Shown here: positions 1 to 64,000 of the stretch, piece after piece
Layout: each line of letters starts with the position of its first letter
How positions within the stretch are numbered: position 1 is the stretch's first letter
Assembly (NCBI GenBank): GCA_964528645.1
Contig: CAZGSR010000004.1
Location: 3,523 to 67,522 of the forward strand
DNA from: an uncultured Mageeibacillus sp.
GTDB lineage: Bacteria > Bacillota > Clostridia > Saccharofermentanales > UBA5734
Direction: 5' to 3'
DNA: 64,000 bases
Made by a program: the position numbers and the translations under genes
The notes under the pieces: model-generated
Database searches by the model: none
Told to the model about the DNA's origin: nothing
What the model saw: only the letters and a program-made list of their open reading frames with translations

Positions 1-2566
1 TGGTGGCACTGAGCTGAGAATGGCCCTTGCAGGTGCTCCAGAGGTTGCTCTTACGGTCAAGGCATTCATCGATCAATGGCAGCAAACCACACTGGAGCAG
101 GAACGCCTCGATCTGGCAGCCTCTTTGCGGTCGGACGTACTGCCAGATGTGGACTGGCTTTTTGAGCAGCGGCAGATGTGTACGGACATCATCCACAACA
201 TGCCGGCTCTGAAAACCTGGATGAACTACCGCAGTGTAGCGGATGAGGCAGCAACATCTGGAATCAAGGTGGTGGTCCAGGCTTATGAGTCCGGTCTCGA
301 GCATGATCGTGTCCTCCCTGCCTATCAGAAGGCCGTCTACCAGGCCCTGATCATCACCACCATCGAAAGCGAAGAGAGCTTGAACCGGTTCTCCGGACCG
401 GTCTTCAATAAAAAAATCGAGCAGTATAAAAAAATCGACACCGAGCTTACTGAGATAACCCGGCAAGAGATCTATTGCCGGTTGGCGGCCAAAGTACCTG
501 ATTTCACCACCGAAGCGGCAAACAGTTCAGAACTGGGCATTCTGCAGCGAGCCATCCGCAGCAGCGGCCGTGGTATGAGCATCCGCCACCTTTTCGAACG
601 GATCCCCAATTTGCTACCCCGCCTGTGCCCGTGCATGCTGATGAGCCCCATTTCTGCCGCCCAATATCTGGATCCCAAGCGAGCACCGTTTGATCTGGTC
701 ATATTTGATGAGGCATCCCAGATTCCGACCAGCAAAGCGGTCGGAGCCCTGGCTCGTGGCCGGGAAGCCATCATTGTTGGTGACCCGAAGCAGATGCCGC
801 CAACCAGCTTTTTCATGGGCAGCAACATGGATGAGGAGCATTTCGAAGCTGAAGATCTCGAAAGCATCCTCGACGACTGTCTGGCTCTCAGTTTCCCCGA
901 GTCGCACCTGCTCTGGCATTATCGCAGCCGCCATGAGAGCTTGATTGCCTTTTCCAACAGCCAGTTCTACGAGAACAAATTATTCACCTTCCCTTCTGTC
1001 AATGATCGCGCATCGAAACTATCCTTTGTTCCGGTTGAAGGCTGTTTCGACCGCGGCAAATCGAGGCAGAACCGGGCCGAAGCAGAAGCGGTTGTAGCTG
1101 AACTCATCCGGCGGTTTGAGACCACAGGTGCACAAGCAAAAAGCATCGGTGTGATCACGTTCAACATCAACCAGCAGAACCTGATCGATGACCTGTTTAC
1201 GGAGGCTTGTGCCAGTAATCCTGCACTGGAAGCCTGGGCTTATGACGGCGCAGAGCCGTTGTTCATCAAGAACCTGGAAAACGTCCAAGGCGACGAGCGT
1301 GACATCATTTTGTTCTCGATCGGATTTGGCGCGGATAGAGACGGCAAAGTTTTCATGAATTTTGGTCCTCTCAACCGGGAAGGTGGCTGGCGGCGGCTCA
1401 ATGTCGCTGTATCCCGGGCCCGGAACGAAATGATGGTCTTCTCTTCACTCCAGCCCGATCAGATCAATTTATCCAAAACCAGTGCTCAGGGTGTCAGTGC
1501 CCTGAAGTCGTTTCTCGACTATGCCCGCAGTGGTATCCTGCCGGTCACCGAGCAAGTCAGTCAGTCAGTCAAATCCAGCACGACCGGCACCATCAGGAAT
1601 GTCTGCCTGGCGTTGCAGCAGGCGGGCTATCAAACAGACGTTGCGATCGGCCAGTCCAAATACCGGATCGACATCGGTGTCATTGATCCTGCCAATCCGG
1701 ACAGTTACCTGCTGGGCATCCTCTTGGATGGCGAGAGTTACGGTCAGGCCAAGTCAACCCGCGACCGCGAGATCGCACAGCTCAAAGTACTATCTGGCCT
1801 GGGCTGGACCATCCATCGGATCTGGTCAATGGACTGGTGGGACAACAAGGAGCAGGAAATCACAGCCATCCTGGCTAAGCTGGAGAATCTGATCCAGCAA
1901 CGGACTACGGCCGCAAAGGATGTCTTGATCCAATCGTCTGCCAGCACCAGTCAATGGAACATGCAGCCTCCCAAAGCTGAAAAAACGGGGCGATCAGTCA
2001 CTAATTATCAAACAACCACCTTGAGCCATCCAGCGATGACTCCCGAAGACTATCTCAGTCCTGCTACAACGAAACAGATCCGTCAAGCCTTCAAATCTGT
2101 TATCGATACCGAAGCTCCTATTTCGGAAACCCTGCTGATTCGTCGGGTGTTGCAAAGCTTTGGCATCTCACGGGCAGGCAGCAGAATCCAAAGTAAAAAC
2201 CAGGCCATCCTGAATCAGCTAAACTACCCATGCACCATCCAGGGCGACTCGACCTTCTACTGGCGTCCAGACCAGAATCCAGTAACCTATGCCGAATTTC
2301 GGTCCGTGGGCGGTGGCAGCGACATCCGGGAGGCCCGTGATGTCCCCTTTGAAGAAGTCGCTGTCGCAATCCGCCAAGTTCTGGAAGATCAGATCGGACT
2401 GCCAGAAGATGACCTGATCCGCGAAACAGCCAAGAAATTAGGGTATTCACGCAGTGGCAACCAGGTGATCGCCATGGTCCGTGGAGGTATCCAGATCGCC
2501 CTGGTAAAAGGATCCATCACTAAAGACGACCGGGGTCACTACATCATTCACCAGTCTTCCATCTGA
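1..2566 (+). CDS. C-terminal ~850 aa of a very large SF1 (Upf1-like) helicase-related protein with an endonuclease-like block and a DUF3320-type tail; the 5' end lies outside the window
   Basis: The frame of ORF 20..2566 stays open back to base 2. SF1 motifs are present: FDLVIFDEASQ, VGDPKQMPPTSFF, HYRSRHESLIAFSN, QGDERDIILFS, NVAVSRAR. These are followed by YRIDIGV...HRIWSMDWW (restriction-endonuclease-like) and a long C-terminal region. Confidence 0.8.
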   Translation, partial: GGTELRMALAGAPEVALTVKAFIDQWQQTTLEQERLDLAASLRSDVLPDVDWLFEQRQMCTDIIHNMPALKTWMNYRSVADEAATSGIKVVVQAYESGLEHDRVLPAYQKAVYQALIITTIESEESLNRFSGPVFNKKIEQYKKIDTELTEITRQEIYCRLAAKVPDFTTEAANSSELGILQRAIRSSGRGMSIRHLFERIPNLLPRLCPCMLMSPISAAQYLDPKRAPFDLVIFDEASQIPTSKAVGALARGREAIIVGDPKQMPPTSFFMGSNMDEEHFEAEDLESILDDCLALSFPESHLLWHYRSRHESLIAFSNSQFYENKLFTFPSVNDRASKLSFVPVEGCFDRGKSRQNRAEAEAVVAELIRRFETTGAQAKSIGVITFNINQQNLIDDLFTEACASNPALEAWAYDGAEPLFIKNLENVQGDERDIILFSIGFGADRDGKVFMNFGPLNREGGWRRLNVAVSRARNEMMVFSSLQPDQINLSKTSAQGVSALKSFLDYARSGILPVTEQVSQSVKSSTTGTIRNVCLALQQAGYQTDVAIGQSKYRIDIGVIDPANPDSYLLGILLDGESYGQAKSTRDREIAQLKVLSGLGWTIHRIWSMDWWDNKEQEITAILAKLENLIQQRTTAAKDVLIQSSASTSQWNMQPPKAEKTGRSVTNYQTTTLSHPAMTPEDYLSPATTKQIRQAFKSVIDTEAPISETLLIRRVLQSFGISRAGSRIQSKNQAILNQLNYPCTIQGDSTFYWRPDQNPVTYAEFRSVGGGSDIREARDVPFEEVAVAIRQVLEDQIGLPEDDLIRETAKKLGYSRSGNQVIAMVRGGIQIALVKGSITKDDRGHYIIHQSSI

Positions 2567-2577
2567 CCCCCCTCCCC

Positions 2578-2841
2578 TCATACCTCGACCCACCAGCGCT
2601 GGTCGTAGACCAGGACGAAATCGCGGTGGTCAGAGCGGATGACATACCGCATGCCACTCTCCTCGTCGTAGTCTTTCCTGGCCTTGATCGGCTGGGCAGA
2701 GAGGATCCGTTTGACCGGGATCCGCTGGTCCTGGGCAATCACCTCGAGCGGTCTGAACTGCCCCTCATACACCTCGGCAATGACCCTGACTCCTATCCGT
2801 TCCACATCACGCACCTGCCTCTCAAATCGGACTTGAACCAC
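2578..2841 (-). CDS. Small hypothetical protein (87 aa, no TM segment), probably SOS-regulated
   Basis: The ORF has a GTG start 13 nt downstream of a consensus -10, so it is near-leaderless. It converges on the helicase stop. The C-terminal pattern MRYVIRSDHRDFVLVYDQRWWVEV looks like a small beta-rich domain that I cannot place. Confidence 0.4.
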   Translation of the reverse strand: MVQVRFERQVRDVERIGVRVIAEVYEGQFRPLEVIAQDQRIPVKRILSAQPIKARKDYDEESGMRYVIRSDHRDFVLVYDQRWWVEV

Positions 2842-2854
2842 CGTTGTGAGATTG

Positions 2855-2882
2855 ATTATAGAACATTTGTTCTCTTTTTCAA
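2855..2882 (-). promoter_or_regulatory. Sigma-A type promoter TTGAAA-16-TATAAT with a LexA (Cheo) box GAACAAATGTTC filling the spacer
   Basis: On the minus strand the sequence reads cacTTGAAAaagaGAACAAATGTTCTATAATcaatctcacaacgGTG. The box occupies plus coordinates 2861-2872 and matches the Firmicutes LexA consensus GAAC-N4-GTTC. It abuts the -10 element. Confidence 0.6.
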
Positions 2883-2926
2883 GTGTCCCGGGCTACCAAA
2901 CAGCGCTTGTATAAATTGCAGAATAA

Positions 2927-3244
2927 TCAAATGTCAATGCTTTTTCTAAGGCATGCCTGCAGGCTATCGACTTTAAAGCTGGCACGATCAACCTCTATAT
3001 TGCGCTGGACTTCGCGCCTCTGGAGTATAAACCGGGCGATGTCCGGATCCTGATCGATAACAACGAGGAGATGCGGATCAGCCGCATCGAGCGCTTCGAG
3101 GAGGGTCGTTTTACCCTATCTTCAATCGTCGGATCTGACTTTTTCGATCCAAAAGGCAATATCCGCTATTTGGACACCAAACCGGGGTCTGGTGGATTGT
3201 CTGATTTTGAAGCCAAACTTATTGCCATTTATGAGGAGGCTTGA
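2927..3244 (+). pseudogene. 5'-truncated remnant (about 105 codons, no usable start) of the gene upstream of mcrC; presumably the C-terminus of an McrB-like AAA+ GTPase
   Basis: Frame 2 is open from the TAA at 2924-2926 to the TGA at 3242-3244. It reads ...DFKAGTINLYIALDFAPLEYKPGDVRILIDNNEEMRISRIERFEEGRFTLSSIVGSDFFDPKGNIRYLDTKPGSGGLSDFEAKLIAIYEEA*. There is no ATG, GTG or TTG before codon 49. The stop lies 3 nt before the mcrC ATG, which is operon-style coupling. Sequence upstream of 2927 switches to AT-rich promoter DNA. The McrB identity is inferred from context only. Confidence 0.4.
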
Positions 3245-3247
3245 TGG

Positions 3248-4525
3248 ATGGGTCACCTCCGGACGATCCGAATTTTTGAAGATACCGCAATCAATTTAGC
3301 ACTGTCAGATCAGGAAATTCGCGATATTCTGGCGTTGCGTTCCGTTATTGGTGATCACGCTGTCAATTTACAGGCCGACGGTCGGCTTCTGATGAGTCAT
3401 TACGTTGGATTTGCTCAGATCAATCGTACACGTCTCTTGATTTACCCGAAATATGCCCGTGCGATCGATCATGAAGAGGGCTGGAATCAGTCCTTCGATA
3501 TCTTGCTCAAATTACTGCTGGAGACTGGCTTTCTAGGGGTCAAACAACTTCCTACGGCCCAGGAGATGGCACAATGCCAAGGTGATATCCTGGAAATTCT
3601 CATTTCACTGTTTATCAAGGAACTTCTGCGTCTATTTCAACGTGACGTCAACCGAGGTTATCAAGACACTCATTCTAATGAACCCTTTGTCCGCGGCAAA
3701 ATCGATTTTGCCAACCATATCCGGCACAACAGCTATCGAAAACACATCCATGCATTGATCTACGAACACTTCACTGAAAACATCCTGATGAACCAGATAT
3801 TCAAATCGGTTCTGCTCCAGTTAGGGCAAATCTCCCGCTTGCGTGAGAACCGGATTCGCATCGGTCAGGCCTTGATCTGGCTGGAAGACATCGAAACGAT
3901 CACCCTGACCGATACGATCTGGGATCAGGTTGTGTTCACCAGATTGAATCATCCGTATCAGGTGCCTTTTCGCATGGCTCGTATGTTTTATCAGAATGCA
4001 TCGATCATTTTGAACAGTGGAGATTCCCAGTCGCTGAGTTTCCTTGTCCCGCTCAACCGGTTATTTGAGCAATATGTGTATAAAATTATTAAAGAGGCAG
4101 CAAGTCCTCTGGACCGCGTTGTGTATCAAGGACCTGTCGATTATCTGGCCTTTTATGGAGATAAACCTGCGTTTCAATTGCGTCCGGACATCAGCGTGAT
4201 CCGCCAGAATCAGGTGTACCAGATCTTCGATGCCAAGTATAAAGAGATCGCGTTTGTTGATCAAATACCAAAAATTGCGATGGGCGATCTCTACCAGATG
4301 CTGGCCTATAGCGTCCGATACGATTGTGCATTGATCACCTTAGTTTACCCGGCCATGATGGGGCAAACTTGCGACGAACTCATGGTATCAAGTTTATCTG
4401 TCCCTATACAGGGGGAAAATCTGACAATTCGGATCGTGCTCATCGATTTGCAGCAGGAGATTATTCAGACAGTCCACAAGTGGCGAGATAGGCTCGAGCA
4501 GGAGCACAACTGTCATCCAGTCTGA
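3248..4525 (+). CDS. mcrC: McrC-like subunit of a McrBC-type modification-dependent restriction system (PD-(D/E)xK nuclease)
   Basis: 425 aa. The C-terminal nuclease core reads LRPDISVIRQNQVYQIFDAKYKEI...MGDLYQMLAYSVRYDCALITLVYPA, which fits the McrC pattern PD...D-x-K-Y-K...DLYQM-x-AY. Confidence 0.7.
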   Translation: MGHLRTIRIFEDTAINLALSDQEIRDILALRSVIGDHAVNLQADGRLLMSHYVGFAQINRTRLLIYPKYARAIDHEEGWNQSFDILLKLLLETGFLGVKQLPTAQEMAQCQGDILEILISLFIKELLRLFQRDVNRGYQDTHSNEPFVRGKIDFANHIRHNSYRKHIHALIYEHFTENILMNQIFKSVLLQLGQISRLRENRIRIGQALIWLEDIETITLTDTIWDQVVFTRLNHPYQVPFRMARMFYQNASIILNSGDSQSLSFLVPLNRLFEQYVYKIIKEAASPLDRVVYQGPVDYLAFYGDKPAFQLRPDISVIRQNQVYQIFDAKYKEIAFVDQIPKIAMGDLYQMLAYSVRYDCALITLVYPAMMGQTCDELMVSSLSVPIQGENLTIRIVLIDLQQEIIQTVHKWRDRLEQEHNCHPV

Positions 4526-4551
4526 CCATTTTCGTGGCGCCACGAAAATGG
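4526..4551. terminator. Perfect 26-bp palindrome (hairpin) directly after the mcrC stop; possible terminator or protein-binding site
   Basis: CCATTTTCGTGGCGCCACGAAAATGG is its own reverse complement. Only TT follows it, so it is not a canonical intrinsic terminator. Confidence 0.35.
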
Positions 4552-4620
4552 TTACCTGGCTCATAACCAGTAGTCGTACAAGAATCAATAGAAGTATCCA
4601 TCCCCTCAGGAGGCACACCC

Positions 4621-5508
4621 ATGCTCGGAGCCATCATCGGAGACATCGTTGGATCACGGTTTGAGTTTCACAATCACCGCAGCAAGGATTTTACTCTGTT
4701 TATGCCAGAATGCTTCGTGACGGATGACAGCATCATGACGCTGGCGGTGGCGCAGGCGCTGATGGACACCGCAGTGGCGCTCGAGGTGCTCTCCCCTGCT
4801 GGCCCAGTTGACGCTGATGCGGGAGCTGCGGGCGACGCCAATCGACCTGCTACCACAGCAGTGACCTGGACCGATGATACACTCCAGCTGTTGTCGCAGA
4901 ACACGATCCGGGCGATGCAGCGGATCGGCCGCCAGTACCCGGACTGCGGTTATGGTGGCCGGTTTGCGATCTGGATGTTCGATGACCAGCCGCTACCGTA
5001 TCACAGCTTTGGCAATGGGGCGGCGATGCGGATCAGCCCGGTTGGCCTTTTCGCCCGGACTGAGGATGAGGTGAGGCGGCTGTCACATGCGGTCACGGCG
5101 GTCACGCATAACCACCCGGAAGGTCTGAAAGGGGCGGAGGCGACGGCTATGGCTATTTTCCTGGCGCGGCAGAGGCGGTCGAAAGACGAGATCCGGCAGC
5201 GGATAGCCGCCGATTATTACCCGCTCGATTTCACGATCGACCAGATCCGGCCAACATACCGATTCAACGAAACCTGCCAGGGGACGGTGCCTCAGGCGAT
5301 CAAAGCCTTCCTGGAGTCGGAGTCATTTGAAGATGCGATCCGGACGGCGATCTCGGTCGGCGGCGATAGCGACACGCTGGCCGCGATCACCGGTGCGATC
5401 GCCGAAGCCTGCTATGGCGTACCGGACGCATTCCGCAACCAGGCGCTCGGGTATCTGGACGCGCGACTGCGGGCGATTATGGATGCGTGGGATTTGCAAT
5501 TTCCTTAA
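4621..5508 (+). CDS. ADP-ribosylglycohydrolase family protein
   Basis: The N-terminus MLGAIIGDIVGSRFEF and the later GGDSDTLAAITGAIAEA are typical ARH-fold metal-binding motifs. AGGAGG lies 7 nt upstream of the ATG. There is a low-complexity A/G/D/P insert at residues ~55-85. Confidence 0.85.
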   Translation: MLGAIIGDIVGSRFEFHNHRSKDFTLFMPECFVTDDSIMTLAVAQALMDTAVALEVLSPAGPVDADAGAAGDANRPATTAVTWTDDTLQLLSQNTIRAMQRIGRQYPDCGYGGRFAIWMFDDQPLPYHSFGNGAAMRISPVGLFARTEDEVRRLSHAVTAVTHNHPEGLKGAEATAMAIFLARQRRSKDEIRQRIAADYYPLDFTIDQIRPTYRFNETCQGTVPQAIKAFLESESFEDAIRTAISVGGDSDTLAAITGAIAEACYGVPDAFRNQALGYLDARLRAIMDAWDLQFP

Positions 5509-5515
5509 GTGAAGC

Positions 5516-8140
5516 TTGGCACCACATGGTACACTTGACGTATTAGATACCAATTTCCGTTTGGGTAACGTGGCACCCCCGGAGGCACTTATGGGCATCA
5601 ATGACAAGGTCAGCACAGGACATCCTGGTTTTGATGAGGTGATCGACCGGCTGCGGCTGGGGGACAATGTGGTCTGGCAGGTGGATTCGCCGGAGGATTA
5701 CCGCCGGATGGTGACGCCCTATGTCGAGCAAGCGATCCGCGACCAACGCCAGCTGCTGTATGTGCGCTTTGGCAGCCATGCGCCGCTTCTTCAAGAGCAC
5801 CCGGCGGTCCAGGTACACGAGCTCGATGCCAGCAAGGGCTTCGAGAGTTTCGCCACTGAGGTCCACAACCTGGTCACGGAGGCCGGGAAAAAGGCGTTCT
5901 ATGTCTTTGACTGTCTGACGGACCTGCTGAAGGACTGGCATTCGGACCTGATGATCGGCAATTTCTTCAAAGTCACCTGCCCGTATCTCTACGAATTGGA
6001 CACGGTGGCCTATTTTGCGGTCATCCGTGATGTCACAACGTTTGCCACGATCGCCGGGATCCGCGAAACGACCCAGCTGCTCTTAGACCTCTACCAGGTC
6101 AACGGCAAACTCTACATCCATCCGCTCAAGGTCTGGCAGCGCTATTCGCCGACGATGTTCTTCCCGCACCTGATCCAGGACCAGGATGCGATCTGTATGA
6201 CAGCCAGTTCCGAGGTGGCTGAGCTTTTCGGCAGCATCCGGCGTGGTGCCAACCGGCCGGATCACTGGGATGTTGTCTTTGACAAAGCCCGCGAGGCTTT
6301 GTCAGAATCGCAGGCCGAGCAACAGCTGGTCAAACGCCAGCTCATGACGATGCTGATCGGCGGCCAGTCGCGGATGTTCGAGCTCTGCGACCGTTATTTC
6401 ACGCTCCAGGACATTCTGACGATCGGCTCGCGCGAGGTGGGCACCGGATTCATCGGTGGCAAGAGCATCGGCATGCTGATCGCGCGCAAAATCCTCGAAA
6501 CGGAGGGCGGCGAACGGATGCTGTCTGATCTCGAGCCGCATGATTCGTTCTATGTTGGTTCGGATGTCTTCTACACCTACATCGTGCAGAATGGCTGGTG
6601 GCGGCTGCGCACCCGGCAGAAAACCGGAGAAGGCTATTACCAACTGGCGCCCGAGCTGAGGGAAAAACTTCTGACCGGCCGTTTCCCAAAAGACATCCAG
6701 GAGCAATTCGTCCAGTTGCTGGAGTATTTCGGCCAGTCGCCGATCATCGTCCGCTCCAGCTCTCTGCTCGAGGATAATTTTGGCAATGCATTCGCCGGAA
6801 AATACGAGAGCGTGTTCTGTGCCAACCAGGGCACACCGGAAGAGCGCTATGAGGCGTTTGAGCAGGCGATCCGTGATGTCTATGCCAGCATGATGAATGA
6901 CGATGCGCTCGACTACCGGATGGACCGCGGTCTGGTCGACAAGGATGAGCAGATGGCCATCCTGGTCCAGCGCGTGTCCGGCGACCAGCACGGCGAGGCC
7001 TTTTTCCCCCACGTAGCTGGCGTTGGCAACTCGTCCAATCTCTATGTCTGGGACAAAAGCATCGACATGTCCGCCGGTATGCTGCGCCTCGTCTTTGGCC
7101 TCGGCACGCGTGCGGTTGACCGCACGGCCGGCGACTATGCCCGGATCGTCTGCCTCGACGATCCGCTGCGGCTGCCACCGACGAGCGCCAGCGACCTGAG
7201 GAAGTATTCCCAGCATGGTGCGGACCTGATTTCGCTGCGGGAAAACCGCCTCGCGACCCAGGACCTGTCCGAGATTTTCGCCCAAGACATCAAAGTCGAC
7301 AAGGCGCTGTTCGCCAGCTACGACACCGAGACCGCCAACTGGCTGCGCGAACGCGGCATGACCGGCCAACCCACCCCCTATCTGTTCGATTTTAAAAAGC
7401 TGTTGGCGCAGACGGATTTTCCTGCGGTCATGAAAGAGATGCTGGCACTGCTGGAGCGGATCTATGAATACCCGGTGGATATTGAGTTCACGGCCAATTT
7501 CGGCCGCGACAGCCGCTTTAAAATCAACCTCCTGCAATGCCGTCCGCTGCAGACGCGCGGGCTCGGCCAGGCTGTGGCCATTCCGGACACAGATGATAGG
7601 GCAGACTGCCTGTTTGCGACCAGCGGCAATTTCATGGGGGGCAACACCCATCTGCGCTTTGATACCGTGATCATGGTCCGGCCTGAGACCTACAAGGCAC
7701 TCCCCGACCGGGACAAATACTCGATTGCGCGCCAGATCGGCCAGCTCAATACCAAGCTCAAGGGCCAGTCGGTCCTCCTCCTGGGCCCAGGCCGCTGGGG
7801 TACGACGACGCCTTCCCTGGGGGTTCCCGTTCACTTCTCGGAGCTCAGCCAGATGGCTGTGATCTGCGAAGTCTCCTCACCAGAGGCTGGTTTCATGCCT
7901 GAGCTTTCCTATGGCAGCCATTTTTTCCAGGACCTGGTCGAGGCGGGGATTTTCTACGTGGCCCTGTTTGCGGGCCAGCCGGATGTTGTGTATCAGCCGG
8001 ACAAAATCCTGCAGCGGGAAAACCGTCTGCTGGAGCTGTTGCCACAAAGCACAGCCTGGGCGGATGTCATCCATGTCGCCCAGGCTGAAGGAATCGAGTT
8101 ATTTGCTGATATCGTGACACAGCGCGTCCTGTGCCTCTGA
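5516..8140 (+). CDS. PEP/pyruvate-binding (PPDK_N, ATP-grasp) domain protein with an N-terminal KaiC/RecA-like domain lacking a Walker A
   Basis: 874 aa. The motif RSSSLLEDNFGNAFAGKYESV is the PPDK_N signature. The N-terminus GHPGFDEVIDRLRLGDNVVWQVDS resembles KaiC/RadA-type openings but has no GKT/S. The track start is TTG 5516, and Met at 5591 is an alternative start. Confidence 0.7.
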   Translation: MAPHGTLDVLDTNFRLGNVAPPEALMGINDKVSTGHPGFDEVIDRLRLGDNVVWQVDSPEDYRRMVTPYVEQAIRDQRQLLYVRFGSHAPLLQEHPAVQVHELDASKGFESFATEVHNLVTEAGKKAFYVFDCLTDLLKDWHSDLMIGNFFKVTCPYLYELDTVAYFAVIRDVTTFATIAGIRETTQLLLDLYQVNGKLYIHPLKVWQRYSPTMFFPHLIQDQDAICMTASSEVAELFGSIRRGANRPDHWDVVFDKAREALSESQAEQQLVKRQLMTMLIGGQSRMFELCDRYFTLQDILTIGSREVGTGFIGGKSIGMLIARKILETEGGERMLSDLEPHDSFYVGSDVFYTYIVQNGWWRLRTRQKTGEGYYQLAPELREKLLTGRFPKDIQEQFVQLLEYFGQSPIIVRSSSLLEDNFGNAFAGKYESVFCANQGTPEERYEAFEQAIRDVYASMMNDDALDYRMDRGLVDKDEQMAILVQRVSGDQHGEAFFPHVAGVGNSSNLYVWDKSIDMSAGMLRLVFGLGTRAVDRTAGDYARIVCLDDPLRLPPTSASDLRKYSQHGADLISLRENRLATQDLSEIFAQDIKVDKALFASYDTETANWLRERGMTGQPTPYLFDFKKLLAQTDFPAVMKEMLALLERIYEYPVDIEFTANFGRDSRFKINLLQCRPLQTRGLGQAVAIPDTDDRADCLFATSGNFMGGNTHLRFDTVIMVRPETYKALPDRDKYSIARQIGQLNTKLKGQSVLLLGPGRWGTTTPSLGVPVHFSELSQMAVICEVSSPEAGFMPELSYGSHFFQDLVEAGIFYVALFAGQPDVVYQPDKILQRENRLLELLPQSTAWADVIHVAQAEGIELFADIVTQRVLCL

Positions 8141-8147
8141 AAGAACC

Positions 8148-8600
8148 TTAATAGAAACTGTACATGATTTCTTCGAAGATTTCGGCGATGAAGCCGCCCG
8201 CGAGAATCGAGAAAATCAATCCGATCGCCGCCAGGATCAAGGCTGCCCGGGCGTAGTTTTTCTTGTTGAGATTGGCAGAACTGCCAAAGGCCCATTTGAA
8301 CAACAAGATGATATTCAGGATCGGGATGGCCAGCAAGAAGAACATACCGATGTACTGGCCGACCCCGAGTGGTGCATCCAGGGCAGCCATGGGGGCATAA
8401 GCCGGCTGGGCAGGTGCGGATGCATGGCTGTAGACCGGCTGGGCCTGGGGCGGTGGATTGTAAGCCGGTTGAGCCGGAGCGGGCGGTGGTGTGTTAGCTG
8501 GCTGAGCTGGAGCAGCCTGAGTGCGCCCGGTCGTCGCGCCGCAGGCGGTGCAGAATTTGGCATTGTCAGGTAGCTGGTTACCGCAACTTTCACAAAACAT
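8148..8600 (-). CDS. Zinc-ribbon domain membrane protein with a Pro/Ala/Gln-rich linker
   Basis: The sequence MFCESCGNQLPDNAKFCTACG forms the zinc ribbon. A P/A/Q-rich stretch follows, then two hydrophobic helices. AAAGGAG RBS is present. Confidence 0.6.
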   Translation of the reverse strand: MFCESCGNQLPDNAKFCTACGATTGRTQAAPAQPANTPPPAPAQPAYNPPPQAQPVYSHASAPAQPAYAPMAALDAPLGVGQYIGMFFLLAIPILNIILLFKWAFGSSANLNKKNYARAALILAAIGLIFSILAGGFIAEIFEEIMYSFY

Positions 8601-8683
8601 CGTTCAGATCTCCTTTTTGCTTGTATATGTGATGCCAGAAATCGGCTATCCAAGATGTGTCTGCCTCTAGAGTATCAATCCAT

Positions 8684-10681
8684 TCACCAAGTTTCCAGCT
8701 CTGTCCGGATTTCCGTGGCCCCTGCCTGCAAGATGCCGCCATAGGCCAGGAGCTGGTCGCCGTTGGAACTCCAGGGGACTGGGACTGGATGGGGGCTGCG
8801 GTTAATCGCGACGCGCACACGCTCGGGGCCTTCGACAAAATGGCCGAAAGCATCTCGCCCGAGGTCGAGGAAGCGTTCGATCACCACAACCGCGTCACTG
8901 TCATAAGTCAGACGCACATGGCCTGTCTGCAGCACGGGCCATTGCTTGCGCAGCTGGCCCAGCTTCCGGAACCAGTCGACCAAGGTACGCTCTTCCCTGC
9001 CCCAGGGATACGTCCGGCGGTTGAAGGGGTCTCGATAACCCTCCAGACCGGCCTCATCGCCATAGTAGATTGCCGCCATGCCGGGAAATGCGATCTGGAA
9101 CAGAAAACACAGGCGCAGCAGAGCCAGACCGCGCTGGCGGGCGGGCGGAGACAGTAAGGTCCTGGCCTGGAGTTCACGGCTGCCTGGATCAGGCAGGCCA
9201 GCCAGGACGGTGATTGCCCGCGGAATGTCATGGCTGGAAATCAGGTTCATCCCGGCATAGAAAGACGCCAGTGGGTAGCTTTCGCGGATCGATTCGAGCT
9301 GATTGACCAGGACATGGCTGGACAGGTGGTGGGTGAACCAGTCCAGCAGGGCTTTCTGGAACGGATAGCCCATGATGCTGTCATGGGTGCGCCCAAAAAG
9401 GAAATCACGGTAGGTGCCATAACTGATCTTGTGGCTGGCATTCTCCCAGACTTCACCCAAGACTGCTACGTCTGGACGCTCCTTGCGCATGGTGCGGCGA
9501 ATTTCGCGCAGGAAATGGTCGGGCAGTTCATCGGAGACATCGAGCCTGAAGCCACTGACACCACGACGCAGCCAGGTCCGCAGGACGCCGTTTTCACCAC
9601 AGATGTATTCGATGAAACTCAAGTCATGCTCTTTGACATTCGGCAGATCAGGGAACCCCCACCAGGAGTCGTAGAACAGATCCTCACCCTTGCGATGGAA
9701 GGTGTACCAGTCCGTGAAAGGGGACAGACCCTGGCCAGTCATTTCCTGGTAAGCACCGTTTCCCGGATAGCGGGCGAATCGGTTGAAATAGCGACTGTCT
9801 GCTCCAGTATGGCTGAAAACACCATCGAGGATGACATGGATCCCGCGCGCTCTGGCAGCACGGCAAAGTGCCATCAGGTCCGCATTCGTCCCCAGCAAGG
9901 GATCGACATGCTCATAGTCTCCCGTGTCGTAGCGATGATTGGAACGCGCCTCGAAAATGGGATTGAGGTACAGGACCGTAACCCCCAGCTGCTCGATGTA
10001 ATCGAGCTTTTCTGTGATCCCAGCGAGTGAACCACCATAAAAGTCGCAGGCCAGGTATCCGGTTTCGGGCCGGCCCTGATAGTCGACCTCATCCTGCCAC
10101 TGATCATGGAAGAGTCGCTCGGGCCGTTTCAGGGCAGCTTTGTCAAATCGCTCCGGGGAGAAGTCGCGATCGCGGTTGAACCGGTCGGGAAAGATCTGGT
10201 AAATGACAGATCCGATCATCCAGGATGGAACGGCGAAATCCGGATCGTAAATTGTGATCTGGAAAGGGCTGGGATGATGGGCGTCACCGGGCTGATAGTG
10301 TGGATGATGGTGGCTGATCCAGCCGCTGCCATCGCCATACAGGTCACACGTATAGTAGGCTCTGTTCTCCCCGCTCTGGATCTCGAACCAATAGAAAAAC
10401 AACCCAGGTTCAGACGGCAAGGTCACCGAGGCCTCATAGTCGACCGTGATATCTGACTCCAGAGTCCCCGGCAGCGCTGGCTGTTGCCGGACATCCATGC
10501 GCTGGCGGCTCTCCTGGAACTGGTACAGGCCGTAGGCATAGCAAAGATAAACCCCGGTCACCGCCTGGACTTCGTCCGGTGTGTGGCTGATGCTGATCGC
10601 CAGGGTGACCAAAGAATGAGCCGGTAGAGCGCCATAGGGATGGCGATACCGGCTCTGGCGACTTTGGTGAAATGCTTTCAT
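8684..10681 (-). CDS. Glycoside hydrolase family 13 enzyme (neopullulanase/cyclomaltodextrinase-like alpha-glucosidase), last enzyme of the glg operon
   Basis: GH13 regions are present: VILDGVFSHTG, GFRLDVSDELP, LGEVWEN, LISSHD. Confidence 0.85.
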   Translation of the reverse strand: MKAFHQSRQSRYRHPYGALPAHSLVTLAISISHTPDEVQAVTGVYLCYAYGLYQFQESRQRMDVRQQPALPGTLESDITVDYEASVTLPSEPGLFFYWFEIQSGENRAYYTCDLYGDGSGWISHHHPHYQPGDAHHPSPFQITIYDPDFAVPSWMIGSVIYQIFPDRFNRDRDFSPERFDKAALKRPERLFHDQWQDEVDYQGRPETGYLACDFYGGSLAGITEKLDYIEQLGVTVLYLNPIFEARSNHRYDTGDYEHVDPLLGTNADLMALCRAARARGIHVILDGVFSHTGADSRYFNRFARYPGNGAYQEMTGQGLSPFTDWYTFHRKGEDLFYDSWWGFPDLPNVKEHDLSFIEYICGENGVLRTWLRRGVSGFRLDVSDELPDHFLREIRRTMRKERPDVAVLGEVWENASHKISYGTYRDFLFGRTHDSIMGYPFQKALLDWFTHHLSSHVLVNQLESIRESYPLASFYAGMNLISSHDIPRAITVLAGLPDPGSRELQARTLLSPPARQRGLALLRLCFLFQIAFPGMAAIYYGDEAGLEGYRDPFNRRTYPWGREERTLVDWFRKLGQLRKQWPVLQTGHVRLTYDSDAVVVIERFLDLGRDAFGHFVEGPERVRVAINRSPHPVPVPWSSNGDQLLAYGGILQAGATEIRTELETW

Positions 10682-10690
10682 AGCGACGGC

Positions 10691-12139
10691 TTAGCCCTGG
10701 GCCAGCACAGTTTCGAACAAATCCTTGTACTGCTGGGCGGATTTGTCCCAGGAGTAGTCACCCTTCATGGCATTATCTACCAGCTGGGCCCAGGACTGGG
10801 GATTCTCGCGGTAGATCTTGGCTGCTTCTTTGGTCAGGAACAGGAAGTCGTGGGCATTGATATTGGGGAATGAGAACCCATTGCCCTCGCCCGTCTCGAC
10901 ATTGAACGGGGTGACGGTGTCTTTTAGCCCACCGGTGGCGCGGACAACTGGGATGGTACCATAGCGCATCGAGATCATCTGCGACAGGCCACAGGGTTCG
11001 AACAGCGAGGGCATCAGGAACATATCTGCGCCGGCATACATGCGGTGCGACAGGGCCTGGTCGAATTCCAGCCGGACGGTCAGGCGGCCGCCGCGGAAAG
11101 CGCCCATATGCCAGAAGCGATGTTCGTACTCGGGATCGCCTGTACCGAGGATGACGACCTGGATACCATCATCGAGCATCTCGTCCAGGACGCGCAGGAG
11201 CAAGTCGACACCTTTCTGGTCTACCAGGCGGGAGATCATGACTGCCAGCGGGATGTCCGGATCAATGGTCAGGCCCATTTCTTTCTGCAGGGCTTCTTTG
11301 CATTCAGCCTTACCTTCACCCCAGGTGTTGCGATCATAATGGGCTGCAATATATTTGTCTGTGGCGGGATCGTATGAGTCGACATCGATCCCGTTCAGAA
11401 TCCCGCTGACCTTGTAGGCCATGCTCTGCAACAGCCAGTTAAGGCCTTCGCCAAAATATTCGGTCATGATTTCACCGGCATAGGTCGGTGAAACCGTGGT
11501 CACGCGGTCGGCATAGACAATGCCTGCCTTCATGAAGTTCGGTACACCATCCTTGAGCACACCATACTCGGACATGATCCGGTCTGGCAGCTCCATCATG
11601 TCAGCGATCATGTCATAGCTGTGGATGCCCTGGTATTTGAGATTGTGGATCGTGTAGACCGTCTTCATCTGGTTGAACTTGCCGTAGGGACGGTAGTGGG
11701 CTTCCATCAGGGCCGGGATCATGCCAGCCTGCCAGTCGTTCAGGTGCAGGATATCCGGCTCGAAATCCATCGGTTCACCGATGACCTCGAGTACGGCACG
11801 CTGGAAAAAGCTGAAGCGCTCGACGTCAAAGGTATACTCAATGTAGAGCTGGCTGTGGCCGAAATAATACTCATTGTCGATGAAATAAATCGGCACCTCA
11901 TTGAAATCCATGCGGTAAACGCCACAATACAACGTCCGCCAGCCCATGCGGACCATTTTCCAGCCCAGGAAGTCGAGCTTGTCAGTGTATTTGTCCTTGA
12001 TCTGCTTGTACATGGGCAGGATACAGCGAATGTCGACGCCAATCTTGCGCAGGCGCTGTGGCAGGGCACCGGCAACGTCGCCCAGGCCGCCGGCCTTGGC
12101 CAGTGGTGCCAGTTCGGATGTGACGAGCAGGACTTTCAA
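10691..12139 (-). CDS. glgA: Glycogen synthase (ADP-glucose type)
   Basis: MKVLLVTSELAPLAKAGGLGDVAGALP is the classic GlgA N-terminus. The gene overlaps the glgD stop. Confidence 0.9.
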   Translation of the reverse strand: MKVLLVTSELAPLAKAGGLGDVAGALPQRLRKIGVDIRCILPMYKQIKDKYTDKLDFLGWKMVRMGWRTLYCGVYRMDFNEVPIYFIDNEYYFGHSQLYIEYTFDVERFSFFQRAVLEVIGEPMDFEPDILHLNDWQAGMIPALMEAHYRPYGKFNQMKTVYTIHNLKYQGIHSYDMIADMMELPDRIMSEYGVLKDGVPNFMKAGIVYADRVTTVSPTYAGEIMTEYFGEGLNWLLQSMAYKVSGILNGIDVDSYDPATDKYIAAHYDRNTWGEGKAECKEALQKEMGLTIDPDIPLAVMISRLVDQKGVDLLLRVLDEMLDDGIQVVILGTGDPEYEHRFWHMGAFRGGRLTVRLEFDQALSHRMYAGADMFLMPSLFEPCGLSQMISMRYGTIPVVRATGGLKDTVTPFNVETGEGNGFSFPNINAHDFLFLTKEAAKIYRENPQSWAQLVDNAMKGDYSWDKSAQQYKDLFETVLAQG

Positions 12140-13266
12140 ACGATCGCCTTCTTTCCGATGACGACCGGGTAGTCTGCCTGGCCGAGCAGTTTAATGCCGG
12201 GGCGGATAACACATTGCTTGTCTATGATGACATTTTCCAGGATGACACCCTCGGAGACATAGACATCCTGCATGATGATGCTGTTCTTGATCACGGCATG
12301 GCGGGAGATGGTCGCCCCGCGGAAGACCATGCTGTTGGTCACGCTGCCCAGGATGCGACAACCGTCAGAAATAACGCTGTTGCTGACCTCGTTATTCTCA
12401 TCGTAAAGGCTCGGGGCTTCGTCCTTGACCTTGGTATAGACTGGCAGGTCGGGATTGAAGATCTCCTCGCGGATGTCGTCTTCGAGCATTTTCATCGTGG
12501 CATTGAAATAGGTAGCCACGGAATTGATCCGCAGCACCAGTCCCTTGTACTCCATACCACGAATCTTGAACTGATCATAGCGGCGCAGAAGCTTCTCGAT
12601 TGAGAAATCGGTTTCGCTCCGGGCGATCATTTCGCTGACCAGGTCGAGCAGCAGCTCGCGATTGATCACCATGACGCCCATCGAGCAGCGGGTGCTGGAT
12701 GGTTTGGCCGGATTCATCATCATGTCCTGCACCAGACCCTTGCGGTCGATGTCCAGGATGACACTGGGGGAACCATAGCGGATGCCGTCGCGATTGTACA
12801 TGACTGTCATATCTGCACCGCTGTCTTCGTGACGGGCGACCAGCTCAACAAAGGTCGAGTTGAAGATGACATTGGGATTGGCCAGGATGACGTATTTGTG
12901 GGCATCTGCCTGCAAGAAATCCAGAAGGCCGACGAGGTCGTCGCCCTCGATGTTCGAATCGGTATTGGATGAATTGATGTAAGGCGGCAGGATCTGCAAG
13001 CCTTGTTTCTTGCGGTCGAGATCCCACGAGCTGCCGGTGCCCAGATGGTCCATCAGGGATTTGTATTTGTTCATCGCCGTGATTCCGACATTGGTGATGC
13101 CGGAATTGACCATGTTGGAAAGCATGAAATCGATGATGCGATAGCGGCCGGCAAACGGCATGGCGGCCAGGGCACGGGGGCGGGATAATTCCCCAAGGTG
13201 AATTTTTTTGTTGTCGGCCAGTATCAGGCCCATTGCATTGATAAACATACGGGTTGCCTCCTTCAA
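12136..13266 (-). CDS. glgD: Glucose-1-phosphate adenylyltransferase, GlgD subunit
   Basis: GLILADN...LAAMPFAGRYRIIDFMLSNMVNSGI is a GlgC paralogue lacking the GGxGxR loop. It sits between glgC and glgA, as in Firmicutes. Confidence 0.85.
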   Translation of the reverse strand: MKEATRMFINAMGLILADNKKIHLGELSRPRALAAMPFAGRYRIIDFMLSNMVNSGITNVGITAMNKYKSLMDHLGTGSSWDLDRKKQGLQILPPYINSSNTDSNIEGDDLVGLLDFLQADAHKYVILANPNVIFNSTFVELVARHEDSGADMTVMYNRDGIRYGSPSVILDIDRKGLVQDMMMNPAKPSSTRCSMGVMVINRELLLDLVSEMIARSETDFSIEKLLRRYDQFKIRGMEYKGLVLRINSVATYFNATMKMLEDDIREEIFNPDLPVYTKVKDEAPSLYDENNEVSNSVISDGCRILGSVTNSMVFRGATISRHAVIKNSIIMQDVYVSEGVILENVIIDKQCVIRPGIKLLGQADYPVVIGKKAIV

Positions 13267-13272
13267 GTGCGG

Positions 13273-14535
13273 TTATCCGTGGACCCGGAACGAGTATTCG
13301 ATGTACTCGTCCGAATCCTGGTCATCCTGGTGTTCGATCATGCAGTTGCCAGGAATGGTGGCTTCGTCACGGATCTTGAGCCCGCGCTCGAAAACGGTGA
13401 TGCCATTGGAACAGAGCTTGGTATTGGTGTATTTGCACTCGCCTTCGATGCTGGCACCGACCCGGGCGTTCTTGCCGATGATGGTTCCCATGCCGACGAT
13501 GCATTTGTCAACGAGAGCCCCTGCCTGGACTGTAACGCCCGGCATCAGGATCGAGTCCCGCACGATCGCGCCTTTTTCCACCACGACGCTGTTGGACAGG
13601 ACGGAGTGTTCAACCGTGCCATAGATGCTGCAACCGTCGGTCAGGGCGCTGTTGATCACCCGGGCACCCTTGGCGATGTAATGGGCTGGTTTGACCGGAT
13701 TGCGGCTGTAGATCTTCCAGGAGCGGTCCATCAGGTTGATCTCCTCAGGCTGGTCGAGGATGTCCATGTTGGCTTCCCAGAGACTGTCGATCGTGCCGAC
13801 GTCTTTCCAATAGCCTGAGAAGCGGTAAGCGATCAATTTCTGGCCTTCGGCGAGCATGTTGGGGATGATGTTCTTGCCAAAGTCATGGTTGGAATCGCTG
13901 CGGGCTTCGTCTTCGACCAGCATCCGGCGCAGGGTGTCCCATTTGAAGACATAGACGCCCATCGAGGCGAGGTTGCTCTTCGGCTGCTTGGGCTTTTCTT
14001 CAAACTCAACGACAACGTTATTGGCATCGGTATTCATGATGCCAAAGCGGCTGGCTTCCTCCCACGGGACTTCGAAGACTGCAATGGTTGCGTCCGCATT
14101 CTCCCGGATATGGGACAGGATCATCTTGGCATAGTTCATCTTGTAGATGTGGTCACCGGACAGGATGACCACGTGTTTCGGATCATAGCTGTCGATGAAT
14201 TCACAGTTCTGGTAGATGGCATTGGCTGTGCCTTTGTACCAGTCGCTCCGGGCGCTGCTCTGGTACGGTGGCAGGATGTAGGCACCGCCATTGTTGCGGT
14301 CGAGGTCCCACGGGTGGCCGTTGCCGATGTAGGTGTTCAATGCCAGAGGCTGGTATTGGGTCAGGACACCGACAGTTTCGATCCCAGAGTTGATGCAGTT
14401 GCTCAATGGGAAGTCAATGATCCGGTAACGACTGCCGAACGGAACGGCCGGCTTAGCCAGGTACTTGGTCAGAGTTCCAAGTCGTGAGCCTTGCCCACCT
14501 GCGAGTATCATCGCGATTACTTCTTGTCTTGCCAC
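13273..14535 (-). CDS. glgC: Glucose-1-phosphate adenylyltransferase
   Basis: [43 protein letters not shown]. Confidence 0.9.
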
Positions 14536-14582
14536 AAAAATCCCTCCTAAATTAAACGGTCTATCGTAGAATAATCATCTGT

Positions 14583-16463
14583 CTATAGCTGGAACTCGAG
14601 CAACAGTCCGCACAGGGGCGGGATCTGGACTTCGAGGCTCTGCTCCTGTCCATGGCTGGCTTCGGCAATCGTGGTAAATGTGCCATTCTGGCCGCCACAG
14701 TCGTAGTCACTGCCGCCAAAGCCAGCGGAGTCGGAATTGAGCAAGATCTTGTAAGTGCCTGGGCGGGGAACGCCAAAGCGATAGTGCGGCAGCGGATTGG
14801 GGGTGAGGTTGATGACCGTCACCACCAGCTTGTCCTCGGCCAGGGCTTTGCGAGCGAAAATGTAGACACTGTTGTCAGCATCATCAGCACTGATCCACTC
14901 GAAACCACTCCAGTCGTGGTCATCGGCCCAGAAGGCTGGCTGATCCAGATAAACATGGTTCAGTGTGCGGACAAACTGCTGCATCAGTCGGTGATTCTCA
15001 TACTCGAGCAGGAACCACTCCAGTTGCTCATAGAAGCGCCATTCGATGAACTGGCCGAATTCGCCTCCCATGAACATCAGTTTGCCGCCGGGATGGCTCA
15101 TGTAATAGGCGTACAAAGCCCGGAGATTAGCGAACTTTTTCCACAGGTCGCCGGGCATGCGGTCCAGAAGGGATCGTTTGCCATGGACGACTTCGTCATG
15201 GGAAAACGGTAAGATAAATCGCTCGGAAAAGGCGTACATCAGGGAGAAAGACAGCTGGTTCTGGTGCCATTTGCGGTATACGTAGTCCCGGCCCATATAG
15301 TCGAGTGTGTCATGCATCCAACCCATGTTCCACTTGTGGGTAAAGCCAAGGCCACCATTCTCCGGGCTCTCGGTGACATGCGGCCAGGCGGTGGATTCCT
15401 CGGCGACCATCAGGACGCCGGGCATCTGGGCCCGGATCGTACCATTCAGATGGCGCAGGAAATCGATCGCCTCGATGTTCTCAGTGCCTCCGTAGACATT
15501 GGGCACATATTCGGTCCTGCCATAATTGCGGTAAAGCATGCTGCTCACGGCGTCGACACGCAGTCCATCGATGTGGAACTCGCGCAGCCAGAAAAAGGCA
15601 TTGGAAACCAGGAAAGAGACGACTTCCTTTTTCGAGAAGTCGAACACGAGGGTCCCCCACTCCATATGCTCACCCATGCGGACATCGGCATACTCGAACA
15701 AGGGGGTTCCGTCGAATTTCGCCAGGCCGAACGCATCCCGTGGGAAATGGGCCGGAACCCAGTCCAGGATGACCCGGATCCCCTTCTGGTGCAGGTGGTC
15801 GATCAGGAATTTAAAATCGGCAGGGGTACCGAAACGGCTGGTGACGCTGTAGTAGCCGGTCACCTGGTAGCCCCAGGACGCATCGAGCGGATGCTCGCTG
15901 ATCGGCATCAGCTCGACAGTGTTATAGCCCATATCAAGGACATAATCAGCCAGCTCCAGGGCAATCTCGCGATAGGTCAGGAAACTGCCGTCCTCGTGGC
16001 AACGCCAGGAACCGAGATGGACTTCGTAGATATTGAGCGGGAAATCAGACAAAGCCGGGGGGCGGCTGTCCAGCCACGAATCGTCGTGCCAGCTATAGTC
16101 ATCCGGATCGTACAGGACAGAGGCTGTATTGGGTCTGAGCTCGCTCCAGCGGGCAAAGGGGTCTGCCTTGAGTTCGGTATGACCATAAGGGGTGGTGATG
16201 GCATATTTGTACAGGTCGCCGTCCCTGGCTCCTGGGACGAAACCTGTCCAGATTCCCGTGGTCCCCAGACGCTCCATCGGATGCGTTTTGACATTCCATT
16301 CATTGAACGTGCCAGCGATGGCCACCTGGCGGGCATGGGGGGCCCAGACAGCAAAGCGGTAGCCTGACTCACCCTCGACGTCGGGGGCAGGAAAAGCGCC
16401 TAGTAGATTGTAGCTCATGTAATCGAGACCATTGTTGAACAAGAACGCTTGATCCATACTCAC
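14583..16463 (-). CDS. glgB: 1,4-alpha-glucan branching enzyme
   Basis: 626 aa with a GH13_9 pattern (DWVPAHF, GLRVDAV, MVAEEST, SHDEV). Confidence 0.9.
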   Translation of the reverse strand: MSMDQAFLFNNGLDYMSYNLLGAFPAPDVEGESGYRFAVWAPHARQVAIAGTFNEWNVKTHPMERLGTTGIWTGFVPGARDGDLYKYAITTPYGHTELKADPFARWSELRPNTASVLYDPDDYSWHDDSWLDSRPPALSDFPLNIYEVHLGSWRCHEDGSFLTYREIALELADYVLDMGYNTVELMPISEHPLDASWGYQVTGYYSVTSRFGTPADFKFLIDHLHQKGIRVILDWVPAHFPRDAFGLAKFDGTPLFEYADVRMGEHMEWGTLVFDFSKKEVVSFLVSNAFFWLREFHIDGLRVDAVSSMLYRNYGRTEYVPNVYGGTENIEAIDFLRHLNGTIRAQMPGVLMVAEESTAWPHVTESPENGGLGFTHKWNMGWMHDTLDYMGRDYVYRKWHQNQLSFSLMYAFSERFILPFSHDEVVHGKRSLLDRMPGDLWKKFANLRALYAYYMSHPGGKLMFMGGEFGQFIEWRFYEQLEWFLLEYENHRLMQQFVRTLNHVYLDQPAFWADDHDWSGFEWISADDADNSVYIFARKALAEDKLVVTVINLTPNPLPHYRFGVPRPGTYKILLNSDSAGFGGSDYDCGGQNGTFTTIAEASHGQEQSLEVQIPPLCGLLLEFQL

Positions 16464-16493
16464 ACCTGCTTTGCACGAGATTCAGTTAAAATC

Positions 16494-16521
16494 ATTATAC
16501 CGTATTTGTGATGCTGCACAA
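16494..16521 (-). promoter_or_regulatory. Candidate sigma-A promoter of the glg operon (TTGTGC-16-TATAAT)
   Basis: The minus strand reads cTTGTGCagcatcacaaatacggTATAATg, about 30 nt upstream of the glgB start. Confidence 0.4.
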
Positions 16522-16526
16522 GAAAT

Positions 16527-16556
16527 AAAAGGTGGCTGCCACCACCTTTTATCTGA
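16527..16556 (-). terminator. Intrinsic terminator after the oxidoreductase operon (stem AAAAGGTGG / CCACCTTTT)
   Basis: A 9-bp stem with a 6-nt loop is flanked by A and T runs on both sides, so it could work in both directions. Confidence 0.55.
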
Positions 16557-16594
16557 TTCTTACAATTAATTGCGTCATTATTTAGCTATTTCGG

Positions 16595-17140
16595 TCAAGT
16601 AGACTCCTGAAAAGCTGCGCCAGTGTCAAAAGCTGCCATTTCCTGCGGAATCAGGTGGTGGTGGCGAGCGGGCAATGCATCAGCCAGGGACTTTTCGAAA
16701 GAGTCGCGGGTGAAGCAGCCTGTCTGGTTCTGGAGGCAGCCGAGCAAGTAGATGATGGCAAAGGTGATATTGCCAGCCTCGACTGCCAATGTGGATGCAG
16801 GGATCTGGAACACACGGACATCCCGGCGCGCCGGGACGTTCAGGACGAGGGAGCTGTCCATGATCACCAGTCCGCCGGGCTTGACGTGGCCAATGAAACG
16901 GTCGAGCGAGGGGCCATTCATGACGATCAGGACATCGGCTTCATTGATGACAGGAGATCCGATCGGTTCATCGGAAATGACCACGCTGCAGTTGGCGGTG
17001 CCGCCACGCATTTCCGGTCCGTAGGACGGGAACCAGGAAACTTCACGATTCTCCATCAGGGCTGCCGTGGCGATGAACTTGCCTCCGGACAAAATGCCCT
17101 GTCCGCCAAATCCGGCAATGATCACGGAAAAATCGATCAT
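16595..17140 (-). CDS. 2-oxoacid:ferredoxin oxidoreductase, gamma subunit
   Basis: IAGFGGQGILSGGKFIATAA...SYGPEMRGGTANCSVVIS. Confidence 0.85.
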   Translation of the reverse strand: MIDFSVIIAGFGGQGILSGGKFIATAALMENREVSWFPSYGPEMRGGTANCSVVISDEPIGSPVINEADVLIVMNGPSLDRFIGHVKPGGLVIMDSSLVLNVPARRDVRVFQIPASTLAVEAGNITFAIIYLLGCLQNQTGCFTRDSFEKSLADALPARHHHLIPQEMAAFDTGAAFQEST

Positions 17141-17142
17141 GG

Positions 17143-17889
17143 TCAGACCTCCAGTTCTTGCCCGCGATACACACCGAGCGGGTATTGTTTGAACATCGCA
17201 TCTTCCATCCAGCGCAATGAAGAAACCGGATCTTTGCCCCAGTTGGTCGGACAGGTCGAGAGGATTTCGACCATGGAAAAGCCCAATCCTTCCTGCTGGA
17301 CCCGGAAAGCCTTGCGGATGGCTTTCTTGGCCTTGTTGATATGGGCAAAATCATTGACTGCGACGCGTTCCACGTAGACGGCCCCGCGCAAAGTCGCGAT
17401 CATCTCGCTGACATTGATTGGAAATCCTTCAAATTCAGGTCGGCGGCCAAACGGCGAGGTCGTTGTCACCTGGCCAACCAGGGTCGTCGGGGCCATCTGG
17501 CCGGACGTCATGCCATAGATGGCGTTATTGACAAAAAAGGTGGAGATTTTTTCACCACGGGCGGCCGCATGGACGATCTCAGCTGCACCAATGGCAGCCA
17601 GATCGCCATCGCCCTGATAGGTGAAAACCATGTTGTCCGGATGGACGCGCTTGATCGCTGTGCCGACGGCCGGTGCCCGGCCATGGGCCGCCTGAATCAT
17701 GTCGCAGGCGAAATATTCATAGTTGTTATAGGTGCATCCGACCGGTGACACGCCAACGGTGGTGTCCAGGATATTCATCTCGACCATGACTTCGGCGATC
17801 AGGCGGTGGATGATGCCATGGGTGCAACCGGGGCAGTAATGGAAGGGCTTGTCTGTCAAGCCGGTGGTGCGGGTAAAGACTGGTTTCAT
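17143..17889 (-). CDS. 2-oxoacid:ferredoxin oxidoreductase, beta (TPP-binding) subunit
   Basis: HYCPGCTHGIIHRLI...GDGDLAAIG...NNAIYGMTSGQ. Confidence 0.85.
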   Translation of the reverse strand: MKPVFTRTTGLTDKPFHYCPGCTHGIIHRLIAEVMVEMNILDTTVGVSPVGCTYNNYEYFACDMIQAAHGRAPAVGTAIKRVHPDNMVFTYQGDGDLAAIGAAEIVHAAARGEKISTFFVNNAIYGMTSGQMAPTTLVGQVTTTSPFGRRPEFEGFPINVSEMIATLRGAVYVERVAVNDFAHINKAKKAIRKAFRVQQEGLGFSMVEILSTCPTNWGKDPVSSLRWMEDAMFKQYPLGVYRGQELEV

Positions 17890-18959
17890 GTCGCGCTCCT
17901 CCCTGCCAGCTGGCGCACCAGCTCGAGGATTTCCTGCACAGTGGGCAGATTGCCGCCGGTGCGGCCGTGGAAATGGACGGGTTTGACGCCATTGACGGCA
18001 AGCCGGACATCCTCGACCATCTGGCCGCAGTTCAATTCAATATCTAGAAAGGCTTTGACCGATGGTTGCGCTGCGATGTCCGCGTACGTCTGGCTCGGAA
18101 AAGGCCACAAGGTGATCGGACGGACCAGTCCAACCTTGATCCCCTCTTTGGCTGCCTGGTGCATGACATTGCGGCAGATCCGGCTGGTCAGGCCAAACGC
18201 AGTCAGGACGACCTCGGCGTCGTCACAGTCGACGGTTTCAACGCGGGTCTCGCGGCGTGTGACGTCTGCATATTTGGCCTGGAGCTTGGCGTTAAACACC
18301 TCCATGACATCCGCTTCGATGTAGATGGACTGGATGGTGTTGTGTTCAGCACGGCCCTTGCGGCCAGTCAGAGCCCAGGGCTTTTCAACTTGTTCGATCG
18401 GTTCGGTTTCCCGGAAAGCCACTGGCTCCATCATCTGGCCCAGCGCACCGTCACCCAGGATCAGGGCCAGCATGCGGTAGCGGTCTGCCAGGTTGAAAGC
18501 CTCGACGGTCAGTTCATACAGTTCCTGGATGCTGGCCGGGGCCAGGACGATGTTGCGATAGTCACCATGGCCGCCGCCCTTGGTGGCCTGGAAGTAGTCA
18601 CCCTGGGCCGGCAGAATTCCACCCAGGCCGGGGCCGGAGCGGACCACATTGACCACGACGGCCGGCAGTTCAGCACCGGCGATGTAGGAGAACCCCTCCT
18701 GCTTGAGGCTGATGCCAGGACTGGAACTGGTCGTCATGACCCGGGCACCCGCAGCAGCTGCGCCATAGACCATGTTAATCGCAGCGACCTCACTTTCGGC
18801 CTGCAGCATGGTGCCACCGACCTCCGGCATACGCTTGGCCATGTAGTGCATAACCTCAGTCTGTGGCGTGATCGGATAACCAAAATAATGGCGGCAGCCC
18901 GCGCGGACAGCCGCTTCAGCAATGACTTCGTTCCCTTTCATCAGGACACGGCTTGACAT
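17886..18959 (-). CDS. 2-oxoacid:ferredoxin oxidoreductase, alpha subunit
   Basis: MSSRVLMKGNEVIAEAAVRAGCRHYFGYPITPQTE. The start is placed at Met 18959, which has AGGAGG upstream, rather than at the track start 19013. Confidence 0.85.
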   Translation of the reverse strand: MSSRVLMKGNEVIAEAAVRAGCRHYFGYPITPQTEVMHYMAKRMPEVGGTMLQAESEVAAINMVYGAAAAGARVMTTSSSPGISLKQEGFSYIAGAELPAVVVNVVRSGPGLGGILPAQGDYFQATKGGGHGDYRNIVLAPASIQELYELTVEAFNLADRYRMLALILGDGALGQMMEPVAFRETEPIEQVEKPWALTGRKGRAEHNTIQSIYIEADVMEVFNAKLQAKYADVTRRETRVETVDCDDAEVVLTAFGLTSRICRNVMHQAAKEGIKVGLVRPITLWPFPSQTYADIAAQPSVKAFLDIELNCGQMVEDVRLAVNGVKPVHFHGRTGGNLPTVQEILELVRQLAGRSAT

Positions 18960-18969
18960 GGCGTTCCTC

Positions 18970-19176
18970 CTAGCGATAAACGGTGATGACGACGTCCGGG
19001 CAGATGGTCGCACACAGCGTGCAGCCTGTGCACCGGTCCATGTCGACGATACCGGCCGGATGGAATCCCTTGCTGTTCAGCTTGTCCTTCTGCAGGGCGA
19101 TGATCTTCTGCGGGCAGACAGAAACACAAAGGCCGCAGCCTTTGCATCGTTCTTCAGTGAATTCGGTTCTGGGCAT
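18970..19176 (-). CDS. 2-oxoacid:ferredoxin oxidoreductase, delta subunit (2x[4Fe-4S] ferredoxin)
   Basis: Two cluster motifs are present, CKGCGLCVSVCP and CTGCTLCATICP. The start is placed at Met 19176, which has AAGGAG 6 nt upstream. The track start 19269 would read through the promoter. Confidence 0.8.
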   Translation of the reverse strand: MPRTEFTEERCKGCGLCVSVCPQKIIALQKDKLNSKGFHPAGIVDMDRCTGCTLCATICPDVVITVYR

Positions 19177-19240
19177 ACGGTCTCCTTGTAGCGGCGAAAG
19201 GCAGTGGGTAGATGAATGGTCTGTATACAATCTTTTTCTG

Positions 19241-19269
19241 ATTATAGGCTTTGTCCGAAAAAGCCGCAA
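19241..19269 (-). promoter_or_regulatory. Candidate sigma-A promoter of the oxidoreductase operon (TTGCGG-17-TATAAT)
   Basis: The minus strand reads cTTGCGGctttttcggacaaagccTATAATcag. Confidence 0.45.
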
Positions 19270-19276
19270 GCTTTAC

Positions 19277-19908
19277 TCGATCGGGGTTCTTTGCTTATTA
19301 TCGTGAAATGTTTATTAAGCAACAAGGGGGTCGCGCGAAGGGTGCGCCCAAAATCGGCAATTGCCGAAATCTGCACCAGGGGTGGCGCGAAGGGTGGCCC
19401 CGCGGGCGGAATATTCACGATCTGGGGCCAGGGGTGGCCGTAGGTCTGGCACTTTGGATGGAATTTTCCACAATTGGGGTCGGTGCACCAAAACGGCAAC
19501 AACTCCGGGAGGTCCGAATACGCCTGCGGCAGAAGCCTTCTCCAGATCAAGCCAAGATCTTCCACTTATATGCTCCGACATAGGAAAGGAACGTTCCGCC
19601 GCTATGTCGGAGCCCTTTTTTGGAACATTTTCGACGAGGCGTCAACCGCCTGCAGCTGTAGGCTTCACAAGTGCATTGCAGATCTTCCACAAAAAGTGGA
19701 CCGACCCCCAATCCGGAACATTCCGCAATAAGGGCCACCCCTCGCGCCACCTCCGACCCCAAATCCGGAACATTCCGTCCACTGTGCCAGGCTTGGCCGT
19801 ACCTCTGGCCCCAAAACCGGAATGTTCCGCCCACAGTGCCACCCGTCGCGCCACGTCTGGAACCAAGCATGAAATGTTCCGTATGCGTAGTCAGAATTGG
19901 CGCGAGTA
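19277..19908. repeat. Dyad-symmetric intergenic array: about 4+4 tandem 52-bp units in opposite orientation around a central hairpin, each unit with a 12-bp CGGAAnnTTCCG-type palindrome
   Basis: Right-arm units are 19701-19752, 19753-19804, 19805-19856 and 19857-19908. Right cores start at 19714, 19766, 19818 and 19870, exactly 52 bp apart. Left cores start at 19304, 19355, 19407 and 19459. All are mirrored within 1 bp about 19592.5. Confidence 0.85.
19572..19621 (+). terminator. Central hairpin of the array with a plus-strand T6 tract (terminator-like): GCTCCGACATAG-18 nt loop-CTATGTCGGAGC-CC-TTTTTT
   Basis: The 12-bp stem is perfect and the loop displays GGAACGTTCC (19588-19597). A U-tract exists only on the plus strand, yet both neighbouring genes are on the minus strand. 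Confidence 0.45.
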
Positions 19909-20736
19909 TCAGCGGTCAGTTGGATAATGGATCGAGCGGACAAGGTTCAGCACCGGCAAATCAACCAAGATGCTGTCGTCTACTCGCACATCCGCTTGCA
20001 TGGACACATCGGACCCATCGGTTCCATCAGCCGCATCAGCCAACTCTGGTTCTTCCATCGTCGCGGCAAACACAATTGGCAGACCGGCCAGGCGGGCGCC
20101 TGCGGTCACGATCGGATAGCTCTCCTCGATCAGGTGCCAGTTTGCGACCTCCAGCAAGTTGGCATTGTCGACTATCCCATGAAGGCGCAGGCCGGTCGCG
20201 GACTCGATATCTGCGGCGGCGCGGGCAATGCCTTCCGGGGTCCCTGTCATGGGTCGGTAGGGATTGACCACCAGATTGATGGCAAAATCTTCGCCGGCCA
20301 ACCGGTTGCGCAGAGAACCGACGACACGGGCACCGAGGTCTTCACCGCCGATGTCGAGGACGGCCAGGACGTCGGGATTGTCAAATACGGAAAAGACCTG
20401 GGGTGGCAAGGACGGGACATCAACATTGGTATTGGCGTACATCGAGGCAACGAGCTCGATCTGGTTGTCAGCCAGCAAAGCACGCGCGTCAGCTGAGCGG
20501 TAGTAGGGATTGATCATATCAAGATCACACAGGATGACGCGTTGGCCTTCCTGCCTGACGTTTCTGGCCAGCCAGAGGGCGAAATTGACACTGATTTCGG
20601 ATTTGCCGCTGCCGTAAGCGCCGACGAAAACGGTAATCCGGGCTGGGGTACCGGTCATTCCATGACCGGATGCCATTCCATGACCGGATGTCATTTCGCG
20701 ACCAGGTTGCCGATTTCGAGTGATAAATTGAGGCAT
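19909..20736 (-). CDS. P-loop NTPase (SIMIBI/GPN-loop-like ATP/GTP-binding protein), function unknown
   Basis: Walker A is VFVGAYGSGKSE, followed by VILCDLDMINPYY and AVLDIGGEDLG. The C-tail is acidic. The N-terminus has a tandem SGHGM(A/T) duplication (18-nt DNA repeat, 20655-20690). GAAAGG RBS lies before Met 20736. Confidence 0.6.
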   Translation of the reverse strand: MPQFITRNRQPGREMTSGHGMASGHGMTGTPARITVFVGAYGSGKSEISVNFALWLARNVRQEGQRVILCDLDMINPYYRSADARALLADNQIELVASMYANTNVDVPSLPPQVFSVFDNPDVLAVLDIGGEDLGARVVGSLRNRLAGEDFAINLVVNPYRPMTGTPEGIARAAADIESATGLRLHGIVDNANLLEVANWHLIEESYPIVTAGARLAGLPIVFAATMEEPELADAADGTDGSDVSMQADVRVDDSILVDLPVLNLVRSIHYPTDR

Positions 20737-20909
20737 GATAAACCTTTCTATATCGATGGAATGTTCATTTGTCGTTATTGCACAAATCCCACTCCGCGTG
20801 ATGAAATAAATTCTGGCGTGGTTTCATTGTGCGGATCCCCCAGTGCTCTGGCAAGCGCGAATGATACGCAACTGGGCAGGAAATAACGCATATTATTAAA
20901 GGCAGTGAA

Positions 20910-20938
20910 TTGCGGCCAGTTGTCTGCTTCGCTAGAAT
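20910..20938 (+). promoter_or_regulatory. Candidate apgM promoter (TTGCGG-17-TAGAAT) overlapping an inverted repeat ATGATTC-N6-GAATCAT
   Basis: The sequence reads aaTTGCGGccagttgtctgcttcgcTAGAATgattccggatagaatcat. The inverted-repeat arms are at 20937-20943 and 20950-20956. Confidence 0.35.
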
Positions 20939-21004
20939 GATTCCGGATAGAATCATGCCACAAGATTATTCGATGCCGACACAGGGCACATTGAGAGGTT
21001 TTAT

Positions 21005-22240
21005 ATGAAATACATCATTTTCCTGGGTGACGGCATGGCCGATCTGCCCGTTGAAACACTGGGGCACCGTACCCCCTTACAAGTCGCCAAAAAGCCGAAC
21101 ATGGACCGGATGGCCGGCCTGGGAACGGCTGGTCTGGTCAAAACGGTGCCGGACACGCTTTCACCCGGCAGCGACACCGCAAACATGTCGGTCATGGGAT
21201 ACGACCCCGAGCTCTACTATACCGGGCGTTCGCCTCTGGAGGCGATCAGCATGTCGATCGAGATGGAGCCCGGTGATGTCGCATTCCGGACCAATCTGGT
21301 CACGCTTTCTGACGAAGAAAATTACCGGCAGCGGACCATGATCGACTATTCATCGGATGAAATCGGCAGTGACGAAGCGGCCCGCCTGATCGAGGTTGTC
21401 AACGAACGGTTCGCCACCGAAGAATTCCAGTTCTACCCGGGCAAAAGCTACCGCCACTGCCTGATCTGGAAAAACGGACCGACCAGCATGAAGCTCGTAC
21501 CGCCGCATGACATCCTGACCCAGAAGGTTACGTCCTACCTGCCATCGGGTGATGGCGCGGACAAGCTCCTGGCCATGATGGAACAGAGCGCCCATTTCCT
21601 GCCCACTCATCCGGTCAACAAAGCTCGTGTCAAACGCGACCTGCGTCCGGCCAACTCGATCTGGATCTGGGGCCAGGGCACCCGCCCTGAACTGCCCGTT
21701 CTTTCAGAACAGTATGGCATCAAGGGATCGGTCATTTCCGCGGTAGACCTGATCAACGGCCTGGGCATCTGCGCCGGTTTGCGCGTGGTCGAAGTCCCGG
21801 GGGTGACTGGAAACATCCACACCAACTTCCGCGGCAAGGCCGAGCATGCGATCATGGAATTCGAACGCGGCCAGGATTATGTCTACCTGCACGTCGAAGC
21901 TCCGGATGAGTGCGGCCATCGGGCAGAAACCGAAAACAAAGTCAAATCGATCGAACTGATCGACCGCGACATCATTGGCCCAGTCTGGGAATATCTTGAA
22001 AAGCATTACCAGGACACGGGGGAAGATTACCGGATCATGGTTCTGCCGGACCACCCGACCCCGCTGGCCCTGCGCACCCATACCAATGCACCGGTCCCCT
22101 TCGCCGCCTACAGCAGTGATGGAGCCTTCAAGCGCAGCGCACCTGCCTATGATGAGGTCACCTGTCAGGATTCCGAAGTGTTCATCCTCGAGGGACACAC
22201 CCTGTTTGGCCGTTTCATCGCCGGGACCATCGACGGGTAA
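21005..22240 (+). CDS. apgM: Cofactor-independent phosphoglycerate mutase, archaeal-type (ApgM family metalloenzyme)
   Basis: MKYIIFLGDGMADLPVETLGHRTPLQVAKKPNMDRMA...HVEAPDECGH...VLPDHPTP. Confidence 0.85.
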   Translation: MKYIIFLGDGMADLPVETLGHRTPLQVAKKPNMDRMAGLGTAGLVKTVPDTLSPGSDTANMSVMGYDPELYYTGRSPLEAISMSIEMEPGDVAFRTNLVTLSDEENYRQRTMIDYSSDEIGSDEAARLIEVVNERFATEEFQFYPGKSYRHCLIWKNGPTSMKLVPPHDILTQKVTSYLPSGDGADKLLAMMEQSAHFLPTHPVNKARVKRDLRPANSIWIWGQGTRPELPVLSEQYGIKGSVISAVDLINGLGICAGLRVVEVPGVTGNIHTNFRGKAEHAIMEFERGQDYVYLHVEAPDECGHRAETENKVKSIELIDRDIIGPVWEYLEKHYQDTGEDYRIMVLPDHPTPLALRTHTNAPVPFAAYSSDGAFKRSAPAYDEVTCQDSEVFILEGHTLFGRFIAGTIDG

Positions 22241-22277
22241 TCAGGGCGACGAATAGTTGATATCTAATCAAATCTGA

Positions 22278-22307
22278 AAGGACCGGCAGGCCGACTGTCC
22301 GGTCCTT
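22278..22307. terminator. Shared hairpin between the convergent apgM and mutS2 genes (AAGGACCGG / CCGGTCCTT)
   Basis: A 9-bp stem with a 12-nt loop, followed by ATTT on the plus strand. The right arm touches the mutS2 stop codon. Confidence 0.45.
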
Positions 22308-24786
22308 ATTTCAATTCTGCGATCGTGACGCCACTATCACCCTCGCCAAAGGTACCCAGCCGGAAGGTCTTCACACGCGGATCGCGCTTGAGGTACTGGC
22401 CAACCGCGGCGCGCAGGGCGCCAGTGCCCTTGCCATGGACGATGCGGACAGTGGCAATGCCGGACAGGACTGCGTCGTCGAGGTATTTGTCGAGTGTCTG
22501 CAGTGCCTCCTCAACCGTCTGGCCGAGCAGCTGGATTTCCGTGGACATGGTCAGGGTGCGGTTCAGGGTCAGCTTGCCCTGCGATGTGCCGGAGCGGCCT
22601 TGATCGCCACGGTCTTTGCCCGGTTTGCCGCCCGTTCTGCCCGCACGAACGGCGCCCCCCCGGCCTGATCTGGTTCCTGTTCCTGAGTGGCCTGTTCCAT
22701 TCCAGTCACCCAGGTCATCTGACGCCGCTCCTGGCATGCGCAGTCCTTCGGCTGGAACGCTGACCTTCATCGCGCCACTTTGCAGAATGCACTGGCCGCG
22801 GTTGTCAGGTCCTTCAACCAGCTTGCCGGTCATTTCCAAAGCAGGCGCATAATAGGTCTGGCCGACCTCGAGCCGGTCTGGCCGCTTCCCTGCCCCGGCT
22901 GACAGAGTTGCCCGGCCGATTTCACCTTCGATCCGGCTGCGGCCGCTGCGCGCTTTCTGGCGACCGGCGCTGACCGCATGATGGCGGGCAAAAACGTCCT
23001 GCTCATTCATGGCTTTTCTGGTCTGCTCGAGGAGTTCCTCGATTTCGAGCTGGGCCATTTCATAGAGCTCACGGGCTTCCTCGCGAGCCTTCTGGACGAT
23101 CGCCTTCGATTTTTCCTGCCAGGTGAGCCGTTCGCGTTCGAGCCGTTGCTGCTCCTCGCGGGCCTGCTCACGCAGCCGGGTCACTTCATCGCGCATACGG
23201 TCGGCTTCGACCCGGCTCTTTTCGATCGCACTGACCAATTCTTCAAAGCGAATGCCTTCGTCAGACAGGAGTGACTTGGCCTGGCCGATGATTTCATCCG
23301 ACAGACCGAGGCGACTGGAAATGGCAAAGGCGTTACTGACACCGGGCACACCGATCAGCAAGCGATACGTCGGGCGCAAGGTTTCGCTGTCGAATTCGCA
23401 GCAGGCATTTTCCACGCCTGGTGTATTCAGGGCGTAGCCTTTGAGTTCCTTGTAATGGGTGGTCGCTACCGTTCGGCAGCCATGGTTGCGCAGATAGTCG
23501 AGGATCGAAATCGCCAGGGCGGCACCTTCCGATGGATCGGTCCCGGAGCCGAGTTCGTCAACCAGCACCAGGGTTCTGGGCTGGGCTTTCTCGGTGATCT
23601 GGATGATGTTGCGCATGTGTGATGAGAACGTCGAGAGGTCCTGCTCGATGCTCTGCTCGTCGCCGATATCGGCCAGGACTTGCTCAAAAACAGAGACTTG
23701 GGAACCATCGCGGGCCGGGATTTGCAGGCCTGCCATCGCCATCAGACAAAACAGGCCGCAGGTTTTGAGTGCGACGGTTTTGCCGCCCGTATTGGGGCCA
23801 GTAATAATCAGAGAGTTGAATGCGATTCCGAGCTCGAAATGGATCGGCACGACCCGGTCTTTCGGGATCAGGGGGTGGCGTGCGGCCTGGAGGAAAATGC
23901 GGCCTTCGTCATTGACCAGGGGCATCATCGCCTGCTGTTTCAGAGCCAGCCGGCCTTTTGCCATCAGGAAATCAAGTTCGGCCAGGATATTGGCATTGGC
24001 AACGAGCAGGTCGGCCGAATCAGCCACCAGGCCGGACAGCTCGATCAGGATGCGTTCAATCTCCTCGCGTTCAAGGCCCATCAGCTCGCGGATCTTGTTG
24101 TTGAGTTCAACGACTGGCAAGGGTTCGACAAAAAGCGTCGATCCACTGGCAGAGGTATCATGGACCAGGCCGGGGATGCTACCGCGGTGCTCAGCTTTGA
24201 CCGGCACAACATAGCGGTCACCGCGCAGAGTGACGAGCTGTTCCTGCAAGGCCTTGGCCTGGCTGCGCACAATGCGCTGCAGACTCTCCTTGACATCGAC
24301 CTGAGCCTGGCGAATCCGGCGTCTGAGGCTCGCCAGCTGGCTGCTGGCCGCATCATGCAGCTCTTCTTCCCCGGCAATGCACTCGTCGAGGCGAGTTTTC
24401 AGGGCGCGCTGGGGGCGCAGCTGGGCAATCAGGCCAAAGACGATGCGCTGGCCAGGGCCGTCTTCCGGCAAAGCCAGGCGGACCTTGTCGACGGCGTGGA
24501 GAAACGACGCCAGGCGCAGGAATTCATGGATCGCCAGGACCGAGCCGCTGCGAGCCCGGTGGACAGAGGGACGGATCTCACTGATGCCGCCCAGCGGGAG
24601 GACGCCTTTTTCCAGGATCAGTTTGACTGCATCTTCAGTCTCGGACTGGCGCAGCAGTACCGTCTCCAGATCCGGCGAAGGCTGGAGCGCGGCACATAAA
24701 TCAGCCCCGGGTGCCGAATGCGCCAGGGCTGTCAGGTCTTGGATAATCTTGTCGTATTCGAGAATGGTCAGGGAACGTGTGTCCAT
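22306..24786 (-). CDS. mutS2: Endonuclease MutS2 (MutS domain V plus a C-terminal Smr domain)
   Basis: ITGPNTGGKTVALKT, DELGSGTDP, and the C-terminal Smr segment IQLLGQTVEEAL...VRIVHGKGTGALR. A Gly/Arg-rich insert lies before the Smr domain. Confidence 0.9.
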   Translation of the reverse strand: MDTRSLTILEYDKIIQDLTALAHSAPGADLCAALQPSPDLETVLLRQSETEDAVKLILEKGVLPLGGISEIRPSVHRARSGSVLAIHEFLRLASFLHAVDKVRLALPEDGPGQRIVFGLIAQLRPQRALKTRLDECIAGEEELHDAASSQLASLRRRIRQAQVDVKESLQRIVRSQAKALQEQLVTLRGDRYVVPVKAEHRGSIPGLVHDTSASGSTLFVEPLPVVELNNKIRELMGLEREEIERILIELSGLVADSADLLVANANILAELDFLMAKGRLALKQQAMMPLVNDEGRIFLQAARHPLIPKDRVVPIHFELGIAFNSLIITGPNTGGKTVALKTCGLFCLMAMAGLQIPARDGSQVSVFEQVLADIGDEQSIEQDLSTFSSHMRNIIQITEKAQPRTLVLVDELGSGTDPSEGAALAISILDYLRNHGCRTVATTHYKELKGYALNTPGVENACCEFDSETLRPTYRLLIGVPGVSNAFAISSRLGLSDEIIGQAKSLLSDEGIRFEELVSAIEKSRVEADRMRDEVTRLREQAREEQQRLERERLTWQEKSKAIVQKAREEARELYEMAQLEIEELLEQTRKAMNEQDVFARHHAVSAGRQKARSGRSRIEGEIGRATLSAGAGKRPDRLEVGQTYYAPALEMTGKLVEGPDNRGQCILQSGAMKVSVPAEGLRMPGAASDDLGDWNGTGHSGTGTRSGRGGAVRAGRTGGKPGKDRGDQGRSGTSQGKLTLNRTLTMSTEIQLLGQTVEEALQTLDKYLDDAVLSGIATVRIVHGKGTGALRAAVGQYLKRDPRVKTFRLGTFGEGDSGVTIAELK

Positions 24787-25370
24787 TAGCTACCTTTGTG
24801 GTGTCGTAAATGTGGAATCATGAACTGGATGCCATAGAGCAGGTAGACTACCAGTGCCCAGGCAACCGGAACGGCGAAAATGAAGTTGGCCAGATGCTGC
24901 TGGTCTGCAGGCAATAAAAACAGGGAGGCAAAGGCGGCGACAAAAAGCACCGTCCCCAGCTTGCCGTACCAGCGCGCCTGGACGATGACCTTGCGTTTTT
25001 TCAAGAGAAAATAGCCGCCGATCACCATCATGAATTCCTTGGCAAAAATGAAGGCCGGAACCCAGGCCGGCAAACGGCCGGTCAAGGTCATGGTCAGAGC
25101 CGTTGTCAGCTGGAAAACCTTGTCGACAAACGGGTCAAAGACGCGTCCGAAGTCGGATGTCTGATTGTAATGCCGTGCGATGTAGCCATCCAGGATGTCT
25201 GTGGTCCAGATGCCGACAAAAAAAACAAACGCCAGCGTGTTGTGTGACGCGCCGGCACTGATCGCCCAGGCCATGAAGGGGATGGCCAGAAGGCGAAGCA
25301 TCGTCAGGTAATTCGGAATCGTGGGCTCAAATCGCAATTTCATAGAGGCATTATAGCAATCTTGTCGCAT
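24786..25370 (-). CDS. pgsA: CDP-alcohol phosphatidyltransferase (phosphatidylglycerophosphate synthase-like)
   Basis: DILDGYIARHYNQTSDFGRVFDPFVDKV matches the D-G-x2-A-R-x8-G-x3-D-x3-D motif. The true start may be Met 25343. Confidence 0.8.
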   Translation of the reverse strand: MRQDCYNASMKLRFEPTIPNYLTMLRLLAIPFMAWAISAGASHNTLAFVFFVGIWTTDILDGYIARHYNQTSDFGRVFDPFVDKVFQLTTALTMTLTGRLPAWVPAFIFAKEFMMVIGGYFLLKKRKVIVQARWYGKLGTVLFVAAFASLFLLPADQQHLANFIFAVPVAWALVVYLLYGIQFMIPHLRHHKGS

Positions 25371-25440
25371 GGACTCAACGGATGACGATGCACGTATTCA
25401 ATTGGTTTCAGATTGTTTGAAAAGCAAGCGGACCAGTCTC

Positions 25441-27243
25441 CTACCGAACCAGCCTCTTGTAATTCTGGAAATATTTAAGATAGCCACCGGCAAAATGTTG
25501 AATATCGTCGATCCGCATCCGTCCTCTGTCATTGCGAATGAAAACACCGTCCTGAGCTTGAGCAGGATTTGAAAAGTACATGACGTATTCTGGCCAACCG
25601 AAACTGCCGAGTGTGTATTTGATGCGATAATCAATAATCTCAAGGAAAGCCTTTTCGTTAAAATCATCCAGGTAATCGACGGAAATGCCCTCGGATACAA
25701 TCCTGTCGTAAAGTTCATATGTGACCAGCAAGAGTTCGAGTGACGTATGCCAGGCTGTAACACGATTCCGTATGGCTTCCAGATTATCCCCGGCATTGCG
25801 CAGCGCAAATTCAAAGTAGTCCTGCCTTGGAATGTATTGGGTGATCTCATTCATTGCATAAGCGATCCAATGATCGGCGTACTGTGTATAGTCTTGTGCA
25901 ATGAAACGATCAACAGCCAACGCTGCAGCATTCAGCCATTTCTCATCTCCAGTCAGCTTGTACAGCAGGGTCAGGGCAAAAGTTGCTTCCCCATCGTAAT
26001 AGATCGTACGGAATTCTTCTTTTCTGGTATAGCCAGGAAAATTCAGCACATGCCAGTATTGGCCTGTCTTTTCGTCCATCAGTTCAAGGATGCCGTTTCC
26101 GAGCTTGATGGCCAACTCCAAATCTTGAGGATTTTTATTAATTTCGCTGGCGGCAGCGAGGGCGATCACTGCCAAGGCATTGCCACCCAGTTTGATCTCA
26201 TTGTTTTTACGTTCAATCACAAAAGCTGTATCCGAATCTGCATATTCGACAAAGTCCTCCTTGAGATAGTTCAAGGATCGTTCGATGACAAGCGGCAAAT
26301 CAGGATCTCCAGTCAGTTTGTACAAGCTGACCAGATTCCAGATCGTACCGGCATGTCGGAGAATGTTGTAATCCGTCAATTCCTTTCCAGTATTGAGCCG
26401 GTAGCCATAAATGAAAGAGCCGTCCTCACGGGACATGGAAACGAGCTTGTCTGATGCGGCGCTGAGCACTTCAAAGGCGATGGAATCCGTGATTGAGATC
26501 AGCTGGCGCTGCCCATAGTAGTCTTTTTCGCTATCGAGGGGGATAATCTCGCCATTTTCGTCGCATAACCAGCCTTTGACTCGAAAAAGAGTTACGGTTT
26601 CGGGAACTGCTTTCACCGCTTTGCGGTGATTCGATTCGAGATATGTGTTGATGGCACCCAGATCTAGTTTGTTATTTGCGTAATCAATCAGTTCATTGAA
26701 ATTCAGCTCGGTTTCCAGAAAAGCTGTGCTGGCATCGTCTTCAAAGGAAATGCCATCCAAAAAAAAGCCCTCACTGCATGCTTTGATCCTTGACTCAGCT
26801 ACATCTCTCGAGACGCTTACTGAATCCAAAACAACATCGACCTTCAGCCAGACCGGCAAAATGCCCTGTCTGTCTATGGTCTTGCGCACTGCAGCGCCGG
26901 CGATATCCCAAGCTTGTGCGAGGGTTTGCCCTTTTCCGTGAACGACATGGGCCTGAGTGTCCCCATCGCTGACTGAAAAAAACACTTGATAATAACCGTT
27001 TGCTGCTGGATCGAGTGACAGGATTTGCTCATCAGAAAAGACAGACTTTGACAGACTGACTATTTTTTCTTCAAATAGGGAGTTGCGCGTATCTCTCGAC
27101 TTGAACGTACGCAAATAAGGCATGGCCCATATAACAACAGCCACAACTAAAACGATGGCAAGAAACAGGAACAGCAGCCTCAAGCGCTTCTTTTTATTTA
27201 GGTGGGTATCCGGTGTACGTCGTATCTCATTATGTTTATTCAT
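25441..27243 (-). CDS. Membrane-anchored extracytoplasmic protein with an alpha/alpha-toroid-like C-terminal half; function unknown
   Basis: 600 aa with an N-terminal basic stretch and a TM helix (LRLLFLFLAIVLVVAVVIWAM). Repeated helical hairpin-like segments include ILRHAGTIWNL, GGNALAVIALAAA and YYDGEATFALTLLYKLTG. The gene is AT-richer than its flanks, judged by eye. Confidence 0.45.
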   Translation of the reverse strand: MNKHNEIRRTPDTHLNKKKRLRLLFLFLAIVLVVAVVIWAMPYLRTFKSRDTRNSLFEEKIVSLSKSVFSDEQILSLDPAANGYYQVFFSVSDGDTQAHVVHGKGQTLAQAWDIAGAAVRKTIDRQGILPVWLKVDVVLDSVSVSRDVAESRIKACSEGFFLDGISFEDDASTAFLETELNFNELIDYANNKLDLGAINTYLESNHRKAVKAVPETVTLFRVKGWLCDENGEIIPLDSEKDYYGQRQLISITDSIAFEVLSAASDKLVSMSREDGSFIYGYRLNTGKELTDYNILRHAGTIWNLVSLYKLTGDPDLPLVIERSLNYLKEDFVEYADSDTAFVIERKNNEIKLGGNALAVIALAAASEINKNPQDLELAIKLGNGILELMDEKTGQYWHVLNFPGYTRKEEFRTIYYDGEATFALTLLYKLTGDEKWLNAAALAVDRFIAQDYTQYADHWIAYAMNEITQYIPRQDYFEFALRNAGDNLEAIRNRVTAWHTSLELLLVTYELYDRIVSEGISVDYLDDFNEKAFLEIIDYRIKYTLGSFGWPEYVMYFSNPAQAQDGVFIRNDRGRMRIDDIQHFAGGYLKYFQNYKRLVR

Positions 27244-27458
27244 GATTCAAATCTCTCATTCGAATATCTCAATCGAACAGAATCTTATCCATTATTGTAC
27301 TACTTCCTGATCGCGATTACTTGATGCTGAGCAAATCCGGACTCGTGTTTAACGTGTTTAATCTGTGTTGTAACTTGGCCTTTTTTATTTTCTGATCAAA
27401 TACCTGGTCAATTATTTAACAGACCTTGTAATTATTGAGACTTTTTTTTGTAATATTA

Positions 27459-27467
27459 TGGTATAAT
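27459..27467 (+). promoter_or_regulatory. Extended -10 promoter (TGgTATAAT) for the riboswitch-led surface-protein gene
   Basis: The sequence reads attaTGgTATAATaaaag, about 10 nt before the predicted aptamer 5' end. Confidence 0.45.
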
Positions 27468-27476
27468 AAAAGCGAG

Positions 27477-27570
27477 ATGGGGGCATTGACAACAGAGGGA
27501 TTATATGGACGCTTTCCCTCTGTCGAGCCAGCAGCGTAACCGACCATGATTGTTATGGTCGGTTTTTTTC
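27477..27570 (+). promoter_or_regulatory. Riboswitch-like leader 1 (aptamer 27477-27547 plus intrinsic terminator 27539-27570); resembles the c-di-GMP-II class
   Basis: AUGG...CCAU closes the element. A 9-bp helix forms between 27492-27500 and 27515-27523. Loop ACGCU (27509-27513) can pair with AGCGU (27533-27537). The conserved tail is GAGCCAGCAGCGUAACCGACCAU. The terminator stem ACCGACCAU/AUGGUCGGU plus U7 shares its left arm with the aptamer 3' strand. A paralogous copy lies at 31975-32070. Confidence 0.55.
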
Positions 27571-27597
27571 GTTAAGTCATGAAGGGAGTGATCAATA

Positions 27598-28788
27598 ATG
27601 AGTCGCAGAAACAGGTCATTAAAACGTCTCTTCGCCCTACTTTTCGGAACCATTCTGATTATCAGCAGCTTGGTAACAGTAAGTGCAGAAAACATGGAAA
27701 TCGTATTTGATCCCGGAATTCAGCTTGATAAAGTGGGTGAATTCCAGGATGATATCGTGGACGATGGCTTTGCGCAGCCCGGTGAAAAAATCAAATACAC
27801 CTATACGGTAGAAAACACCGGAACGATTCCATTGTACAACATCACACTCGTCGATGATGTCCTTGGAACAATTGCCGACGGCGATCCATTGCTTTTGCCT
27901 CCGATTGCTTTGAATGTTGTTGTGTTCACAGCGTATTACACGCTGACAGCAGCCGATATTGAAAATGGCAGCGTCACGAATCAGGCAACCGCAACAGGCT
28001 GGTTTCCTTGTTGGCAGGACCTTGATATGCAAGTCAGCCGCTGTCTAGACATCGGCGACGGCGATTGCGACGACGACGACGGCGATTGCGACGACGACGA
28101 CGACGGCGATTGCGACGACGACGACGGCGATTGCGACGACGACGACGACGGCGATTGCGACGACGACGACGGCGATTGCGACGACGACGATGATGATTTC
28201 GGATGTTCAGTTTCTGATGATGCGACCTGCACAGTCCTGCTTACGCCAGAGCCAGAAGATGGTGACGATGATGATGATGATGACGATGACGAAGAACGGT
28301 CAAGCGGAGATCCTGATGTAGATCTGGTCAAAACGGTGGATAAAACCAGTGCTAATGAAGGTGAGACTTTCACGTTCACAATCACAATCCACAATACCGG
28401 TGATACAAAATTCTCGATCACGGAACTGACCGATACCAATCTGAGTCCTTTGCCTGCAAATTTGCAAGAGCTGATTGGCATGGAAATTCCGGTCGACGGA
28501 AGCCTTACCAGAACGTACACCATCGTTCACAACGATGCTGGCACCTACCCGAATACCGCAGAAGTCAAGATCAGTGACGTAAACGGGAAAAAGGATTTTG
28601 ACAATGAATCCGTTACTGTTACCGTCAACGAACTTGAGGTGCAGGGTGCTATGATGGTCTTTGGTGCCGAGATGCCTCAGACAGGCGATGGTCCTGACGT
28701 CTTCTCAATCGGTGGTCTCATTATCCTGATCGTTGCTGGTGGTTCGCTGTGGCTCTTGTACAAGAAGAGCACGAAATCCAATTCCTGA
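27598..28788 (+). CDS. Secreted cell-wall-anchored protein: signal peptide, DUF11-type repeat domains, Asp/Cys-rich repeat region, C-terminal MPQTG sorting signal
   Basis: The signal peptide is ...LVTVSAEN. The segments PGEKIKYTYTVENTGTIPLYNITLVDD and ANEGETFTFTITIHNTGDTKFSITELTD are DUF11-like. (GDCDDDD/GDCDDDDD)x6 is followed by a D9 run. The C-terminus is AEMPQTGD, then a hydrophobic helix, then KKSTKSNS. Confidence 0.8.
   Translation: MSRRNRSLKRLFALLFGTILIISSLVTVSAENMEIVFDPGIQLDKVGEFQDDIVDDGFAQPGEKIKYTYTVENTGTIPLYNITLVDDVLGTIADGDPLLLPPIALNVVVFTAYYTLTAADIENGSVTNQATATGWFPCWQDLDMQVSRCLDIGDGDCDDDDGDCDDDDDGDCDDDDGDCDDDDDGDCDDDDGDCDDDDDDFGCSVSDDATCTVLLTPEPEDGDDDDDDDDDEERSSGDPDVDLVKTVDKTSANEGETFTFTITIHNTGDTKFSITELTDTNLSPLPANLQELIGMEIPVDGSLTRTYTIVHNDAGTYPNTAEVKISDVNGKKDFDNESVTVTVNELEVQGAMMVFGAEMPQTGDGPDVFSIGGLIILIVAGGSLWLLYKKSTKSNS
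28060..28197 (+). repeat. Perfect in-frame tandem repeat, alternating 21- and 24-nt units (ggcgattgcgac(gac)3-4), encoding GDCDDDD(D) six times
   Basis: The units are 28060-28080, 28081-28104, 28105-28125, 28126-28149, 28150-28170 and 28171-28197. The first five are identical apart from one extra gac. Confidence 0.9.
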
Positions 28789-28821
28789 CCAACATGATCG
28801 ATCGATCATACACTATCGTTG

Positions 28822-28863
28822 GGGTCCTGCAGCAAACCCATCTCGCTGCAGGACCCGCTTTTT
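28822..28863. terminator. Bidirectional intrinsic terminator between convergent genes (GGGTCCTGCAGC / GCTGCAGGACCC, then GCTTTTTTA)
   Basis: A 12-bp perfect stem with an 11-nt loop and a T-run on the plus strand. Confidence 0.7.
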
Positions 28864-28866
28864 TAT

Positions 28867-29733
28867 TCAACCGATGAACAACTGCTCGATGTAGGTTGTA
28901 CCATTCTTGATCGTACGGCTGACAGCAATCCCGGAATAAGCCGCATTCATGATGTTCTTCCGGTGAGATGGCGAATTGAGCCAAGCTGAGACGATGCATT
29001 CTGGCGCACTCTCCTCGGAGGTGTCAATGGCATAATTCTCACCGCTGGCAGTCACAGATAAATTGATTTCTGCCAGGACTGTATAAAAGGGATCACCGTT
29101 CGGCCGCAAATGCGGGGATGGGCTGCTCGGCAATTCCAAGACCCGGATATCGGCTGCCTGGCACAGAGTGCCATGCAAAGTGAGCGCAGGTAAGCCATTT
29201 TCCTTGCGTGCCGCATTGGTCAGACGGACCACCTCATTGACAAAGCCATCTGTTGACTCGACAACTAAAACCACTGGCTCCGGGGCGGGCAGAGTGACAA
29301 CTGCAGGGGCCGTTTGTGCAGGTTTGTTGCTTGTGGGGACGGGTGTAGGCTCTGTCTTAGGTTCAATCTGGCGTTCAGGAGCCGAACGGCTGACAAGTTC
29401 TGGTTCTACCAAGGGCAGTGGCGACTCATGAGCTGGCCAGGGATCCTGTGCCGTTGGGTATTCACCCCAGATTGAGTTCTTGGCCTCTGCGATCCAGTCG
29501 GATACCTGGCAGGAAGGGTCTGATTCAACGGACTCTGCATGCAGGTTCAGCTGAGATCCATTCGCAATGGAAATGAAAAGAATCACGAGAACGATAAAAA
29601 AACGGAAAAGAATGACAAATGGAAACGGCCGGGTTTTCAAATGTGGTTTCAAGATATGGAATCCTTTCTGCGGTTGTTGATCTCGTTGAAAACCACAGAA
29701 GCCAGATAGGATAATAATGTCGAACCATTCCAC
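28867..29733 (-). CDS. Secreted CAP/SCP (PR-1-like, YkwD-type) domain protein, paralogue 1
   Basis: The C-terminal CAP core reads GENYAIDTSEESAPECIVSAWLNSPSHRKNIMNAAYSGIAVS...EQLFIG, preceded by a Pro/Thr-rich linker and a signal anchor. A TTG at 29652 with GAAAGGA upstream is a likelier start than the track start 29733. Confidence 0.75.
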   Translation of the reverse strand: MEWFDIIILSGFCGFQRDQQPQKGFHILKPHLKTRPFPFVILFRFFIVLVILFISIANGSQLNLHAESVESDPSCQVSDWIAEAKNSIWGEYPTAQDPWPAHESPLPLVEPELVSRSAPERQIEPKTEPTPVPTSNKPAQTAPAVVTLPAPEPVVLVVESTDGFVNEVVRLTNAARKENGLPALTLHGTLCQAADIRVLELPSSPSPHLRPNGDPFYTVLAEINLSVTASGENYAIDTSEESAPECIVSAWLNSPSHRKNIMNAAYSGIAVSRTIKNGTTYIEQLFIG

Positions 29734-29848
29734 GAGATTTTCGTCTTTTATACACGATATTGATAGCTAGATCAAGTAATAAGTCATAATATGTCAATAT
29801 ATGGTTATTCCATCCCTCCCTTTCATCATTATTTGCGTGTTTCAATAC

Positions 29849-30760
29849 CTATCCAACAAAGAGTTGGATAAAATAGGCTTTGCTATCATAGACGAAATAA
29901 CCAATGCCAATCTGCGTAAACTGGCAGCCCAGGATATTGCTCCTGTGGGCTGGTGAATCCAGCCAGGCCGCAACAATCGCTTCGACTGAGAATGCACCGG
30001 CAGTGGCACAGGCGTAATTCTCAGCACAGGCCTGCATCGTGATGGCATATTCCGCGAAAACCGTGTAAAAGTCGCGTCCATCAGGACGCTGGTGTGACTT
30101 GAAATCAGCCAGTTCTTTGACCCTGCACAGGGCTGCCTGGTCCAAGCTGCTGCTCACCGAAAGTGCTGCAAGTCCTGCTTCCTGTCGGACTAGATTGGTC
30201 TCTGCCAGAATTGCAGCAGTAACAGCCGCAAAATCCAACACTGCGCTTGTTTCTGCGGATTTTGTCTCAGGCATTGCCTCTGCTGGGCAACTCGTTGGCT
30301 GTGTGGTTTCAGGGGTCGTTTTGGCAGTTTCGCCGATGGGTGGTTCAGTTGGAACAGGAGTTGGTACAGGAGTTGGTACAGGTGTCGGAGTCGGTTTTGG
30401 CGTAGGAGTCGCAGATGGTTTTGGCGTGGGTTTCGAGGTCGGAAGCGAAGTTGGAATACCAGTCGGTACCGGATCAGGCTCCAGTATCTGGGTTGTCGAT
30501 TGAACATCATATGAAATATCCGTAGTGTCAACCGCAGTTGCAAGGATCACAGTCTGTACCAAATGATCCCTCACCGGTTCGACTGTTTTTGTATCATCAG
30601 GCATGGTCTGGGCTGCAACCGGTTGGGGACGTTCGATTCCCTCCCCTACTGCCAAGGACGCCGGCGTAATAAACTGGCCAGGGGTTCCCTCATGCCAGGC
30701 TACAGCAGCTAACAGAATCGGTATGACCAAGATGGCAATAAAAAATAATCTACGGATCAT
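29849..30760 (-). CDS. Secreted CAP/SCP domain protein, paralogue 2
   Basis: AENYACATAGAFSVEAIVAAWLDSPAHRSNILGCQFTQIGIG...IQLFVG. There is a (PTPKPxxT) linker. The start is placed at Met 30760 (MIRRLFFIAILVIPILLAAVA) rather than 30793. Confidence 0.75.
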   Translation of the reverse strand: MIRRLFFIAILVIPILLAAVAWHEGTPGQFITPASLAVGEGIERPQPVAAQTMPDDTKTVEPVRDHLVQTVILATAVDTTDISYDVQSTTQILEPDPVPTGIPTSLPTSKPTPKPSATPTPKPTPTPVPTPVPTPVPTEPPIGETAKTTPETTQPTSCPAEAMPETKSAETSAVLDFAAVTAAILAETNLVRQEAGLAALSVSSSLDQAALCRVKELADFKSHQRPDGRDFYTVFAEYAITMQACAENYACATAGAFSVEAIVAAWLDSPAHRSNILGCQFTQIGIGYFVYDSKAYFIQLFVG

Positions 30761-30953
30761 CTCACAACCCTTGCACATAAGGCGGTCAACCACATGCGAT
30801 CAGAGAATCGAAAAACGAGATGTCAGCACCGGTCGATTGAGTTTTCGATGATCCTATCCTACCATGACTGAGCAGAACGAATGATGGGTTATGATTAACT
30901 TTGGATTACAATTTCCTATCTTTTGGGGCAAAGAACCTGGTTCTGAAGCAATA

Positions 30954-31778
30954 TCACTTTTTCGCCTTTCGGGCAACCACAACCATCCGACCTTCATCAA
31001 TGTGATAACTGCACGTTGAAAGTGTCAAAAGCTGGTCGCCAAAGACGGGACGAATGCCCGTGTCATAGAGAGACAGTTTTCGAACTTGATCTACATAGTC
31101 GTTGAATTCTGCCTCAGTATCAGCCTGGAAAAAACGGTAGTAAATGAATTCCTTTGAGTCCGCCGGGTAAACCTGGGACATGAAAACGGCGAAGATCTCG
31201 TACTCCCCAGTTTCATAGATGGTATCAAACTGGACGATTGGGTGAGAAGTGAAATAGGATCGGCTGTAGTACTTGCCAAGGGTTGCAAACATGCTGCCAT
31301 CCTTCATGTTGTGAGCATGGACAAGAACATTGGTTGAGCGAGGATTGATACTGGAACGATAGTCGACAAACGGCAAGCCATGCTTGCTATCCTTACCTGC
31401 AAAATCACGGTACAAATAGTATTCGCCGTCCTGTGGTGTATACATGACAGGGTAGTCGACTTCGGAATTTTCAATCTTGATCCAGCCAACCAGATCGGGA
31501 TTCTTATCAAATAGCGTTTGGTACTGGGGTAAAACCTCAAGACTCATTTCTGGTGTAGGATCTGGTCCGGATGGCTCTATCGTGGTCACAGGCTCATGAT
31601 CGTCTGGTGCCGTTTCCAGGATGGCTGAGGTCGTCTGGACCGCTTGGACCAGAGAGGATAACTGGCGCAGATTGTTCCGATCCTGGACACTCTGGTAATA
31701 GCCAAAAAGCAGATAACTGACATAGGCAAGAACAGCCATACCATAGAGGACTAATGCAATTCTGAACTTCTTTTTCAT
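30954..31778 (-). CDS. srtB: Class B sortase
   Basis: An N-terminal TM helix is followed by DLVGWIKIENSEVDYPVMYTPQDGEYYLYRDF, VLVHAHNM and LLTLSTCSY (catalytic Cys), then the C-terminal RMVVVARK. Confidence 0.85.
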   Translation of the reverse strand: MKKKFRIALVLYGMAVLAYVSYLLFGYYQSVQDRNNLRQLSSLVQAVQTTSAILETAPDDHEPVTTIEPSGPDPTPEMSLEVLPQYQTLFDKNPDLVGWIKIENSEVDYPVMYTPQDGEYYLYRDFAGKDSKHGLPFVDYRSSINPRSTNVLVHAHNMKDGSMFATLGKYYSRSYFTSHPIVQFDTIYETGEYEIFAVFMSQVYPADSKEFIYYRFFQADTEAEFNDYVDQVRKLSLYDTGIRPVFGDQLLTLSTCSYHIDEGRMVVVARKAKK

Positions 31779-31938
31779 ATCGATCGCTCCGATCAGACAT
31801 GGCCGGCTTTCTTTTTGCTGATTGGATTATAGCATGCCTTGACCTCGGAATCGGTCAGGCAAGATACCCTTTTCTATCGGTGCGATCAAATAGAGAATAG
31901 GAAAATTTGAAAGCAGTCAGCACGGTAACCTGTGTTTC

Positions 31939-31958
31939 AGATAATGATTATCATTTTC
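31939..31958. promoter_or_regulatory. Fur box (17/19 match to GATAATGATAATCATTATC; 14/15 match to the 7-1-7 form TGATAATnATTATCA)
   Basis: GATAATGATTATCATTTTC lies at 31940-31958, in the divergent region between srtB and the second surface-protein gene, about 17 nt upstream of riboswitch leader 2. Confidence 0.6.
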
Positions 31959-31974
31959 ATGCATACTTGAATCA

Positions 31975-32070
31975 ATGGAAGCAGTGAAACTCAGGACGTA
32001 TTGGACGCTTGTCCTGAGAGGAGCCAGTAGCGTAACCGGCCATGTGTATCTAATCAAGGCCGGTTTTTTC
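31975..32070 (+). promoter_or_regulatory. Riboswitch-like leader 2 (aptamer 31975-32043 plus terminator 32034-32070); paralogue of leader 1, resembling c-di-GMP-II
   Basis: The architecture matches leader 1, with a fully compensated helix (CUCAGGAC 31990-31997 / GUCCUGAG 32011-32018). It has the same loop GGACGCUU and the tail GAGCCAGUAGCGUAACCGGCCAU. The terminator AACCGGCC/GGCCGGUU plus U6 follows. Confidence 0.55.
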
Positions 32071-32105
32071 GTTTTTGTATTTCTCGATTAAGAAAGGGGC
32101 AGCTT

Positions 32106-32795
32106 ATGAAACGAAAATCTACATTCCTGAAAGTCTATTTCTCGTTCCTGGCCATTTTAGTTTTATCTTTCAATCTGGTCTCCGTGGTTTCTGCAGATGG
32201 ATCACGCAAATCTGACAACAAGTGGAAACCCAAGGTAACCACAACGGCCACCAGATGTGAACCCACGACAAAAGCCACTACGAAAACCACGGAGGAGACC
32301 ACCCAGACTTCGACCGAAGCCACGTCCGAGGAGACCAGCCAGACTCCGACTGAATCCGCGACCGAGGCAACCACCCAGACTACGACTGAATCCACGACTG
32401 AGGCGACCAGCCAGACTCCGACTGAATCCGCGACCGAGGCAACCACCCAAGCTGCGACCGAATCCACATCCGAGGAGACCAGCCAGACTCCGACTGAATC
32501 CGCGACTGAGGCTACCACTGAGCAATCATCTGAAACCACTGCTGCAGCGACATCCGCAAGAACATCATCTACTTCTTCGGTTGCTGTTTTTGGTGAGACA
32601 TTTGTAAGCTCAAATGATCCGACAACGAATTCCATAATCGTTGAAGCCGGTGAAATGCCAAGCACTGGAGATTCAGTCTATCCTGTCAAAGTGATTGCAT
32701 TCCTGACGTTGTTGCTGATCGGTACGTTGCTGATTTTCTGGAAATACAAAATCCAGGAGGAACCCATCAACAAGGATAAAGTGATAAGTCCGTGA
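32106..32795 (+). CDS. Secreted Thr/Glu/Ser-rich cell-wall-anchored protein with a C-terminal MPSTG sorting signal
   Basis: The signal peptide is ...VSVVSADG, followed by 24-aa repeats EETSQTPTESATEATTQTTTESTT. The C-terminus is GEMPSTGD, then a hydrophobic helix, then WKYKIQEE. Confidence 0.75.
   Translation: MKRKSTFLKVYFSFLAILVLSFNLVSVVSADGSRKSDNKWKPKVTTTATRCEPTTKATTKTTEETTQTSTEATSEETSQTPTESATEATTQTTTESTTEATSQTPTESATEATTQAATESTSEETSQTPTESATEATTEQSSETTAAATSARTSSTSSVAVFGETFVSSNDPTTNSIIVEAGEMPSTGDSVYPVKVIAFLTLLLIGTLLIFWKYKIQEEPINKDKVISP
32328..32519 (+). repeat. 72-nt in-frame tandem repeat, about 2.7 copies
   Basis: The units start at 32328, 32400 and 32472 and are nearly identical (gag-gMg-acc-agc-cag-act-ccg-act-gaa-tcc-gcg-acY-gag-gcW-acc-acc...). 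Confidence 0.85.
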
Positions 32796-32806
32796 TTATT
32801 CCAAAC

Positions 32807-32840
32807 AAAAGGCTGCCCGTTGATTGGCAGCCTTTTGTTG
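32807..32840. terminator. Intrinsic terminator between convergent genes (AAAAGGCTGCC / GGCAGCCTTTT)
   Basis: An 11-bp stem with an 8-nt loop. An A-run lies before and a T-run after, so it could act in both directions. Confidence 0.7.
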
Positions 32841-32888
32841 ATCTTTCGAACTTGAAGAAATGATCTGCGGCATTCTGTCTGACTCTGC

Positions 32889-33764
32889 TCAGCCGATGAA
32901 GAGTTGTTCGAAATATTCCTTGTCACCGATGACAGCGTGGCCGATACCGATCTGTTTGTAGGATGCGTTCATGATGTTCTTGCGATGGCCAGGGCTATTC
33001 ATCCAGGCGGTGACGATCTGCTCGGGAGAATAGGCATTGGCGGTGCCGATGGCGTAATTCTCGCCGCCGGTTTTCGGCTTCAGGCCGACTTCGGCAAAGA
33101 CGGTGTAGAACTGGGCACCGTCAGGACGCAGGTGCGGCGAGGGGCTATCAGGCAGTTCGACGACGCGGATGGCGGCAGCTTCCTGAGCATTGCTATTGAT
33201 GGTCAGGGCGGAGAGGCCCTCTGCGGCGCGTGCTTCGTTGACCAGGCGCAGGATCTCATCGGTCCAGTAATCACCGGTGGATTCGATGGCTGCAGGAGCT
33301 TCGGTGGCAACAGGGGCAGGAGCGGCGACGGCTGCGGCTTCGACAGTTGCGGCCGGGGTAGGCTGGGCTTCCTGAGCTTTGACTGGAGCGGCTTCTTCAA
33401 CTTTTTCAACCGGAGCCTCGGTCTTTTTTTCGACTGGGGCTTCTGCCTTGGCTGGCTCGGCTTTGACGGCAGCCGGGGCTGGTGCAGCGGTTTTGGTTTC
33501 AACTTTGGCTGTGGCTTTGGCTTCAACTTTGGCGGGAGCTTCTGTCACGACGGTTTCCGGACGGATGATTTCTGGCCAGGCAACTTCAGCTTTGGGATAT
33601 TCGCCGAAGATTTTCGCCTTGGCCTGGGCGATCTGGTCATGGACGCGGACAATGCCAGCCGCCTGGGCTGTCACGCTGCTGATGCCGATGATGCTGGAAA
33701 GAACGACGGCAGCACTGATGACCTGGAACGCTTTGCGGGCTACGCCGGAAGACAAAAAGGACAT
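32889..33764 (-). CDS. Secreted CAP/SCP domain protein, paralogue 3 (Ala/Glu/Lys/Pro-rich linker)
   Basis: GENYAIGTANAYSPEQIVTAWMNSPGHRKNIMNASYKQIGIG...EQLFIG. The start is placed at Met 33764 (MSFLSSGVARKAFQVISAAVVLSSIIGISSVTAQA), which has GGGAGG 7 nt upstream. The track start 33920 would read through the riboswitch. Confidence 0.8.
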   Translation of the reverse strand: MSFLSSGVARKAFQVISAAVVLSSIIGISSVTAQAAGIVRVHDQIAQAKAKIFGEYPKAEVAWPEIIRPETVVTEAPAKVEAKATAKVETKTAAPAPAAVKAEPAKAEAPVEKKTEAPVEKVEEAAPVKAQEAQPTPAATVEAAAVAAPAPVATEAPAAIESTGDYWTDEILRLVNEARAAEGLSALTINSNAQEAAAIRVVELPDSPSPHLRPDGAQFYTVFAEVGLKPKTGGENYAIGTANAYSPEQIVTAWMNSPGHRKNIMNASYKQIGIGHAVIGDKEYFEQLFIG

Positions 33765-33774
33765 TAAAAAACCT

Positions 33775-33875
33775 CCCAGTTTCGGTAGCTGGCTGCCACG
33801 GGAGATGTCCCAGAGGCCCTTTAGCTTTGCGTCCCAGGTTTTCACCTGGTTTGCCTTTATCGGCTGAAGGCTTAT
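33775..33875 (-). promoter_or_regulatory. c-di-GMP-I (GEMM-I) riboswitch in the leader of CAP paralogue 3
   Basis: The minus strand reads AUAAAGGCAAACC-AGGU-GAAA-ACCU-GGGACGCAAAGCUAAAGGGCCUCUGGGACAUCUCCCGUGGCAGCCAGCUACCGAAACUGGGAGGUUUUUUAAUG. It has the hallmark GGCAAACC, a GNRA-capped P1 hairpin, and GGGACGCAAAGC. The segment AUCUCCCG can alternatively pair with UGGGAGGU (the SD), which is followed by U6. Confidence 0.8.
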
Positions 33876-33940
33876 CGATGCCCTCGCCTGATTTTCTTTT
33901 GGTCGGCAGGCTGCTGTCACACAACTTCCTGCTTGACGCC

Positions 33941-33969
33941 AGATTACAATATCTTTACAGATTTGTCAA
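33941..33969 (-). promoter_or_regulatory. Candidate promoter of the GEMM-I leader (TTGACA-17-TAATCT)
   Basis: The minus strand reads gaTTGACAaatctgtaaagatattgTAATCTgg. It predicts a leader of about 170 nt. Confidence 0.45.
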
Positions 33970-34023
33970 TCATCGCCAGTCAAAATGTAATAAATAGCAC
34001 TCACAGATAATCACTATCCAGAT

Positions 34024-34071
34024 AAAGACCGTCAACCTGCAAGGCTTGTTCTTGCGGGCCTGACGGTCTTT
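34024..34071 (-). terminator. Hairpin downstream of pfkA (AAAGACCGTCA / TGACGGTCTTT with an internally paired loop)
   Basis: An 11-bp outer stem plus inner GCAAG/CTTGC pairing. It has only a short T-run, so this is a modest terminator call. Confidence 0.4.
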
Positions 34072-34115
34072 ACAACAGAATGCTCAATGAAAAGTCCAGA
34101 AATGATTAAATCACA

Positions 34116-35096
34116 TCAGGATGTCAGAATGATGGCTCGCTCCAGCTCGACCGGATCGATCGTTTTTTTCATGTTGAGCGCTTCTTCGATATCGATGTCA
34201 ACGATCTTGCCATCCTTATAGGCGATGACCCGGTTGTAACGACCATCGCGCAGACATTCGACCGCATGCAGACCCATCAGGCTGGCCATCTGGCGGTCTC
34301 GCAGAGTCGGGCTGCCACCACGCTGGAGGTGGCCGAGGATGGTGGCGCGAGCCTCGATCCCAGTCAGCGTCTCGATCTGGTGCGCAATTTCATCAGCCTT
34401 GGCGGCGCCTTCGGCAACCACAACGATGAAGTGGTGTTTACCGCGGTTGCGGCCATCGAGAACGGCCTTAAGCACGTCCTTGTTGAAGTCAAAGGGTTTC
34501 TCCGGGATGAGAACGACCTCAGCGCCAGTGGCGATGCCGACATTGAGTGCAATATAGCCTGCTGCACGGCCCATGACCTCGATGACACTGCAGCGTTCGT
34601 GGGATGACGCCGTGTCACGCAATTTGTCGATGGCTTCCATCGCAGTATTCATGGCTGTGTCATAACCGATCGTGTAATCTGAGCAAGCAATGTCGTTGTC
34701 GATCGTACCAGGGATGCCAATGACTGGGATGCCTTTGCGGGCCAGATCACGGGCACCCTTGAAAGTTCCATCACCGCCGATTGCAATTATGGCGTCGAGA
34801 TTGAACACCTTGATCATGTCGATCGCCCGGTTGACACCTTCTTCGGAATTGAAGGTCTTGGACCGGGCCGTCATCAGGAAGGTTCCTCCCCGCTGTAGCT
34901 TTTCCGAGACCGAGGACCGGTTCAATTCCTCGATATCACCGCGCCAGAGGCCATGGTAACCGCGCCGGATGCCATAGACCCGGTAGCCGTAATACAGGCC
35001 GGTGCGGGTGACAGCACGGATGGCTGCATTCATGCCTGGGGCATCCCCGCCGCTGGTCAGAACACCGATGTTCCGGATAACCTTTTGTTCATCCAT
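34116..35096 (-). CDS. pfkA: ATP-dependent 6-phosphofructokinase
   Basis: IGVLTSGGDAPGMNAAIRAV...IGGDGTF...GIPGTIDND. The start is placed at Met 35096 with AAGGAG upstream, so the track start 35243 is rejected. Confidence 0.9.
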   Translation of the reverse strand: MDEQKVIRNIGVLTSGGDAPGMNAAIRAVTRTGLYYGYRVYGIRRGYHGLWRGDIEELNRSSVSEKLQRGGTFLMTARSKTFNSEEGVNRAIDMIKVFNLDAIIAIGGDGTFKGARDLARKGIPVIGIPGTIDNDIACSDYTIGYDTAMNTAMEAIDKLRDTASSHERCSVIEVMGRAAGYIALNVGIATGAEVVLIPEKPFDFNKDVLKAVLDGRNRGKHHFIVVVAEGAAKADEIAHQIETLTGIEARATILGHLQRGGSPTLRDRQMASLMGLHAVECLRDGRYNRVIAYKDGKIVDIDIEEALNMKKTIDPVELERAIILTS

Positions 35097-35164
35097 GGAT
35101 TTGCATCTCCTTGATCGATCGATTGCAACAAGCAGACCGGACAACATCCGGCACAGACACTTTA

Positions 35165-38100
35165 TTATAGCAAGGCGATGTTGGCCATGCCATATCTGCG
35201 GGCAATTTCCAGCAGGATTTTGTCGTCGGCTTCGATCCAGCAATCGGCTGGCAGCTCATGACCTGTCCGACTGGCGCCCAGGTAGATTTTGACGCGCATG
35301 GGTCCATTGAAATATCGCAGCATGGCCAGAAGCCGTTTGTATCCGGCATCATCTTTCTCCCCCCAATAACGGATGGCCAGGGTTTTAGTGGCGGCGCCGC
35401 TGCTGGAAGAGGCTGCAGCTGGACGACTATCCCGGTTGGCGGATCGACCTGACGATGGACCGGTTGAGCTGCGATCGCCGGCTGAACCATTGCCAGCACC
35501 TAAATACCGGGCGAATTCTGCCGGTCGTCGTGTCATATCCGGGGTCAGGGGCAGTGCCAGTTCGGCGATGAATTTGGGCGTGTCATCGTCACGCAGGCTG
35601 AGCCGTCCGCCGAGGAGGACGGGCTGGCCCTCCTGGAGCAGGCCGCCGTATTGGGCAAAGACACGCGGAAATACCAGGACTTCGCAGGTACCGGCCAGAT
35701 CTTCAAAAGTCAGGATGGCCATGGCTTCTTTGTTGCGGGTCATCCGGGCTTTGCGTGCGACGACCAGGCCAGCGAAAATGGCTTTGTCCTGGTCACGTGC
35801 ATTCAGCGCCAGCGCACCGATCTCTTCGTCTCCTTCATGCTGCTGCAAGGCGCTGCTGTCGTGTGTCGCCAAGGCATTGATCGCGGCACGGTATTCATCG
35901 AGCGGATGGCCGGTCACATAGAGCCCCAGCATCTCCTTCTCCATCGCCAGCAGATCAGCCGGACTAAATTCCGGCAGAGCAGGGTAATTCGGTTCTGCTT
36001 CTGTGCTGCCGGAAGCAGCAACGTCCATGCCGAACAGACTGAGCTGGCCTTCCATGCTCTGGCGGCGCGCATTCTGCAGTTGGGTCATGAAGGGATCGAG
36101 CACAGCGACCAGCTGCGAGCGTGCGATGCGAAATCCATCAAAGGCCGAGGCCCGGACCAGACTCTCGATCATTTTGCGGTTGAGGTCGGAGGCGCTGGCC
36201 CGGCGCAGGAAATCGCCGTATGAGGTGTAAGGGCCGTTCGAGGCGCGATCCTCGAGCACGGTCCGGATCGCTGCCTCGCCGACATTTTTCACGGCTGCCA
36301 AAGAGAAGCGGATTTTTCCGTTTTCGGTGGTAAATCGGGCCTGGCTGGCATTGATATCTGGTGGCAGGACCTCGATGCCAAGCTTGCGGCAGACCCGGAC
36401 ATAGGCGGCTGCCTGGCTGAGGTTGCCAAGGTAGCTGTTGAGCATTGCAGCCATGAATTCAACCGGGTAGTAGTATTTGAGCCAGGCCGTGTAATAGGCG
36501 ACGACGGCATAGGCGGCTGCGTGTGATTTATTGAACGCGTAGCCGGCAAAAGCCATGACATCGTCAAAAATCTTTTCTGCTGTTTCGAGATCGACACCGC
36601 GCGCCACGGCACCTGCGACCTCGCTGCCCTTTTCATCCACACCGCCATACAGAAACAAGTTCTTGTACTTGGCCATTTCGGCTGGTTTTTTCTTCGACAT
36701 GGCGCGGCGGACATTGTCGGACTGGCCCATCGAAAAGCCAGCCAAGTCACGCACGATCTGCATGACCTGTTCCTGGTAGACAATGCAGCCATAGGTGACG
36801 TTGAGAATCGGTTCGAGCAAGGGGTGGTCGTAGCGGACCTTGGCCGGGTCATGCTTGGCGGCGACATACTGCGGGATCTGGTCCATCGGCCCGGGCCGAT
36901 AGAGGGAAATACCAGCGATGATGTCCTCCAGCGACTCGGGACGCAGTTCTTTCATGAAGCTGGTCATGCCACCGCTTTCCAGCTGGAACACCGCTTCGGT
37001 GTTGCCTTCGCTGATCATGGCAAAGACAGACCGGTCATCCATCGGCAGGGTGTCGAAATCGATCACGACCTGGTGATTCCTGGCCACCATGGCGGCGGTG
37101 TCCTGCATGACCGTCAGGGTGCGCAGGCCGAGGAAGTCGAATTTCAACAGGCCGATCAGCTCGATGTTGTTTTTCGAATACTGAACGACGATGGAGTCCT
37201 CGTTTCTGGACAAAGGGGCCAGGTTGGTCAGGGGTTCGCTGGAAATCACGACACCAGCGGCATGAGTCGAGGCGTGGCGCGGCATGCCCTCGAAACGTCG
37301 GGCCAGGTCGATCACCTGGCGTGTCACCGGATTTTCGTCGTAATCCTTGCGCAGCTCTTTGCTCTGGTCGAGCGCCTTGGCCAGGGTCACTCCCGGCATG
37401 CCGGGGACGAATTTGGCGATGCGGTCTGTTTCGGCATAGGAGACATCGAGGGCGCGTGCGACGTCGCGGATACAGGCGCGGGCAGCCAGGGTGCCAAAGG
37501 TGATGACCTGGGCGACCCGGTCCTGGCCGTATTTGGCTGTGACGTAGCGGATGACCTCCGGCCGCCGCTCATAGCAGAAGTCGATGTCAAAATCGGGCAT
37601 GCTGACCCGGTCGGCATTGAGGAAGCGCTCGAAAATCAGCGAATACTTGAGTGGGTCGATGTTGGTGATTTTCAGGCAATAGGCGGCCAGTGAACCAGCG
37701 CCGGAACCACGGCCGGGACCAACCATGATCTGGCTTTCACGGGCAAAGCGGATGAAATCCCAGACGATCAGGTAATAATCGGTGTAACCCATCCGGTTGA
37801 TCACCGACAGCTCATAAGCGAGCCGTTTTTCGTAGGCTTCACGCGGAATAGTCGTTGGCAGATTCAGCCGTTCTTCGAGGCCCTGGCGGCAAAGCTGTTC
37901 GAGGTAGTCGGTATTGGGCATGCCGCCGGGAGTGGCGAAGGCCGGCAGGTGGATGGTGTCAAAGTCGAGTTTGACCTGGCAGCGGGCGGCGATGCGTTCG
38001 GTGTTGGCGATCGCCTCCGGCAGGGCCGAAAAAGCCGCGGCCATCTCTGCGGGGGATTTGAGGTAGAACGCATCCGACTGCATGCGCATGCGGTCGGGAT

Positions 38101-38791
38101 CGCTCATGCGCTTGCCAGTCTGCATGCACAAGAGGACCTCATGGGCATGGGCGTCGTCTGGCATGAGATAATGGCAATCATTGGTGGCAACCAGGGGAAT
38201 GCCGGTTTCACGGCTGATCTCGATCAGTTGCGTGTTGACCAGGGCCTGCTCGGGGATGCCATTATGTTGCAGCTCGAGGTAGAAATTGCCCCGGCCGAAC
38301 AGCTCATCGTAGGTCTGGGCCAGTTGGACAGCCCGTGTGCGATCGTGCTCCATCAGGGCACCGGGTATTTCGCCGCCGAGGCAGGCCGAGAGGGCGATCA
38401 GTCCCGACGCGTGCTGGCGCAGCAAGTCATGGTCAATGCGCGGGCGGTAGTAAAAGCCATCAACAAACCCGGTCGAGACCAGTTTCATCAGGTTCTGCCA
38501 GCCGGTTTGATTTTCAGCCAGCAGGATCAGGTGTGACGGTTCCTTGTCGAGGCTGCCTTCCTTGTCGGTGTGGCTTCTGGGGGCGACATAGACCTCGCAG
38601 CCCAAGATCGGGCGGATGCCCTTGGCAATCAGGGCATTGTAGAAATCGACGGTGCCGAAAAGAACGCCGTGATCGGTGATCGCACAGGCATCCATGCCCA
38701 GCTCAAGCAGGCGATCCGGCAAGTCTTTGATCCGGATCGCCCCATCGAGCAAACTGTATTCGGTATGAAGGTGGAGATGTGTAAAGGCCAC
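35165..38791 (-). CDS. dnaE: DNA polymerase III alpha subunit (DnaE type)
   Basis: The PHP N-terminus is AFTHLHLHTEYSLLDGA, and the protein is about 1200 aa. I prefer the GTG at 38791. The track start (GTG 38839) overlaps the upstream gene by 38 nt, so the start is uncertain. Confidence 0.85.
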   Translation of the reverse strand: MAFTHLHLHTEYSLLDGAIRIKDLPDRLLELGMDACAITDHGVLFGTVDFYNALIAKGIRPILGCEVYVAPRSHTDKEGSLDKEPSHLILLAENQTGWQNLMKLVSTGFVDGFYYRPRIDHDLLRQHASGLIALSACLGGEIPGALMEHDRTRAVQLAQTYDELFGRGNFYLELQHNGIPEQALVNTQLIEISRETGIPLVATNDCHYLMPDDAHAHEVLLCMQTGKRMSDPDRMRMQSDAFYLKSPAEMAAAFSALPEAIANTERIAARCQVKLDFDTIHLPAFATPGGMPNTDYLEQLCRQGLEERLNLPTTIPREAYEKRLAYELSVINRMGYTDYYLIVWDFIRFARESQIMVGPGRGSGAGSLAAYCLKITNIDPLKYSLIFERFLNADRVSMPDFDIDFCYERRPEVIRYVTAKYGQDRVAQVITFGTLAARACIRDVARALDVSYAETDRIAKFVPGMPGVTLAKALDQSKELRKDYDENPVTRQVIDLARRFEGMPRHASTHAAGVVISSEPLTNLAPLSRNEDSIVVQYSKNNIELIGLLKFDFLGLRTLTVMQDTAAMVARNHQVVIDFDTLPMDDRSVFAMISEGNTEAVFQLESGGMTSFMKELRPESLEDIIAGISLYRPGPMDQIPQYVAAKHDPAKVRYDHPLLEPILNVTYGCIVYQEQVMQIVRDLAGFSMGQSDNVRRAMSKKKPAEMAKYKNLFLYGGVDEKGSEVAGAVARGVDLETAEKIFDDVMAFAGYAFNKSHAAAYAVVAYYTAWLKYYYPVEFMAAMLNSYLGNLSQAAAYVRVCRKLGIEVLPPDINASQARFTTENGKIRFSLAAVKNVGEAAIRTVLEDRASNGPYTSYGDFLRRASASDLNRKMIESLVRASAFDGFRIARSQLVAVLDPFMTQLQNARRQSMEGQLSLFGMDVAASGSTEAEPNYPALPEFSPADLLAMEKEMLGLYVTGHPLDEYRAAINALATHDSSALQQHEGDEEIGALALNARDQDKAIFAGLVVARKARMTRNKEAMAILTFEDLAGTCEVLVFPRVFAQYGGLLQEGQPVLLGGRLSLRDDDTPKFIAELALPLTPDMTRRPAEFARYLGAGNGSAGDRSSTGPSSGRSANRDSRPAAASSSSGAATKTLAIRYWGEKDDAGYKRLLAMLRYFNGPMRVKIYLGASRTGHELPADCWIEADDKILLEIARRYGMANIALL

Positions 38792-38801
38792 GTGCGACCG
38801 A

Positions 38802-40541
38802 TCAGAGATGTTCGCGCAGATAGCCTTCGACCTGCTCACGCAACTGGTTCAGGGTGGCATCATTCTGGGCCTGGTCTTCGCCGTAGATGCCGAAGTAGAT
38901 CTTGATCTTGGGCTCGGTGCCGGAAGGACGGATACAGAACCAGTCGATGCCGTCGAGCTCGTAGAGCAGGACGTCGGACGGGGTCATTTCGATCGGAGTG
39001 CTCGAGCCATCGGCAAGAACGATCCGGTCGAGCGTTTTGTAATCACGCACGGCACGCACGGGCACGCCTGGCACACCGAGCTGCTTATTGGCCCGTAAAT
39101 AAGCCATGCCGGACTTGATCTTCTCGATGCCAGCTTTGCCTTCGAGGGTAATCGAAATGGTCTTTTCAGCCGCATAGCCATAGCGCTGGAAAATCTCCTG
39201 CAGCAGGTCGTAGAGGGTCTTGCCCTCGTCGGCAGCCGCAGCGGCCATTTCGCCGATCAGCATGCTGGCGACGACGGCGTCCTTGTCCCGGACATCGGTC
39301 CCGGCCAGGTAGCCAAAGCTCTCCTCAAAACCGAACTGGTAGTGCATCGGGCCAAATTCGTCGTGCTGCTTGATCAGCTCGGCGATGAATTTGAAACCGG
39401 TCAGGCATTCGAACAGCGTGACGCCATAGGCCTCGGCGATGCGTTTGGTCAGTTTGGTCGAGACAATGGTCGTGACGACAAACGACTGGTCTGGCAGCGT
39501 GGCCGATTTCTTCTTGGCAGACAGGATGTACTCCATCAGCAAAAGGCCGATCTGGTTGCCAGACAGGACCTGGTAGTCACCCGTACTGGTCCGGACACAG
39601 ACACCGGTGCGGTCGGCGTCAGGATCGGTCGCGATCACCAGGTCAGCGCCTTCTTTCTGGGCCAGCTCGATCGCCATGGCCAGAGCGGAGCGTTCCTCCG
39701 GATTGGGGAAGGCGACGGTTGGGAAATGGCCATCCGGCAGCTCCTGCTCCGGGACGACCAGGATATTGGTAAAGCCAATCTGGGACAGGATGCGGCGGAC
39801 GGGCTTATTGCCGGCGCCATGCAGGGGCGTGTAGACGATCTTGAGGTCGCGGTGGCGCTGGACGGCCTCGAGGTTGATCGCCAGTTTTTCCAGCATGGCG
39901 GTGTAGACTGCGTCGAGATCCTCGCCAAAGTCCTGCCACAGGCCGGTTGCACGGGCATTTTCTTCACTGAGGCAATTCAAAAGCGGGGGGAAATCCTCGA
40001 TCGAGTTCATGACGTCGCTGACAACCGTGGCTGCTTCTGGAGGCAACTGGCCACCATCCTCGCCGTAGGCTTTGTAGCCGTTGTATTTGGCCGGGTTGTG
40101 GCTGGCCGTGATCATGACGCCACCGGCTGTGCGGAAGTGGCGGATGGCAAAGGACAGCATCGGCACGGGGCGCAGCTCGTCGGAGAGGTAGACCTTGATC
40201 CCATGGGTGACAAAAATCCGGGCGGACAGGACGGCAAATTCGCGCGAGAACAGGCGTGAATCATAGGAAATGGCCACGCCGCGTGCCTTGGTCACCTCGC
40301 CCTGGCTGGCGAGAAAACGGGCAAATCCCTCGGAGGCCCGGGCGACAGTGTAGAGATTCATCCGGTTGGTGCCGGCGCCCAGGACACCGCGCAGGCCAGC
40401 GGTGCCGAATTCAAGGTCCATATAGAAGCGGTCTTCGATTTCCTTTTCATCCTGAGCTACGCCCAGTAATTCGGCGCGCGTTGACTCGTCAAAATTGGGG
40501 TCCGTTGTCCAGCGGGTATAACGTTCCTGAGCCAAAGTCAT
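38802..40541 (-). CDS. Phosphoglucomutase/phosphomannomutase family (alpha-D-phosphohexomutase)
   Basis: The active-site loop is ITASHNPAKYNGYK, with the metal loop DPDADR, and the protein is 579 aa. Confidence 0.85.
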   Translation of the reverse strand: MTLAQERYTRWTTDPNFDESTRAELLGVAQDEKEIEDRFYMDLEFGTAGLRGVLGAGTNRMNLYTVARASEGFARFLASQGEVTKARGVAISYDSRLFSREFAVLSARIFVTHGIKVYLSDELRPVPMLSFAIRHFRTAGGVMITASHNPAKYNGYKAYGEDGGQLPPEAATVVSDVMNSIEDFPPLLNCLSEENARATGLWQDFGEDLDAVYTAMLEKLAINLEAVQRHRDLKIVYTPLHGAGNKPVRRILSQIGFTNILVVPEQELPDGHFPTVAFPNPEERSALAMAIELAQKEGADLVIATDPDADRTGVCVRTSTGDYQVLSGNQIGLLLMEYILSAKKKSATLPDQSFVVTTIVSTKLTKRIAEAYGVTLFECLTGFKFIAELIKQHDEFGPMHYQFGFEESFGYLAGTDVRDKDAVVASMLIGEMAAAAADEGKTLYDLLQEIFQRYGYAAEKTISITLEGKAGIEKIKSGMAYLRANKQLGVPGVPVRAVRDYKTLDRIVLADGSSTPIEMTPSDVLLYELDGIDWFCIRPSGTEPKIKIYFGIYGEDQAQNDATLNQLREQVEGYLREHL

Positions 40542-40704
40542 AAGGGTCCCTCCTTGTTCATGGGCGACTGCCTGGAAGGCCCTGCATATCAGGCTGCCAG
40601 ACAGTCGAATTGTGAACTGATTATATCATAGCGAACGGTTCAAAGTTGCTACCTTCCTGTCAGCTTGCGTGCGCCAGACCATGTCCGTCGTCCGCCCTGT
40701 CTGC

Positions 40705-42705
40705 TCAGGTTATCTTGCCGCGGATCAGGACGAGCAGGTCGCGAAGCTGGGCTGCTTCTTCGAAGGCCAGCTTCTTCGCAGCATCTTTCATGTCTTTTTC
40801 GATCTTGACGGCCATGCGGGCCAGTTCCTCCGGTTTGAGGCGGTCCAGTTTGTGCTCCAGGAGCGAATCGGCCGCCTGTTCATCGAGTCCTGCTTCCTCG
40901 GCAGCGTCGACTACTGTGTCGACCACAGCCCGGACCGCTTTTTCGATCGAGCGGGGCGTGATGTTGTGCTCACGGTTATATGCTTCCTGGATGCTGCGGC
41001 GCCGATTGGTCTCAATGATCGCCTGGTGCATCGATTCAGTGACAGCATCCGCATAGAGAATGACATGGCCATTGACGTTGCGGGCTGCCCGGCCGATGAT
41101 CTGGATCAGCGAGGTCGTCGAACGCAGGAAACCTTCTTTGTCGGCATCGAGGATGGCAATCAGGGAGACCTCCGGCAGGTCGAGGCCTTCCCGCAGCAGA
41201 TTGATGCCGACCAGGACGTCGAACTGGCCCTGGCGCAGGTCGCGCAGGATTTTCAGGCGCTCGACGGTATCGATATCCGAGTGCAGATATTTGACCCGCA
41301 GACCTTCGTCTTTGAAAAACCCCGTCAGGTCTTCGGCCATCTTCTTGGTCAGGGTCAGGACAAGTGTCCGTTCGCCGCGGGAGTTAACCGTGTGAATCTC
41401 GGCGAGCAGATCCTCGATCTGGCCATCGACGGGACGGATGCTGATCGACGGATCGACCAGGCCGGTCGGCCGGATGATCTGCTCAACGACCGTGCTGGCA
41501 TGCTCCGCCTCGTAGCGCGAGGGCGTCGCACTGACGAAAACACCCTGGCCGATTTTCTGCTCGAATTCTTCAAACCGGAGCGGACGGTTGTCAAAAGCAG
41601 ACGGCAGGCGGAAACCAAAGTCGACCAGCGCCTGTTTTCTGGACCGGTCACCATTGTACATCGCCCCGACCTGGGGAATCGTGACGTGTGACTCGTCGAC
41701 CATCAGGATGAAATCATCGGGAAAAAAGTCAATCAGGGTGTAAGGGGCTTCGCCCGGAGCACGACCTGACAAGTGGCGCGAGTAGTTCTCGATACCTTTG
41801 CAAAAGCCGGTCTCGCGCAGCATTTCGATGTCATAGCGGGTGCGTTGTTCCAGGCGGTAAGCCTCGACCAGCTTACCCTGGTCCCGCAGTACCCGGAGCC
41901 GTTCTTCCAGTTCCTCCTGAATCGCAAGGACGGCTTTTTTCATTTTCAGATCGGTGGTGGCATAATGGCTGGCCGGGAAAATCGAGGCATAATTGCGTGT
42001 GTTCAGGATGCGGCCAGTCAGGCTGTCGATTTCAACGACTTTCTCGATTTCATCACCGAAAAAGGTCACCCGGGTCATGACATTCTCGGCCGATGCCGGG
42101 AAAATATCGAGCGTATCGCCACGGACCCGGAAGGTGCCGCGCCGGGTGTCAAAGTCATTGCGGACGTACTGGATGTCGATCAGCTCACGGATGACAGCAT
42201 CGCGATCCTTGGCCATGCCCGGTCGCAGATTGACCATCAGGCTCTTGTAGTCCTCCGGGTCGCCGAGACCATAGATGCAGGAGACCGAGGCCACGACGAT
42301 GACGTCCCGCCGCTCCAGGAGCGAGGCTGTCGCCGAATGGCGCAGGCGGTCGATTTCGTCGTTGATCGCGGAATCCTTTTCGATAAAGGTGTCGGTCGCG
42401 GGGATATAGGCCTCTGGCTGGTAATAATCGTAGTAGCTGACGAAATATTCGACAGCATTGTCAGGGAAAAAGGCCTTGAACTCAGCCGTCAACTGGCCGG
42501 CCAAGGTTTTGTTGTGGGCAATGACCAGGGTCGGGCGCTGGACGCGTTCGATCACATTGGCCATGGTGAAGGTTTTACCCGAGCCGGTGACACCGAGCAG
42601 GGTCTGGAACCGGTCGCCCCGCTCCAGACCTGCGACCAGCTGGTCAATCGCCTGAGGCTGGTCACCGCAGGGCTTCATGTCGGGGGCAATTCTAAATGCT
42701 GGCAT
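40705..42705 (-). CDS. uvrB: Excinuclease ABC subunit B
   Basis: [18 protein letters not shown], and the C-terminal UVR motif [15 protein letters not shown]. Confidence 0.95.
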
Positions 42706-42784
42706 GAAAAGGCTCCTGTCCAGAAAATCAGCAGAAATCAGTCAATTCTGTTTCGATTATAGCACAAGCAATCCCGGCAACCGA

Positions 42785-42814
42785 TTGCCCCACGCTCGAA
42801 AGGAGTATTATAAT
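42785..42814 (+). promoter_or_regulatory. Candidate ilvE promoter (TTGCCC-18-TATAAT)
   Basis: The sequence reads gaTTGCCCcacgctcgaaaggagtatTATAATaaac. Confidence 0.4.
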
Positions 42815-42891
42815 AAACGGTAAAATTGCAAGTGTAGTCCGTCCAATTTGCACCACACGGCACACTCGCTGCGAAAGGGAGATGACGAATC

Positions 42892-43962
42892 ATGTTTCCA
42901 GCTATTTCTGTCACCCGGGCCAGCAAACCAAAGCAAAAACCTGCTGCCGATGTCCCACTCGGTTTTGGCCAGATCTTTACCGATCACATGTTCAGCATGG
43001 ACTATGTGGAAGGTCAAGGCTGGATCAACCCACGCATCGAACCGTATGCCCCGATCTGCCTCGAGCCTTCTGCCATGGTCTTCCACTACGGCCAGGCGAT
43101 TTTCGAAGGACTCAAAGCATACAAGACCGCGGATGGCACGATCAACCTGTTCCGGCCCCAGTTGAATTTTGAGCGGGTCAATGTTTCAAATGCCCGCATG
43201 GTCATCCCGCCGATCGACGAAGCCTTCTGCCTCTACGCTCTGAAAGAGCTGCTTAAGATCGAGCGGGACTGGATCCCGACAGCTGACGGCACTTCGCTCT
43301 ACATCCGGCCATTCATCATCGCCACCGATCCCTATCTCGGTGTCCGTCCAGCCCATACCTACCGTTTCATGATCATCCTCTCCCCGTCTGGCCGCTATTA
43401 TCCCCAGGGATTGGCCCCAGTCAATATTTACGTCGAAGAAGAGTATGTCCGCGCCGTCAAGGGCGGCACGGGCTTTGCCAAGACACCCGGCAATTACGCT
43501 GCCAGCCTGATCGCCCAGGCCAAGGCCTACAAGACCGGCTATGTCCAGGTCCTCTGGCTCGATGGTGTCCATCGCCGCTTCATCGAAGAAGTCGGCTCGA
43601 TGAACGTCTTTTTCGTCATCGACGGCAAGCTCGTCACCCCGGCCCTCAATGGCAGCATCCTGCCCGGCATCACCCGCCGTACGGTCCTCGAGCTGGCCAA
43701 ACGTCTTGGTATCGAATCGGAAGAACGCGAAATCGCCATCGATGAACTCATATCCATGGTCAAATCCGGCCAGGTCAGTGAAGTCTTTGGCGCCGGAACC
43801 GCTGCCGTCATTTCACCCGTTGGCGAGTTGCGCTATAAAGACGATGTGATGACCTTTAATGATGGCAAGATCGGACCATTGTCGCAGAAATTCTACGACA
43901 TCATCACCGGGGTCCAGTATGGCATCCGGACTGATGAATACGGCTGGATCGAAAAGGTCTGA
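42892..43962 (+). CDS. ilvE: Branched-chain amino acid aminotransferase
   Basis: 356 aa, class IV aminotransferase pattern (FEGLKAY, YIRP, GTGFAKTPGNYAAS, EEVGSMNVFFV). Confidence 0.9.
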   Translation: MFPAISVTRASKPKQKPAADVPLGFGQIFTDHMFSMDYVEGQGWINPRIEPYAPICLEPSAMVFHYGQAIFEGLKAYKTADGTINLFRPQLNFERVNVSNARMVIPPIDEAFCLYALKELLKIERDWIPTADGTSLYIRPFIIATDPYLGVRPAHTYRFMIILSPSGRYYPQGLAPVNIYVEEEYVRAVKGGTGFAKTPGNYAASLIAQAKAYKTGYVQVLWLDGVHRRFIEEVGSMNVFFVIDGKLVTPALNGSILPGITRRTVLELAKRLGIESEEREIAIDELISMVKSGQVSEVFGAGTAAVISPVGELRYKDDVMTFNDGKIGPLSQKFYDIITGVQYGIRTDEYGWIEKV

Positions 43963-44018
43963 GGATCTGGCCAGACTGAAACAGCCATCCTAATTTAGCG
44001 CTCTGGAATGAAACAAGA

Positions 44019-44049
44019 CCGCCACAAATCCTGTGGCGGCCTTTTCTTT
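44019..44049 (+). terminator. Intrinsic terminator of ilvE (CCGCCACA / TGTGGCGG then CCTTTTCTTTG)
   Basis: An 8-bp GC-rich stem, a 5-nt loop and a T-rich tail. Confidence 0.7.
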
Positions 44050-44077
44050 GCCAATCGACGGGAAGCAGGAATGCACC

Positions 44078-44551
44078 CTACATCAGGTCTTTCTTATTGC
44101 GCTGGACCATGGCGAGCATGGCAGCGAGCTGGTCCTCGATCTCGCCGAGGCGTTTCCTGGCATAATCCATCGAGCCCGCACGGATTTTCTGGGCGGCCTG
44201 GTTGGATTTTTCCAGGAGGTCTGAGGCCTGGAGGCGTGCTTTCTGGGTGATTTCGTGCTCATCGATCATGCGGGACATGCGGGCTTCGGCATCACGCATG
44301 ATGGTCTCGGCTTCTTTCCTTGCCTCGGCGATCAGCTGGCGGTTCTGCTCGAGCAACCATTTGGCTTGCTTGAGTTCACCGGGGAGTTCATCGCGGATCA
44401 TGGTGATCAGGACGAGCATTTCTTCGCGATCGACCATGCAATTATCGGAAAACGGAACAGATCGGGCAGAAATCACCAGGCTTTCGAGTCGTTCAAGCAG
44501 GGACTCGATATCCTGGTTCTGGGCATAGTCAGATTGGGGTGAATGGATCAT
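44078..44551 (-). CDS. Coiled-coil protein of unknown function (ATP-synthase-b/DivIVA-like heptad content)
   Basis: 157 aa, highly helical and charged (LKQAKWLLEQNRQLIAEARKEAETIMRDAEARMSRMIDEHE...). It has no catalytic motifs. Confidence 0.45.
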   Translation of the reverse strand: MIHSPQSDYAQNQDIESLLERLESLVISARSVPFSDNCMVDREEMLVLITMIRDELPGELKQAKWLLEQNRQLIAEARKEAETIMRDAEARMSRMIDEHEITQKARLQASDLLEKSNQAAQKIRAGSMDYARKRLGEIEDQLAAMLAMVQRNKKDLM

Positions 44552-44580
44552 ATCGGAGAGTTTCCTCCACTCTGAGAGCG

Positions 44581-45084
44581 TTAGGTTGCAGTGTCCCGGG
44601 GATCGGTTTTCCTCAGGCGCTCCATGATGAGAGGCGCGAGGACCGGTGGGACCATGTGGGTGATATCGCCGCCGTAGGCAGCAACTTCACGGACGATCGA
44701 GGAGCTGTTGAAGGCCAGGTCGATCCGGCAGGGTAACAGGCAGGTCTCATAGGTGGGCAGAAGCAGCTTGTTTGCAGCTGCCAGCTCTGCTTCAAAGCGG
44801 AAGTCGGATTCGCTCCTGAGACCACGGACGACGGCGCGCGCTTTCTTGGCTGCGAAAAAATCAACCAGCAGGCCACTATGTGACTCGACGACGATGTTGG
44901 GAATGTCTTTCAGGACGCTCCGGGCCATTTCGACCCGCTCATCGGTTGTGAAATGATAACGCTTGCGGCTGTTGACCATGACCGCGACAAAAAGCTGGTC
45001 GCAAAGACCAGCCGCACGTCGCGCGATATCGTAATGACCATTGGTAAATGGATCAAAACTGCCTGGATAAATAAAAACAGCCAT
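44581..45084 (-). CDS. coaD: Phosphopantetheine adenylyltransferase
   Basis: MAVFIYPGSFDPFTNGHYDIARRA. Confidence 0.9.
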   Translation of the reverse strand: MAVFIYPGSFDPFTNGHYDIARRAAGLCDQLFVAVMVNSRKRYHFTTDERVEMARSVLKDIPNIVVESHSGLLVDFFAAKKARAVVRGLRSESDFRFEAELAAANKLLLPTYETCLLPCRIDLAFNSSSIVREVAAYGGDITHMVPPVLAPLIMERLRKTDPRDTAT

Positions 45085-45153
45085 CGGTCTCCCCTGGTTG
45101 GGCTTGCTACAAAACTCAGCTTGGCGCTGGGGAAGCCTGATCCGTCACGGTTT

Positions 45154-45705
45154 TCAGACTTGATAAAAGGATAGCATGGCCGTTCCGTACTGACAACTTC
45201 TCGAACGTTTCAATTCCGTGACAAAATCCGGGGCTTGGGATTTTGCATCATGTTCGAGGATGATGCGGCCGCCAGGGGCGAGAAGCCGGACCAAGTCCGG
45301 AGCCAGGCGTTCAAAATCGGCAATGGCCTGGCGGTAAGGCGGATCGAGAAAGATCAGGTCAAAGGTCTGGCCGCTGGCTAGCAGCTGGCGCACGGCCGAA
45401 AAAGCAGATCCGTGCTGGACCCGGGTCACGTCAGAAAGCCGGGTCTTTTCCAGATTGGTGGCAATGGCGGCAAGCCCAGCCCGGGCTTGTTCAACCAGGA
45501 TGACTTCGCGGGCACCTCGGCTGGCCGCCTCCAGCCCGATCTGGCCTGTGCCGGCATACAGGTCGAGAAAGGCACAATCTGGCAGCGATGGCGCCAGAAT
45601 GGAAAACAGGGCTTCTTTGGTCTTGTCGGCGGTGGGGCGGGTATCCTGGCCTTTGGGGGCAATGAGCGGGATGCCGCCGGCGCGGCCGCTGATGATTCTG
45701 GGCAA
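45154..45705 (-). CDS. rsmD: 16S rRNA (guanine966-N2)-methyltransferase
   Basis: RIISGRAGGIPL...TRPTADKTKEALFSIL...DLYAGTGQIGLEAASRGA...IFLDPPY. Confidence 0.9.
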   Translation of the reverse strand: MPRIISGRAGGIPLIAPKGQDTRPTADKTKEALFSILAPSLPDCAFLDLYAGTGQIGLEAASRGAREVILVEQARAGLAAIATNLEKTRLSDVTRVQHGSAFSAVRQLLASGQTFDLIFLDPPYRQAIADFERLAPDLVRLLAPGGRIILEHDAKSQAPDFVTELKRSRSCQYGTAMLSFYQV

Positions 45706-45725
45706 GTGGGTCTCCTCCTTAGTGA

Positions 45726-47804
45726 TCAGAGCTGGACATGTGGCAAGGCTGATCCGAAATGGCGTTCGATGGCACGGACCAGGCCCTGGTGTTCGTCACG
45801 TGTCAGGTCCGGGTCGCGATCGAACAAAGACCGGGCCGCTTCCTGGGCCTTTTGGAGCAGCTCGCGGTCGCGGTAGAGATTGGCCAGCCTGAGGGCTGGC
45901 AAGCCATGCTGGCGGGTCCCGAAAAAATCACCTGGACCCCGCAGTTCAAGGTCCTTGCGGGCGATTTCAAAGCCGTCGGTCGTCTGGCACAAAGTACGCA
46001 GGCGCTGCCGGGCCAGATCATCGTCACTGTCACTCATCAGGATACAGTAGGATTTGTGGGATCCGCGCCCGATCCGGCCACGCAACTGATGCAGCTGGGA
46101 CAGGCCGAAACGTTCAGCGTTTTCGATGATCATCAGGGTGGCATTGGGATTGTCCACACCGACTTCGATCACGGTTGTGCTGACCAGGACCTGGATCTGA
46201 CCGGCTGCGAAATCAGCCATGACGGCATCTTTGGCCGCTGGTTTGAGTCCGCCATGCAAAAGGCCGACGCTCAAGTCCGGGAAAACCGTCTGGGCCAGGC
46301 GGTTGTATGTCTGGATGGCAGACTCGAGGTCGAGCGAGGCCTGTTCTTCAATCATCGGGCAGACGACGTAAGCCTGCCTTCCAGCCTGGATCTGGCGGCG
46401 CACCAGATCCTCTACCCTGCCCCGGTCACCAGTCCTGGCCGTATACGTCGCAATGGGTTCGCGCCCAGTGGGAAGTTGGTCGATGACAGACATGTCCAGG
46501 TCACCATAGAGGATCAGCGCCAGGGTGCGTGGGATCGGGGTGGCAGACATGACCAAGACATGCGGCGACAGGCTGCGGGAATCTTCCGTGCGGTTGAGGC
46601 GGAAACGCTGCCTGACGCCGAAACGATGCTGTTCGTCCGTGATCGTCAGGGCGAGGTTATTGAAGGTGACTTTGTCTTCGATCACGGCATGAGTCCCGAC
46701 CAGGAGTCGGATCGACCCATTCTCAAGGCCAGCCAGGATACGCTTGCGCTCAGCGACAGGCGTGGCACCCGTCAAAAGGGCGATCGTTTCACCGCTGGGC
46801 GCCAGCAGTCGGGCCAGTGTCTGGGCATGCTGGGTCGCCAGGATCGCCGTCGGTGCCATCAGGACAGCCTGATAGCCGCAGAGGCTGGTTTCCAGCATCG
46901 CCAGGGCAGCCACCACCGTCTTGCCCGAGCCGACATCCCCCTGGACGAGGCGATTCATCGGCAGGTCGCGCCGCAAATCGCGGCGGATATCGGCCAATGC
47001 GCCCTGCTGGGCTGCGGTCAGCTGGAAAGGCAGGGTCGCTTCGACGTGCTTGACCTGCCCTTCGATCGTGGCATCCGGCAGTACCGGCAAGGCAGCCTGG
47101 CTGTTCTGGCGCGCCCGGCGCAGCAGGAAAAGCCCGGTCTGGAGCAGGAATAATTCCTCAAAAACAAGACGGGTCCGGCACAGGTCGGCTTCGTCGAGGC
47201 TGGATGGCTGGTGGATCCGCGACATCGCAAAATCGATTGCACACAAGTGATAATCGCGCCGGATCCAGTCTGGCAAAGGTTCTGGCAGGTGACTGATCAC
47301 CTTGGGCAGCAACGGCTGGATCAGGCTCCTGAGGACGCCCTGGGTCAGGCCTTCCGTCAGCGGGTAGATTGGCCGCAGCTGACCGATACTGTCTGGTTTT
47401 GCTGGTTCAAAGGCTGGGCTCTGGATCGTGAACTGGCCTGCGCTGCGCTTGACTTTGCCAAACAAACGATAGGATTCGCCAGAGAAAAGCCGGTCCGGGA
47501 TCCAGGGCTGATTGAACCACACGGCCCGGATGGCGCCGGTCTGATCGCGGAAAATGCCGCGTAAAATCGTGAGGCGACCTTTGCGATGGGTCTGGACTTT
47601 GCCCGAAAAGACAGCGACAAAAGACTGCTCCTGACCATCTGTCAGCTCGGCAATGGTCAGGTCAGAACTCCAGTCCTCAAAATCGCGCGGATACCAGGTG
47701 ACCAGGTCATACCAGGTCGTGATGCCCAGCCGTGCGAGCATGGCAGCCCGTTTGCCGGCTACACCATGGATGGCAGTGACCGGGGTTTCAAGCAGTCCGG
47801 CCAT
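45726..47804 (-). CDS. recG: ATP-dependent DNA helicase RecG
   Basis: A wedge domain is followed by QGDVGSGKTVVA, TDEQHRFGV and QLHQLRGRIGRG. Confidence 0.95.
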   Translation of the reverse strand: MAGLLETPVTAIHGVAGKRAAMLARLGITTWYDLVTWYPRDFEDWSSDLTIAELTDGQEQSFVAVFSGKVQTHRKGRLTILRGIFRDQTGAIRAVWFNQPWIPDRLFSGESYRLFGKVKRSAGQFTIQSPAFEPAKPDSIGQLRPIYPLTEGLTQGVLRSLIQPLLPKVISHLPEPLPDWIRRDYHLCAIDFAMSRIHQPSSLDEADLCRTRLVFEELFLLQTGLFLLRRARQNSQAALPVLPDATIEGQVKHVEATLPFQLTAAQQGALADIRRDLRRDLPMNRLVQGDVGSGKTVVAALAMLETSLCGYQAVLMAPTAILATQHAQTLARLLAPSGETIALLTGATPVAERKRILAGLENGSIRLLVGTHAVIEDKVTFNNLALTITDEQHRFGVRQRFRLNRTEDSRSLSPHVLVMSATPIPRTLALILYGDLDMSVIDQLPTGREPIATYTARTGDRGRVEDLVRRQIQAGRQAYVVCPMIEEQASLDLESAIQTYNRLAQTVFPDLSVGLLHGGLKPAAKDAVMADFAAGQIQVLVSTTVIEVGVDNPNATLMIIENAERFGLSQLHQLRGRIGRGSHKSYCILMSDSDDDLARQRLRTLCQTTDGFEIARKDLELRGPGDFFGTRQHGLPALRLANLYRDRELLQKAQEAARSLFDRDPDLTRDEHQGLVRAIERHFGSALPHVQL

Positions 47805-48420
47805 GGTTGCACAAGGGCTTCAAGGGACAGCTGTGGCAGTCAGGACGGCGGGCGATACAGATCTCCCGGCCATGTGCGACGACGAGGTGGCCATAGGCGG
47901 TTTGTTTATCCGGCGGTAAGACCGCGACGAGGTCCCGTTCGATCGCAGCCGGTTCGGTCTGTTCTGTCAGGCCGAGCAAGCGGGAAATCCGGGCACAGTG
48001 AGTATCCACGACAACGGCCTGGCGCCCAAACCAGTCGCCCAGGATCAGGTTGGCGATCTTGCGGCCTACACCGGGCAGACGGGTCAAACCCTCGAGGGTA
48101 TCGGGCACCTGGCCGTCATGGTCACGCACCAGAGCGGCGCTGGCAGCCTGGATCGCCTTGGCCTTGTTGCGGAACAAACCACAGGAGCGGATCAGGTTTT
48201 CCAATTCCAGGCGCTCCGACTCAGCAAAAGCCTGTGGGGTCGGGTACCGTTCAAACAGGGCGGGGGTGATAAGATTGACCCGGTAGTCGGTGCATTGGGC
48301 GGCCAGGATCGCACCGACCAGTAATTCATGGGCCGTGCGATAATCGAGGGTGCAAAGAGCGTCAGGGTAACGCTGTTCCAGGGCGGCGACAATCGCCGCT
48401 GCCCGTTCTTTTTCAGTCAT
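47788..48420 (-). CDS. nth: Endonuclease III
   Basis: The HhH-GPD motif is LTRLPGVGRKIANL, with the C-terminal 4Fe-4S cluster C-x6-C-x2-C-x5-C. Confidence 0.9.
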   Translation of the reverse strand: MTEKERAAAIVAALEQRYPDALCTLDYRTAHELLVGAILAAQCTDYRVNLITPALFERYPTPQAFAESERLELENLIRSCGLFRNKAKAIQAASAALVRDHDGQVPDTLEGLTRLPGVGRKIANLILGDWFGRQAVVVDTHCARISRLLGLTEQTEPAAIERDLVAVLPPDKQTAYGHLVVAHGREICIARRPDCHSCPLKPLCNHGRTA

Positions 48421-49741
48421 TGGCTTCCTTCAGATAGACTTTGATGGCGTAAGTTTGTTTGTCAGAGCGGCGAAAGATGTCCAGAGTGAGCTGGTCACCT
48501 GGCTCATGCTGGGCCAGGATGGAGGACAGGCTCTGGTGGAGGCGGACAGGCTCACCGTTCACTGCTGTAATGATATCACCTCTGCGGATATCGGCAAGAT
48601 AGGCCGGGCTATCCTCGATCACATGGCTGACATACAGACCATCCGGGAAATCATACAGATCCTGAAGTCCGGCGAAGCTCTCGTCCTTGAGCACGGCGAT
48701 GCCCAGCCAGGGCTGCCCTTCCGGTGCAGATTCGCCCAGGAGCCGCTCAACCACATCGAGCACGGTCGGGGTTTCGATCGCGTAACTGAGGCTTTCGAAC
48801 GTTTCGCTCAGCTGGCTGGAATTAGCCAGTGCGATCACATCGCCGGCGAGATTGAGCAAGGGACCGCCCTGGCCGCTGGCCAGAATCGGGGCATTGGAAC
48901 GGACCATTTCAACCTTGGTGCCATCCTCGAGCAGGACGGGCTGGTGCAAGGCAGTCACGAGTCCGCTGGTCAGGCAACCTTCGCTGACCATGTCATCTGG
49001 AAAACTGAGGAAAAAGACAACCTGGCCCACCCGGAGGGTATTTTGCAGACTGAATCTGGCCGGGACCAGTTCGGTCTGGCCAGGATCAATGGTCAGGACG
49101 GCAACACCGGTGGTTTTGTCCAGGCCGGACAGCCGGGCCTCAAACAAGCGGTTCTCGTTCTGGACCCGGACCTGGATCCGGCTGTTTTCCAACATCTGGC
49201 CGGAACGGTCGAGGGCAATTTTCAGCAAATCAGCCGAGGTCAGGATCTGGCCCTGGGCAGAGTAGATCACACCCGACCCACTGTCTGTGATCGTGGTAGT
49301 GGAGGTGTCGGACTGGGCTGCGACCTGAATGCCAACCACGCTGGGGGCGACCTGGTTGTAGAGCTCCTCGACCAGACGGCCCTCAGCCATGAGCGCGATC
49401 TGCTCCTTGGCCTGGTCACCGAGGATCTCGGGGGAAATCAGGGGCATGGGGGTCGGCTCTGGGGACTGGCTTTGCGGGACACTGGCCGTAGTGGCCAGGA
49501 TGCTCGGCTTCGGGACAACCAGAACAGACTGGCTGGTCTCGGCTGAGGTCGTCTCACGAGTCGTTTCTGATACGGACGATTGAGATGTAGCCAAAGGGCC
49601 GGCTGTGTAGAGCCAAGAAGTCAGCATCGATGCCATGACTGCCGAGAAAAGACCGAAGGCAGCCAGGCCCAGTGTGCGGTTTGTCAGAACTGTCACGCAA
49701 TGTCCTCCGTCAAAGTCCTGTCCGAGGTTGGTCAAACACAT
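48413..49741 (-). CDS. HtrA/DegP-like S1C fold plus PDZ protein with all three catalytic residues substituted (probable pseudoprotease)
   Basis: An N-terminal TM helix is present. GSGVIYSAQGQILTSADLL aligns with the canonical ...TNNHVV. DKTTGVAVLTID aligns with D..TDLAVLKI. ILASGQGGPLLN aligns with INPGNSGGPLLN. A PDZ-like C-terminus follows (YVSHVIEDSPAYLADIRRGDIITAVNG). Confidence 0.7.
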   Translation of the reverse strand: MCLTNLGQDFDGGHCVTVLTNRTLGLAAFGLFSAVMASMLTSWLYTAGPLATSQSSVSETTRETTSAETSQSVLVVPKPSILATTASVPQSQSPEPTPMPLISPEILGDQAKEQIALMAEGRLVEELYNQVAPSVVGIQVAAQSDTSTTTITDSGSGVIYSAQGQILTSADLLKIALDRSGQMLENSRIQVRVQNENRLFEARLSGLDKTTGVAVLTIDPGQTELVPARFSLQNTLRVGQVVFFLSFPDDMVSEGCLTSGLVTALHQPVLLEDGTKVEMVRSNAPILASGQGGPLLNLAGDVIALANSSQLSETFESLSYAIETPTVLDVVERLLGESAPEGQPWLGIAVLKDESFAGLQDLYDFPDGLYVSHVIEDSPAYLADIRRGDIITAVNGEPVRLHQSLSSILAQHEPGDQLTLDIFRRSDKQTYAIKVYLKEAND

Positions 49742-49779
49742 TTATTTTATAGGATAGAAATGAATGGGATATGAACATT

Positions 49780-51300
49780 TTACGGCGTTTTAAGGGTGAA
49801 ACTGAAACGGGCACCACCGAGGTCACTGTCTGTCACCGTGATACGCTGGCCATGGGCGGCCAGGATGGTCCGACAGATGAACAGTCCCAGGCCCGAGCTT
49901 TTACTGGTCCGGCTGCGCTCTGCTGTGTAGAAACGGTCGAAGATGAACGGCCGGTCTTTTTCAGCCACACCAGAGCCGCTGTCTTCGATGATCACCTCGA
50001 CCTGGTGGCTGGCCTTGATGCGGCGGGTTGACAGGGCAATGACGCCCTCAGCTGGACAGAAGCGGATGGCATTGGAGATGATGTTGTACACGACGCGGCT
50101 GATGGCCTCACGGTCGCCGAGCACGATCAGTCGGCCCGGCTCAGACTCATCGAAGTCACTCTGGACGCTGATGGATTTTTCATTGAGCAGAGACTCCAGC
50201 CCGTAGACGTCTTCCCGGATGACCGAATTGATGTTGAATGGCTGCTCATCGAGCTGGAACGTACCACTATCGTAACGGCTCGCCTCGGACAAGGTCTGGA
50301 CCAGGTTTTGCAGACGCAACACCTCCTGTTTGACAATCTCCAGGTAGACAGTCGTCTTGTCCGCTGGCACAGTTCCGTCGAGCATGCCTTCGACAAAACC
50401 GCGGATCGAGGTCAGAGGGGTGCGCAAGTCATGTGAAACACTGGAGATAAAATCACGGCGGCTGCGCTCCTGGTGCTCCAGTTTTTCGATCATCGAGTTC
50501 ATCGTCTCGACCAGGACCATCAGGTCGTCCGTCACCAGAGCCCTCTGATGTGCCTGGTCTGGAGTGGCCATGCCGGGCAGGATAACCCGGGCCGACAGGT
50601 CGCCCCGGTAAACCTTGTCAGCAGTCCGGGCCAAAAGCCGGATGGGCCGCGTGATGTTGCGCGACAAGAGGACGAGGAAAAGCAAGGCCAGGAAAAAGGC
50701 CACCACCATCGAAAAGAGCAGGCTGTTGGTCATTAAAAAGCTGTTGAAGCTTTCGGTCACGACGGGGCGGTGGAGCTGGATTTCGCCGATATAGGCGCCC
50801 GTTGGCGAAGGAAGCGGCACGATGGTGCTGATCCAGCGCTGACCGGTGCTGCGGAAAAGGCCGCGGAAATCACCAATCGTGGCCAGTCCGGACTTGCCCA
50901 GGACGGACCCGCCGCGGTAAGCCGAAGGTATGATCCAGTCCCCGTCAGCAGACTCAAACTGGGAGGAAATGGTTGCCGGGACACTGGTGGTGTAGGCGAG
51001 CGTGCCATTGCTGTCGATCACCCAGACCAAAGCACCGGTTGAACGGGCGGTAAAATTGAGATAGCTGATGACGGTCGAACTATTGATCTTGCCCTGGCTG
51101 GAATGGAAGGTTGGTCCGGCCATTTCTGCAATCGCCCGGGCACTGGCCAGAAGCTGGCTCGACTGCTGGCGGGCGCTGGCCGTCGTGACAATGCCATAGT
51201 ACACGACGCCCATCAGGGAGAAGACGATCAAAATGGCCATCGCCAGCTGGAGGATGGTCCGGCCATAGAGGGAGTTCATCAGGCGGCGTGGCCAGAGCAT
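49780..51300 (-). CDS. Sensor histidine kinase (two TM helices, HAMP, HisKA, HATPase_c)
   Basis: The H-box is FISSVSHDLRTPLTSIRGF. The N and G boxes are VVYNIISNAIRF, DSGSGV and GLGLFI. Confidence 0.9.
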   Translation of the reverse strand: MLWPRRLMNSLYGRTILQLAMAILIVFSLMGVVYYGIVTTASARQQSSQLLASARAIAEMAGPTFHSSQGKINSSTVISYLNFTARSTGALVWVIDSNGTLAYTTSVPATISSQFESADGDWIIPSAYRGGSVLGKSGLATIGDFRGLFRSTGQRWISTIVPLPSPTGAYIGEIQLHRPVVTESFNSFLMTNSLLFSMVVAFFLALLFLVLLSRNITRPIRLLARTADKVYRGDLSARVILPGMATPDQAHQRALVTDDLMVLVETMNSMIEKLEHQERSRRDFISSVSHDLRTPLTSIRGFVEGMLDGTVPADKTTVYLEIVKQEVLRLQNLVQTLSEASRYDSGTFQLDEQPFNINSVIREDVYGLESLLNEKSISVQSDFDESEPGRLIVLGDREAISRVVYNIISNAIRFCPAEGVIALSTRRIKASHQVEVIIEDSGSGVAEKDRPFIFDRFYTAERSRTSKSSGLGLFICRTILAAHGQRITVTDSDLGGARFSFTLKTP

Positions 51301-51320
51301 GCTTGCCTTATCCCCCGGAT

Positions 51321-52031
51321 TCAGAAGGCTTCAAATTTGTAGCCGACGCCCCAGACTGTCTTGATCTGCCAGTTAGGATGCTCACCAGTTTCCTCGAGCT
51401 TCTCGCGGATCCGCTTGATATGGACATCGACGGTGCGTGATTCGCCAAAATAATCAAAGCCCCAGATGTTTTCCAGCAGCTGTTCCCGGGTGAACACCCG
51501 GTTGGGGTGGGAAGCCAGGAAAAAGAGCAGCTCCAGTTCCTTGGGCGGCATTTCGATGTTCTGGCCGCCTGCGGTCACGCTGTAGCGGGATTTGTCGATC
51601 CGGATGCCCGGATACTCGACCCATTCCGTGGAGGTATGATTCTGGCTGGACTTTTGCGGATCTTGTGGTGCCTCGACCCGGCGCAGAACAGCCTTGACCC
51701 TGGCCAGGAGTTCTTTCGGTTCAAATGGTTTCTGGACATAGTCATCTGCACCGAGTTCGAGACCGACGACTTTGTCGAGGGTGTCACCACGGGCGGTAAG
51801 CATGATCACCGGGACACTGGAGGTGCGGCGGATCTCGCGCAGCACATCGTATCCATCCTTACCCGGCAGCATCAGGTCGAGAATGACAATATCCGGCGCA
51901 GCCTGGGGGAAAATCTCCACCGCATGGTTGCCGTCATAACAAGTGACAACCTCAAAACCGTCTTTGTCAAAATACAGCCGCAACAGTTCACTGATATGGG
52001 GATCGTCGTCGACGATGAATGCTTTTTTCAA
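51321..52031 (-). CDS. OmpR-family response regulator
   Basis: The receiver domain has DD...DLMLPGKDG...K, and the winged-helix C-terminus has RVFTREQLL...VDVHIKRIREKL. Confidence 0.9.
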   Translation of the reverse strand: MKKAFIVDDDPHISELLRLYFDKDGFEVVTCYDGNHAVEIFPQAAPDIVILDLMLPGKDGYDVLREIRRTSSVPVIMLTARGDTLDKVVGLELGADDYVQKPFEPKELLARVKAVLRRVEAPQDPQKSSQNHTSTEWVEYPGIRIDKSRYSVTAGGQNIEMPPKELELLFFLASHPNRVFTREQLLENIWGFDYFGESRTVDVHIKRIREKLEETGEHPNWQIKTVWGVGYKFEAF

Positions 52032-52057
52032 AAAGATGTCCTCCGGTGCTAAAGCTG

Positions 52058-52513
52058 TCAGGTTTTGCGCATCATTTGGTTGAGTTCATCCAGGAATGAA
52101 TTGACGTCCTTGAATTGGCGATAAACCGATGCAAACCGGACATAGGCGACTTCATCGATCTTCTTGAGCCCATCCATGACCATCTCGCCGATTTCATGCG
52201 AAGTCACTTCCCGTTTCAGGGCATTCTGGTTTGATGTCTCGATGTTGTTGACCAGCGTTTCGATCTGGCTGGTCGAGACCGGACGTTTCTCGCAGCTCTT
52301 CAAGATACCCGAAATCAGTTTGTCACGGTCGAATGGTTCACGGGTGCCGTCCTTTTTGATCACCAGGAGCGGCAGGGTCTCGATCTTCTCATAGGTCGTA
52401 AAACGGCCACCACAGGCGATGCACTCGCGTCGGCGGCGGATGGCAGAGCCTTCATCGGAAGGCCGGGAATCGATCACGCGATCTTCGCCGTGCGAGCAAA
52501 ATGGGCAACGCAT
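52058..52513 (-). CDS. nrdR: Transcriptional repressor NrdR
   Basis: [18 protein letters not shown]...[12 protein letters not shown] is followed by an ATP-cone. Confidence 0.95.
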
Positions 52514-52531
52514 GTCCTGTGGGCTCCTTGC

Positions 52532-54025
52532 TCAGTCGTTGAAGCGGGAGTCATTGTCCTGCAAAAACCAGGGCAGCTTGCGTGCCGGTTTTTGCTTGTC
52601 GCGGTTCTGGCGGGACGGTGGCTCGGGCTCGACTGGCCGGGATGGGGTCTCCTGGTGGTTGCTGGCCAGATCGGTGTAGGAGGATTTGCCATAACCGGAG
52701 GACCCGCCGAAAAGGCCGTCATAGCGCGGGATTTCCTGCGTGTCGCTGGAATCAGCAGGAGAAGGTCCAGCAGCTGGCATGACCGGGGCAGATGGCTGCG
52801 AGGCAGACTCTGCTGCAGGCGCTGCCTGGGGCGATGGTTCTGCTGCACCCACAGAATGGAAACCGCCAAAGTTGCTGCTCGCGTCTGCTGGCGTCGGCTG
52901 AGTCTGGGGTTTCTCGATGTCACGGAAAATATCCGGGACAAAATAGGAGGTGTCGCTGGCTGGGGCTGCCGGACGTTCGAACGGCTGCGGCTGCGCAGCC
53001 GGTGCTGGCTGGCTGACCGGAGCTGCTGCCTGGACGGGCTTGGCGACAAAAGCAGCCGGATCACGATCAAAGCCACTGGCAATGACGGTGATCATGATCT
53101 CATCCTGCATGGCGTCGTCATGGGTGGCACCAAAAATGATATCGGCATCCGGGGATACGGCATCGCGCACAATCGAGGCGGCTTCGTCGACCTCGCGGAT
53201 CTTCATGTCGCGGCCGCCGGTGAAGTTCATGATCACGCCGCGGGCCCCATCAATGGTAGTGTCCAGAAGCGGGCTGTTGATCGCCTGGCGGATCGCAGCC
53301 GCGGCACGGCCTTCGCCAGAAGCGCGGCCAATACCCATGTGGCAGACACCCGCCTGGGTCATGATGCGGCGGACATCGGCCAGGTCGAGGTTGATCAGGC
53401 CGGGGACGGCAACCAGGTCGGAGATGCCGGAAACGCCGTAGCGCAGGATCTGGTCAGCGAGGATGAAGGCCTCGTCGAGGGACGTATTTTCATCAGCGAT
53501 CTCAAGCAGTTTGTCATTGGGGACAACGATCAGGGAATCGACGAATTTCTCGAGTTCGCGGATGCCGCGCTCGGCATTCTGCATCCGGCGCGAGCCTTCG
53601 AAGCGGAACGGACGGGTGACGACACCGACGGTCAGGATATTGAGCTCCTTGGCGATCTGGGCAATCACCGGTGCGCCACCAGTGCCTGTGCCGCCGCCCA
53701 TGCCGGCCGTGATGAACAGCATGTCGGTGCCTTTGATCAATTCGCTGATCTCATCGGCGGACTCGACCGCGGCCTTGGCACCGATCTCGGGATTGGCCCC
53801 GGCGCCCTGGCCTCGGGTGATCTTCTCCCCGATCTGGACCCGGTTGGATGCCTTGGACCGCTGCAGGACCTGGTTGTCTGTGTTGACCGCGATGAACTCG
53901 ATCCCCTGGACGGAGCTCTCGATCATGCGATCGACCGCATTGCAGCCACCGCCGCCGATGCCGATGACTTTGATGGTCGCGATATGGTCATTTTCCATAC
54001 TGATGCTCAGTTTATAATCAGCCAA
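52532..54025 (-). CDS. ftsZ: Cell division protein FtsZ with an unusually long (~165 aa) Pro/Ala/Gln-rich C-terminal linker
   Basis: [10 protein letters not shown] and [10 protein letters not shown] are present. The C-terminal peptide is KLPWFLQDN. The protein is 497 aa. Confidence 0.95.
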
Positions 54026-54244
54026 TTGAAATACCCCTCTCTGCTTTAAAAAAGTGGATCACTGGATCCGGGTCAATCTCCGGCTATCACACCGGAGAAA
54101 AATGTCAATCTCTACAATCAGCCATGTGTGGCAACAAGTTGTGCTTTTTGTTACGATTCTACACTAATTATTGCAGGTAAACAACAATATTTGGTGTCTG
54201 TCTTTCAGTCTGGTTACAAGATCTAGCGCCTCTGGTCAGTTCCT

Positions 54245-54613
54245 TCAAACCGGATCCTTGGTTTGAAGGGGTCGTCTTTTCTGCTCCAGTCGTTCGATCA
54301 GCAAGCGTCGGATCGTGGACGAATTCAGGAAGATCCGGTTGCCGAAGGCAAAAACGGCGGCCAGGGATAATTGCAAGTCGAGCTGGTCACCCAGGGCGGC
54401 CAGCAACACCGCGATCGCACTGTTGCCGAGAAATCCAGTGACAAACATCTTGGTGTTGAATGTGTTCCGGAGATTAGCAACCAGGGCTCCGACGACGGAG
54501 TCTATGGCCGCCAGGATCCCGACAGCCACATAGGATGAATAGGCACTCGGGATGTCGATGTCGAGCAGCAGGCCGACCAGAAGGCCAACGATCAGTCCGA
54601 TCAAGGGAAACAT
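54245..54613 (-). CDS. sbp: Small basic protein (DUF1290, Sbp)
   Basis: 122 aa, with three hydrophobic helices and a basic tail. It sits between ftsQ and ftsZ, as in Bacillus. Confidence 0.75.
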   Translation of the reverse strand: MFPLIGLIVGLLVGLLLDIDIPSAYSSYVAVGILAAIDSVVGALVANLRNTFNTKMFVTGFLGNSAIAVLLAALGDQLDLQLSLAAVFAFGNRIFLNSSTIRRLLIERLEQKRRPLQTKDPV

Positions 54614-54622
54614 GAGAACCTC

Positions 54623-55498
54623 CTAAGCATCCGGGATGAAAATCCGGCGCGATCCTGTCAGGTCGAGGACACCTTTGCCCCGGTAGTCGAGGGCACCCTG
54701 GTCCATCGCAAACCGCAGCCAGAGCATGTCATCGAGCTGGTCCATGCTGGTTTCAGCAGCCACTGTCAATTCATCTCCGGTTGCCGGCAAGACCAGGGTC
54801 AGAAACAACCGGCCATTGGACAGGGGACGAATCTGCCGGACCTGGGACAACAGCTTTTGTGGCGTACGGGTGTCTTTGTCCGCGTCAATTATAGCACCGA
54901 GCAAACTGACTGCGCTATTCATGCTGTCTGGCACTTGGACGGTCAGTGGCTGGCCCAGGTTGAGCGATCGGACCGACACGCCTTCGATCACAGGGATCCC
55001 GGGCGGTGGATCAGGCAAGATGAGCAAGGCATACCCTTCCTTATCCAGGAGGACACAGCCATCCGGGATCGAGACATAGGCAACCTCGACCCGCTCCTCG
55101 ATCTCGATCCGTATCTGTGACGGGAAATCCAGAGATGCACGCACGGTCCGGATGTAGGGGAATACCTGGGCCAGCCTGGCCTCTGTCTGCCCATAGCGCA
55201 GGCCCAGCCACTGGTCCAGGCCCGGGCCAAGCCCCTGGAACAGATGGTCACCCGGCTTTTGGAGCACGGCTGCTTCGATGGCTGCCGTCGTCATGGCCCG
55301 GGTTGGTGTGATCTCATAGGTCTGGAGCCGGAAAACCGGCAGGAACGCAACCAGCAGGCCAAGGGCAAGCAAAGCCAGGACACCGGTCAACCGCCGGGTG
55401 AGCATGCTCACTGACCGGTGCTGGCTGGTGCCAGGCATCGGTCCGGCGGCTGCAAAGGCCCGCGTCTTGCGGTTGGTTTTACGTCCGGATGGTCGCAT
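54623..55498 (-). CDS. ftsQ: Cell division protein FtsQ/DivIB (POTRA)
   Basis: A basic N-tail (RKTNRKTR) is followed by a single TM helix (LTGVLALLALGLLVAFLPV) and POTRA/FtsQ-type beta domains. I chose Met 55498. The track start 55624 overlaps murG by 146 nt. Confidence 0.7.
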   Translation of the reverse strand: MRPSGRKTNRKTRAFAAAGPMPGTSQHRSVSMLTRRLTGVLALLALGLLVAFLPVFRLQTYEITPTRAMTTAAIEAAVLQKPGDHLFQGLGPGLDQWLGLRYGQTEARLAQVFPYIRTVRASLDFPSQIRIEIEERVEVAYVSIPDGCVLLDKEGYALLILPDPPPGIPVIEGVSVRSLNLGQPLTVQVPDSMNSAVSLLGAIIDADKDTRTPQKLLSQVRQIRPLSNGRLFLTLVLPATGDELTVAAETSMDQLDDMLWLRFAMDQGALDYRGKGVLDLTGSRRIFIPDA

Positions 55499-56597
55499 AG
55501 AGGCTGTTGCAAATTTTGGCTGCGGCATCCGGCATGGCGAGCAGCTGGGCTTGTTTACCCATCCGGGCCAGGAGGTCCGGCTGACCAAAGAGGGACTCCA
55601 GCTGGCTGGAGAGCCAGGCGGCATTCAGTTCTGAATTGGCGACCCGGATCGCTGCGCCCGTCTGTTCTAGCACACTGGCATTGGCGGTCTGATGATCACC
55701 GGCAGCAAATGGATAGGGCACCAGGATCGAGGGTTTGCCCAGGGCCGCCAGCTCGGCACAGGTCATAGCCCCGGCACGGCCCAGCACCAGGTCGGCGCCA
55801 GCCAGATAAAGGGGCATTTCATGCAGATAATCATAGACCTTCAGCCAGGGGAGTCCGGCCGCTGCAGCGCTGACTGCATCATAATGCTTCTGGCCACAGG
55901 CAAGATGGACCTCCACTGATTGGACCTGGAGGAGTCTCTGGAAAACGGGCTCGTCCTTGAGGCCAAGAATGGTTTCATTGATCCGCTGGGCCCCCAGGCT
56001 TCCGCCCGTGGCTAACAGGATGCGCGTGTCACTGCTCCACCTCAGGTGCGCTCGCGCCGCAGTCTGGTCGAGCTGGAAAAAGAGCGGCCGGACCGGATTA
56101 CCAGTCAGGACGATAGGGGCTTTGGTCCTGAAATAGCGTTCTGCCCCGGGCATGCTGATGCAGACCACCGAGCTGCGATGGGCCAGCAAGCGGTTGGACC
56201 GGCCAGGATAGGCATTTTGTTCATGGAGGAGCACCGGGATGTCCAGGCTGGCTGCCGCTGCAACCAGTGGACTGCAGACATAACCGCCTGTTCCGACAAC
56301 CGCATCCGGGCGAAAGGCCTTGAGCAGGCGGCGCGACTGGGCTCGGCCGGCAAAAAAGTCGGCGATGGCAGCAAAAAAGGTCTTGTTGATCCGGTTGGGC
56401 AAGCCCCGGGCCCGGATTGGGGTGAACTCATAACCAGCCTTGGGAACCAGCTGGCTTTCCAAGCCGCGCGCAGTGCCGACAAAGCGGATGATGGCGTCCG
56501 GATGGTCGATTCGGATCTGGTCAGCGATCGCCAGGGCCGGGTTGATATGGCCACTGGTTCCGCCGCCAGCGATGACCACTTTCAAAGGATTCATCAC
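55479..56597 (-). CDS. murG: UDP-N-acetylglucosamine--N-acetylmuramyl-(pentapeptide) pyrophosphoryl-undecaprenol GlcNAc transferase
   Basis: VIAGGGTSGHINPALAIA...GGSLGA. Confidence 0.95.
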   Translation of the reverse strand: MMNPLKVVIAGGGTSGHINPALAIADQIRIDHPDAIIRFVGTARGLESQLVPKAGYEFTPIRARGLPNRINKTFFAAIADFFAGRAQSRRLLKAFRPDAVVGTGGYVCSPLVAAAASLDIPVLLHEQNAYPGRSNRLLAHRSSVVCISMPGAERYFRTKAPIVLTGNPVRPLFFQLDQTAARAHLRWSSDTRILLATGGSLGAQRINETILGLKDEPVFQRLLQVQSVEVHLACGQKHYDAVSAAAAGLPWLKVYDYLHEMPLYLAGADLVLGRAGAMTCAELAALGKPSILVPYPFAAGDHQTANASVLEQTGAAIRVANSELNAAWLSSQLESLFGQPDLLARMGKQAQLLAMPDAAAKICNSLYATIRT

Positions 56598-57946
56598 GAT
56601 TCTCCTCTGGCGATTTTGTTGATTTCGCCCATCAAATTGCGCTGGCGTCCCGTCAGCATCTGGCCGGTGCGCGACACCCCCAGGATGAAACCGATCGCCA
56701 GCATGAAAAAGAGATTTGAGGTCCCGCCATAACTGAAAAACGGCAGCGAGATGCCAGTGGCCGGCAAGGAACGGGTGGCCACGCCGATATTGAGCAGGGC
56801 CTGGGTCGTGATCAGGACGGTGTAGCCAGCCGCTAGGATCGCGGCATGGGGATTGATCGCCCGCCAGGCGATGCGCGTGCCGATCAGATGGAACAGCAGG
56901 AACAGCATAATCACGCTGACCGTGCCGATGAAGCCCAGCTCCTCGCCGATGATGGCAAAGATGTAGTCATTGTGGGCCTCTGGCAGATAATTGTATTTCT
57001 GGCGGCCATTGCCCAGGCCGACACCGGTCAGGCCACCTGAACCGATGGCAATCAAGGACTGGTTGACCTGGTAGGAATCGTCCGAGCTGGCTTCTTCCGG
57101 ATTGCGGAAAGTCTCGATCCGTTTGAAGGCATGGCTGAAATTGGACTCGAGGGCTTCCTGGATGGTCTGGTCCTTGAGCGTCGCGGCAAAGACACCAAAG
57201 GCAAGGGCACCAACCAGCAACAGGATCAGGGTCAACTGGAGAATACCGCTGAACCAGGACCGTAAAGGCAGACCGGCAGCGAGGAACGAGGCCAGAATGA
57301 CGACACTGAGGATGACAAAACCGGAGACATGGGGTTGCCAGATGATCAGGCCCAGCCAGACCACCATCATCAGTCCGGGAACCAGGATGTCGCGCCAGCC
57401 GTCACCGAGAAAGCGACGCAAGGGTGAACGATAGCGGATTTCCCCACGCTGGCGTCGGGCACGCAAGCGGGAAAAATAGCCAGCCAGACAGATCACAGCT
57501 GCCAGCTTGGCAAATTCCGAGGGCTGGATGCTCAGAGGTCCGATCAGGATCCAGCGCTTGGCACCGTTGACAATCGAACCGAAAAATTTGACATAGACCA
57601 AAAGACCGGTCGTCAGCAGATAAGTCGCGATGGTGATGATCGGCCGGTCAAAAAAGGAAACCGGAATCAAGACTGCCATGATCAAGGCCAAAATCAGGCC
57701 GATCAGGGTGATGGAGCCCTGTTTGATGATGTAATACATCGAATTGCCGGAATTAGCATTGAAACTGTCGCTCATGCTGGCAGAAAACAGCATGACCAGG
57801 CCAAAGCAGACCATGATGAAGGTCACAACCAGCAAACCGCCGTGAATGCGCAGGGGCGGGCGCACCTGAAGATACGGCACCTCCCGGTCGCGGCCGGTAC
57901 TAGTGGCCTGGCCCCCCTGGTAAGTCTGGATCGAACGAGTCTGCAT
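56594..57946 (-). CDS. ftsW: SEDS-family peptidoglycan glycosyltransferase FtsW/SpoVE
   Basis: About 10 TM helices are present, with QPSEFAKL and LPEAHNDYIFAIIGEELG. Confidence 0.9.
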   Translation of the reverse strand: MQTRSIQTYQGGQATSTGRDREVPYLQVRPPLRIHGGLLVVTFIMVCFGLVMLFSASMSDSFNANSGNSMYYIIKQGSITLIGLILALIMAVLIPVSFFDRPIITIATYLLTTGLLVYVKFFGSIVNGAKRWILIGPLSIQPSEFAKLAAVICLAGYFSRLRARRQRGEIRYRSPLRRFLGDGWRDILVPGLMMVVWLGLIIWQPHVSGFVILSVVILASFLAAGLPLRSWFSGILQLTLILLLVGALAFGVFAATLKDQTIQEALESNFSHAFKRIETFRNPEEASSDDSYQVNQSLIAIGSGGLTGVGLGNGRQKYNYLPEAHNDYIFAIIGEELGFIGTVSVIMLFLLFHLIGTRIAWRAINPHAAILAAGYTVLITTQALLNIGVATRSLPATGISLPFFSYGGTSNLFFMLAIGFILGVSRTGQMLTGRQRNLMGEINKIARGES

Positions 57947-57963
57947 AACCGCCTCCAGTCAGG

Positions 57964-58989
57964 TCAGGCCAGTGCCAGAAGCAGCAGGCCCAGGACGCTG
58001 CCCAAAAGTGTCACAATTGAGAAAACCAGGACCACTTTATTTTCCTTCCAGCCGCCCAGTTCAAAATGATGGTGGATGGGCGACATGCGGAAGATCCGTT
58101 TGCCACCGGTGCGCTTAAAATAGGCGACCTGGATCACCACGGACAACGATTCGGCCACATAAATGAAGCCGATGAACAGCAAGATCCAGGGAACGCCATA
58201 GAAAAGGGCAATCGCAGCCACGCCTGCCCCGAGAGCCTGGGAACCGGTATCGCCCATGAACACCTTGGCCGGGTGGTGATTGAAGACCAGAAAGCCGAGG
58301 CAGCCGGCTGCCAGCATCAGGCTGACGGCCAGTGCTGGTCCCGTCAGGGCAGTCTCCAGACCGAGCCCCTTCAGGAGCAGACCGGCGGCAGCCAGGGCCA
58401 GTCCGGCAAGCACCGTGACTGAACTGGCCAGGCCATCAACACCATCGGTCAGGTTGACGGAATTAGCGATGAAAAATAAATAGATGACGACGAACACCCC
58501 ATAGGGAAGTTTCCACCAGCCCAGGATCGGCAGCGAGCCCAGACCAGGTACGATCAGGAACGGTTCGACTGGCAGGGCCAGCAAATACCAGAGCGTGAAG
58601 CCGATTGAAAAAGCCAGCAGCAAGATGGTCTTTTGGCGGACGCTCAGGCCTTTCTTGCTGATCCGGACTTTGATGTAATCATCAAGGAATCCGGCGAAGC
58701 CAAACGCAAGGATGAGCAGGAGGATCGCCAGGATCGCGCTGGAATAGCCATAGATGAATTGGACGGCTACCGTCACCAGGACCAGAGGGACCAGGAAAAA
58801 GAATCCGCCAAAAGTTGGCGTACCGCTTTTGACATAATGAGTTTTCGGGCCGTCGTCCCGGACAGTCTGGCCGACGCTGAGCCGGCCGAGCAGAGGCAGG
58901 CCAACCAGACCAGCCAGCACGGTCAGCACGAGGCACGCTGCAAAGATCCCCAGGGATCCAATGGAAGTCCATACCTGGTTCATGATCAA
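57964..58989 (-). CDS. mraY: Phospho-N-acetylmuramoyl-pentapeptide transferase
   Basis: PTFGG, NLTDGVDGLA, GDTGSQALG and PIHHHFE. Confidence 0.95.
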   Translation of the reverse strand: MIMNQVWTSIGSLGIFAACLVLTVLAGLVGLPLLGRLSVGQTVRDDGPKTHYVKSGTPTFGGFFFLVPLVLVTVAVQFIYGYSSAILAILLLILAFGFAGFLDDYIKVRISKKGLSVRQKTILLLAFSIGFTLWYLLALPVEPFLIVPGLGSLPILGWWKLPYGVFVVIYLFFIANSVNLTDGVDGLASSVTVLAGLALAAAGLLLKGLGLETALTGPALAVSLMLAAGCLGFLVFNHHPAKVFMGDTGSQALGAGVAAIALFYGVPWILLFIGFIYVAESLSVVIQVAYFKRTGGKRIFRMSPIHHHFELGGWKENKVVLVFSIVTLLGSVLGLLLLALA

Positions 58990-60533
58990 AATCCTCCCTG
59001 ATGGATGTCTGATTCCAATCCCTCTTCTTCCTGGATTTTCGGCCGGATTTCTGACCGGGACCAGAAATCCAGGACGGCTTCGGTCACATGCTCCATGGCA
59101 AAGCCACGCGATCCTTTGACCAGCAGGAGGTCATCCGGCTGTAAGGTTGACAGTAGGTGCTGGACCAAAGCCGGCTGTTCGGAAAAAACGGCGCAGGAAC
59201 CTTGCTGTGTGACAGAATCAAATCCTGCTTTCACATCTGCGGCATATGGACCCAATGCCAGAACGACGGCAAATCCGTGGCGTGCAGCCGCTTCACCCAC
59301 GGCAAAATGGCCTTGGGCGGCATACGTTCCCAGCTCCAGCATGCCGCCCAGGGCGGCAACCAGCCGTCTCCCATCGGAGATGGCCTGCAACGTGGCGAGC
59401 GCAGCCAGCATCGATTCCGGACTGGCATTGTAAGAATCATCCATGACCAGGATCGGTCCTGCCGTCATCAGGCGTTGCCGGTTGCCCGTGTTCTCGAACT
59501 GGGACGCACCGGTTGCAGCGGTCGCAAGATCCAGTCCCAGGCCAGCTGCGACAGCCAGGCCGAACAAGCTGTTGCAGACCATGTGGCGGCCCGGCACCGG
59601 CAACTGGACTGGCAAACAGGATACAGCCGGACGTTCCGGCCAAGTCTTGAGAACATAGGTTGACTGTTGTCCAGTCAGGTTGAGCTGGTCGGCCCAGAAC
59701 ACTGTCATGCCAGCAAGATCTGCCAGGTCACCCGGTTGTTCTGTCGACACCAGGCTGACCTGGTAGAGGTGGTAAATGTCCCGGGCAAAGGCTTTCAGGT
59801 ATGGATCATCTGCATTCAAGATAACCCGGGCGCCGGACGCCAGACCCGCGATGATTTCGGCTTTGGCCTGGAAAATCGCTTCCTGGCTGCCGAGGCGCTC
59901 GATGTGGGACACGCCGATGTTGGTGATCAGGGCAAGATCGGGCCGGGCAATCCTGCTGAGTAATTCGATTTCACCGCGGCCGCGCATGCCCATTTCCAGG
60001 ACGATCGCCTGGTCCTGGGGCGTTGCTGCCAGCAGGGTTTTGGGCAGGCCAATTTCATTGTTGTTATTGGCCTTAGTCTGGCAGACCTGGAGGGTCGGTT
60101 TCAGGCAGGCGGCAACCATCCCGCGAGTCGACGTCTTGCCCACACTGCCCGTGATCGCGATGACAGGTGCCGTGAGGGTCTGGCGGTAGCCAGCTGCCAG
60201 GTCCTGTAAAGCGACCAGGGTATCCGGAACCACGACTATCGCCGGGGCGATTCCCAGACCTTGCAGGCAGTCCGATGTGGCGGCGCTTTCATCGACCACC
60301 AGTCCCTTCGCACCAGCGGCAACGGCCTGGGCCAGAAACTCATGGCCATCAAATTTTGCTCCGCGCAAGGCCAGGAACAGATCGCCTTGGCCGACTGTGC
60401 GGGTATCGGTCGAAACATCCTGGAAAACCAGATCCGGACCACTCGGATTAGTCTGCTCTTTTGAGCTGCCAGGAGCTGCCAGCAAGCGTCCCCTCGTGAA
60501 CGCAAGGACTTGGTTCAATGTCAGGCGGGCCAT
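58986..60533 (-). CDS. murF: UDP-N-acetylmuramoyl-tripeptide--D-alanyl-D-alanine ligase
   Basis: ITGSVGKTSTRGM and DDSYNASPESM. The protein is 515 aa, which is long for MurF. Confidence 0.9.
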   Translation of the reverse strand: MARLTLNQVLAFTRGRLLAAPGSSKEQTNPSGPDLVFQDVSTDTRTVGQGDLFLALRGAKFDGHEFLAQAVAAGAKGLVVDESAATSDCLQGLGIAPAIVVVPDTLVALQDLAAGYRQTLTAPVIAITGSVGKTSTRGMVAACLKPTLQVCQTKANNNNEIGLPKTLLAATPQDQAIVLEMGMRGRGEIELLSRIARPDLALITNIGVSHIERLGSQEAIFQAKAEIIAGLASGARVILNADDPYLKAFARDIYHLYQVSLVSTEQPGDLADLAGMTVFWADQLNLTGQQSTYVLKTWPERPAVSCLPVQLPVPGRHMVCNSLFGLAVAAGLGLDLATAATGASQFENTGNRQRLMTAGPILVMDDSYNASPESMLAALATLQAISDGRRLVAALGGMLELGTYAAQGHFAVGEAAARHGFAVVLALGPYAADVKAGFDSVTQQGSCAVFSEQPALVQHLLSTLQPDDLLLVKGSRGFAMEHVTEAVLDFWSRSEIRPKIQEEEGLESDIHQGGF

Positions 60534-60536
60534 GGA

Positions 60537-62033
60537 TCAGCCTCCCGTACCGAATCTGGCAGCCAACAGCTCAGCGGCCGTTTCGGCGTCATCGAAGTGA
60601 ATCGTGCGATCCTTAAAGATCTGGTAATTTTCGTGGCCCTTACCGGCCAGGATCACCAGGTCACCCGGAGCGGCAACTTCGATCGCCCGGTCGATTGCCT
60701 CGCGGCGATCCGGTACAATCTCATAATGGCCACCGGTCGGTGCAATACCAGTCACGATGTCATCAATGATCGCCATCGGATCTTCCGTGCGGGGATTGTC
60801 CGAGGTGATGATGGTCAGGTCAGACAGTCGCCCGGCCACCTCGCCCATCTCGAAGCGACGGCTGCGCGCCCGGTCGCCGCCATTGCCAAACAAGACAATC
60901 ATCCGTCCCGTGACGTACTCGCGCAAAGTCAGGAGCAGACTCTCGAGGCTGGCAGCGTTGTGAGCATAATCAACTACCAGCTGGAAATCGCGTCCGGTCG
61001 GCACGGGCTGGACACGGCCGGGTACAGCAATGGCCGCCAGACCTTGCTGGACAGACGCGAGGCTGGCCCCGCAGCTGGCAGCACTTGCGACTGCCGCCAG
61101 GGCGTTGTAGATGTTGAAACGACCAGGCATGCCGACAAAGACAGATCCTGAAAACCAGGGTGAAACCAGGTCGAACCGGGTCCCGGACCGGCCATTTTCT
61201 GTTGCTTTCTGGAGGTTTTCAGCCCGGATATCGGCTGCTGGTGATAAGCCATAGGTCAGGACTGGGACCCGTGCCGCATCGGCGGCCGCCCGGACCTGGT
61301 CGAAAATGTCCAGGTCACGGTTGATGATGGCCTGCTGACAGCGGCGCATCAGGATCAGCTTGGCCTCGAGATATTCCTCCATGCTGGCGTGTTCATGTGG
61401 TCCGATGTGGTCGTGGTAGAGATTGGTGAAAACACCGACATGATAATCACAGCCGTAGACCCGGTCCAGCATCAGGCCCTGGGAGGAGACTTCCATGACG
61501 CAGCTGTCGAGGCCGGCCATGACCATGTCATCGAGCAGTGCCTGCAGATCATAGGACTCCGGAGTGGTGCGAGACGCATAGGTCACCTGGTCACCGATGA
61601 TGTTGGCCACGGTTCCGATGAGCCCCGTCTTGCGGCCGGCGGCCTGGAGGATGGCGCGGGTCATGTAGGTGGTCGTGGTTTTGCCTTTGGTTCCGGTGAT
61701 GCCGATCATCTCCATTTTACCGGAGGGATGTTCAAAAAAACGGTCTGAAACATGAGCCAAGCCGAGGCGGGTGTTTTCAACCTGGACCCAGGCAACCGGA
61801 CAGTCCGGTGCCAGCAGCTCTGCTGTGGGCCGTTCCACCAGCAGGGCCGACACCCCCTGGCTGATCGCCTGGCTGATGTACTGATGGCCATCGGTGACAA
61901 ATCCGGTGATACAGACAAAAAGCGATCCGCGGATCGCTTTGCGGGAATCATAAGCAATCTGGCTGATTTCGACGGACAAGTCTCCACCCTGTTTTTGCAC
62001 AGGCAGACCCTGGACAAGCATTTGCAGGTTCAT
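60537..62033 (-). CDS. murE: UDP-N-acetylmuramoyl-L-alanyl-D-glutamate--2,6-diaminopimelate ligase
   Basis: GITGTKGKTTTT, DYAHN, and the DNPR motif (SDNPRTEDP), which indicates meso-DAP specificity. Confidence 0.95.
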   Translation of the reverse strand: MNLQMLVQGLPVQKQGGDLSVEISQIAYDSRKAIRGSLFVCITGFVTDGHQYISQAISQGVSALLVERPTAELLAPDCPVAWVQVENTRLGLAHVSDRFFEHPSGKMEMIGITGTKGKTTTTYMTRAILQAAGRKTGLIGTVANIIGDQVTYASRTTPESYDLQALLDDMVMAGLDSCVMEVSSQGLMLDRVYGCDYHVGVFTNLYHDHIGPHEHASMEEYLEAKLILMRRCQQAIINRDLDIFDQVRAAADAARVPVLTYGLSPAADIRAENLQKATENGRSGTRFDLVSPWFSGSVFVGMPGRFNIYNALAAVASAASCGASLASVQQGLAAIAVPGRVQPVPTGRDFQLVVDYAHNAASLESLLLTLREYVTGRMIVLFGNGGDRARSRRFEMGEVAGRLSDLTIITSDNPRTEDPMAIIDDIVTGIAPTGGHYEIVPDRREAIDRAIEVAAPGDLVILAGKGHENYQIFKDRTIHFDDAETAAELLAARFGTGG

Positions 62034-62099
62034 GGTGTCATTCTCCTTCTTCCTGGCCAGTCCGATTGAATCATTGGACTGCCAGTCTGGAATCCCATT

Positions 62100-64000
62100 T
62101 TAGGGGTTTGCCGTCTCTGATTCAACCGTAGCGGCGTCAACAGCGATTTCTTCGGCAGCCTCGAACCAGATCCGGACAATGCTGCCGCGCAGGAGCTTGC
62201 CTTCGTCATTGGTCATGATTGTATCTGCAGAACTGCCGGTGGACGTTGTTTCATCCGGTGCTGCTGTCTCGCCCGCACTTGTTTCATCCGTTTCCGGCAC
62301 TGGTGTCGTGCTGACGACCGGGGTTTTTGCCCCATGGGTCGGGGCTGGATCCTGGCGCACGGCCAGGCCCAGGCCATCACCTTCGATCCGGATGTTCAGC
62401 CCATTGGCTGCTGCTGCACTGATGGCTTCGCTGACAGTCTTTTTCGAGAAGTCCGGCACCACGACCCAATCCTCGTGTGGACCTGGATCCGGATAGACAA
62501 CCACCATGCCGCGCGAATGCAGCTTGGCTTGCGGAGCGGGCGACTGCGAACGGATGACGGATTGTTCGCCCATACCGGATTCTGCTGCCTCCAGATTGAG
62601 GCCCACGGTGCCGAGCTCTTTTCTTGCCTGGGCCAGCGTCATACCCGTGAGGTCCGGGACATCACGCAGCCTGGTCAGGCGTGAGACGTCCTGTTCACTG
62701 TAGTTTCTGGCTTCACCGAGGTACTCCAGAGTCTGGGAGACGATTTCACCCAGGGCTTTGGCGGCAACAGTCGAGGTCAGTTTATCATCGGCTGGTTTGT
62801 CCAGCACGATCAGGGCCACGATCTGGGGGCTATCAATCGGAGCAATGCCGACAAAAGACAGGGTGTGCTTGCCCTGCTCATCGGTGGACGTGCTCGTCTT
62901 GCCACCGACCAGATAACCTTCGACATACGCTTTGGAACCCGTGCCATACAGGACGACACCTTTGAGCAGTTCTCTGAGCCGGGTGGAGGTCTGTTCCGAG
63001 ATCACCTTGCGGATCGTCTCCGGGGCATATTCGCGCACCACAGCACCGGTGCTGTCGGTGATCGAAGCCACCAGACGCGGCCGGAGCAGATTGCCGCCAT
63101 TGGCAATGGCGTTGTAGGCATTGACCAGCTGGATCGGCGTTACGGTTGCCGACTCACCGTAGGATAACGTTGCCATGTCCAATTCTGTCGGATCCGTATG
63201 GATCAGTCCGGTAGCCTCTGCTGGCAAGTCAATCCCGCTCACATCCCGGAAGCCGAAGGCCCGGATGTACTGGTAATAGCGGGTGACTCCCAGTTTCTGG
63301 GCCATCTGGGCAAAAACCGGATTGCAGGAATGCCAGAAGCCCTCCTGCAGAGTCTCCATGCCGTGGCCGACGATGGTGTAGCAGTGGATCTCCTGGCCGA
63401 GGACATACATCGGGCTGTCGTTATAGATGTCCGATTCACGGGTCACATTTTCGTCAAACGCCATGGCTGTGGTGAGCGTTTTGAACGTCGAACCTGGCTC
63501 ATAGGCGTCCGAGATGGCACGGTTGCGCCAGACAGAACTGGACAGGTAATTGATGTTCTCCTGGCTCGAGCCATCCCAGGTCGCATCTTCCCGGGTTACA
63601 GGGCGGGCTGTTGGATCTGAACTGGAAAAATACGGATAGGAGGCCATGGCCAGGACACCACCGGTGTAGGGGTCCATGACGATGGCGGATCCGCCGTTGG
63701 TGATGTCATTGCTCAGAATCGCTTCAGCCAGGATCTCCTGGACGATGCGCTGGACGTTGATGTCCAGGCTCAGGTTCAGGTTGAGCCCATTCTTGGCGCG
63801 CAAACTGGTCGGTACGGAAAAAGGCAGTTCACCTTTGTTTTTGTAATTATCGGTCTCGACATAGGTGTAGCCAGGGGACCCGGTCAGGATGTCGTTATAC
63901 TGCATCTCCAGGCCAAGCTGTCCGACCAGGTTACCCAGGTCATAACGAGTATAGCCAAGCACTTGGCTGGCCAGATCACCATTGGTGTAATAGCGCCGCG
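62100..64000 (-). CDS. Class B penicillin-binding protein (FtsI/PBP2B/SpoVD-like) with two PASTA domains and a Thr/Glu-rich tail; the 5' end lies outside the window
   Basis: STFK, SCN and KTS(T) transpeptidase motifs are present. PASTA-like DVPDLTGMTLAQARKELGTVGL and VVPDFSKKTVSEAISAAAANGL are present. The frame stays open to base 64000 (..RRYYTNGDLASQVLGYTRYD). Confidence 0.9.
   Translation of the reverse strand, partial: RRYYTNGDLASQVLGYTRYDLGNLVGQLGLEMQYNDILTGSPGYTYVETDNYKNKGELPFSVPTSLRAKNGLNLNLSLDINVQRIVQEILAEAILSNDITNGGSAIVMDPYTGGVLAMASYPYFSSSDPTARPVTREDATWDGSSQENINYLSSSVWRNRAISDAYEPGSTFKTLTTAMAFDENVTRESDIYNDSPMYVLGQEIHCYTIVGHGMETLQEGFWHSCNPVFAQMAQKLGVTRYYQYIRAFGFRDVSGIDLPAEATGLIHTDPTELDMATLSYGESATVTPIQLVNAYNAIANGGNLLRPRLVASITDSTGAVVREYAPETIRKVISEQTSTRLRELLKGVVLYGTGSKAYVEGYLVGGKTSTSTDEQGKHTLSFVGIAPIDSPQIVALIVLDKPADDKLTSTVAAKALGEIVSQTLEYLGEARNYSEQDVSRLTRLRDVPDLTGMTLAQARKELGTVGLNLEAAESGMGEQSVIRSQSPAPQAKLHSRGMVVVYPDPGPHEDWVVVPDFSKKTVSEAISAAAANGLNIRIEGDGLGLAVRQDPAPTHGAKTPVVSTTPVPETDETSAGETAAPDETTSTGSSADTIMTNDEGKLLRGSIVRIWFEAAEEIAVDAATVESETANP

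Follow-up and report, generated by a model that had tools for sequence, protein, structure and literature searches.

The locus and its flanking genes

The repeat array described here lies within a 64,000-nt stretch of DNA (hereafter the window), in the gap between two genes that are both located on the minus strand. On one side, the stop codon (19909-19911) of a P-loop NTPase gene (19909-20736, minus strand) directly adjoins the element; homologue and domain searches assigned the 275 aa product to no Pfam family, and all its homologues stem from Clostridia/Eubacteriales MAGs. On the other side, the downstream operon encodes a ferredoxin together with the alpha, beta and gamma subunits of a 2-oxoacid:ferredoxin oxidoreductase. 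Its promoter (19241-19269, minus strand), i.e. a -35 TTGCGG at 19269-19264, a 17-nt spacer and a -10 TATAAT at 19246-19241, is situated outside the element, 15 bp from the left end. The -35 had already been predicted at 19264-19269 in the initial annotation, and the conservation of TTGCGG-17-TATAAT in relatives supports it, with TTGCGN-17-TATAAT being kept in L061, L067 and L068, whether the element is present or absent. As side observations, several metagenome contigs stop 23-49 bp past the P-loop gene, and a c-di-GMP-I-GGC riboswitch match was recorded in the RNA-family search. This match had suggested a Geobacter origin, which was rejected in view of the exclusively Clostridia/Eubacteriales homologues.

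Structure of the repeat array

The repeats form two arms of opposite orientation around a centre of 217 bp. The right arm (19701-19856, plus strand) consists of three tandem 52-bp units, i.e. R1 (19701-19752), R2 (19753-19804) and R3 (19805-19856). The 52-bp period initially proposed for this arm was reproduced by Tandem Repeats Finder, which reports a period of 52 with 3.0 copies at 19705-19860, and by a repeat search that found three in-register direct repeats of 52 nt starting at 19701, 19753 and 19805 with 71-75 % identity. The units of this arm were also recovered by nhmmer (E = 1e-10), and the motif CGGAANNTTCCG occurs three times in the window, with 0.05 occurrences expected. The left arm (19328-19483, minus strand) carries the same unit family in reverse complement, as had been claimed, in the form of the three tandem 52-bp units L3 (19328-19379), L2 (19380-19431) and L1 (19432-19483). 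Evidence for this is given by an inverted pair of 108 nt with 75 % identity (19376-19483 versus 19753-19860) and by nhmmer (E = 2e-8 to 2e-10). In a search with a unit profile, six units were recovered (E = 1e-8 to 1e-11), without any further match in the 64 kb.

The initial annotation had described four plus four phased units. While three units per arm are solid, the outermost pair is not: L4 (19276-19327) shares 21-33 % identity with the other units, which is the chance level, and R4 (19857-19908, plus strand) shares a marginal 44-54 %. The former in fact corresponds to a terminal inverted repeat (see below), the latter is a degenerate fourth unit that is equivalent to the start of a tail of about 150 bp found in complete copies, the element being cut off at this point.

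The claim of one palindromic core per unit likewise holds in part. Each of the right-arm units R1-R3 contains a perfect CGGAAYRTTCCG palindrome, but across the 29 distinct family units compared the left half of the core is variable and often broken, with C at column 14 in 14 and G at column 15 in 19 of them. In the same comparison, TTCC in the core was invariant and GTGCCA 3' of the core near-invariant, and certain core variants, i.e. CGGCAATTGCCG and TGGAAAATTCCA, retain the symmetry. Covariation of a hairpin in the unit core was considered as well and is partial at best, the left half-site often being broken.

The centre displays a hairpin (19572-19613, plus strand) that can be read directly from the sequence, with a perfect 12-bp stem (GCTCCGACATAG at 19572-19583 and CTATGTCGGAGC at 19602-19613) and an 18-nt loop containing the palindrome GGAACGTTCC at 19588-19597, both as initially described. 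This stem is kept in L060, L061, L065, L070, L071, L074 and L075, the orthologous and dispersed copies introduced below. It is flanked by two 88-bp spacers. The left spacer (19484-19571) contains a block, CGCCTGCGGCAGAAGCCTTCTCCAG...AGATCTTCCAC, that recurs 126 bp to the right in direct orientation according to a direct-repeat match, and is highly conserved among copies; the right spacer (19614-19700), starting with GGAACATTTTCGACGAGGCGTCAACCGCCTGCAGCTGTAGGCTTCACAAG, is about 82 % identical to positions 13-196 of L019 and conserved in all copies. The two spacers align better directly (score 5) than as mirror images (score -7; shuffles -13 ± 4.6), so strict mirror symmetry about 19592.5, as put forward initially, was rejected: the core-to-core arithmetic is correct, but the spacers are direct repeats and the axis is not unique, identity amounting to 50.6 % about 19592 and to 49.4 % about 19618.

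Coding capacity and RNA structure

No Pfam match was obtained at E ≤ 0.1 for the ORFs spanning the array, in agreement with the initial statement that none of the translations looks protein-like, and the six-frame translations of the element are full of stops or of low complexity. A remnant of a transposase N-terminus in the tail was also considered and dismissed, as the translations were not convincing.

The strong predicted fold of the region might point towards a gene for a structured non-coding RNA or towards a leader or terminator acting in cis, in which the arms would form one long hairpin. Folding of the minus strand yields -298.8 kcal/mol (z = -7.2), the central hairpin is followed at its 3' side on the plus strand by a TTTTTT stretch (19616-19621), as in an intrinsic terminator, and a weak promoter-like site is located on the plus strand at 19272-19301. 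However, any inverted repeat is expected to fold strongly, the region matched no Rfam family, whether the gathering threshold or E ≤ 1 was applied, and the stem is conserved in sequence, so that there is no supporting covariation. The -35 of the promoter-like site falls into the flank, outside the element. The T-run, moreover, is antisense to both flanking genes and only partly conserved, being imperfect in L071 and L075 and replaced by CTCATTCGG in L060, which is 97 % identical. Since it is found on the antisense strand only and is not well conserved, we do not call the hairpin a terminator, and an intrinsic terminator of the flanking genes was rejected for the same reasons. Taken together, we regard an RNA gene or cis-regulatory RNA element as very improbable.

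The orthologous locus in relatives

The gene order from the P-loop gene to the ferredoxin/oxidoreductase operon is conserved among relatives, in contrast to the length of the intergenic gap. In L067 and L068, whose flanking proteins are about 60 % identical, the gap measures 165-170 bp and is devoid of repeats, whereas it spans around 640-735 bp in the window and in L060, L061 and L065, the latter three at 80-97 % protein identity. Their gaps contain related, variously decayed units and the same hairpin. A further orthologue of the window locus, L072, was found in a metagenome scan with the unit pattern (91 % identity over 3 kb). Unit number varies among these sequences: the right arm holds three solid units in the window and two in both L060 and L072, L060 thus deviating in spite of 97 % protein identity. 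The P-loop proteins of the element-bearing clade end with ...HYPTDR* and are five residues shorter than those of the element-free L067 and L068, and their stop codon immediately adjoins the last unit. Of note, L065 harbours a separate, unrelated GC-rich array with a period of about 120 bp that adjoins the element, indicating that the spacer tolerates repeat expansion.

Both the variable unit number among close relatives and the neighbouring array in L065 would fit an array that was built up at this site through local duplications, both tandem and inverted, of intergenic DNA and was never mobile. This reading, however, is opposed by near-identical, complete copies with terminal repeats and target-site duplications at four other loci and contradicted by one precise polymorphism between an empty and a filled site, all described in the following section, and we consider it extremely improbable.

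A dispersed element with terminal repeats and target-site duplications

Scanning a genome collection with a pattern of two cores 52 bp apart gave 59 matches, mostly unrelated; only L015 and L019 were family members. Both are contigs of the "Mageeibacillus sp. UBA5734" MAG, and each starts with this centre and the units, placed in a different context. In the metagenome scan with the unit pattern, only window positions 19285-19865 matched L070, L071, L074 and L075, with 82-91 % identity, while their flanks showed no match. The housekeeping proteins encoded next to these four copies are unrelated, comprising a class II aminoacyl-tRNA synthetase/GyrI-like pair, a ThrRS/ComEA-like pair, a sulfatase/[FeFe]-hydrogenase pair and a subtilase. 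The family thus occupies five distinct loci, i.e. the window locus with its orthologues, L070, L071 (= L019), L074 (= L015) and L075 (= L081). Other metagenome matches were discarded: L073, L076 and L078 read by eye like unrelated coding DNA, and L077 is a chance match. Nothing was found for the array in plasmids and phages by BLASTN, nor for the hairpin and terminal repeat in viral contigs by pattern scans, and the right end gave just a chance match in plasmids by BLASTN.

Every copy has arms of two to four units around a centre of 217-220 bp. The complete element is non-coding, has a length of around 670-780 bp, exceeding most bacterial MITEs in size, and consists of a left terminal inverted repeat, two to four units, the centre, two to four units in opposite orientation, a tail of about 150 bp and a right terminal inverted repeat. 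The terminal inverted repeats of complete copies read GGCTCTTTGCTT.TT.CCGTGAAAA and are bordered by 8-bp target-site duplications. In L070, L074 and L075, GGCTCTTTGCTTATTACCGTGAAAAG at the left end corresponds to GGCTCTTTGCTTGTTTCCGTGAAAAA, which is the right end read in reverse complement. In the window, the left terminal inverted repeat GGTTCTTTGCTTATTATCGTGAAATGTTTATTAAGC (19285-19320, plus strand) aligns with the left ends of these three copies and with the reverse complements of their right ends, and includes TGAAATGTTTAT, which had initially been read as the core of L4. It is the only terminal-repeat match in the window at up to three mismatches (0 expected); the same search found no right terminal repeat in the window, and together with the unit-profile search it indicates one copy within the 64 kb.

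Duplications of 8 bp lie flush with the ends, i.e. ATTTCACC in L070 and TGGCATTG in L075, while 7 of 8 bases agree in L074. Direct evidence for insertion is given by the site upstream of the threonyl-tRNA synthetase (ThrRS) gene. It is empty in L079, L080, L082 and L083, with a gap of 146 bp and a single CAATGCCAG, and filled in L081 (the same locus as L075), with a gap of 830 bp, 675-676 extra bp and a second CAATGCCA(G). The flanks of the filled and empty sites are 100 % identical over 72 + 107 bp, and the encoded ThrRS protein is identical as well; a further contig, L084, is likewise empty at this site but has gained a minor additional insertion within the gap. The element therefore inserts with an 8-bp target-site duplication, and the polymorphism between empty and filled sites with identical flanks indicates that this transposition was recent.

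[quoted passage not shown] The array in the window is, with little doubt, a truncated copy of such a dispersed mobile MITE, the internal layout of which is unusual. Two hypotheses of the initial annotation, i.e. a decayed non-autonomous mobile element with composite inverted ends and one member of a dispersed intergenic repeat family, are thereby borne out, both being supported by the copies in unrelated contexts, the terminal inverted repeats, the 8-bp duplications and the empty/filled polymorphism. It had also been stated there that many near-identical copies with target-site duplications would make the array simply a MITE and end its novelty, and such copies exist. The element is hence unremarkable in kind, and only its internal architecture is unusual.

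The proposed protein-binding platform

The initial annotation had further proposed that the array is a platform occupied at a high level by a dimeric DNA-binding protein, and that it might act like a centromere, as a nucleoid organizer or as an operator that controls the oxidoreductase operon over a long range. As a centromere, it would be served by the adjacent P-loop ATPase. The exact 52-bp phasing and the perfect palindromes of the right arm, the conserved TTCC and GTGCCA, the core variants that stay symmetric and a faint ParA/MinD similarity of the neighbouring protein all speak in its favour. F sopC, a plasmid centromere of phased 43-bp units, is comparable in that its tandem units span a few helical turns and each contain a dyad-symmetric motif. 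However, L067 and L068 keep the gene pair without the array, whereas the array travels with its terminal repeats to unrelated loci, including loci without the P-loop gene, and the palindrome is broken in many units. The P-loop protein scores 15.6 bits against ParA_partition, compared with a cut-off of 180, and has a Walker A motif of the classical type; its gene has no ParB-like neighbour. A partition centromere of the sopC/parS type was rejected on these grounds, as linked and co-occurring ParA/ParB-type genes would be expected; in contrast to F sopC, the array has no partition operon and is not retained together with the neighbouring gene, and it is delimited by transposon ends and dispersed on the chromosome. 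The platform hypothesis is therefore unsupported, and we judge it improbable. A binding function might be carried by the transposon itself, but it would not be locus-specific.

A variant that starts from the MITE itself is that the units would be phased sequence-specific binding sites for the transposase or a host protein, in which the conserved AANNTTCCGCCC...GTGCCA recurs once per five helical turns, and that the MITE would thereby spread a multi-site protein platform to promoter-proximal positions genome-wide. The window copy, located 15 bp upstream of the -35 of the oxidoreductase promoter, would in this case have been recruited for a regulatory or architectural task. This idea seems unlikely to us.

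Proposed history of the window copy and possible role of the units

Returning to the truncated MITE, the window copy shows one terminal repeat and no recognizable target-site duplication, and in the alignment its similarity to complete copies does not extend beyond about 19865. That it arose by transposition is deduced from its membership in the family. As it has kept only the left end, and the other side abuts the stop codon of the P-loop gene, this copy is probably immobile. A plausible course of events is that the element, mobilized in trans by the product of a transposase gene located elsewhere, entered the roughly 70-bp spacer that separates the stop codon of the P-loop gene from the oxidoreductase -35 in an ancestor of the 78-97 % clade. 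The tail and the right terminal repeat may later have been lost by deletion along with the final five or so codons of the P-loop gene, after which the copy would have drifted and unit number would have changed by slippage or unequal recombination. A read-through RNA from the P-loop gene would fold as a very long hairpin.

The 52-bp units are internal modules of the transposon. Their most likely role would be that of reiterated subterminal sites for the transposase, a possibility raised initially, or for a host DNA-bending protein, or else they may simply be expandable satellite modules resembling boxB of the pneumococcal BOX elements. The CGTGAAA(A/T)GTTT motif of the left terminal repeat is found precisely one 52-bp period away from the first core, which hints that the units may reiterate a putative transposase-binding motif. 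The overall similarity between terminal repeat and units is at chance level, and the right end is about 14 bp out of phase, judging from coordinate arithmetic on L075.

Our data show that what looks like a centromere or operator is a transposon relic, for which an annotation as a site of regulation or segregation should therefore be avoided. They also define a MITE family with recent activity in a high-GC, as yet uncultured lineage of Clostridia from anaerobic-digester and hydrocarbon metagenomes. The element explains the recurrent contig breaks at its loci, and its insertion polymorphisms can be used as strain markers.

Comparison with known elements

As to the transposase family, the ends and the length of the duplication point towards ISL3. 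A MITE of Microcystis aeruginosa and its ISL3 partners have ends starting with GGCTCTTCG and 8-nt direct repeats (PMC11448079), and the ends of our element (GGCTCTTTG..., i.e. of the GGCTCTT type) agree with this published sequence in 8 of 9 bases. ISArsp7, another ISL3 member, has the IRL GGCTCTTCGCGGTTGGTGGTGAAT and an 8-bp direct repeat (PMC6305408); its IRR (GGCTCTTCGCGTTTCGTGGTGAAT) agrees with the right end of the element family at 16 of 24 positions in an ungapped hand count. The element thus shares with ISL3-derived MITEs and ISArsp7 the ends GGCTCTT(C/T)G and the 8-bp target-site duplication, as well as a non-coding nature, multiple intergenic copies and insertion polymorphism at the strain level. 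Elements of the IS6 family also combine GG tips with 8-bp repeats, together with conserved cTGTt and caaa motifs (PMC7986276). A derivation from IS6/IS26 was considered and rejected, as GG and the 8-bp duplication are present but cTGTt and caaa are absent from GGCTCTTTGCTTATTACC; furthermore, the ends read GGCTCTTTGCTT here, and the terminal repeats are longer than 15-20 bp. Since the ends and the 8-bp duplication fit ISL3 while the IS6 motifs are absent, we place the family among the ISL3-type MITEs with moderate confidence. The search for a cognate transposase yielded no further match to the ends, either in the window or in viral contigs and plasmids, and, as no transposase gene with matching ends was found, this assignment is based on end similarity over about 24 bp and on the duplication length. 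The element differs in its length of 670-780 bp and in its two inverted 52-bp arrays and conserved hairpin centre, which are not known as features of ISL3 ends.

With respect to its organization, the best-documented analogue is the pneumococcal BOX element (boxA - n x boxB - boxC; PMC3049150), the resemblance being one of organization only. Both are modular repeats dispersed in a Gram-positive genome, with terminal modules resembling those of insertion sequences and internal tandem modules of around 45-52 bp, the number of which varies between strains and loci (PMC3049150); a strong predicted RNA fold and a position beside gene starts are shared as well. In contrast to the single direct boxB array of BOX, the element described here has two inverted arrays around a unique 217-bp centre, and it further differs in showing clear target-site duplications, in belonging to another host lineage and in having no apparent sequence relationship to BOX. 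With its ISL3-like ends and expandable phased 52-bp arrays, it may offer a tractable case for why some bacterial MITEs, like BOX, have tandem modules.

Element ends and assembly breaks

Contigs frequently end at the element: the 3' ends of L062, L063, L064 and L066, as well as ends of L015, L019, L072 and L085, lie within the MITE or shortly before it. Since many contigs from both metagenome and MAG assemblies stop in this way, the element family repeatedly causes assemblies to break in the lineage of the window.

At one of the other loci carrying a copy (L071 2747-2833, corresponding to L019 343-429), a solo, inverted left terminal repeat directly adjoins the right terminal repeat of the element and carries a unit fragment (TTCGCGCCATCCCCTTGTCACC...CATTTCACGGTAATAAGCAAAAAG). 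These abutting repeats are the result of a nested or end-to-end insertion, or the remnant of a second copy.

In two orthologues of the window locus, from relatives at 80-84 % protein identity (L065 6560-6850 and L061 5790-5870), a different tandem array takes the place of the decayed element's promoter-side end or follows on from it. This array is very GC-rich, has a period of around 120 bp, contains ...CCGCTTCTCGCGCCTCCCGCACCCGCTCGCGATCCCGTCCCCGGCCTG... and extends up to the contig end.

Upstream of the ThrRS gene, the L084 allele is empty of the element and carries a 7-bp insertion at around 2905-2915 (CATAACGCGTAATTT vs CATAATTT), located a few bases off the MITE target site. A link of this insertion to the element, for instance as an excision footprint, would be one possible reading.

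Genomic surroundings in the window

The gene next to the element (19909-20736, minus strand) encodes a P-loop NTPase of 275 aa with a classical Walker A motif (GAYGSGKS), for which no Pfam family was found. The protein has more than 1000 homologues in Clostridia, of which a few carry a PF01656 or PF10609 tag. The position of its gene, next to and upstream of the ferredoxin/2-oxoacid:ferredoxin oxidoreductase operon, is conserved, also where the element is absent.

Elsewhere in the window, two different classes of cyclic-dinucleotide riboswitches lie less than 2 kb apart, i.e. a c-di-GMP-II riboswitch on the plus strand (31969-32050; 54 bits, barely over the threshold of 53.5) and a c-di-GMP-I-GGC riboswitch on the minus strand (33780-33864; 67.4 bits).

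Core-bearing arrays in unrelated bacteria

Tandem units of 51-54 bp, each with a CGGAANNTTCCG palindrome, were also found in bacteria unrelated to the lineage of the window; because the search pattern itself demanded a CGGAANNTTCCG-type core and the spacing, these finds are no gauge of enrichment, which cannot be judged from them. Three contigs of Waltera acetigignens harbour such arrays (L024 3430-3800, L012 1400-1830 and L050 ~830-900), with others located in Vulcanimicrobiota MAG sequences (L037 2030-2440 and L049 4990-5160) and in Salinisphaera orenii (L044 2390-2690). In the arrays of these unrelated bacteria, CGGAANNTTCCG is frequently embedded in a longer palindrome, e.g. TTTGTCGGAACGTTCCGACAAA.

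What the first reader, a model, noticed from the sequence alone, without database searches (positions are those of the whole stretch)
25441..34115. Accessory surface island: class B sortase, two (E)MPxTG substrates, three secreted CAP/SCP paralogues, three c-di-GMP-type riboswitch leaders and a Fur box
An ~8.7-kb block lies between pgsA and pfkA, and its 25.4-32.9 kb part looks clearly more AT-rich than the flanks (by eye, not computed). From left to right it holds a 600-aa membrane-anchored alpha/alpha-toroid-like protein. Next comes a class-II-like riboswitch driving a DUF11/Asp-Cys-repeat protein ending in MPQTG, which converges on CAP paralogue 1. Then come CAP paralogue 2 and srtB. Then a Fur box and a second class-II-like riboswitch drive a Thr/Glu-repeat protein ending in MPSTG, which converges on CAP paralogue 3. 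CAP paralogue 3 has its own GEMM-I riboswitch. The two-gene module (riboswitch-led sortase substrate facing a CAP protein) therefore occurs twice. As I recall from Clostridioides difficile, c-di-GMP-II riboswitches switch on SrtB substrates (CD2831, CD3246). A c-di-GMP-I riboswitch there switches off the ZmpI protease that releases them. Here no ZmpI-like metalloprotease is present, and secreted CAP-domain proteins occupy the partner position. I am not aware of a described functional link between bacterial CAP/SCP proteins, sortase-B substrates and c-di-GMP. This looks like a candidate c-di-GMP-switched (and partly iron-responsive) surface-remodelling system with an uncharacterised CAP component. 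I saw no integrase or transposase at either border.
Basis: partly seen in the sequence, partly recalled or inferred. Interest (0 to 1): 0.75.

Follow-up and report, generated by a model that had tools for sequence, protein, structure and literature searches.

The report
c-di-GMP-switched sortase-B adhesin locus with CAP proteins
An uncultured Clostridia bacterium carries a conserved gene cluster in which the signalling molecule c-di-GMP (and probably iron, through a Fur box) controls two wall-anchored surface proteins, their dedicated sortase and three exported CAP-domain proteins; it is a new variant of a circuit known from Clostridioides difficile, with CAP proteins in place of the releasing protease.

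Summary
Between pgsA and pfkA lie a class B sortase, two substrates ending GAEMPxTGD + TM + basic tail, three CAP (YkwD-type) paralogues, two c-di-GMP-II riboswitches, one c-di-GMP-I riboswitch, a Fur box and a 600-aa six-hairpin protein. GC is 0.48 against 0.57 in the flanks.

Corrections. It is not a recent island: the same locus, with the same riboswitches, Fur box and low GC, sits at the same site in relatives whose SrtB is 55-72% identical. Outside this clade the linkage disappears: 2 of 80 distant SrtB loci hold a CAP gene, and none gave a class II hit. The class I aptamer scores best with Rfam's "GGC" variant model but has the canonical A at the variant-defining position. The 600-aa gene is a lineage-specific insertion.

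Mechanism. Both class II elements are ON switches, because the terminator's 5' arm is the aptamer's ACCGRCC strand. The class I element acts on the ribosome-binding site of CAP3, but two conserved, mutually exclusive masking helices leave its sign unresolved. The ZmpI-like antagonism is therefore unproven.

The closest precedent for the CAP part is enterococcal PrgA, a CAP domain implicated in processing the sortase-anchored adhesin PrgB.

Verdict: a new variant of a known kind, moderately interesting.

The parts
25441..27243 (-). 600-aa protein with an N-terminal TM helix and an (alpha/alpha)6 six-hairpin ectodomain. Probably a lineage-specific insertion rather than a core part of the system.
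   Evidence: No Pfam hit. The family has more than 2000 representatives. Its profile hits cellobiose 2-epimerase, GH76 and YteR in the PDB. Relatives are fused to Mur_ligase and PGA_cap domains. No homologue exists in the 95 loci fetched by then.
27462..27467 (+). TATAAT -10 box directly upstream of the first class II aptamer
   Evidence: Read from the sequence. The same TATAAT/TATAAT-like box abuts the aptamer in relatives.
27470..27554 (+). c-di-GMP-II riboswitch aptamer no. 1
   Evidence: RF01786 at 51.1 bits (gathering score 53.5), E 3.7e-9, full-length match. Orthologues score 58.7-58.8 bits.
27538..27571 (+). Intrinsic terminator whose 5' arm is the aptamer's AACCGACCAU strand, making this an ON-type expression platform
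   Evidence: Terminator scan. Fold energy -17 kcal/mol, z -4.4.
27598..28788 (+). Sortase substrate 1: signal peptide, CLIPPER_2 domain, Asp/Cys repeats, CLIPPER/DUF11 domain, then ...VFGAEMPQTGD + TM + KKSTK tail
   Evidence: Pfam and NCBIfam, sorting-signal scan, repeats at 28056-28190.
28822..28863 (+). Terminator hairpin plus U-run between substrate 1 and CAP1
   Evidence: Fold energy -32.7 kcal/mol, z -5.5.
28867..29652 (-). CAP paralogue 1 (261 aa): signal peptide, conserved helix, Pro-rich linker and a C-terminal CAP domain
   Evidence: PF00188 at 7.9e-11. Start codon taken from the gene call on the same-species contig L001.
29849..30760 (-). CAP paralogue 2 (303 aa), directly downstream of srtB
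   Evidence: PF00188 at 3.4e-16. No structured element or terminator in the srtB-CAP2 spacer (z 0.39). A CAP gene follows srtB in L006, L008 and L013.
30954..31778 (-). Class B sortase
   Evidence: TIGR03064 at 138.3 bits (cut-off 153.75). Best PDB matches are all SrtB, with B. anthracis at 1.9e-38. H156, C256 (TLSTC) and R264 are invariant in the family alignment.
31939..31953 (.). Fur box AGATAATGATTATCA, overlapping candidate -10 boxes of both divergent promoters (srtB and substrate 2)
   Evidence: The only such locus in 64 kb (two overlapping matches), 0.08 expected. A minus-strand TTGATT-17-GATAAT promoter-like site overlaps it. Conserved 14-15 nt upstream of the aptamer in L006, L007, L011 and L012.
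31969..32050 (+). c-di-GMP-II riboswitch aptamer no. 2
   Evidence: RF01786 at 54.0 bits, above the gathering score of 53.5.
32034..32069 (+). Intrinsic terminator whose 5' arm is the aptamer's AACCGGCC strand (ON-type)
   Evidence: Sequence. Fold energy -15 kcal/mol, z -3.0.
32106..32795 (+). Sortase substrate 2: signal peptide, Thr/Glu-rich repeats, then ...IIVEAGEMPSTGD + TM + basic tail. It lacks the ~130-aa N-domain that its orthologues carry.
32804..32839 (.). Bidirectional terminator-like hairpin (A-run / 14-bp stem / U-run) between substrate 2 and CAP3
   Evidence: Fold, z -3.8.
32889..33764 (-). CAP paralogue 3 (291 aa): signal peptide, helix, ~110-aa disordered Ala/Pro/Glu/Lys linker and a CAP domain
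   Evidence: PF00188 at 8.3e-16. In the AF2 model the CAP domain has pLDDT above 90 and the linker below 50. Foldseek matches 4IFA, 4D53, 4H0A and 6Z9K.
33762..33779 (-). Translation initiation region of CAP3, directly abutting P1: SD GGGAGG (33777-33772), U6 (33771-33766), AUG (33764-33762)
   Evidence: Sequence. Conserved in 10 leaders.
33780..33864 (-). c-di-GMP-I riboswitch aptamer. The best model is RF03167, but it has the canonical A in GACGCAAAGC.
   Evidence: 67.4 bits against a gathering score of 59. Alignment of 10 leaders. The L013 orthologue scores best on RF01051, at 69.9 bits.
33865..33890 (-). 5' leader domain: GGC...GCC clamp on the 5' strand of P1, plus the covarying P0 hairpin (GAGGGC / GCCUUC) whose 3' arm CCUUC is an anti-SD
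33941..33969 (-). Promoter-like TTGACA-17-TAATCT upstream of the class I leader
   Evidence: Sequence. The block is conserved in L006 and L011. This is inference only.

Best explanation
This is a chromosomal, clade-specific surface-protein locus of an uncultured Clostridia (Eubacteriales) lineage.

Anchoring. A class B sortase recognises a dedicated sorting signal, [GA][AG]E[MI]PxTG[DE] followed by a TM helix and a basic tail, and anchors two adhesin-like proteins to the wall. One is a CLIPPER/DUF11 stalk protein with Asp/Cys repeats. The other is a Thr/Glu-rich stalk protein.

Class II control. Each substrate gene is transcribed from a promoter that abuts a c-di-GMP-II aptamer. Without ligand, the aptamer's ACCGRCC strand forms the 5' arm of an intrinsic terminator. 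With c-di-GMP that strand is held in the aptamer and transcription reads through, so the switch is ON.

Iron control. The promoter of substrate 2, and probably the divergent srtB-CAP2(-CAP1) promoter, carries a Fur box. That gene would therefore need both Fur release (classically, low iron) and high c-di-GMP.

CAP proteins. Three exported CAP-domain proteins belong to the locus. One type is probably co-transcribed with srtB. Another, CAP3, is controlled at its ribosome-binding site by a c-di-GMP-I riboswitch whose sign I could not determine.

Proposed CAP role (inferred). The CAP proteins act on the anchored substrates or on their wall environment. They may process them as enterococcal PrgA is thought to process PrgB, possibly at the TG-less copy of the sorting strand that every substrate carries just upstream of the true motif.

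Shown here: the genes, the RNA elements, their conservation and their linkage. Inferred: ligand binding, ON logic, Fur binding, sortase specificity and CAP activity.
For: Elements identified:
-.

Synteny:
- The order pfkA, [class I] CAP, substrate [class II], srtB, CAP, CLIPPER substrate [class II], pgsA-mutS2 holds in loci with SrtB 55-72% identical (L006, L008, L009, L011, L013).
- The riboswitches are in the same places in those loci.
- Low GC is conserved there too.

Class II riboswitches and substrates:
- 11 of the 12 class II aptamers found in the clade precede an ORF ending in EMPxTG[DE] or EIPQTGD + TM + basic tail. The twelfth precedes a substrate-like ORF cut by the contig end.
- The terminators overlap the aptamer's 3' strand.
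- C. difficile class II riboswitches upstream of the SrtB substrates CD2831 and CD3246 are experimentally ON (PMC4591827).

Fur box:
- It is conserved at the same offset in four related loci.

CAP-sortase linkage is specific:
- Only 2 of 80 distant SrtB loci have a CAP gene within 10 kb.
- None of the 80 gave a class II hit with the model built from this clade's aptamers.
- None of the 7 also checked with Rfam showed any c-di-GMP riboswitch.

Class I leader:
- It is conserved in front of CAP3 orthologues in at least 8 contigs.

CAP domain:
- It is confidently modelled, and H211, E235, S257 and H260 are invariant in the family alignment.
- It is structurally related to the PrgA CAP domain.
- PrgA is implicated in PrgB processing.

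TG-less duplicate of the sorting strand:
- It is visible in the substrates.
Against: - No experiment supports any step.
- The sign of the class I switch is unresolved.
- The first class II aptamer is 2.4 bits below Rfam's gathering score.
- SrtB scores below the TIGR03064 equivalog cut-off.
- CAP activity is speculative. Protease activity of CAP domains is itself weakly documented: PrgA did not cleave PrgB in vitro.
- The Ser-x-x-His arrangement here differs from PrgA's adjacent Ser476-His477.
- One relative (L014, SrtB 48% identical) has srtB and a riboswitch-led substrate but no CAP gene in the stretch available.
- The window's substrate 2 has lost the N-terminal domain of its orthologues and so may be a degenerate copy.
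Confidence: 0.6

Rival explanations
1. ZmpI-like antagonism. c-di-GMP represses CAP3 while inducing the substrates. CAP3 is a releasing enzyme that shaves the adhesins at low c-di-GMP.
For: - The gene arrangement mirrors zmpI(class I)/CD2831(class II) in C. difficile.
- An invariant anti-SD, CCUUC, sits directly 5' of P1. It is stored in a covarying hairpin (P0) and can extend P1 over the SD, and in the window over AUG plus codons 2-3 (duplex -21.4 kcal/mol, z -3.5).
- With the aptamer enforced, the SD is paired in all 10 leaders (P unpaired 0.00-0.24).
- The pair G29:C114 corresponds to the outermost P1 pair of the Rfam consensus.
Against: - The ligand-free fold also masks the SD, through the 5' strand of P2 (UAAAGGGCCUCU:GGAGGUUUUUUA, z -1.5 to -4.0). 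That helix is conserved in 10/10 leaders, with substitutions that keep or improve it.
- The P1 extension has mismatches in 3 of 10 leaders.
- No protease activity is shown for this CAP subfamily.
Confidence: 0.3
2. Co-induction. The class I element is an ON switch, so CAP3 is made together with the adhesins at high c-di-GMP. It would then act as a maturation or anti-aggregation partner, as prgA is co-expressed with prgB.
For: - The alternative helix between the 5' strand of P2 and SD + U-run is the minimum-free-energy fold of the short (P0-to-AUG) constructs of all seven leaders folded without constraint, and the SD is masked in all ten ligand-free ensembles.
- It is incompatible with the aptamer, and it is about 6-12 kcal/mol more stable than the aptamer-enforced fold in those constructs.
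- L008b changes GCC:GGU to GUC:GAC, and L097 turns a G.U pair into G:C in this helix.
- The conserved U-run is explained by pairing with UAAAGGG.
- A 5' clamp on P1 (CGGC:GCCG) resembles the binding-incompetent apo state of the three-state add adenine ON switch (from my own knowledge).
Against: - It leaves the invariant anti-SD CCUUC next to P1 unexplained.
- With the aptamer enforced, the model still pairs the SD.
Confidence: 0.3
3. The CAP genes are bystanders. They would be ordinary YkwD-type exported wall or spore proteins that merely share a variable surface-gene hot spot with the sortase system, with CAP3 an independent member of the c-di-GMP regulon.
For: - Bacterial CAP/YkwD proteins are widespread and are fused to many wall-binding modules (CWB2, LysM, Big_2, choline-binding) without sortases.
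- DalA, a weakly related lipoprotein, binds peptidoglycan and acts in division.
- The locus tolerates insertions: the 600-aa gene here and IS200/IS605 in L009.
Against: - The order srtB, then CAP, then a converging substrate is kept across loci with SrtB 55-72% identical, while other content varies.
- CAP follows srtB without a terminator.
- CAP is near SrtB in only 2 of 80 loci outside the clade, so the linkage is not a general neighbourhood effect.
Confidence: 0.25
4. An Isd-like iron or haem acquisition system: a Fur-regulated SrtB anchoring a ligand-binding receptor.
For: - A Fur box lies in the srtB/substrate 2 promoter region and is conserved.
- SrtB is closest to the B. anthracis, Listeria and S. 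aureus SrtB enzymes of the isd loci.
- Orthologues of substrate 2 carry a ~130-aa all-beta N-domain with a YxYxY strand.
- The top Foldseek hits for that domain, though not significant, are NEAT domains.
Against: - There is no NEAT Pfam or PDB sequence hit.
- Foldseek E-values are 0.02-0.3 with TM-scores of 0.14-0.2, which is no real superposition.
- No haem transporter or oxygenase genes are in the locus.
- The window's copy lacks the domain altogether.
- The sorting motif is xPxTG, not NPQTN.
Confidence: 0.08
5. A recently acquired genomic island, which would explain the low GC.
For: GC is 0.476 against 0.573, and the content varies between relatives.
Against: - The insertion site and core gene order are the same in five related genomes, and each shows the same 4-14 point GC deficit.
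- There is no integrase, repeat border or tRNA. Rfam finds only the two riboswitches in the whole window at gathering score.
Confidence: 0.05

Closest known systems
C. difficile SrtB / CD2831 + CD3246 / ZmpI (PPEP-1) c-di-GMP circuit (Peltier et al. 2015, PMC4591827)
   Same: - A class B sortase with xPxTG-type substrates.
- Each substrate gene is led by a c-di-GMP-II riboswitch.
- The adjacent gene for an exported protein is led by a c-di-GMP-I riboswitch.
- A repeated motif sits just upstream of the sorting signal.
   Different: - There is no M34/PPEP metalloprotease. A CAP-domain protein sits in that position, and further CAP paralogues follow srtB.
- srtB is inside the locus.
- The sorting signal is GAEMPxTG[DE] rather than (S/P)PxTG.
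- The class I element acts on the RBS rather than through a separate terminator, and its sign is unknown.
- A Fur box adds a second input.
Enterococcus faecalis pCF10 PrgA-PrgB (bioRxiv 10.1101/2020.06.18.156562; PDB 6Z9K/6Z9L)
   Same: - A bacterial CAP domain is held away from the cell on a long tether.
- It is encoded next to a sortase-anchored adhesin.
- It is implicated in that adhesin's post-translational processing.
- A His/Glu/His cavity is present, with a nearby Ser.
   Different: - PrgA is itself LPXTG-anchored on a coiled-coil stalk. The CAP proteins here have only an N-terminal signal peptide and a disordered linker.
- The structural match is weak (Foldseek E 1e-3, TM 0.33-0.41).
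- The motif here is Ser-x-x-His, not Ser-His.
- PrgA is plasmid-borne, pheromone-regulated and not under c-di-GMP control.
Bacterial YkwD/SCP-type CAP proteins (B. anthracis 4IFA, S. aureus SAV1118 4H0A, Borrelia BB0689 4D53; TIGR02909)
   Same: - They are the best sequence and structure matches: profile E 2.8e-33 to 4IFA, and Foldseek top hits.
- TIGR02909 matches at 60-75 bits.
   Different: - The scores are far below the TIGR02909 cut-off of 171.
- None of these proteins has a known function, riboswitch or sortase link.
Isd loci of S. aureus, B. anthracis and Listeria (Fur-regulated SrtB + NEAT proteins)
   Same: SrtB is encoded in the locus with its substrate, and a Fur box lies in the promoter region.
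   Different: - There is no NEAT domain, haem transporter or NPQTN motif.
- c-di-GMP riboswitches are present here.

Membership tests
Class B sortase (TIGR03064 / PF04203) | Sortase domain with a catalytic His, a TLxTC Cys and an Arg | tested here: met
   PF04203 at 1.5e-10. H156, C256 (LTLSTC) and R264 are invariant in the alignment of 20 homologues.
Class B sortase (TIGR03064 / PF04203) | Score at or above NCBIfam's equivalog cut-off | tested here: not met
   138.3 bits against a cut-off of 153.75. All 15 PDB matches are nevertheless class B sortases (1.9e-38 to 3e-15).
Class B sortase (TIGR03064 / PF04203) | Cleaves its sorting motif and links the protein to peptidoglycan | not testable with these tools
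   Only inferred, from 14 clade ORFs (11 distinct proteins) that end in EMPxTG[DE]/EIPQTGD + TM + basic tail next to srtB.
c-di-GMP-II riboswitch (RF01786) | Covariance-model score at or above the gathering score | tested here: met
   The aptamer at 31969-32050 scores 54.0 against 53.5.
c-di-GMP-II riboswitch (RF01786) | Covariance-model score at or above the gathering score (second copy) | tested here: not met
   The aptamer at 27470-27554 scores 51.1 against 53.5, with E 3.7e-9 and a full-length match. Orthologues at the same position score 58.7-58.8.
c-di-GMP-II riboswitch (RF01786) | Expression platform coupled to the aptamer | tested here: met
   The terminator's 5' arm equals the aptamer's ACCGRCC strand in both window copies and in the relatives.
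c-di-GMP-I riboswitch (RF01051 clan CL00126) | Covariance-model score at or above the gathering score | tested here: met
   67.4 bits on RF03167 (gathering score 59). Lower-scoring matches to related models of the same clan also passed their gathering scores but were hidden as overlaps. The L013 orthologue scores 69.9 on RF01051.
c-di-GMP-I-GGC variant (RF03167) | G instead of A at the intercalating position (A47 of Vc2), which names the variant. This reading of the name is from my own recollection. | tested here: not met
   All 10 leaders read GACGCAAAGC, whereas the RF03167 consensus reads GACGCGAAgC. I therefore file it as a canonical-site class I aptamer.
c-di-GMP riboswitches (both classes) | Binds c-di-GMP | not testable with these tools
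CAP / SCP / PR-1 superfamily (PF00188) | CAP domain at or above the Pfam cut-off, with an alpha-beta-alpha sandwich | tested here: met
   43-61 bits against a cut-off of 21.1 for all three paralogues. In the AF2 model the CAP domain (about residues 161-291) has pLDDT 92-98, and Foldseek matches CAP structures.
CAP / SCP / PR-1 superfamily (PF00188) | Conserved His/Glu cavity residues | tested here: met
   H211, E235 and H260 (plus N236, S257 and N263) are invariant in 38 sequences. The fourth acidic residue was not checked.
PrgA-like CAP protease | Adjacent Ser-His catalytic pair, and proteolytic processing of a neighbouring adhesin | tested here: inconclusive
   The motif here is S257-P-x-H260, not Ser-His. 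The fold match is weak. Activity cannot be tested.
C. difficile-type c-di-GMP / SrtB / ZmpI circuit | A PPEP/ZmpI metalloprotease under an OFF class I riboswitch | tested here: not met
   None of the seven island proteins matches a protease family. CAP3 holds the position, and the sign of its riboswitch is unresolved.
Fur regulon | Match to the 7-1-7 Fur box TGATAATnATTATCA in a promoter | tested here: met
   14 of 15 positions match at 31939-31953, with 0.08 expected. The site is conserved in four related loci. Fur binding itself was not tested.
Isd / NEAT haem-uptake system | NEAT domain in the SrtB substrate | tested here: not met
   No Pfam or PDB sequence hit. Foldseek hits to NEAT domains are not significant (E at least 0.02, TM at most 0.2). 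The window copy has no such domain.
Six-hairpin (alpha/alpha)6 glycosidase/epimerase superfamily (600-aa protein) | Profile similarity to solved (alpha/alpha)6 enzymes | tested here: met
   Cellobiose 2-epimerase at 1.9e-6, GH76 at 3e-5, plus YteR and AGE-family isomerases. Catalytic residues were not examined.

The most novel reading that the evidence does not exclude
The YkwD-type CAP proteins are the missing enzymatic partners of this sortase-B system. They would be tethered hydrolases that trim or release the wall-anchored adhesins at the TG-less duplicate of the sorting strand, with one paralogue set by c-di-GMP through a class I riboswitch. That would give bacterial CAP/SCP proteins their first defined substrate and physiological role. 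It would also show that ZmpI/PPEP and CAP are interchangeable solutions for c-di-GMP-controlled adhesin turnover.
Probability: 0.2. Interest if true: 0.8.

Novelty: new variant of a known kind. Interest (0 to 1): 0.55.

Why it matters
c-di-GMP control of sortase substrates through riboswitches is so far documented in one organism, C. difficile.

- **A second version of the circuit.** This locus is an independent, conserved version in an uncultured Clostridia lineage, with different parts: a new sorting signal, CAP proteins in place of the PPEP protease, and a Fur box placed directly before a riboswitch. The Fur box plus riboswitch would form a two-input gate, with iron acting at initiation and c-di-GMP at elongation.
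- **A lead on bacterial CAP proteins.** CAP/SCP proteins are very common in bacteria and have no established function. A conserved genetic link to a sortase, its substrates and a c-di-GMP riboswitch is one of the few concrete leads to what they do.
- **An unusual class I leader.** Two conserved rival RBS-masking helices flank a short P1, which makes it an interesting case for riboswitch mechanics.

Tried and rejected
- **Compact terminator for the class I element (UCUCCCG:UGGGAGG + U6).** Rejected. The 5' half is part of a covarying distal P2 stem (GGGA:UCCC, GGG:CCC, GGGG:CCCC), and the pairing fails in L009 and L013.
- **Using L011's 565-aa gene to place the 600-aa protein under a class II riboswitch.** Rejected. 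That gene is a third EMPxTG substrate, not a homologue.
- **NEAT-like reading of the orthologues' N-domain.** No sequence hit was found, and only non-significant fold hits.
- **Metagenome scan with the class I core pattern.** It gave only 6 contigs, too few for covariation statistics. MAFFT alignment of the 10 leaders shifts the register of the SD and P0, so I did not run the count of structure pairs and compared the helices by hand instead.
- **Genome-contig scan with the SrtB alignment.** These were useful as a background set but not for naming the organism.
- **L100.** This distant class I aptamer with the same P2 motif has a different platform and was uninformative.
- **The PNAS 2017 paper that defined the GGC variant.** It is not held, so what defines that variant rests on my memory.
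- **Literature search for c-di-GMP riboswitch + CAP/YkwD/SCP.** Nothing relevant was found in the held library.

Full report
**1. What is there**

The block 25441-34115 lies between pgsA (CDP-alcohol phosphatidyltransferase, 24786-25370) with mutS2 on one side and pfkA with dnaE on the other. The wider window holds core genes: glycogen metabolism, recG, ftsZ and the dcw cluster.

GC is 0.476 for 25441-32888, against 0.573 for the rest of the window. CAP3 alone is GC-rich, at 0.588.

The genes, from left to right:
- A 600-aa protein (-).
- A CLIPPER_2/DUF11 protein ending VFGAEMPQTGD + TM + KKSTK (+).
- CAP1 (-).
- CAP2 (-).
- srtB (-).
- A Thr/Glu-repeat protein ending VEAGEMPSTGD + TM + basic tail (+).
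- CAP3 (-).

These assignments rest. DUF11 and DUF7507 have recently been renamed CLIPPER and CLIPPER_2. They are CnaA-like isopeptide stalk domains of fibrillar adhesins (bioRxiv 10.1101/2025.04.25.650565).

SrtB scores 138 bits on TIGR03064, just under the equivalog cut-off. All of its PDB matches are class B sortases, and His, Cys (TLSTC) and Arg are invariant in the family alignment.

**2. RNA elements and the Fur box**

Rfam finds a c-di-GMP-II aptamer at 31969-32050 (54.0 bits, gathering score 53.5). It finds a second at 27470-27554 (51.1 bits, E 3.7e-9). It finds a class I aptamer at 33780-33864 on the minus strand (67.4 bits on RF03167).

Each class II aptamer starts directly after a -10 box. 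Each is followed by a hairpin plus U-run whose 5' arm is the aptamer's own AACCG(A/G)CC strand. Ligand binding should therefore prevent termination, which makes these ON switches. This matches the experimentally ON class II switches of the C. difficile SrtB substrates (PMC4591827).

The Fur box AGATAATGATTATCA (31939-31953) is the only such locus in the window (two overlapping matches), where 0.08 matches are expected. It lies 16 nt upstream of the second class II aptamer and 161 nt upstream of the divergent srtB. It overlaps a minus-strand promoter-like site, TTGATT-17-GATAAT, so it may govern both transcription units.

**3. The locus is old and clade-specific, not a recent island**

Proteins 55-72% identical to this SrtB are encoded at the same place in other metagenome-assembled genomes, which carry the labels 'Eubacteriales bacterium' or 'Clostridia bacterium'. 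The gene order there is pfkA, CAP, substrate (reverse strand), srtB, CAP, CLIPPER substrate (reverse strand), pgsA-mutS2.

The riboswitches sit at the same positions in those genomes: class I before the pfkA-side CAP (in L009, before the pgsA-side CAP instead) and class II before every substrate. The Fur box recurs 14-15 nt upstream of the class II aptamer of substrate 2 in L006, L007, L011 and L012. The GC deficit of 4-14 points is seen in each of these genomes.

Content does vary between relatives:
- L011 has a third riboswitch-led substrate.
- L009 carries IS200/IS605 copies.
- L014 (SrtB 48% identical) shows no CAP gene in the stretch available.
- The 600-aa gene occurs only in the window's own lineage.

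I also examined 80 more distant SrtB loci, about 40% identical and mostly from Lachnospiraceae. Only 2 have a CAP gene within 10 kb. None has a class II hit with a model built from this clade. Seven of them, checked with Rfam, show no c-di-GMP riboswitch at all. The sortase-CAP-riboswitch linkage is thus a conserved trait of one lineage.

**4. The sorting signal**

Eleven of the 12 class II aptamers found in the clade precede an ORF ending in [GA][AG]E[MI]PxTG[DE], a hydrophobic stretch and a basic tail. The twelfth precedes a substrate-like ORF cut by the contig end. This is an xPxTG signal like the (S/P)PxTG of C. difficile SrtB, but with a longer conserved strand.

Every substrate also carries a second copy of that strand, without the TG, 10-30 residues upstream. 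Examples are EVQGAMM-VFGAEMPQTGD, VVQGAEMPVPVV...EVQGAEMPETGD and VVEGATMPEATLMVAGAEMPSTGE. In C. difficile the ZmpI cleavage sites cluster in exactly this position. This is a lead, not a result.

**5. The class I leader**

Ten leader variants were compared.

- All read GACGCAAAGC. That is the canonical A at the position which, as I recall, is G in the 'GGC' variant that names RF03167, and the model's own consensus shows G there. I therefore treat the aptamer as having a canonical c-di-GMP site.
- P1 as modelled is only 2-3 bp long.
- Immediately 3' of P1 come GGGAGG, a run of 5-7 U and the AUG of CAP3. There is no separate terminator, so control is at the ribosome-binding site.
- Immediately 5' of P1 lies a hairpin, P0, that covaries: GAGGGC/GCCUUC, AAGGUA/UACCUU, AGGCA/UGCCU and others. 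It is flanked by a CGGC:GCCG clamp on the 5' strand of P1.
- The 3' arm of P0 is always CCUUC or a near variant, which is an anti-SD.

Two masking helices compete for the SD.

(a) CCUUC(AG) pairs with CUG(G)GAGG and extends P1. In the window this continues over the U-run, the AUG and codons 2-3 (-21.4 kcal/mol, z -3.5). In this case the ligand would repress.

(b) The 5' strand of P2, UAAAGGGCCUCU, pairs with GGAGGUUUUUUA (-9 to -17 kcal/mol, z -1.5 to -4.0 in all ten leaders). In this case the ligand would activate.

Helix (b) shows substitutions that keep or improve it: GUC:GAC in L008b and G.U to G:C in L097. Helix (a) has mismatches in 3 of 10 leaders, but it explains the invariant anti-SD and the P0 device. 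Nearest-neighbour folding masks the SD both without constraint and with the aptamer enforced.

I therefore cannot assign the sign, and I put it near 50:50.

**6. The CAP proteins**

All three paralogues pass Pfam CAP. CAP1 is 41% and CAP2 30% identical to CAP3. Each has an N-terminal signal peptide, a long low-complexity Pro/Ala/Thr/Glu/Lys linker and a C-terminal CAP domain, with no sorting signal.

In the CAP3 model the domain has pLDDT above 90 and the linker is disordered. H211, E235, N236, S257, H260 and N263 are invariant in 38 homologues.

Close homologues of CAP3 exist only in this clade. Beyond it there are only generic YkwD-type matches. The nearest solved structures are uncharacterised bacterial SCP proteins: 4IFA, SAV1118 and BB0689.

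The CAP domain of enterococcal PrgA also appears among the structural matches. PrgA presents a CAP domain about 40 nm from the wall. A Ser476 mutant loses surface exclusion, and PrgA is implicated in cleavage of the LPXTG adhesin PrgB, although in-vitro cleavage was not obtained. This is a described link between a bacterial CAP protein and a sortase substrate. It is the best functional model for the CAP genes here.

Several features fit joint function:
- A CAP gene follows srtB without a terminator, and does so in L006, L008 and L013.
- Each substrate converges on a CAP gene, with a terminator hairpin between them.

A weaker alternative is wall binding, as for DalA.

**7. Other parts**

*The 600-aa protein.* It belongs to a large family without a Pfam model. 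The family profile matches (alpha/alpha)6 epimerases and glycosidases. Some members are fused to Mur-ligase, PGA_cap or ATP-grasp modules. This points to a role in exopolymer metabolism. I see no evidence that it belongs to the sortase system.

*The N-domain of substrate 2.* Orthologues of substrate 2 carry a ~130-aa all-beta N-domain, which also occurs in Amycolatopsis LPXTG proteins. The window copy has lost it. Its model (pLDDT 80-91) gives no significant fold match. The top, non-significant hits are NEAT domains, so an Isd-like reading is not supported.

**8. Verdict**

The new aspects are:
- The conserved recruitment of CAP proteins, one of them under a class I riboswitch.
- A Fur box placed in front of a class II riboswitch.
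- The extended EMPxTG signal with its TG-less duplicate.

CAP function and the sign of the class I switch remain open. I rate the finding a new variant of a known kind, with interest 0.55.

Noticed in passing
L008:13755-14090 and L013:3807-4157: A class I c-di-GMP aptamer with the same leader design precedes only a 10-codon ORF (MFKKSHFISY* / MFRKSIFNFY*), then a conserved hairpin and, 200-250 nt further on, pgsA-mutS2. In L009 a riboswitch-led CAP gene occupies that spot. This is either a relic of a deleted CAP gene or a leader that now acts on pgsA.
   Followed up: partly
window 28700-28760 and 32640-32700; related substrates in L006, L008, L009, L011 and L013: Every EMPxTG substrate has a second copy of the pre-sorting strand, without the TG, 10-30 residues upstream of the true motif. 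It could be a decoy or a cleavage site.
   Followed up: partly
window 28056-28190: The Asp/Cys repeat (GDCDDDD...) is a 45-bp unit repeated three times at 100% identity, which suggests recent expansion. Relatives carry HEGDCDDGDD, EDGDCDDDED or GDHDGTCPTDPEH repeats in their CLIPPER-type substrates, so a metal-binding or disulfide role is possible.
   Followed up: no
L006:9199-9591, L011:9202-9594, L008:8970-9380, L011:16444-16857: A ~130-aa all-beta N-terminal domain (VKGG..YxYxY..GLRAPLNxGGQxPxISH) with no Pfam or PDB match occurs in orthologues of the Fur-box substrate and in Amycolatopsis LPXTG proteins. The window's copy has lost it.
   Followed up: partly
window 29500-29560 (CAP1) and 33600-33660 (CAP3): CAP1 and CAP3 share a short helix just after the signal peptide, D(W/Q)IA(E/Q)AK..I(W/F)GEYP, ahead of the disordered linker. 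CAP2 lacks it.
   Followed up: no
window 20-4525: An AAA_11/AAA_12 + MTES_1575 nuclease + DUF3320 protein sits next to a McrBC-like gene, with a local GC dip to 0.476. It looks like a small defence islet.
   Followed up: no
L009:12548-17924: The equivalent locus in this relative holds two IS200/IS605 Y1_Tnp genes and an HTH_38 gene. The pfkA-pgsA interval is therefore an insertion hot spot.
   Followed up: no
window 25441-27243 and family P0246-P0395: The 600-aa six-hairpin domain defines a large family (more than 2000 cluster representatives) with no Pfam model. In other genomes it is often fused to Mur-ligase, PGA_cap or YheC/D ATP-grasp modules, which points to poly-gamma-glutamate-like polymer metabolism.
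   Followed up: partly

Follow-up and report, generated by a model that had tools for sequence, protein, structure and literature searches.

Two structured leader RNAs, L1 and L2, in the window (the whole 64-kb stretch of DNA analysed here) are very likely to be transcriptional ON riboswitches of the c-di-GMP-II class. They add two new members to a well-characterised class, and their expression platform and gene context are most typical of it. L1 and the region directly upstream of it comprise the following elements:

27459–27467, plus strand: candidate extended −10 promoter TGgTATAAT for L1, from sequence reading
27477–27570: whole structured leader L1, from aptamer to terminator
27477–27547, plus strand: c-di-GMP-II aptamer of L1
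27477–27480 with 27544–27547: P1 (AUGG/CCAU), 4 bp
27482–27484 with 27527–27529: P2, 3/3 pairs
27488–27489 and 27525–27526: kink-turn GA
27492–27500 with 27515–27523: P3 (ACAGAGGGA/UCCCUCUGU), 9/9 pairs
27509–27513 with 27533–27537: pseudoknot of loop ACGCU with AGCGU, 5/5 complementary
27538–27543: pocket tail AACCGA
27538–27569, plus strand: intrinsic terminator of L1, from terminator scan and minimum free energy (MFE) fold

L2 is composed as follows:

31975–32069: whole leader L2, from aptamer to terminator
31975–32043, plus strand: c-di-GMP-II aptamer of L2
31975–31978 with 32040–32043: P1, 4 bp or more
31980–31982 with 32023–32025: P2, 2/3 pairs, the first pair being A.C
31990–31997 with 32011–32018: P3 (CUCAGGAC/GUCCUGAG), 8/8 pairs
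32005–32009 with 32029–32033: pseudoknot ACGCU/AGCGU, 5/5 complementary
32034–32039: tail AACCGG
32034–32069, plus strand: terminator of L2, from MFE fold

The sequences that the original prediction quoted for the two aptamers matched the window exactly, and most of what it read from them could be reproduced. L1 and L2 have the loop GGACGCUU and the tail GAGCCAGYAGCGUAACCGRCCAU in common. The internal helix P3, described as compensatory, is unlike in sequence between L1 and L2 and fully complementary in each, and the proposed loop-to-tail pseudoknot forms 5 bp in both. The spacer from GGACGCUU to AGCGU, given as 19 nt, had to be corrected to 18 nt by the delimiters of the prediction itself. 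The kink-turn reads GGC-AUU-GA opposite GA-GCC in L1, with one extra nucleotide past the kink-turn UGA, and AGC-AGU-GA opposite GA-GCC in L2. P1, P2, kink-turn, P3 and pseudoknot are arranged as in the Clostridium acetobutylicum aptamer (3Q3Z) and in RF01786, and the loop-to-tail spacing equals that of 3Q3Z; P1 of both leaders is far below the 11-bp P1 of RF01786. Identical copies of L2 were found on three metagenome contigs (L126–L128).

A hexamer scan of the promoter region of L1 returned weaker hexamer pairs only. From the candidate −10 element, which is a perfect extended −10, transcription of L1 would start at about 27473–27476, i.e., 1–4 nt 5' of P1. Since the transcript would then begin just before AUGG, the unpaired outer P1 positions of L1 probably lie 5' of the transcription start and would be absent from the RNA.

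The assignment to the c-di-GMP-II class was borne out by the covariance model RF01786, which matched both leaders. L2 scored 54.0 bits in a search of the whole window (E 3.8e-9) at a gathering score of 53.5. L1 scored 51.1 bits with the full model (E 9.8e-11 in a 251-nt search) and was 2.4 bits short of the gathering score because its outer P1 positions are unpaired, P1 having 4 bp only. On L1, other Rfam families yielded 19 bits or less each, with a runner-up of 18.9 bits that covered the terminator only. The matches to Hrs13 (the 18.9-bit match), AgrB, Qrr and STnc230 were rejected, as they rest on the generic terminator.

Homologous leaders were collected with the pattern GGACGCTT-N12-30-AGCGTAACCG, using one genome per species, which returned at least 120 stretches. 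Proper spacing and flanks were found for about 94 among the matches listed (at least 120), while about 25 among 120 matches listed (Proteobacteria, Mycobacterium and others) showed odd spacing and were dismissed as chance. The hosts among the matches listed were Clostridia, Peptococcaceae, Erysipelotrichaceae, uncultured Actinomycetota and candidate-phyla-radiation bacteria. When 18 homologue loci were scanned with Rfam, 13 aptamers scored above the RF01786 threshold (54.6–76.2 bits). Thus, the ACGC/GCGU pseudoknot marks an ordinary subtype within the family rather than an outsider, and judged by its occurrence in these sequences it is a common one. Relative to the family consensus GCAC/GUGC, which is also that of the crystallised aptamer, two pairs are swapped in a compensatory manner, in agreement with the covariation that had been predicted. 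Within the collected set the pseudoknot pairs are invariant because the search pattern fixed them. A neighbouring aptamer that had not been selected by the pattern (L052:3723-3808) carries GCGC/GCGC, which stands between the canonical and the ACGC pseudoknots.

Covariation was assessed in a gapless alignment of 42 homologues drawn from the matches listed, all from other genomes and without any sequence of the window. Standard pairs accounted for 83.5% of the cells, compared to 63.3% after shuffling. The covariation score was 0.558 vs. 0.166 for shuffled alignments (0 of 500 shuffles reached 0.558), and slid registers gave 0.12–0.17. P2 was paired in 95% and P3 in 96.7% of the cells, with two-sided changes at every pair of both helices; within P1, the inner four or five pairs alone were well kept. 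The G and A positions of the kink-turn (columns 21, 22, 57 and 58) were 86–100% conserved. Hence, the helices that had been proposed covary among aptamers of other genomes. A covariance model built from this alignment (R1) was run over the 64-kb window with filters off and detected L2 with 68.2 bits (E 3e-20) and L1 with 64.5 bits (E 5e-19); the rest of the window contained nothing above 13 bits.

The collected set also showed that ACGC-type c-di-GMP-II aptamers are frequent, among the matches listed, in candidate-phyla-radiation genomes (Saccharibacteria, Komeilibacteria and Parcubacteria; loci L002, L005, L007, L017, L024, L030, L033, L036, L044, L052, L056, L059, L071, L077, L103, L116 and L119). 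Some of these reach up to 76 bits on RF01786. They have a long P1, and the shared-arm terminator is absent in most, which implies another expression platform. Several genomes carry tandem c-di-GMP-II aptamers on one leader, about 130–290 nt apart (L009:6503-6718, L033:2436-2671, L036, L073:362-737, L111:2475-2769 and L119:2578-2831). The tandem of an Acetobacterium woodii metagenome-assembled genome (MAG; L009) has a separate terminator for each aptamer. The second of these aptamers passed the RF03169 threshold alone in gathering mode, yet scored higher on RF01786 (51.8 bits).

Both leaders end in a terminator whose left arm is formed by the 3' tail of the aptamer, as the original prediction had proposed. 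The stem of L1 (AACCGACCAUGA/UUAUGGUCGGUU, 27538–27564) has 12 bp and a UUG loop, and the hairpin alone reaches −16.3 kcal/mol. It is followed by a run of seven T (27563–27569), the first two of which (27563–27564) end the right arm of the stem. Its left arm covers AACCGACCAU, and positions 27538–27549 correspond to A69–A74, i.e., the pocket tail, plus the 3' strand of P1. The terminator of L2 (AACCGGCC/GGCCGGUU, −13.3 kcal/mol) pairs 32034–32041, likewise the aptamer tail plus the 3' strand of P1, with 32058–32065, and its run of six T (32064–32069) also shares its first two letters (32064–32065) with the right arm. The terminator scan missed the hairpin of L2 because its loop is 15–16 nt long. 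The distance from terminator to start codon is 44 nt for L1 and 37 nt for L2. A shared-arm terminator was present in 62 of the 94 homologues among the matches listed.

The MFE fold of either leader without ligand consists of P3 and the terminator. The terminator conformer reached −30.7 kcal/mol vs. −16.6 kcal/mol for the nested aptamer helices in L1, and −25.7 vs. −12.1 kcal/mol in L2. It is thus favoured by about 14 kcal/mol in energies that cover nested helices and leave out pseudoknot, tertiary and ligand terms. Since the left arm takes up A69–A74 and the whole 3' strand of P1, bound aptamer and terminator cannot coexist. From this exclusivity, termination by default and anti-termination by the ligand-stabilised aptamer are predicted, i.e., an ON switch. 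All four class II riboswitches of C. difficile are ON switches too, with downstream transcripts increased 4- to 43-fold at raised c-di-GMP (PMC6200980), which agrees with the switching direction that had been predicted for the two leaders.

According to the proposed mechanism, the nascent RNA would fold into P1, P2, the kink-turn and P3, and the P3 loop ACGCU would pair with AGCGU of the 3' tail to form the pseudoknot. c-di-GMP would then be held in a pocket made up of the tail AACCG and nucleotides next to it. The same AACCG tail, together with the 3' strand of P1, would serve as the left arm of the intrinsic terminator. When the ligand is absent, the more stable terminator hairpin would form and transcription would end before the gene. 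When c-di-GMP is present, the tail would be kept in the aptamer, the terminator would be blocked and RNA polymerase would enter the gene. We infer that both leaders bind c-di-GMP and that high c-di-GMP levels switch the surface proteins on in vivo.

The ligand pocket was numbered after 3Q3Z by means of a construct sequence that we take to be the crystallised one; the letters of all 13 contacts fit it. The c-di-GMP contacts in 3Q3Z (n = 13) are A13, A14, U37, G39, U60, A61, the C68–C72 run (C68, A69, A70, C71 and C72), G73 and A74 (PMC7288161). With this numbering, eight of the 13 are identical in L1 and L2 (U37, G39, A61, A69, A70, C71, C72 and G73). Position 68 is U in both leaders, and the change of G40 to A compensates for it, so that the pseudoknot pair is kept (A-U at 40:68 vs. 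G-C in 3Q3Z). Pair 42:66 is G-C in both vs. A-U in the crystal. At pair 14:60, A-U in 3Q3Z, L1 has the G-C of the Rfam consensus and L2 an A.C mismatch. The two leaders also differ at position 13 (G27481 in L1, A31979 in L2) and at position 74 (A in L1, G in L2), the latter being variable across the family. Among the 42 homologues, 30 have A at position 13, eight have G, three have C and one has U. Both G13 aptamers of a Clostridia MAG (L058) scored above the Rfam gathering score (56.6 and 60.5 bits). On these counts, G13 is a recurrent minor variant. As far as the letters can tell, G13 of L1 and the A.C at 14:60 of L2 are further pocket changes beside U68/A40. It is a slim chance that the A40-U68 (ACGC/GCGU) subtype differs in ligand affinity or specificity from the crystallised GCAC/GUGC form. 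If it did, the two switches of the island would have different response thresholds or another dinucleotide as their ligand, and the same would apply to the many copies of this subtype found in Clostridia, uncultured Actinomycetota and candidate-phyla-radiation bacteria.

It is highly improbable that the c-di-GMP-II fold of the leaders serves another ligand, e.g., another cyclic dinucleotide, accommodated by the changed pocket nucleotides. Such a reading could draw on U68/A40 in both leaders, G13 in L1 and the A.C at 14:60 in L2, and C68, A13 and the A14-U60 pair are listed contacts of 3Q3Z (PMC7288161). However, the change at 40:68 retains a Watson-Crick pair, and A69, A70, C71, C72, G73, U37 and A61 are intact. 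The variants RF03169 (c-di-GMP-II-GAG) and RF03170 (c-di-GMP-II-GCG), which share fold and clan (CL00127) with L1 and L2, have Rfam families of their own. Such variants were reportedly proposed by Weinberg et al. in 2017 as possible sensors of other signals. An ACGC-type homologue, the L009 aptamer mentioned above, clears the RF03169 threshold alone in gathering mode. On both leaders, by contrast, the canonical RF01786 is the best match of the clan: the overlapping matches of the variant models are lower on L2, and in gathering mode L1 gave no match to RF03169 or RF03170, with scores below their thresholds. ACGC-type aptamers score up to 76 bits on RF01786, and the sortase-anchored surface-protein context is the classical one of c-di-GMP-II (PMC4591827, PMC6200980). 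Canonical c-di-GMP-responsive ON switches are preferred for L1 and L2.

That L1 is decayed or very weak and blind to its ligand, 27538–27569 being a constitutive attenuator or terminator and L2 the sole working switch, is improbable, if slightly less so. Its score below the Rfam gathering score, the G at A13, the extra nucleotide past the kink-turn UGA, the 4-bp P1 and the unusual strength of the 12-bp terminator (−16.3 kcal/mol) would fit decay. On the other hand, P2 (3/3), P3 (9/9), pseudoknot (5/5), the G.A pairs of the kink-turn and the AACCG tail are intact, and L1 reaches 64.5 bits on the subtype model R1. G13 recurs in 8 of 42 homologues, among them both passing L058 copies (56.6 and 60.5 bits), and a gene permanently behind a strong terminator would stay unexpressed. 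Hardly credible is a superficial likeness, in which a mere stem-loop with a terminator, or an sRNA, would lack ligand sensing. The MFE fold alone does consist of P3 and the terminator only, and weak matches to sRNA families such as Hrs13 (18.9 bits) lie over the terminator; these are far under their thresholds and rest on its generic features. The covariance-model E-values are 1e-9 to 1e-19, the conserved unpaired nucleotides fit the family consensus, and the helices are compensated between two copies that are 4.5 kb from each other, either of them located 5' of a similar surface-protein gene. This reading is effectively refuted by the covariance-model scores and the covariation among homologues. 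Counted against c-di-GMP-II ON switches in both leaders are the 2.4 bits missing for L1 and its G at A13, the A.C at the ligand-contact pair 14:60 of L2 and the 4-bp P1 of both.

The two leaders belong to an island with the following further features:

27582–28788, plus strand: regulated gene 1 (ATG 27598; ORF list), including the Shine-Dalgarno sequence AAGGGAG at 27582–27588
28867–29733, minus strand: secreted CAP-domain (PF00188) protein, first of three paralogues
29849–30793, minus strand: second paralogue
30954–31778, minus strand: class-B-like sortase between both regulated genes (Pfam Sortase 1.5e-10)
32106–32795, plus strand: regulated gene 2 (ORF translation)
32889–33764, minus strand: third CAP-domain paralogue
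33780–33864, minus strand: c-di-GMP-I-GGC variant riboswitch, RF03167 (67.4 bits vs. a gathering score of 59)

Gene 1 encodes a secreted protein of 396 aa with DUF7507/DUF11 domains (Pfam DUF7507 8.9e-25, DUF11 6.8e-9). Its C-terminus carries an MPQTGD signal, a hydrophobic segment and a basic tail, and scored 18.9 bits on NCBIfam LPXTG_anchor (cutoff 15.9). An exact look-up of this protein found no identical protein on record. Around residues 150–200 (window positions about 28040–28200, plus strand) it has an Asp/Cys-rich tandem repeat, (GDCDDDD)n, with a poly-Asp/Glu stretch behind it, which could be a metal- or Ca-binding spacer. Gene 2 encodes a secreted, T/E/S-rich low-complexity protein of 229 aa that ends in MPSTGD and a hydrophobic segment; its single Pfam match was below cutoff, a low-complexity effect. 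The sorting signals GAEMPQTGD (28680–28788, plus strand) and AGEMPSTGD (32700–32795, plus strand) are unusual in being MPxTG, not LPxTG or (S/P)PxTG. The adjacent sortase, which scored 138.3 bits on the NCBIfam class B sortase model TIGR03064 (under the cutoff of 153.75), is presumed to be the enzyme for these MPxTG substrates. It probably anchors the products of both genes, whose display would depend on it. In the Clostridia MAG L058, a G13/ACGC aptamer lies 5' of a protein ending in FGAEMPTTGD (L058:2772-3656, minus strand); thus, at least one relative has kept this arrangement. Among the matches listed, the genes downstream of the other homologues code mostly for proteins with a signal peptide.

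The CAP-domain paralogues have Pro/Thr/Ala-rich linkers, and their genes are interspersed with those of the sortase and its presumed substrates. A riboswitch precedes the third CAP gene only: the RF03167 element lies 15 nt 5' of this secreted CAP/YkwD-like gene (start codon 33764). In its MFE fold, the Shine-Dalgarno sequence GGGAGG and a U-run pair with the 5' strand of the second hairpin of the aptamer, which suggests a translational ON switch. We know of no resolved ligand for the c-di-GMP-I-GGC variant class, and the proximity of this element to two canonical c-di-GMP-II switches may offer a useful clue to the ligand. The island is flanked by the chromosomal housekeeping genes mutS2, pfk, dnaE, uvrB and recG. 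Look-ups of UvrB and of the sortase returned identical proteins on metagenome contigs only. GGDEF or EAL genes were not among the 20 window proteins scanned, so that c-di-GMP metabolism of the organism is an assumption. The start of the window (20–4525, plus strand) is occupied by a defence-like cluster, in which an AAA_11/AAA_12 helicase with an MTES_1575 nuclease domain and DUF3320 is followed by an McrBC component.

The closest functional parallels are found in C. difficile. There, an allosteric group I ribozyme with a c-di-GMP-II aptamer was reportedly described by Lee et al. in 2010; its aptamer class is that of L1 and L2, whereas here the intron is absent and the platform is a plain intrinsic terminator. 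The C. difficile riboswitches Cdi-2-3 and Cdi-2-1 precede CD2831 and CD3246, respectively, both SrtB substrates that are switched on (PMC4591827, PMC6200980). They are of the same class as L1 and L2 and likewise exert ON control of sortase-B-anchored surface proteins; the ACGC/GCGU pseudoknot sets L1 and L2 apart from them. A C. difficile class I riboswitch turns off the releasing protease ZmpI (PMC4591827, PMC6200980); a PPEP-1/ZmpI protease was not seen in the present case. Both organisms have a class I-type c-di-GMP riboswitch nearby; unlike in C. difficile, the one found here is a GGC variant and precedes a CAP-domain protein. The sorting signal is MPxTG vs. (S/P)PxTG in C. difficile, and the cargo, a DUF7507/DUF11 protein and a T/E/S-rich protein, is unrelated to that of C. 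difficile. Among the c-di-GMP riboswitches predicted in C. difficile, a subset only, mainly of class I, is functional in vivo; this counts against the proposed function of L1 and L2, as does the lack of GGDEF or EAL genes among the window proteins scanned. Unlike C. difficile, the host of L1 and L2 is uncultured and represented by metagenome contigs only.

L1 is a good member of the family, yet owing to its short P1 it would escape standard Rfam annotation by 2.4 bits. Neither this miss nor the spread of the circuit alters existing knowledge of the class. If both leaders act as proposed, the C. difficile-type c-di-GMP-II "adhesin ON" circuit is also present in an uncultured Clostridia-like bacterium, where it would operate with another sorting signal, MPxTG, and with other cargo proteins.
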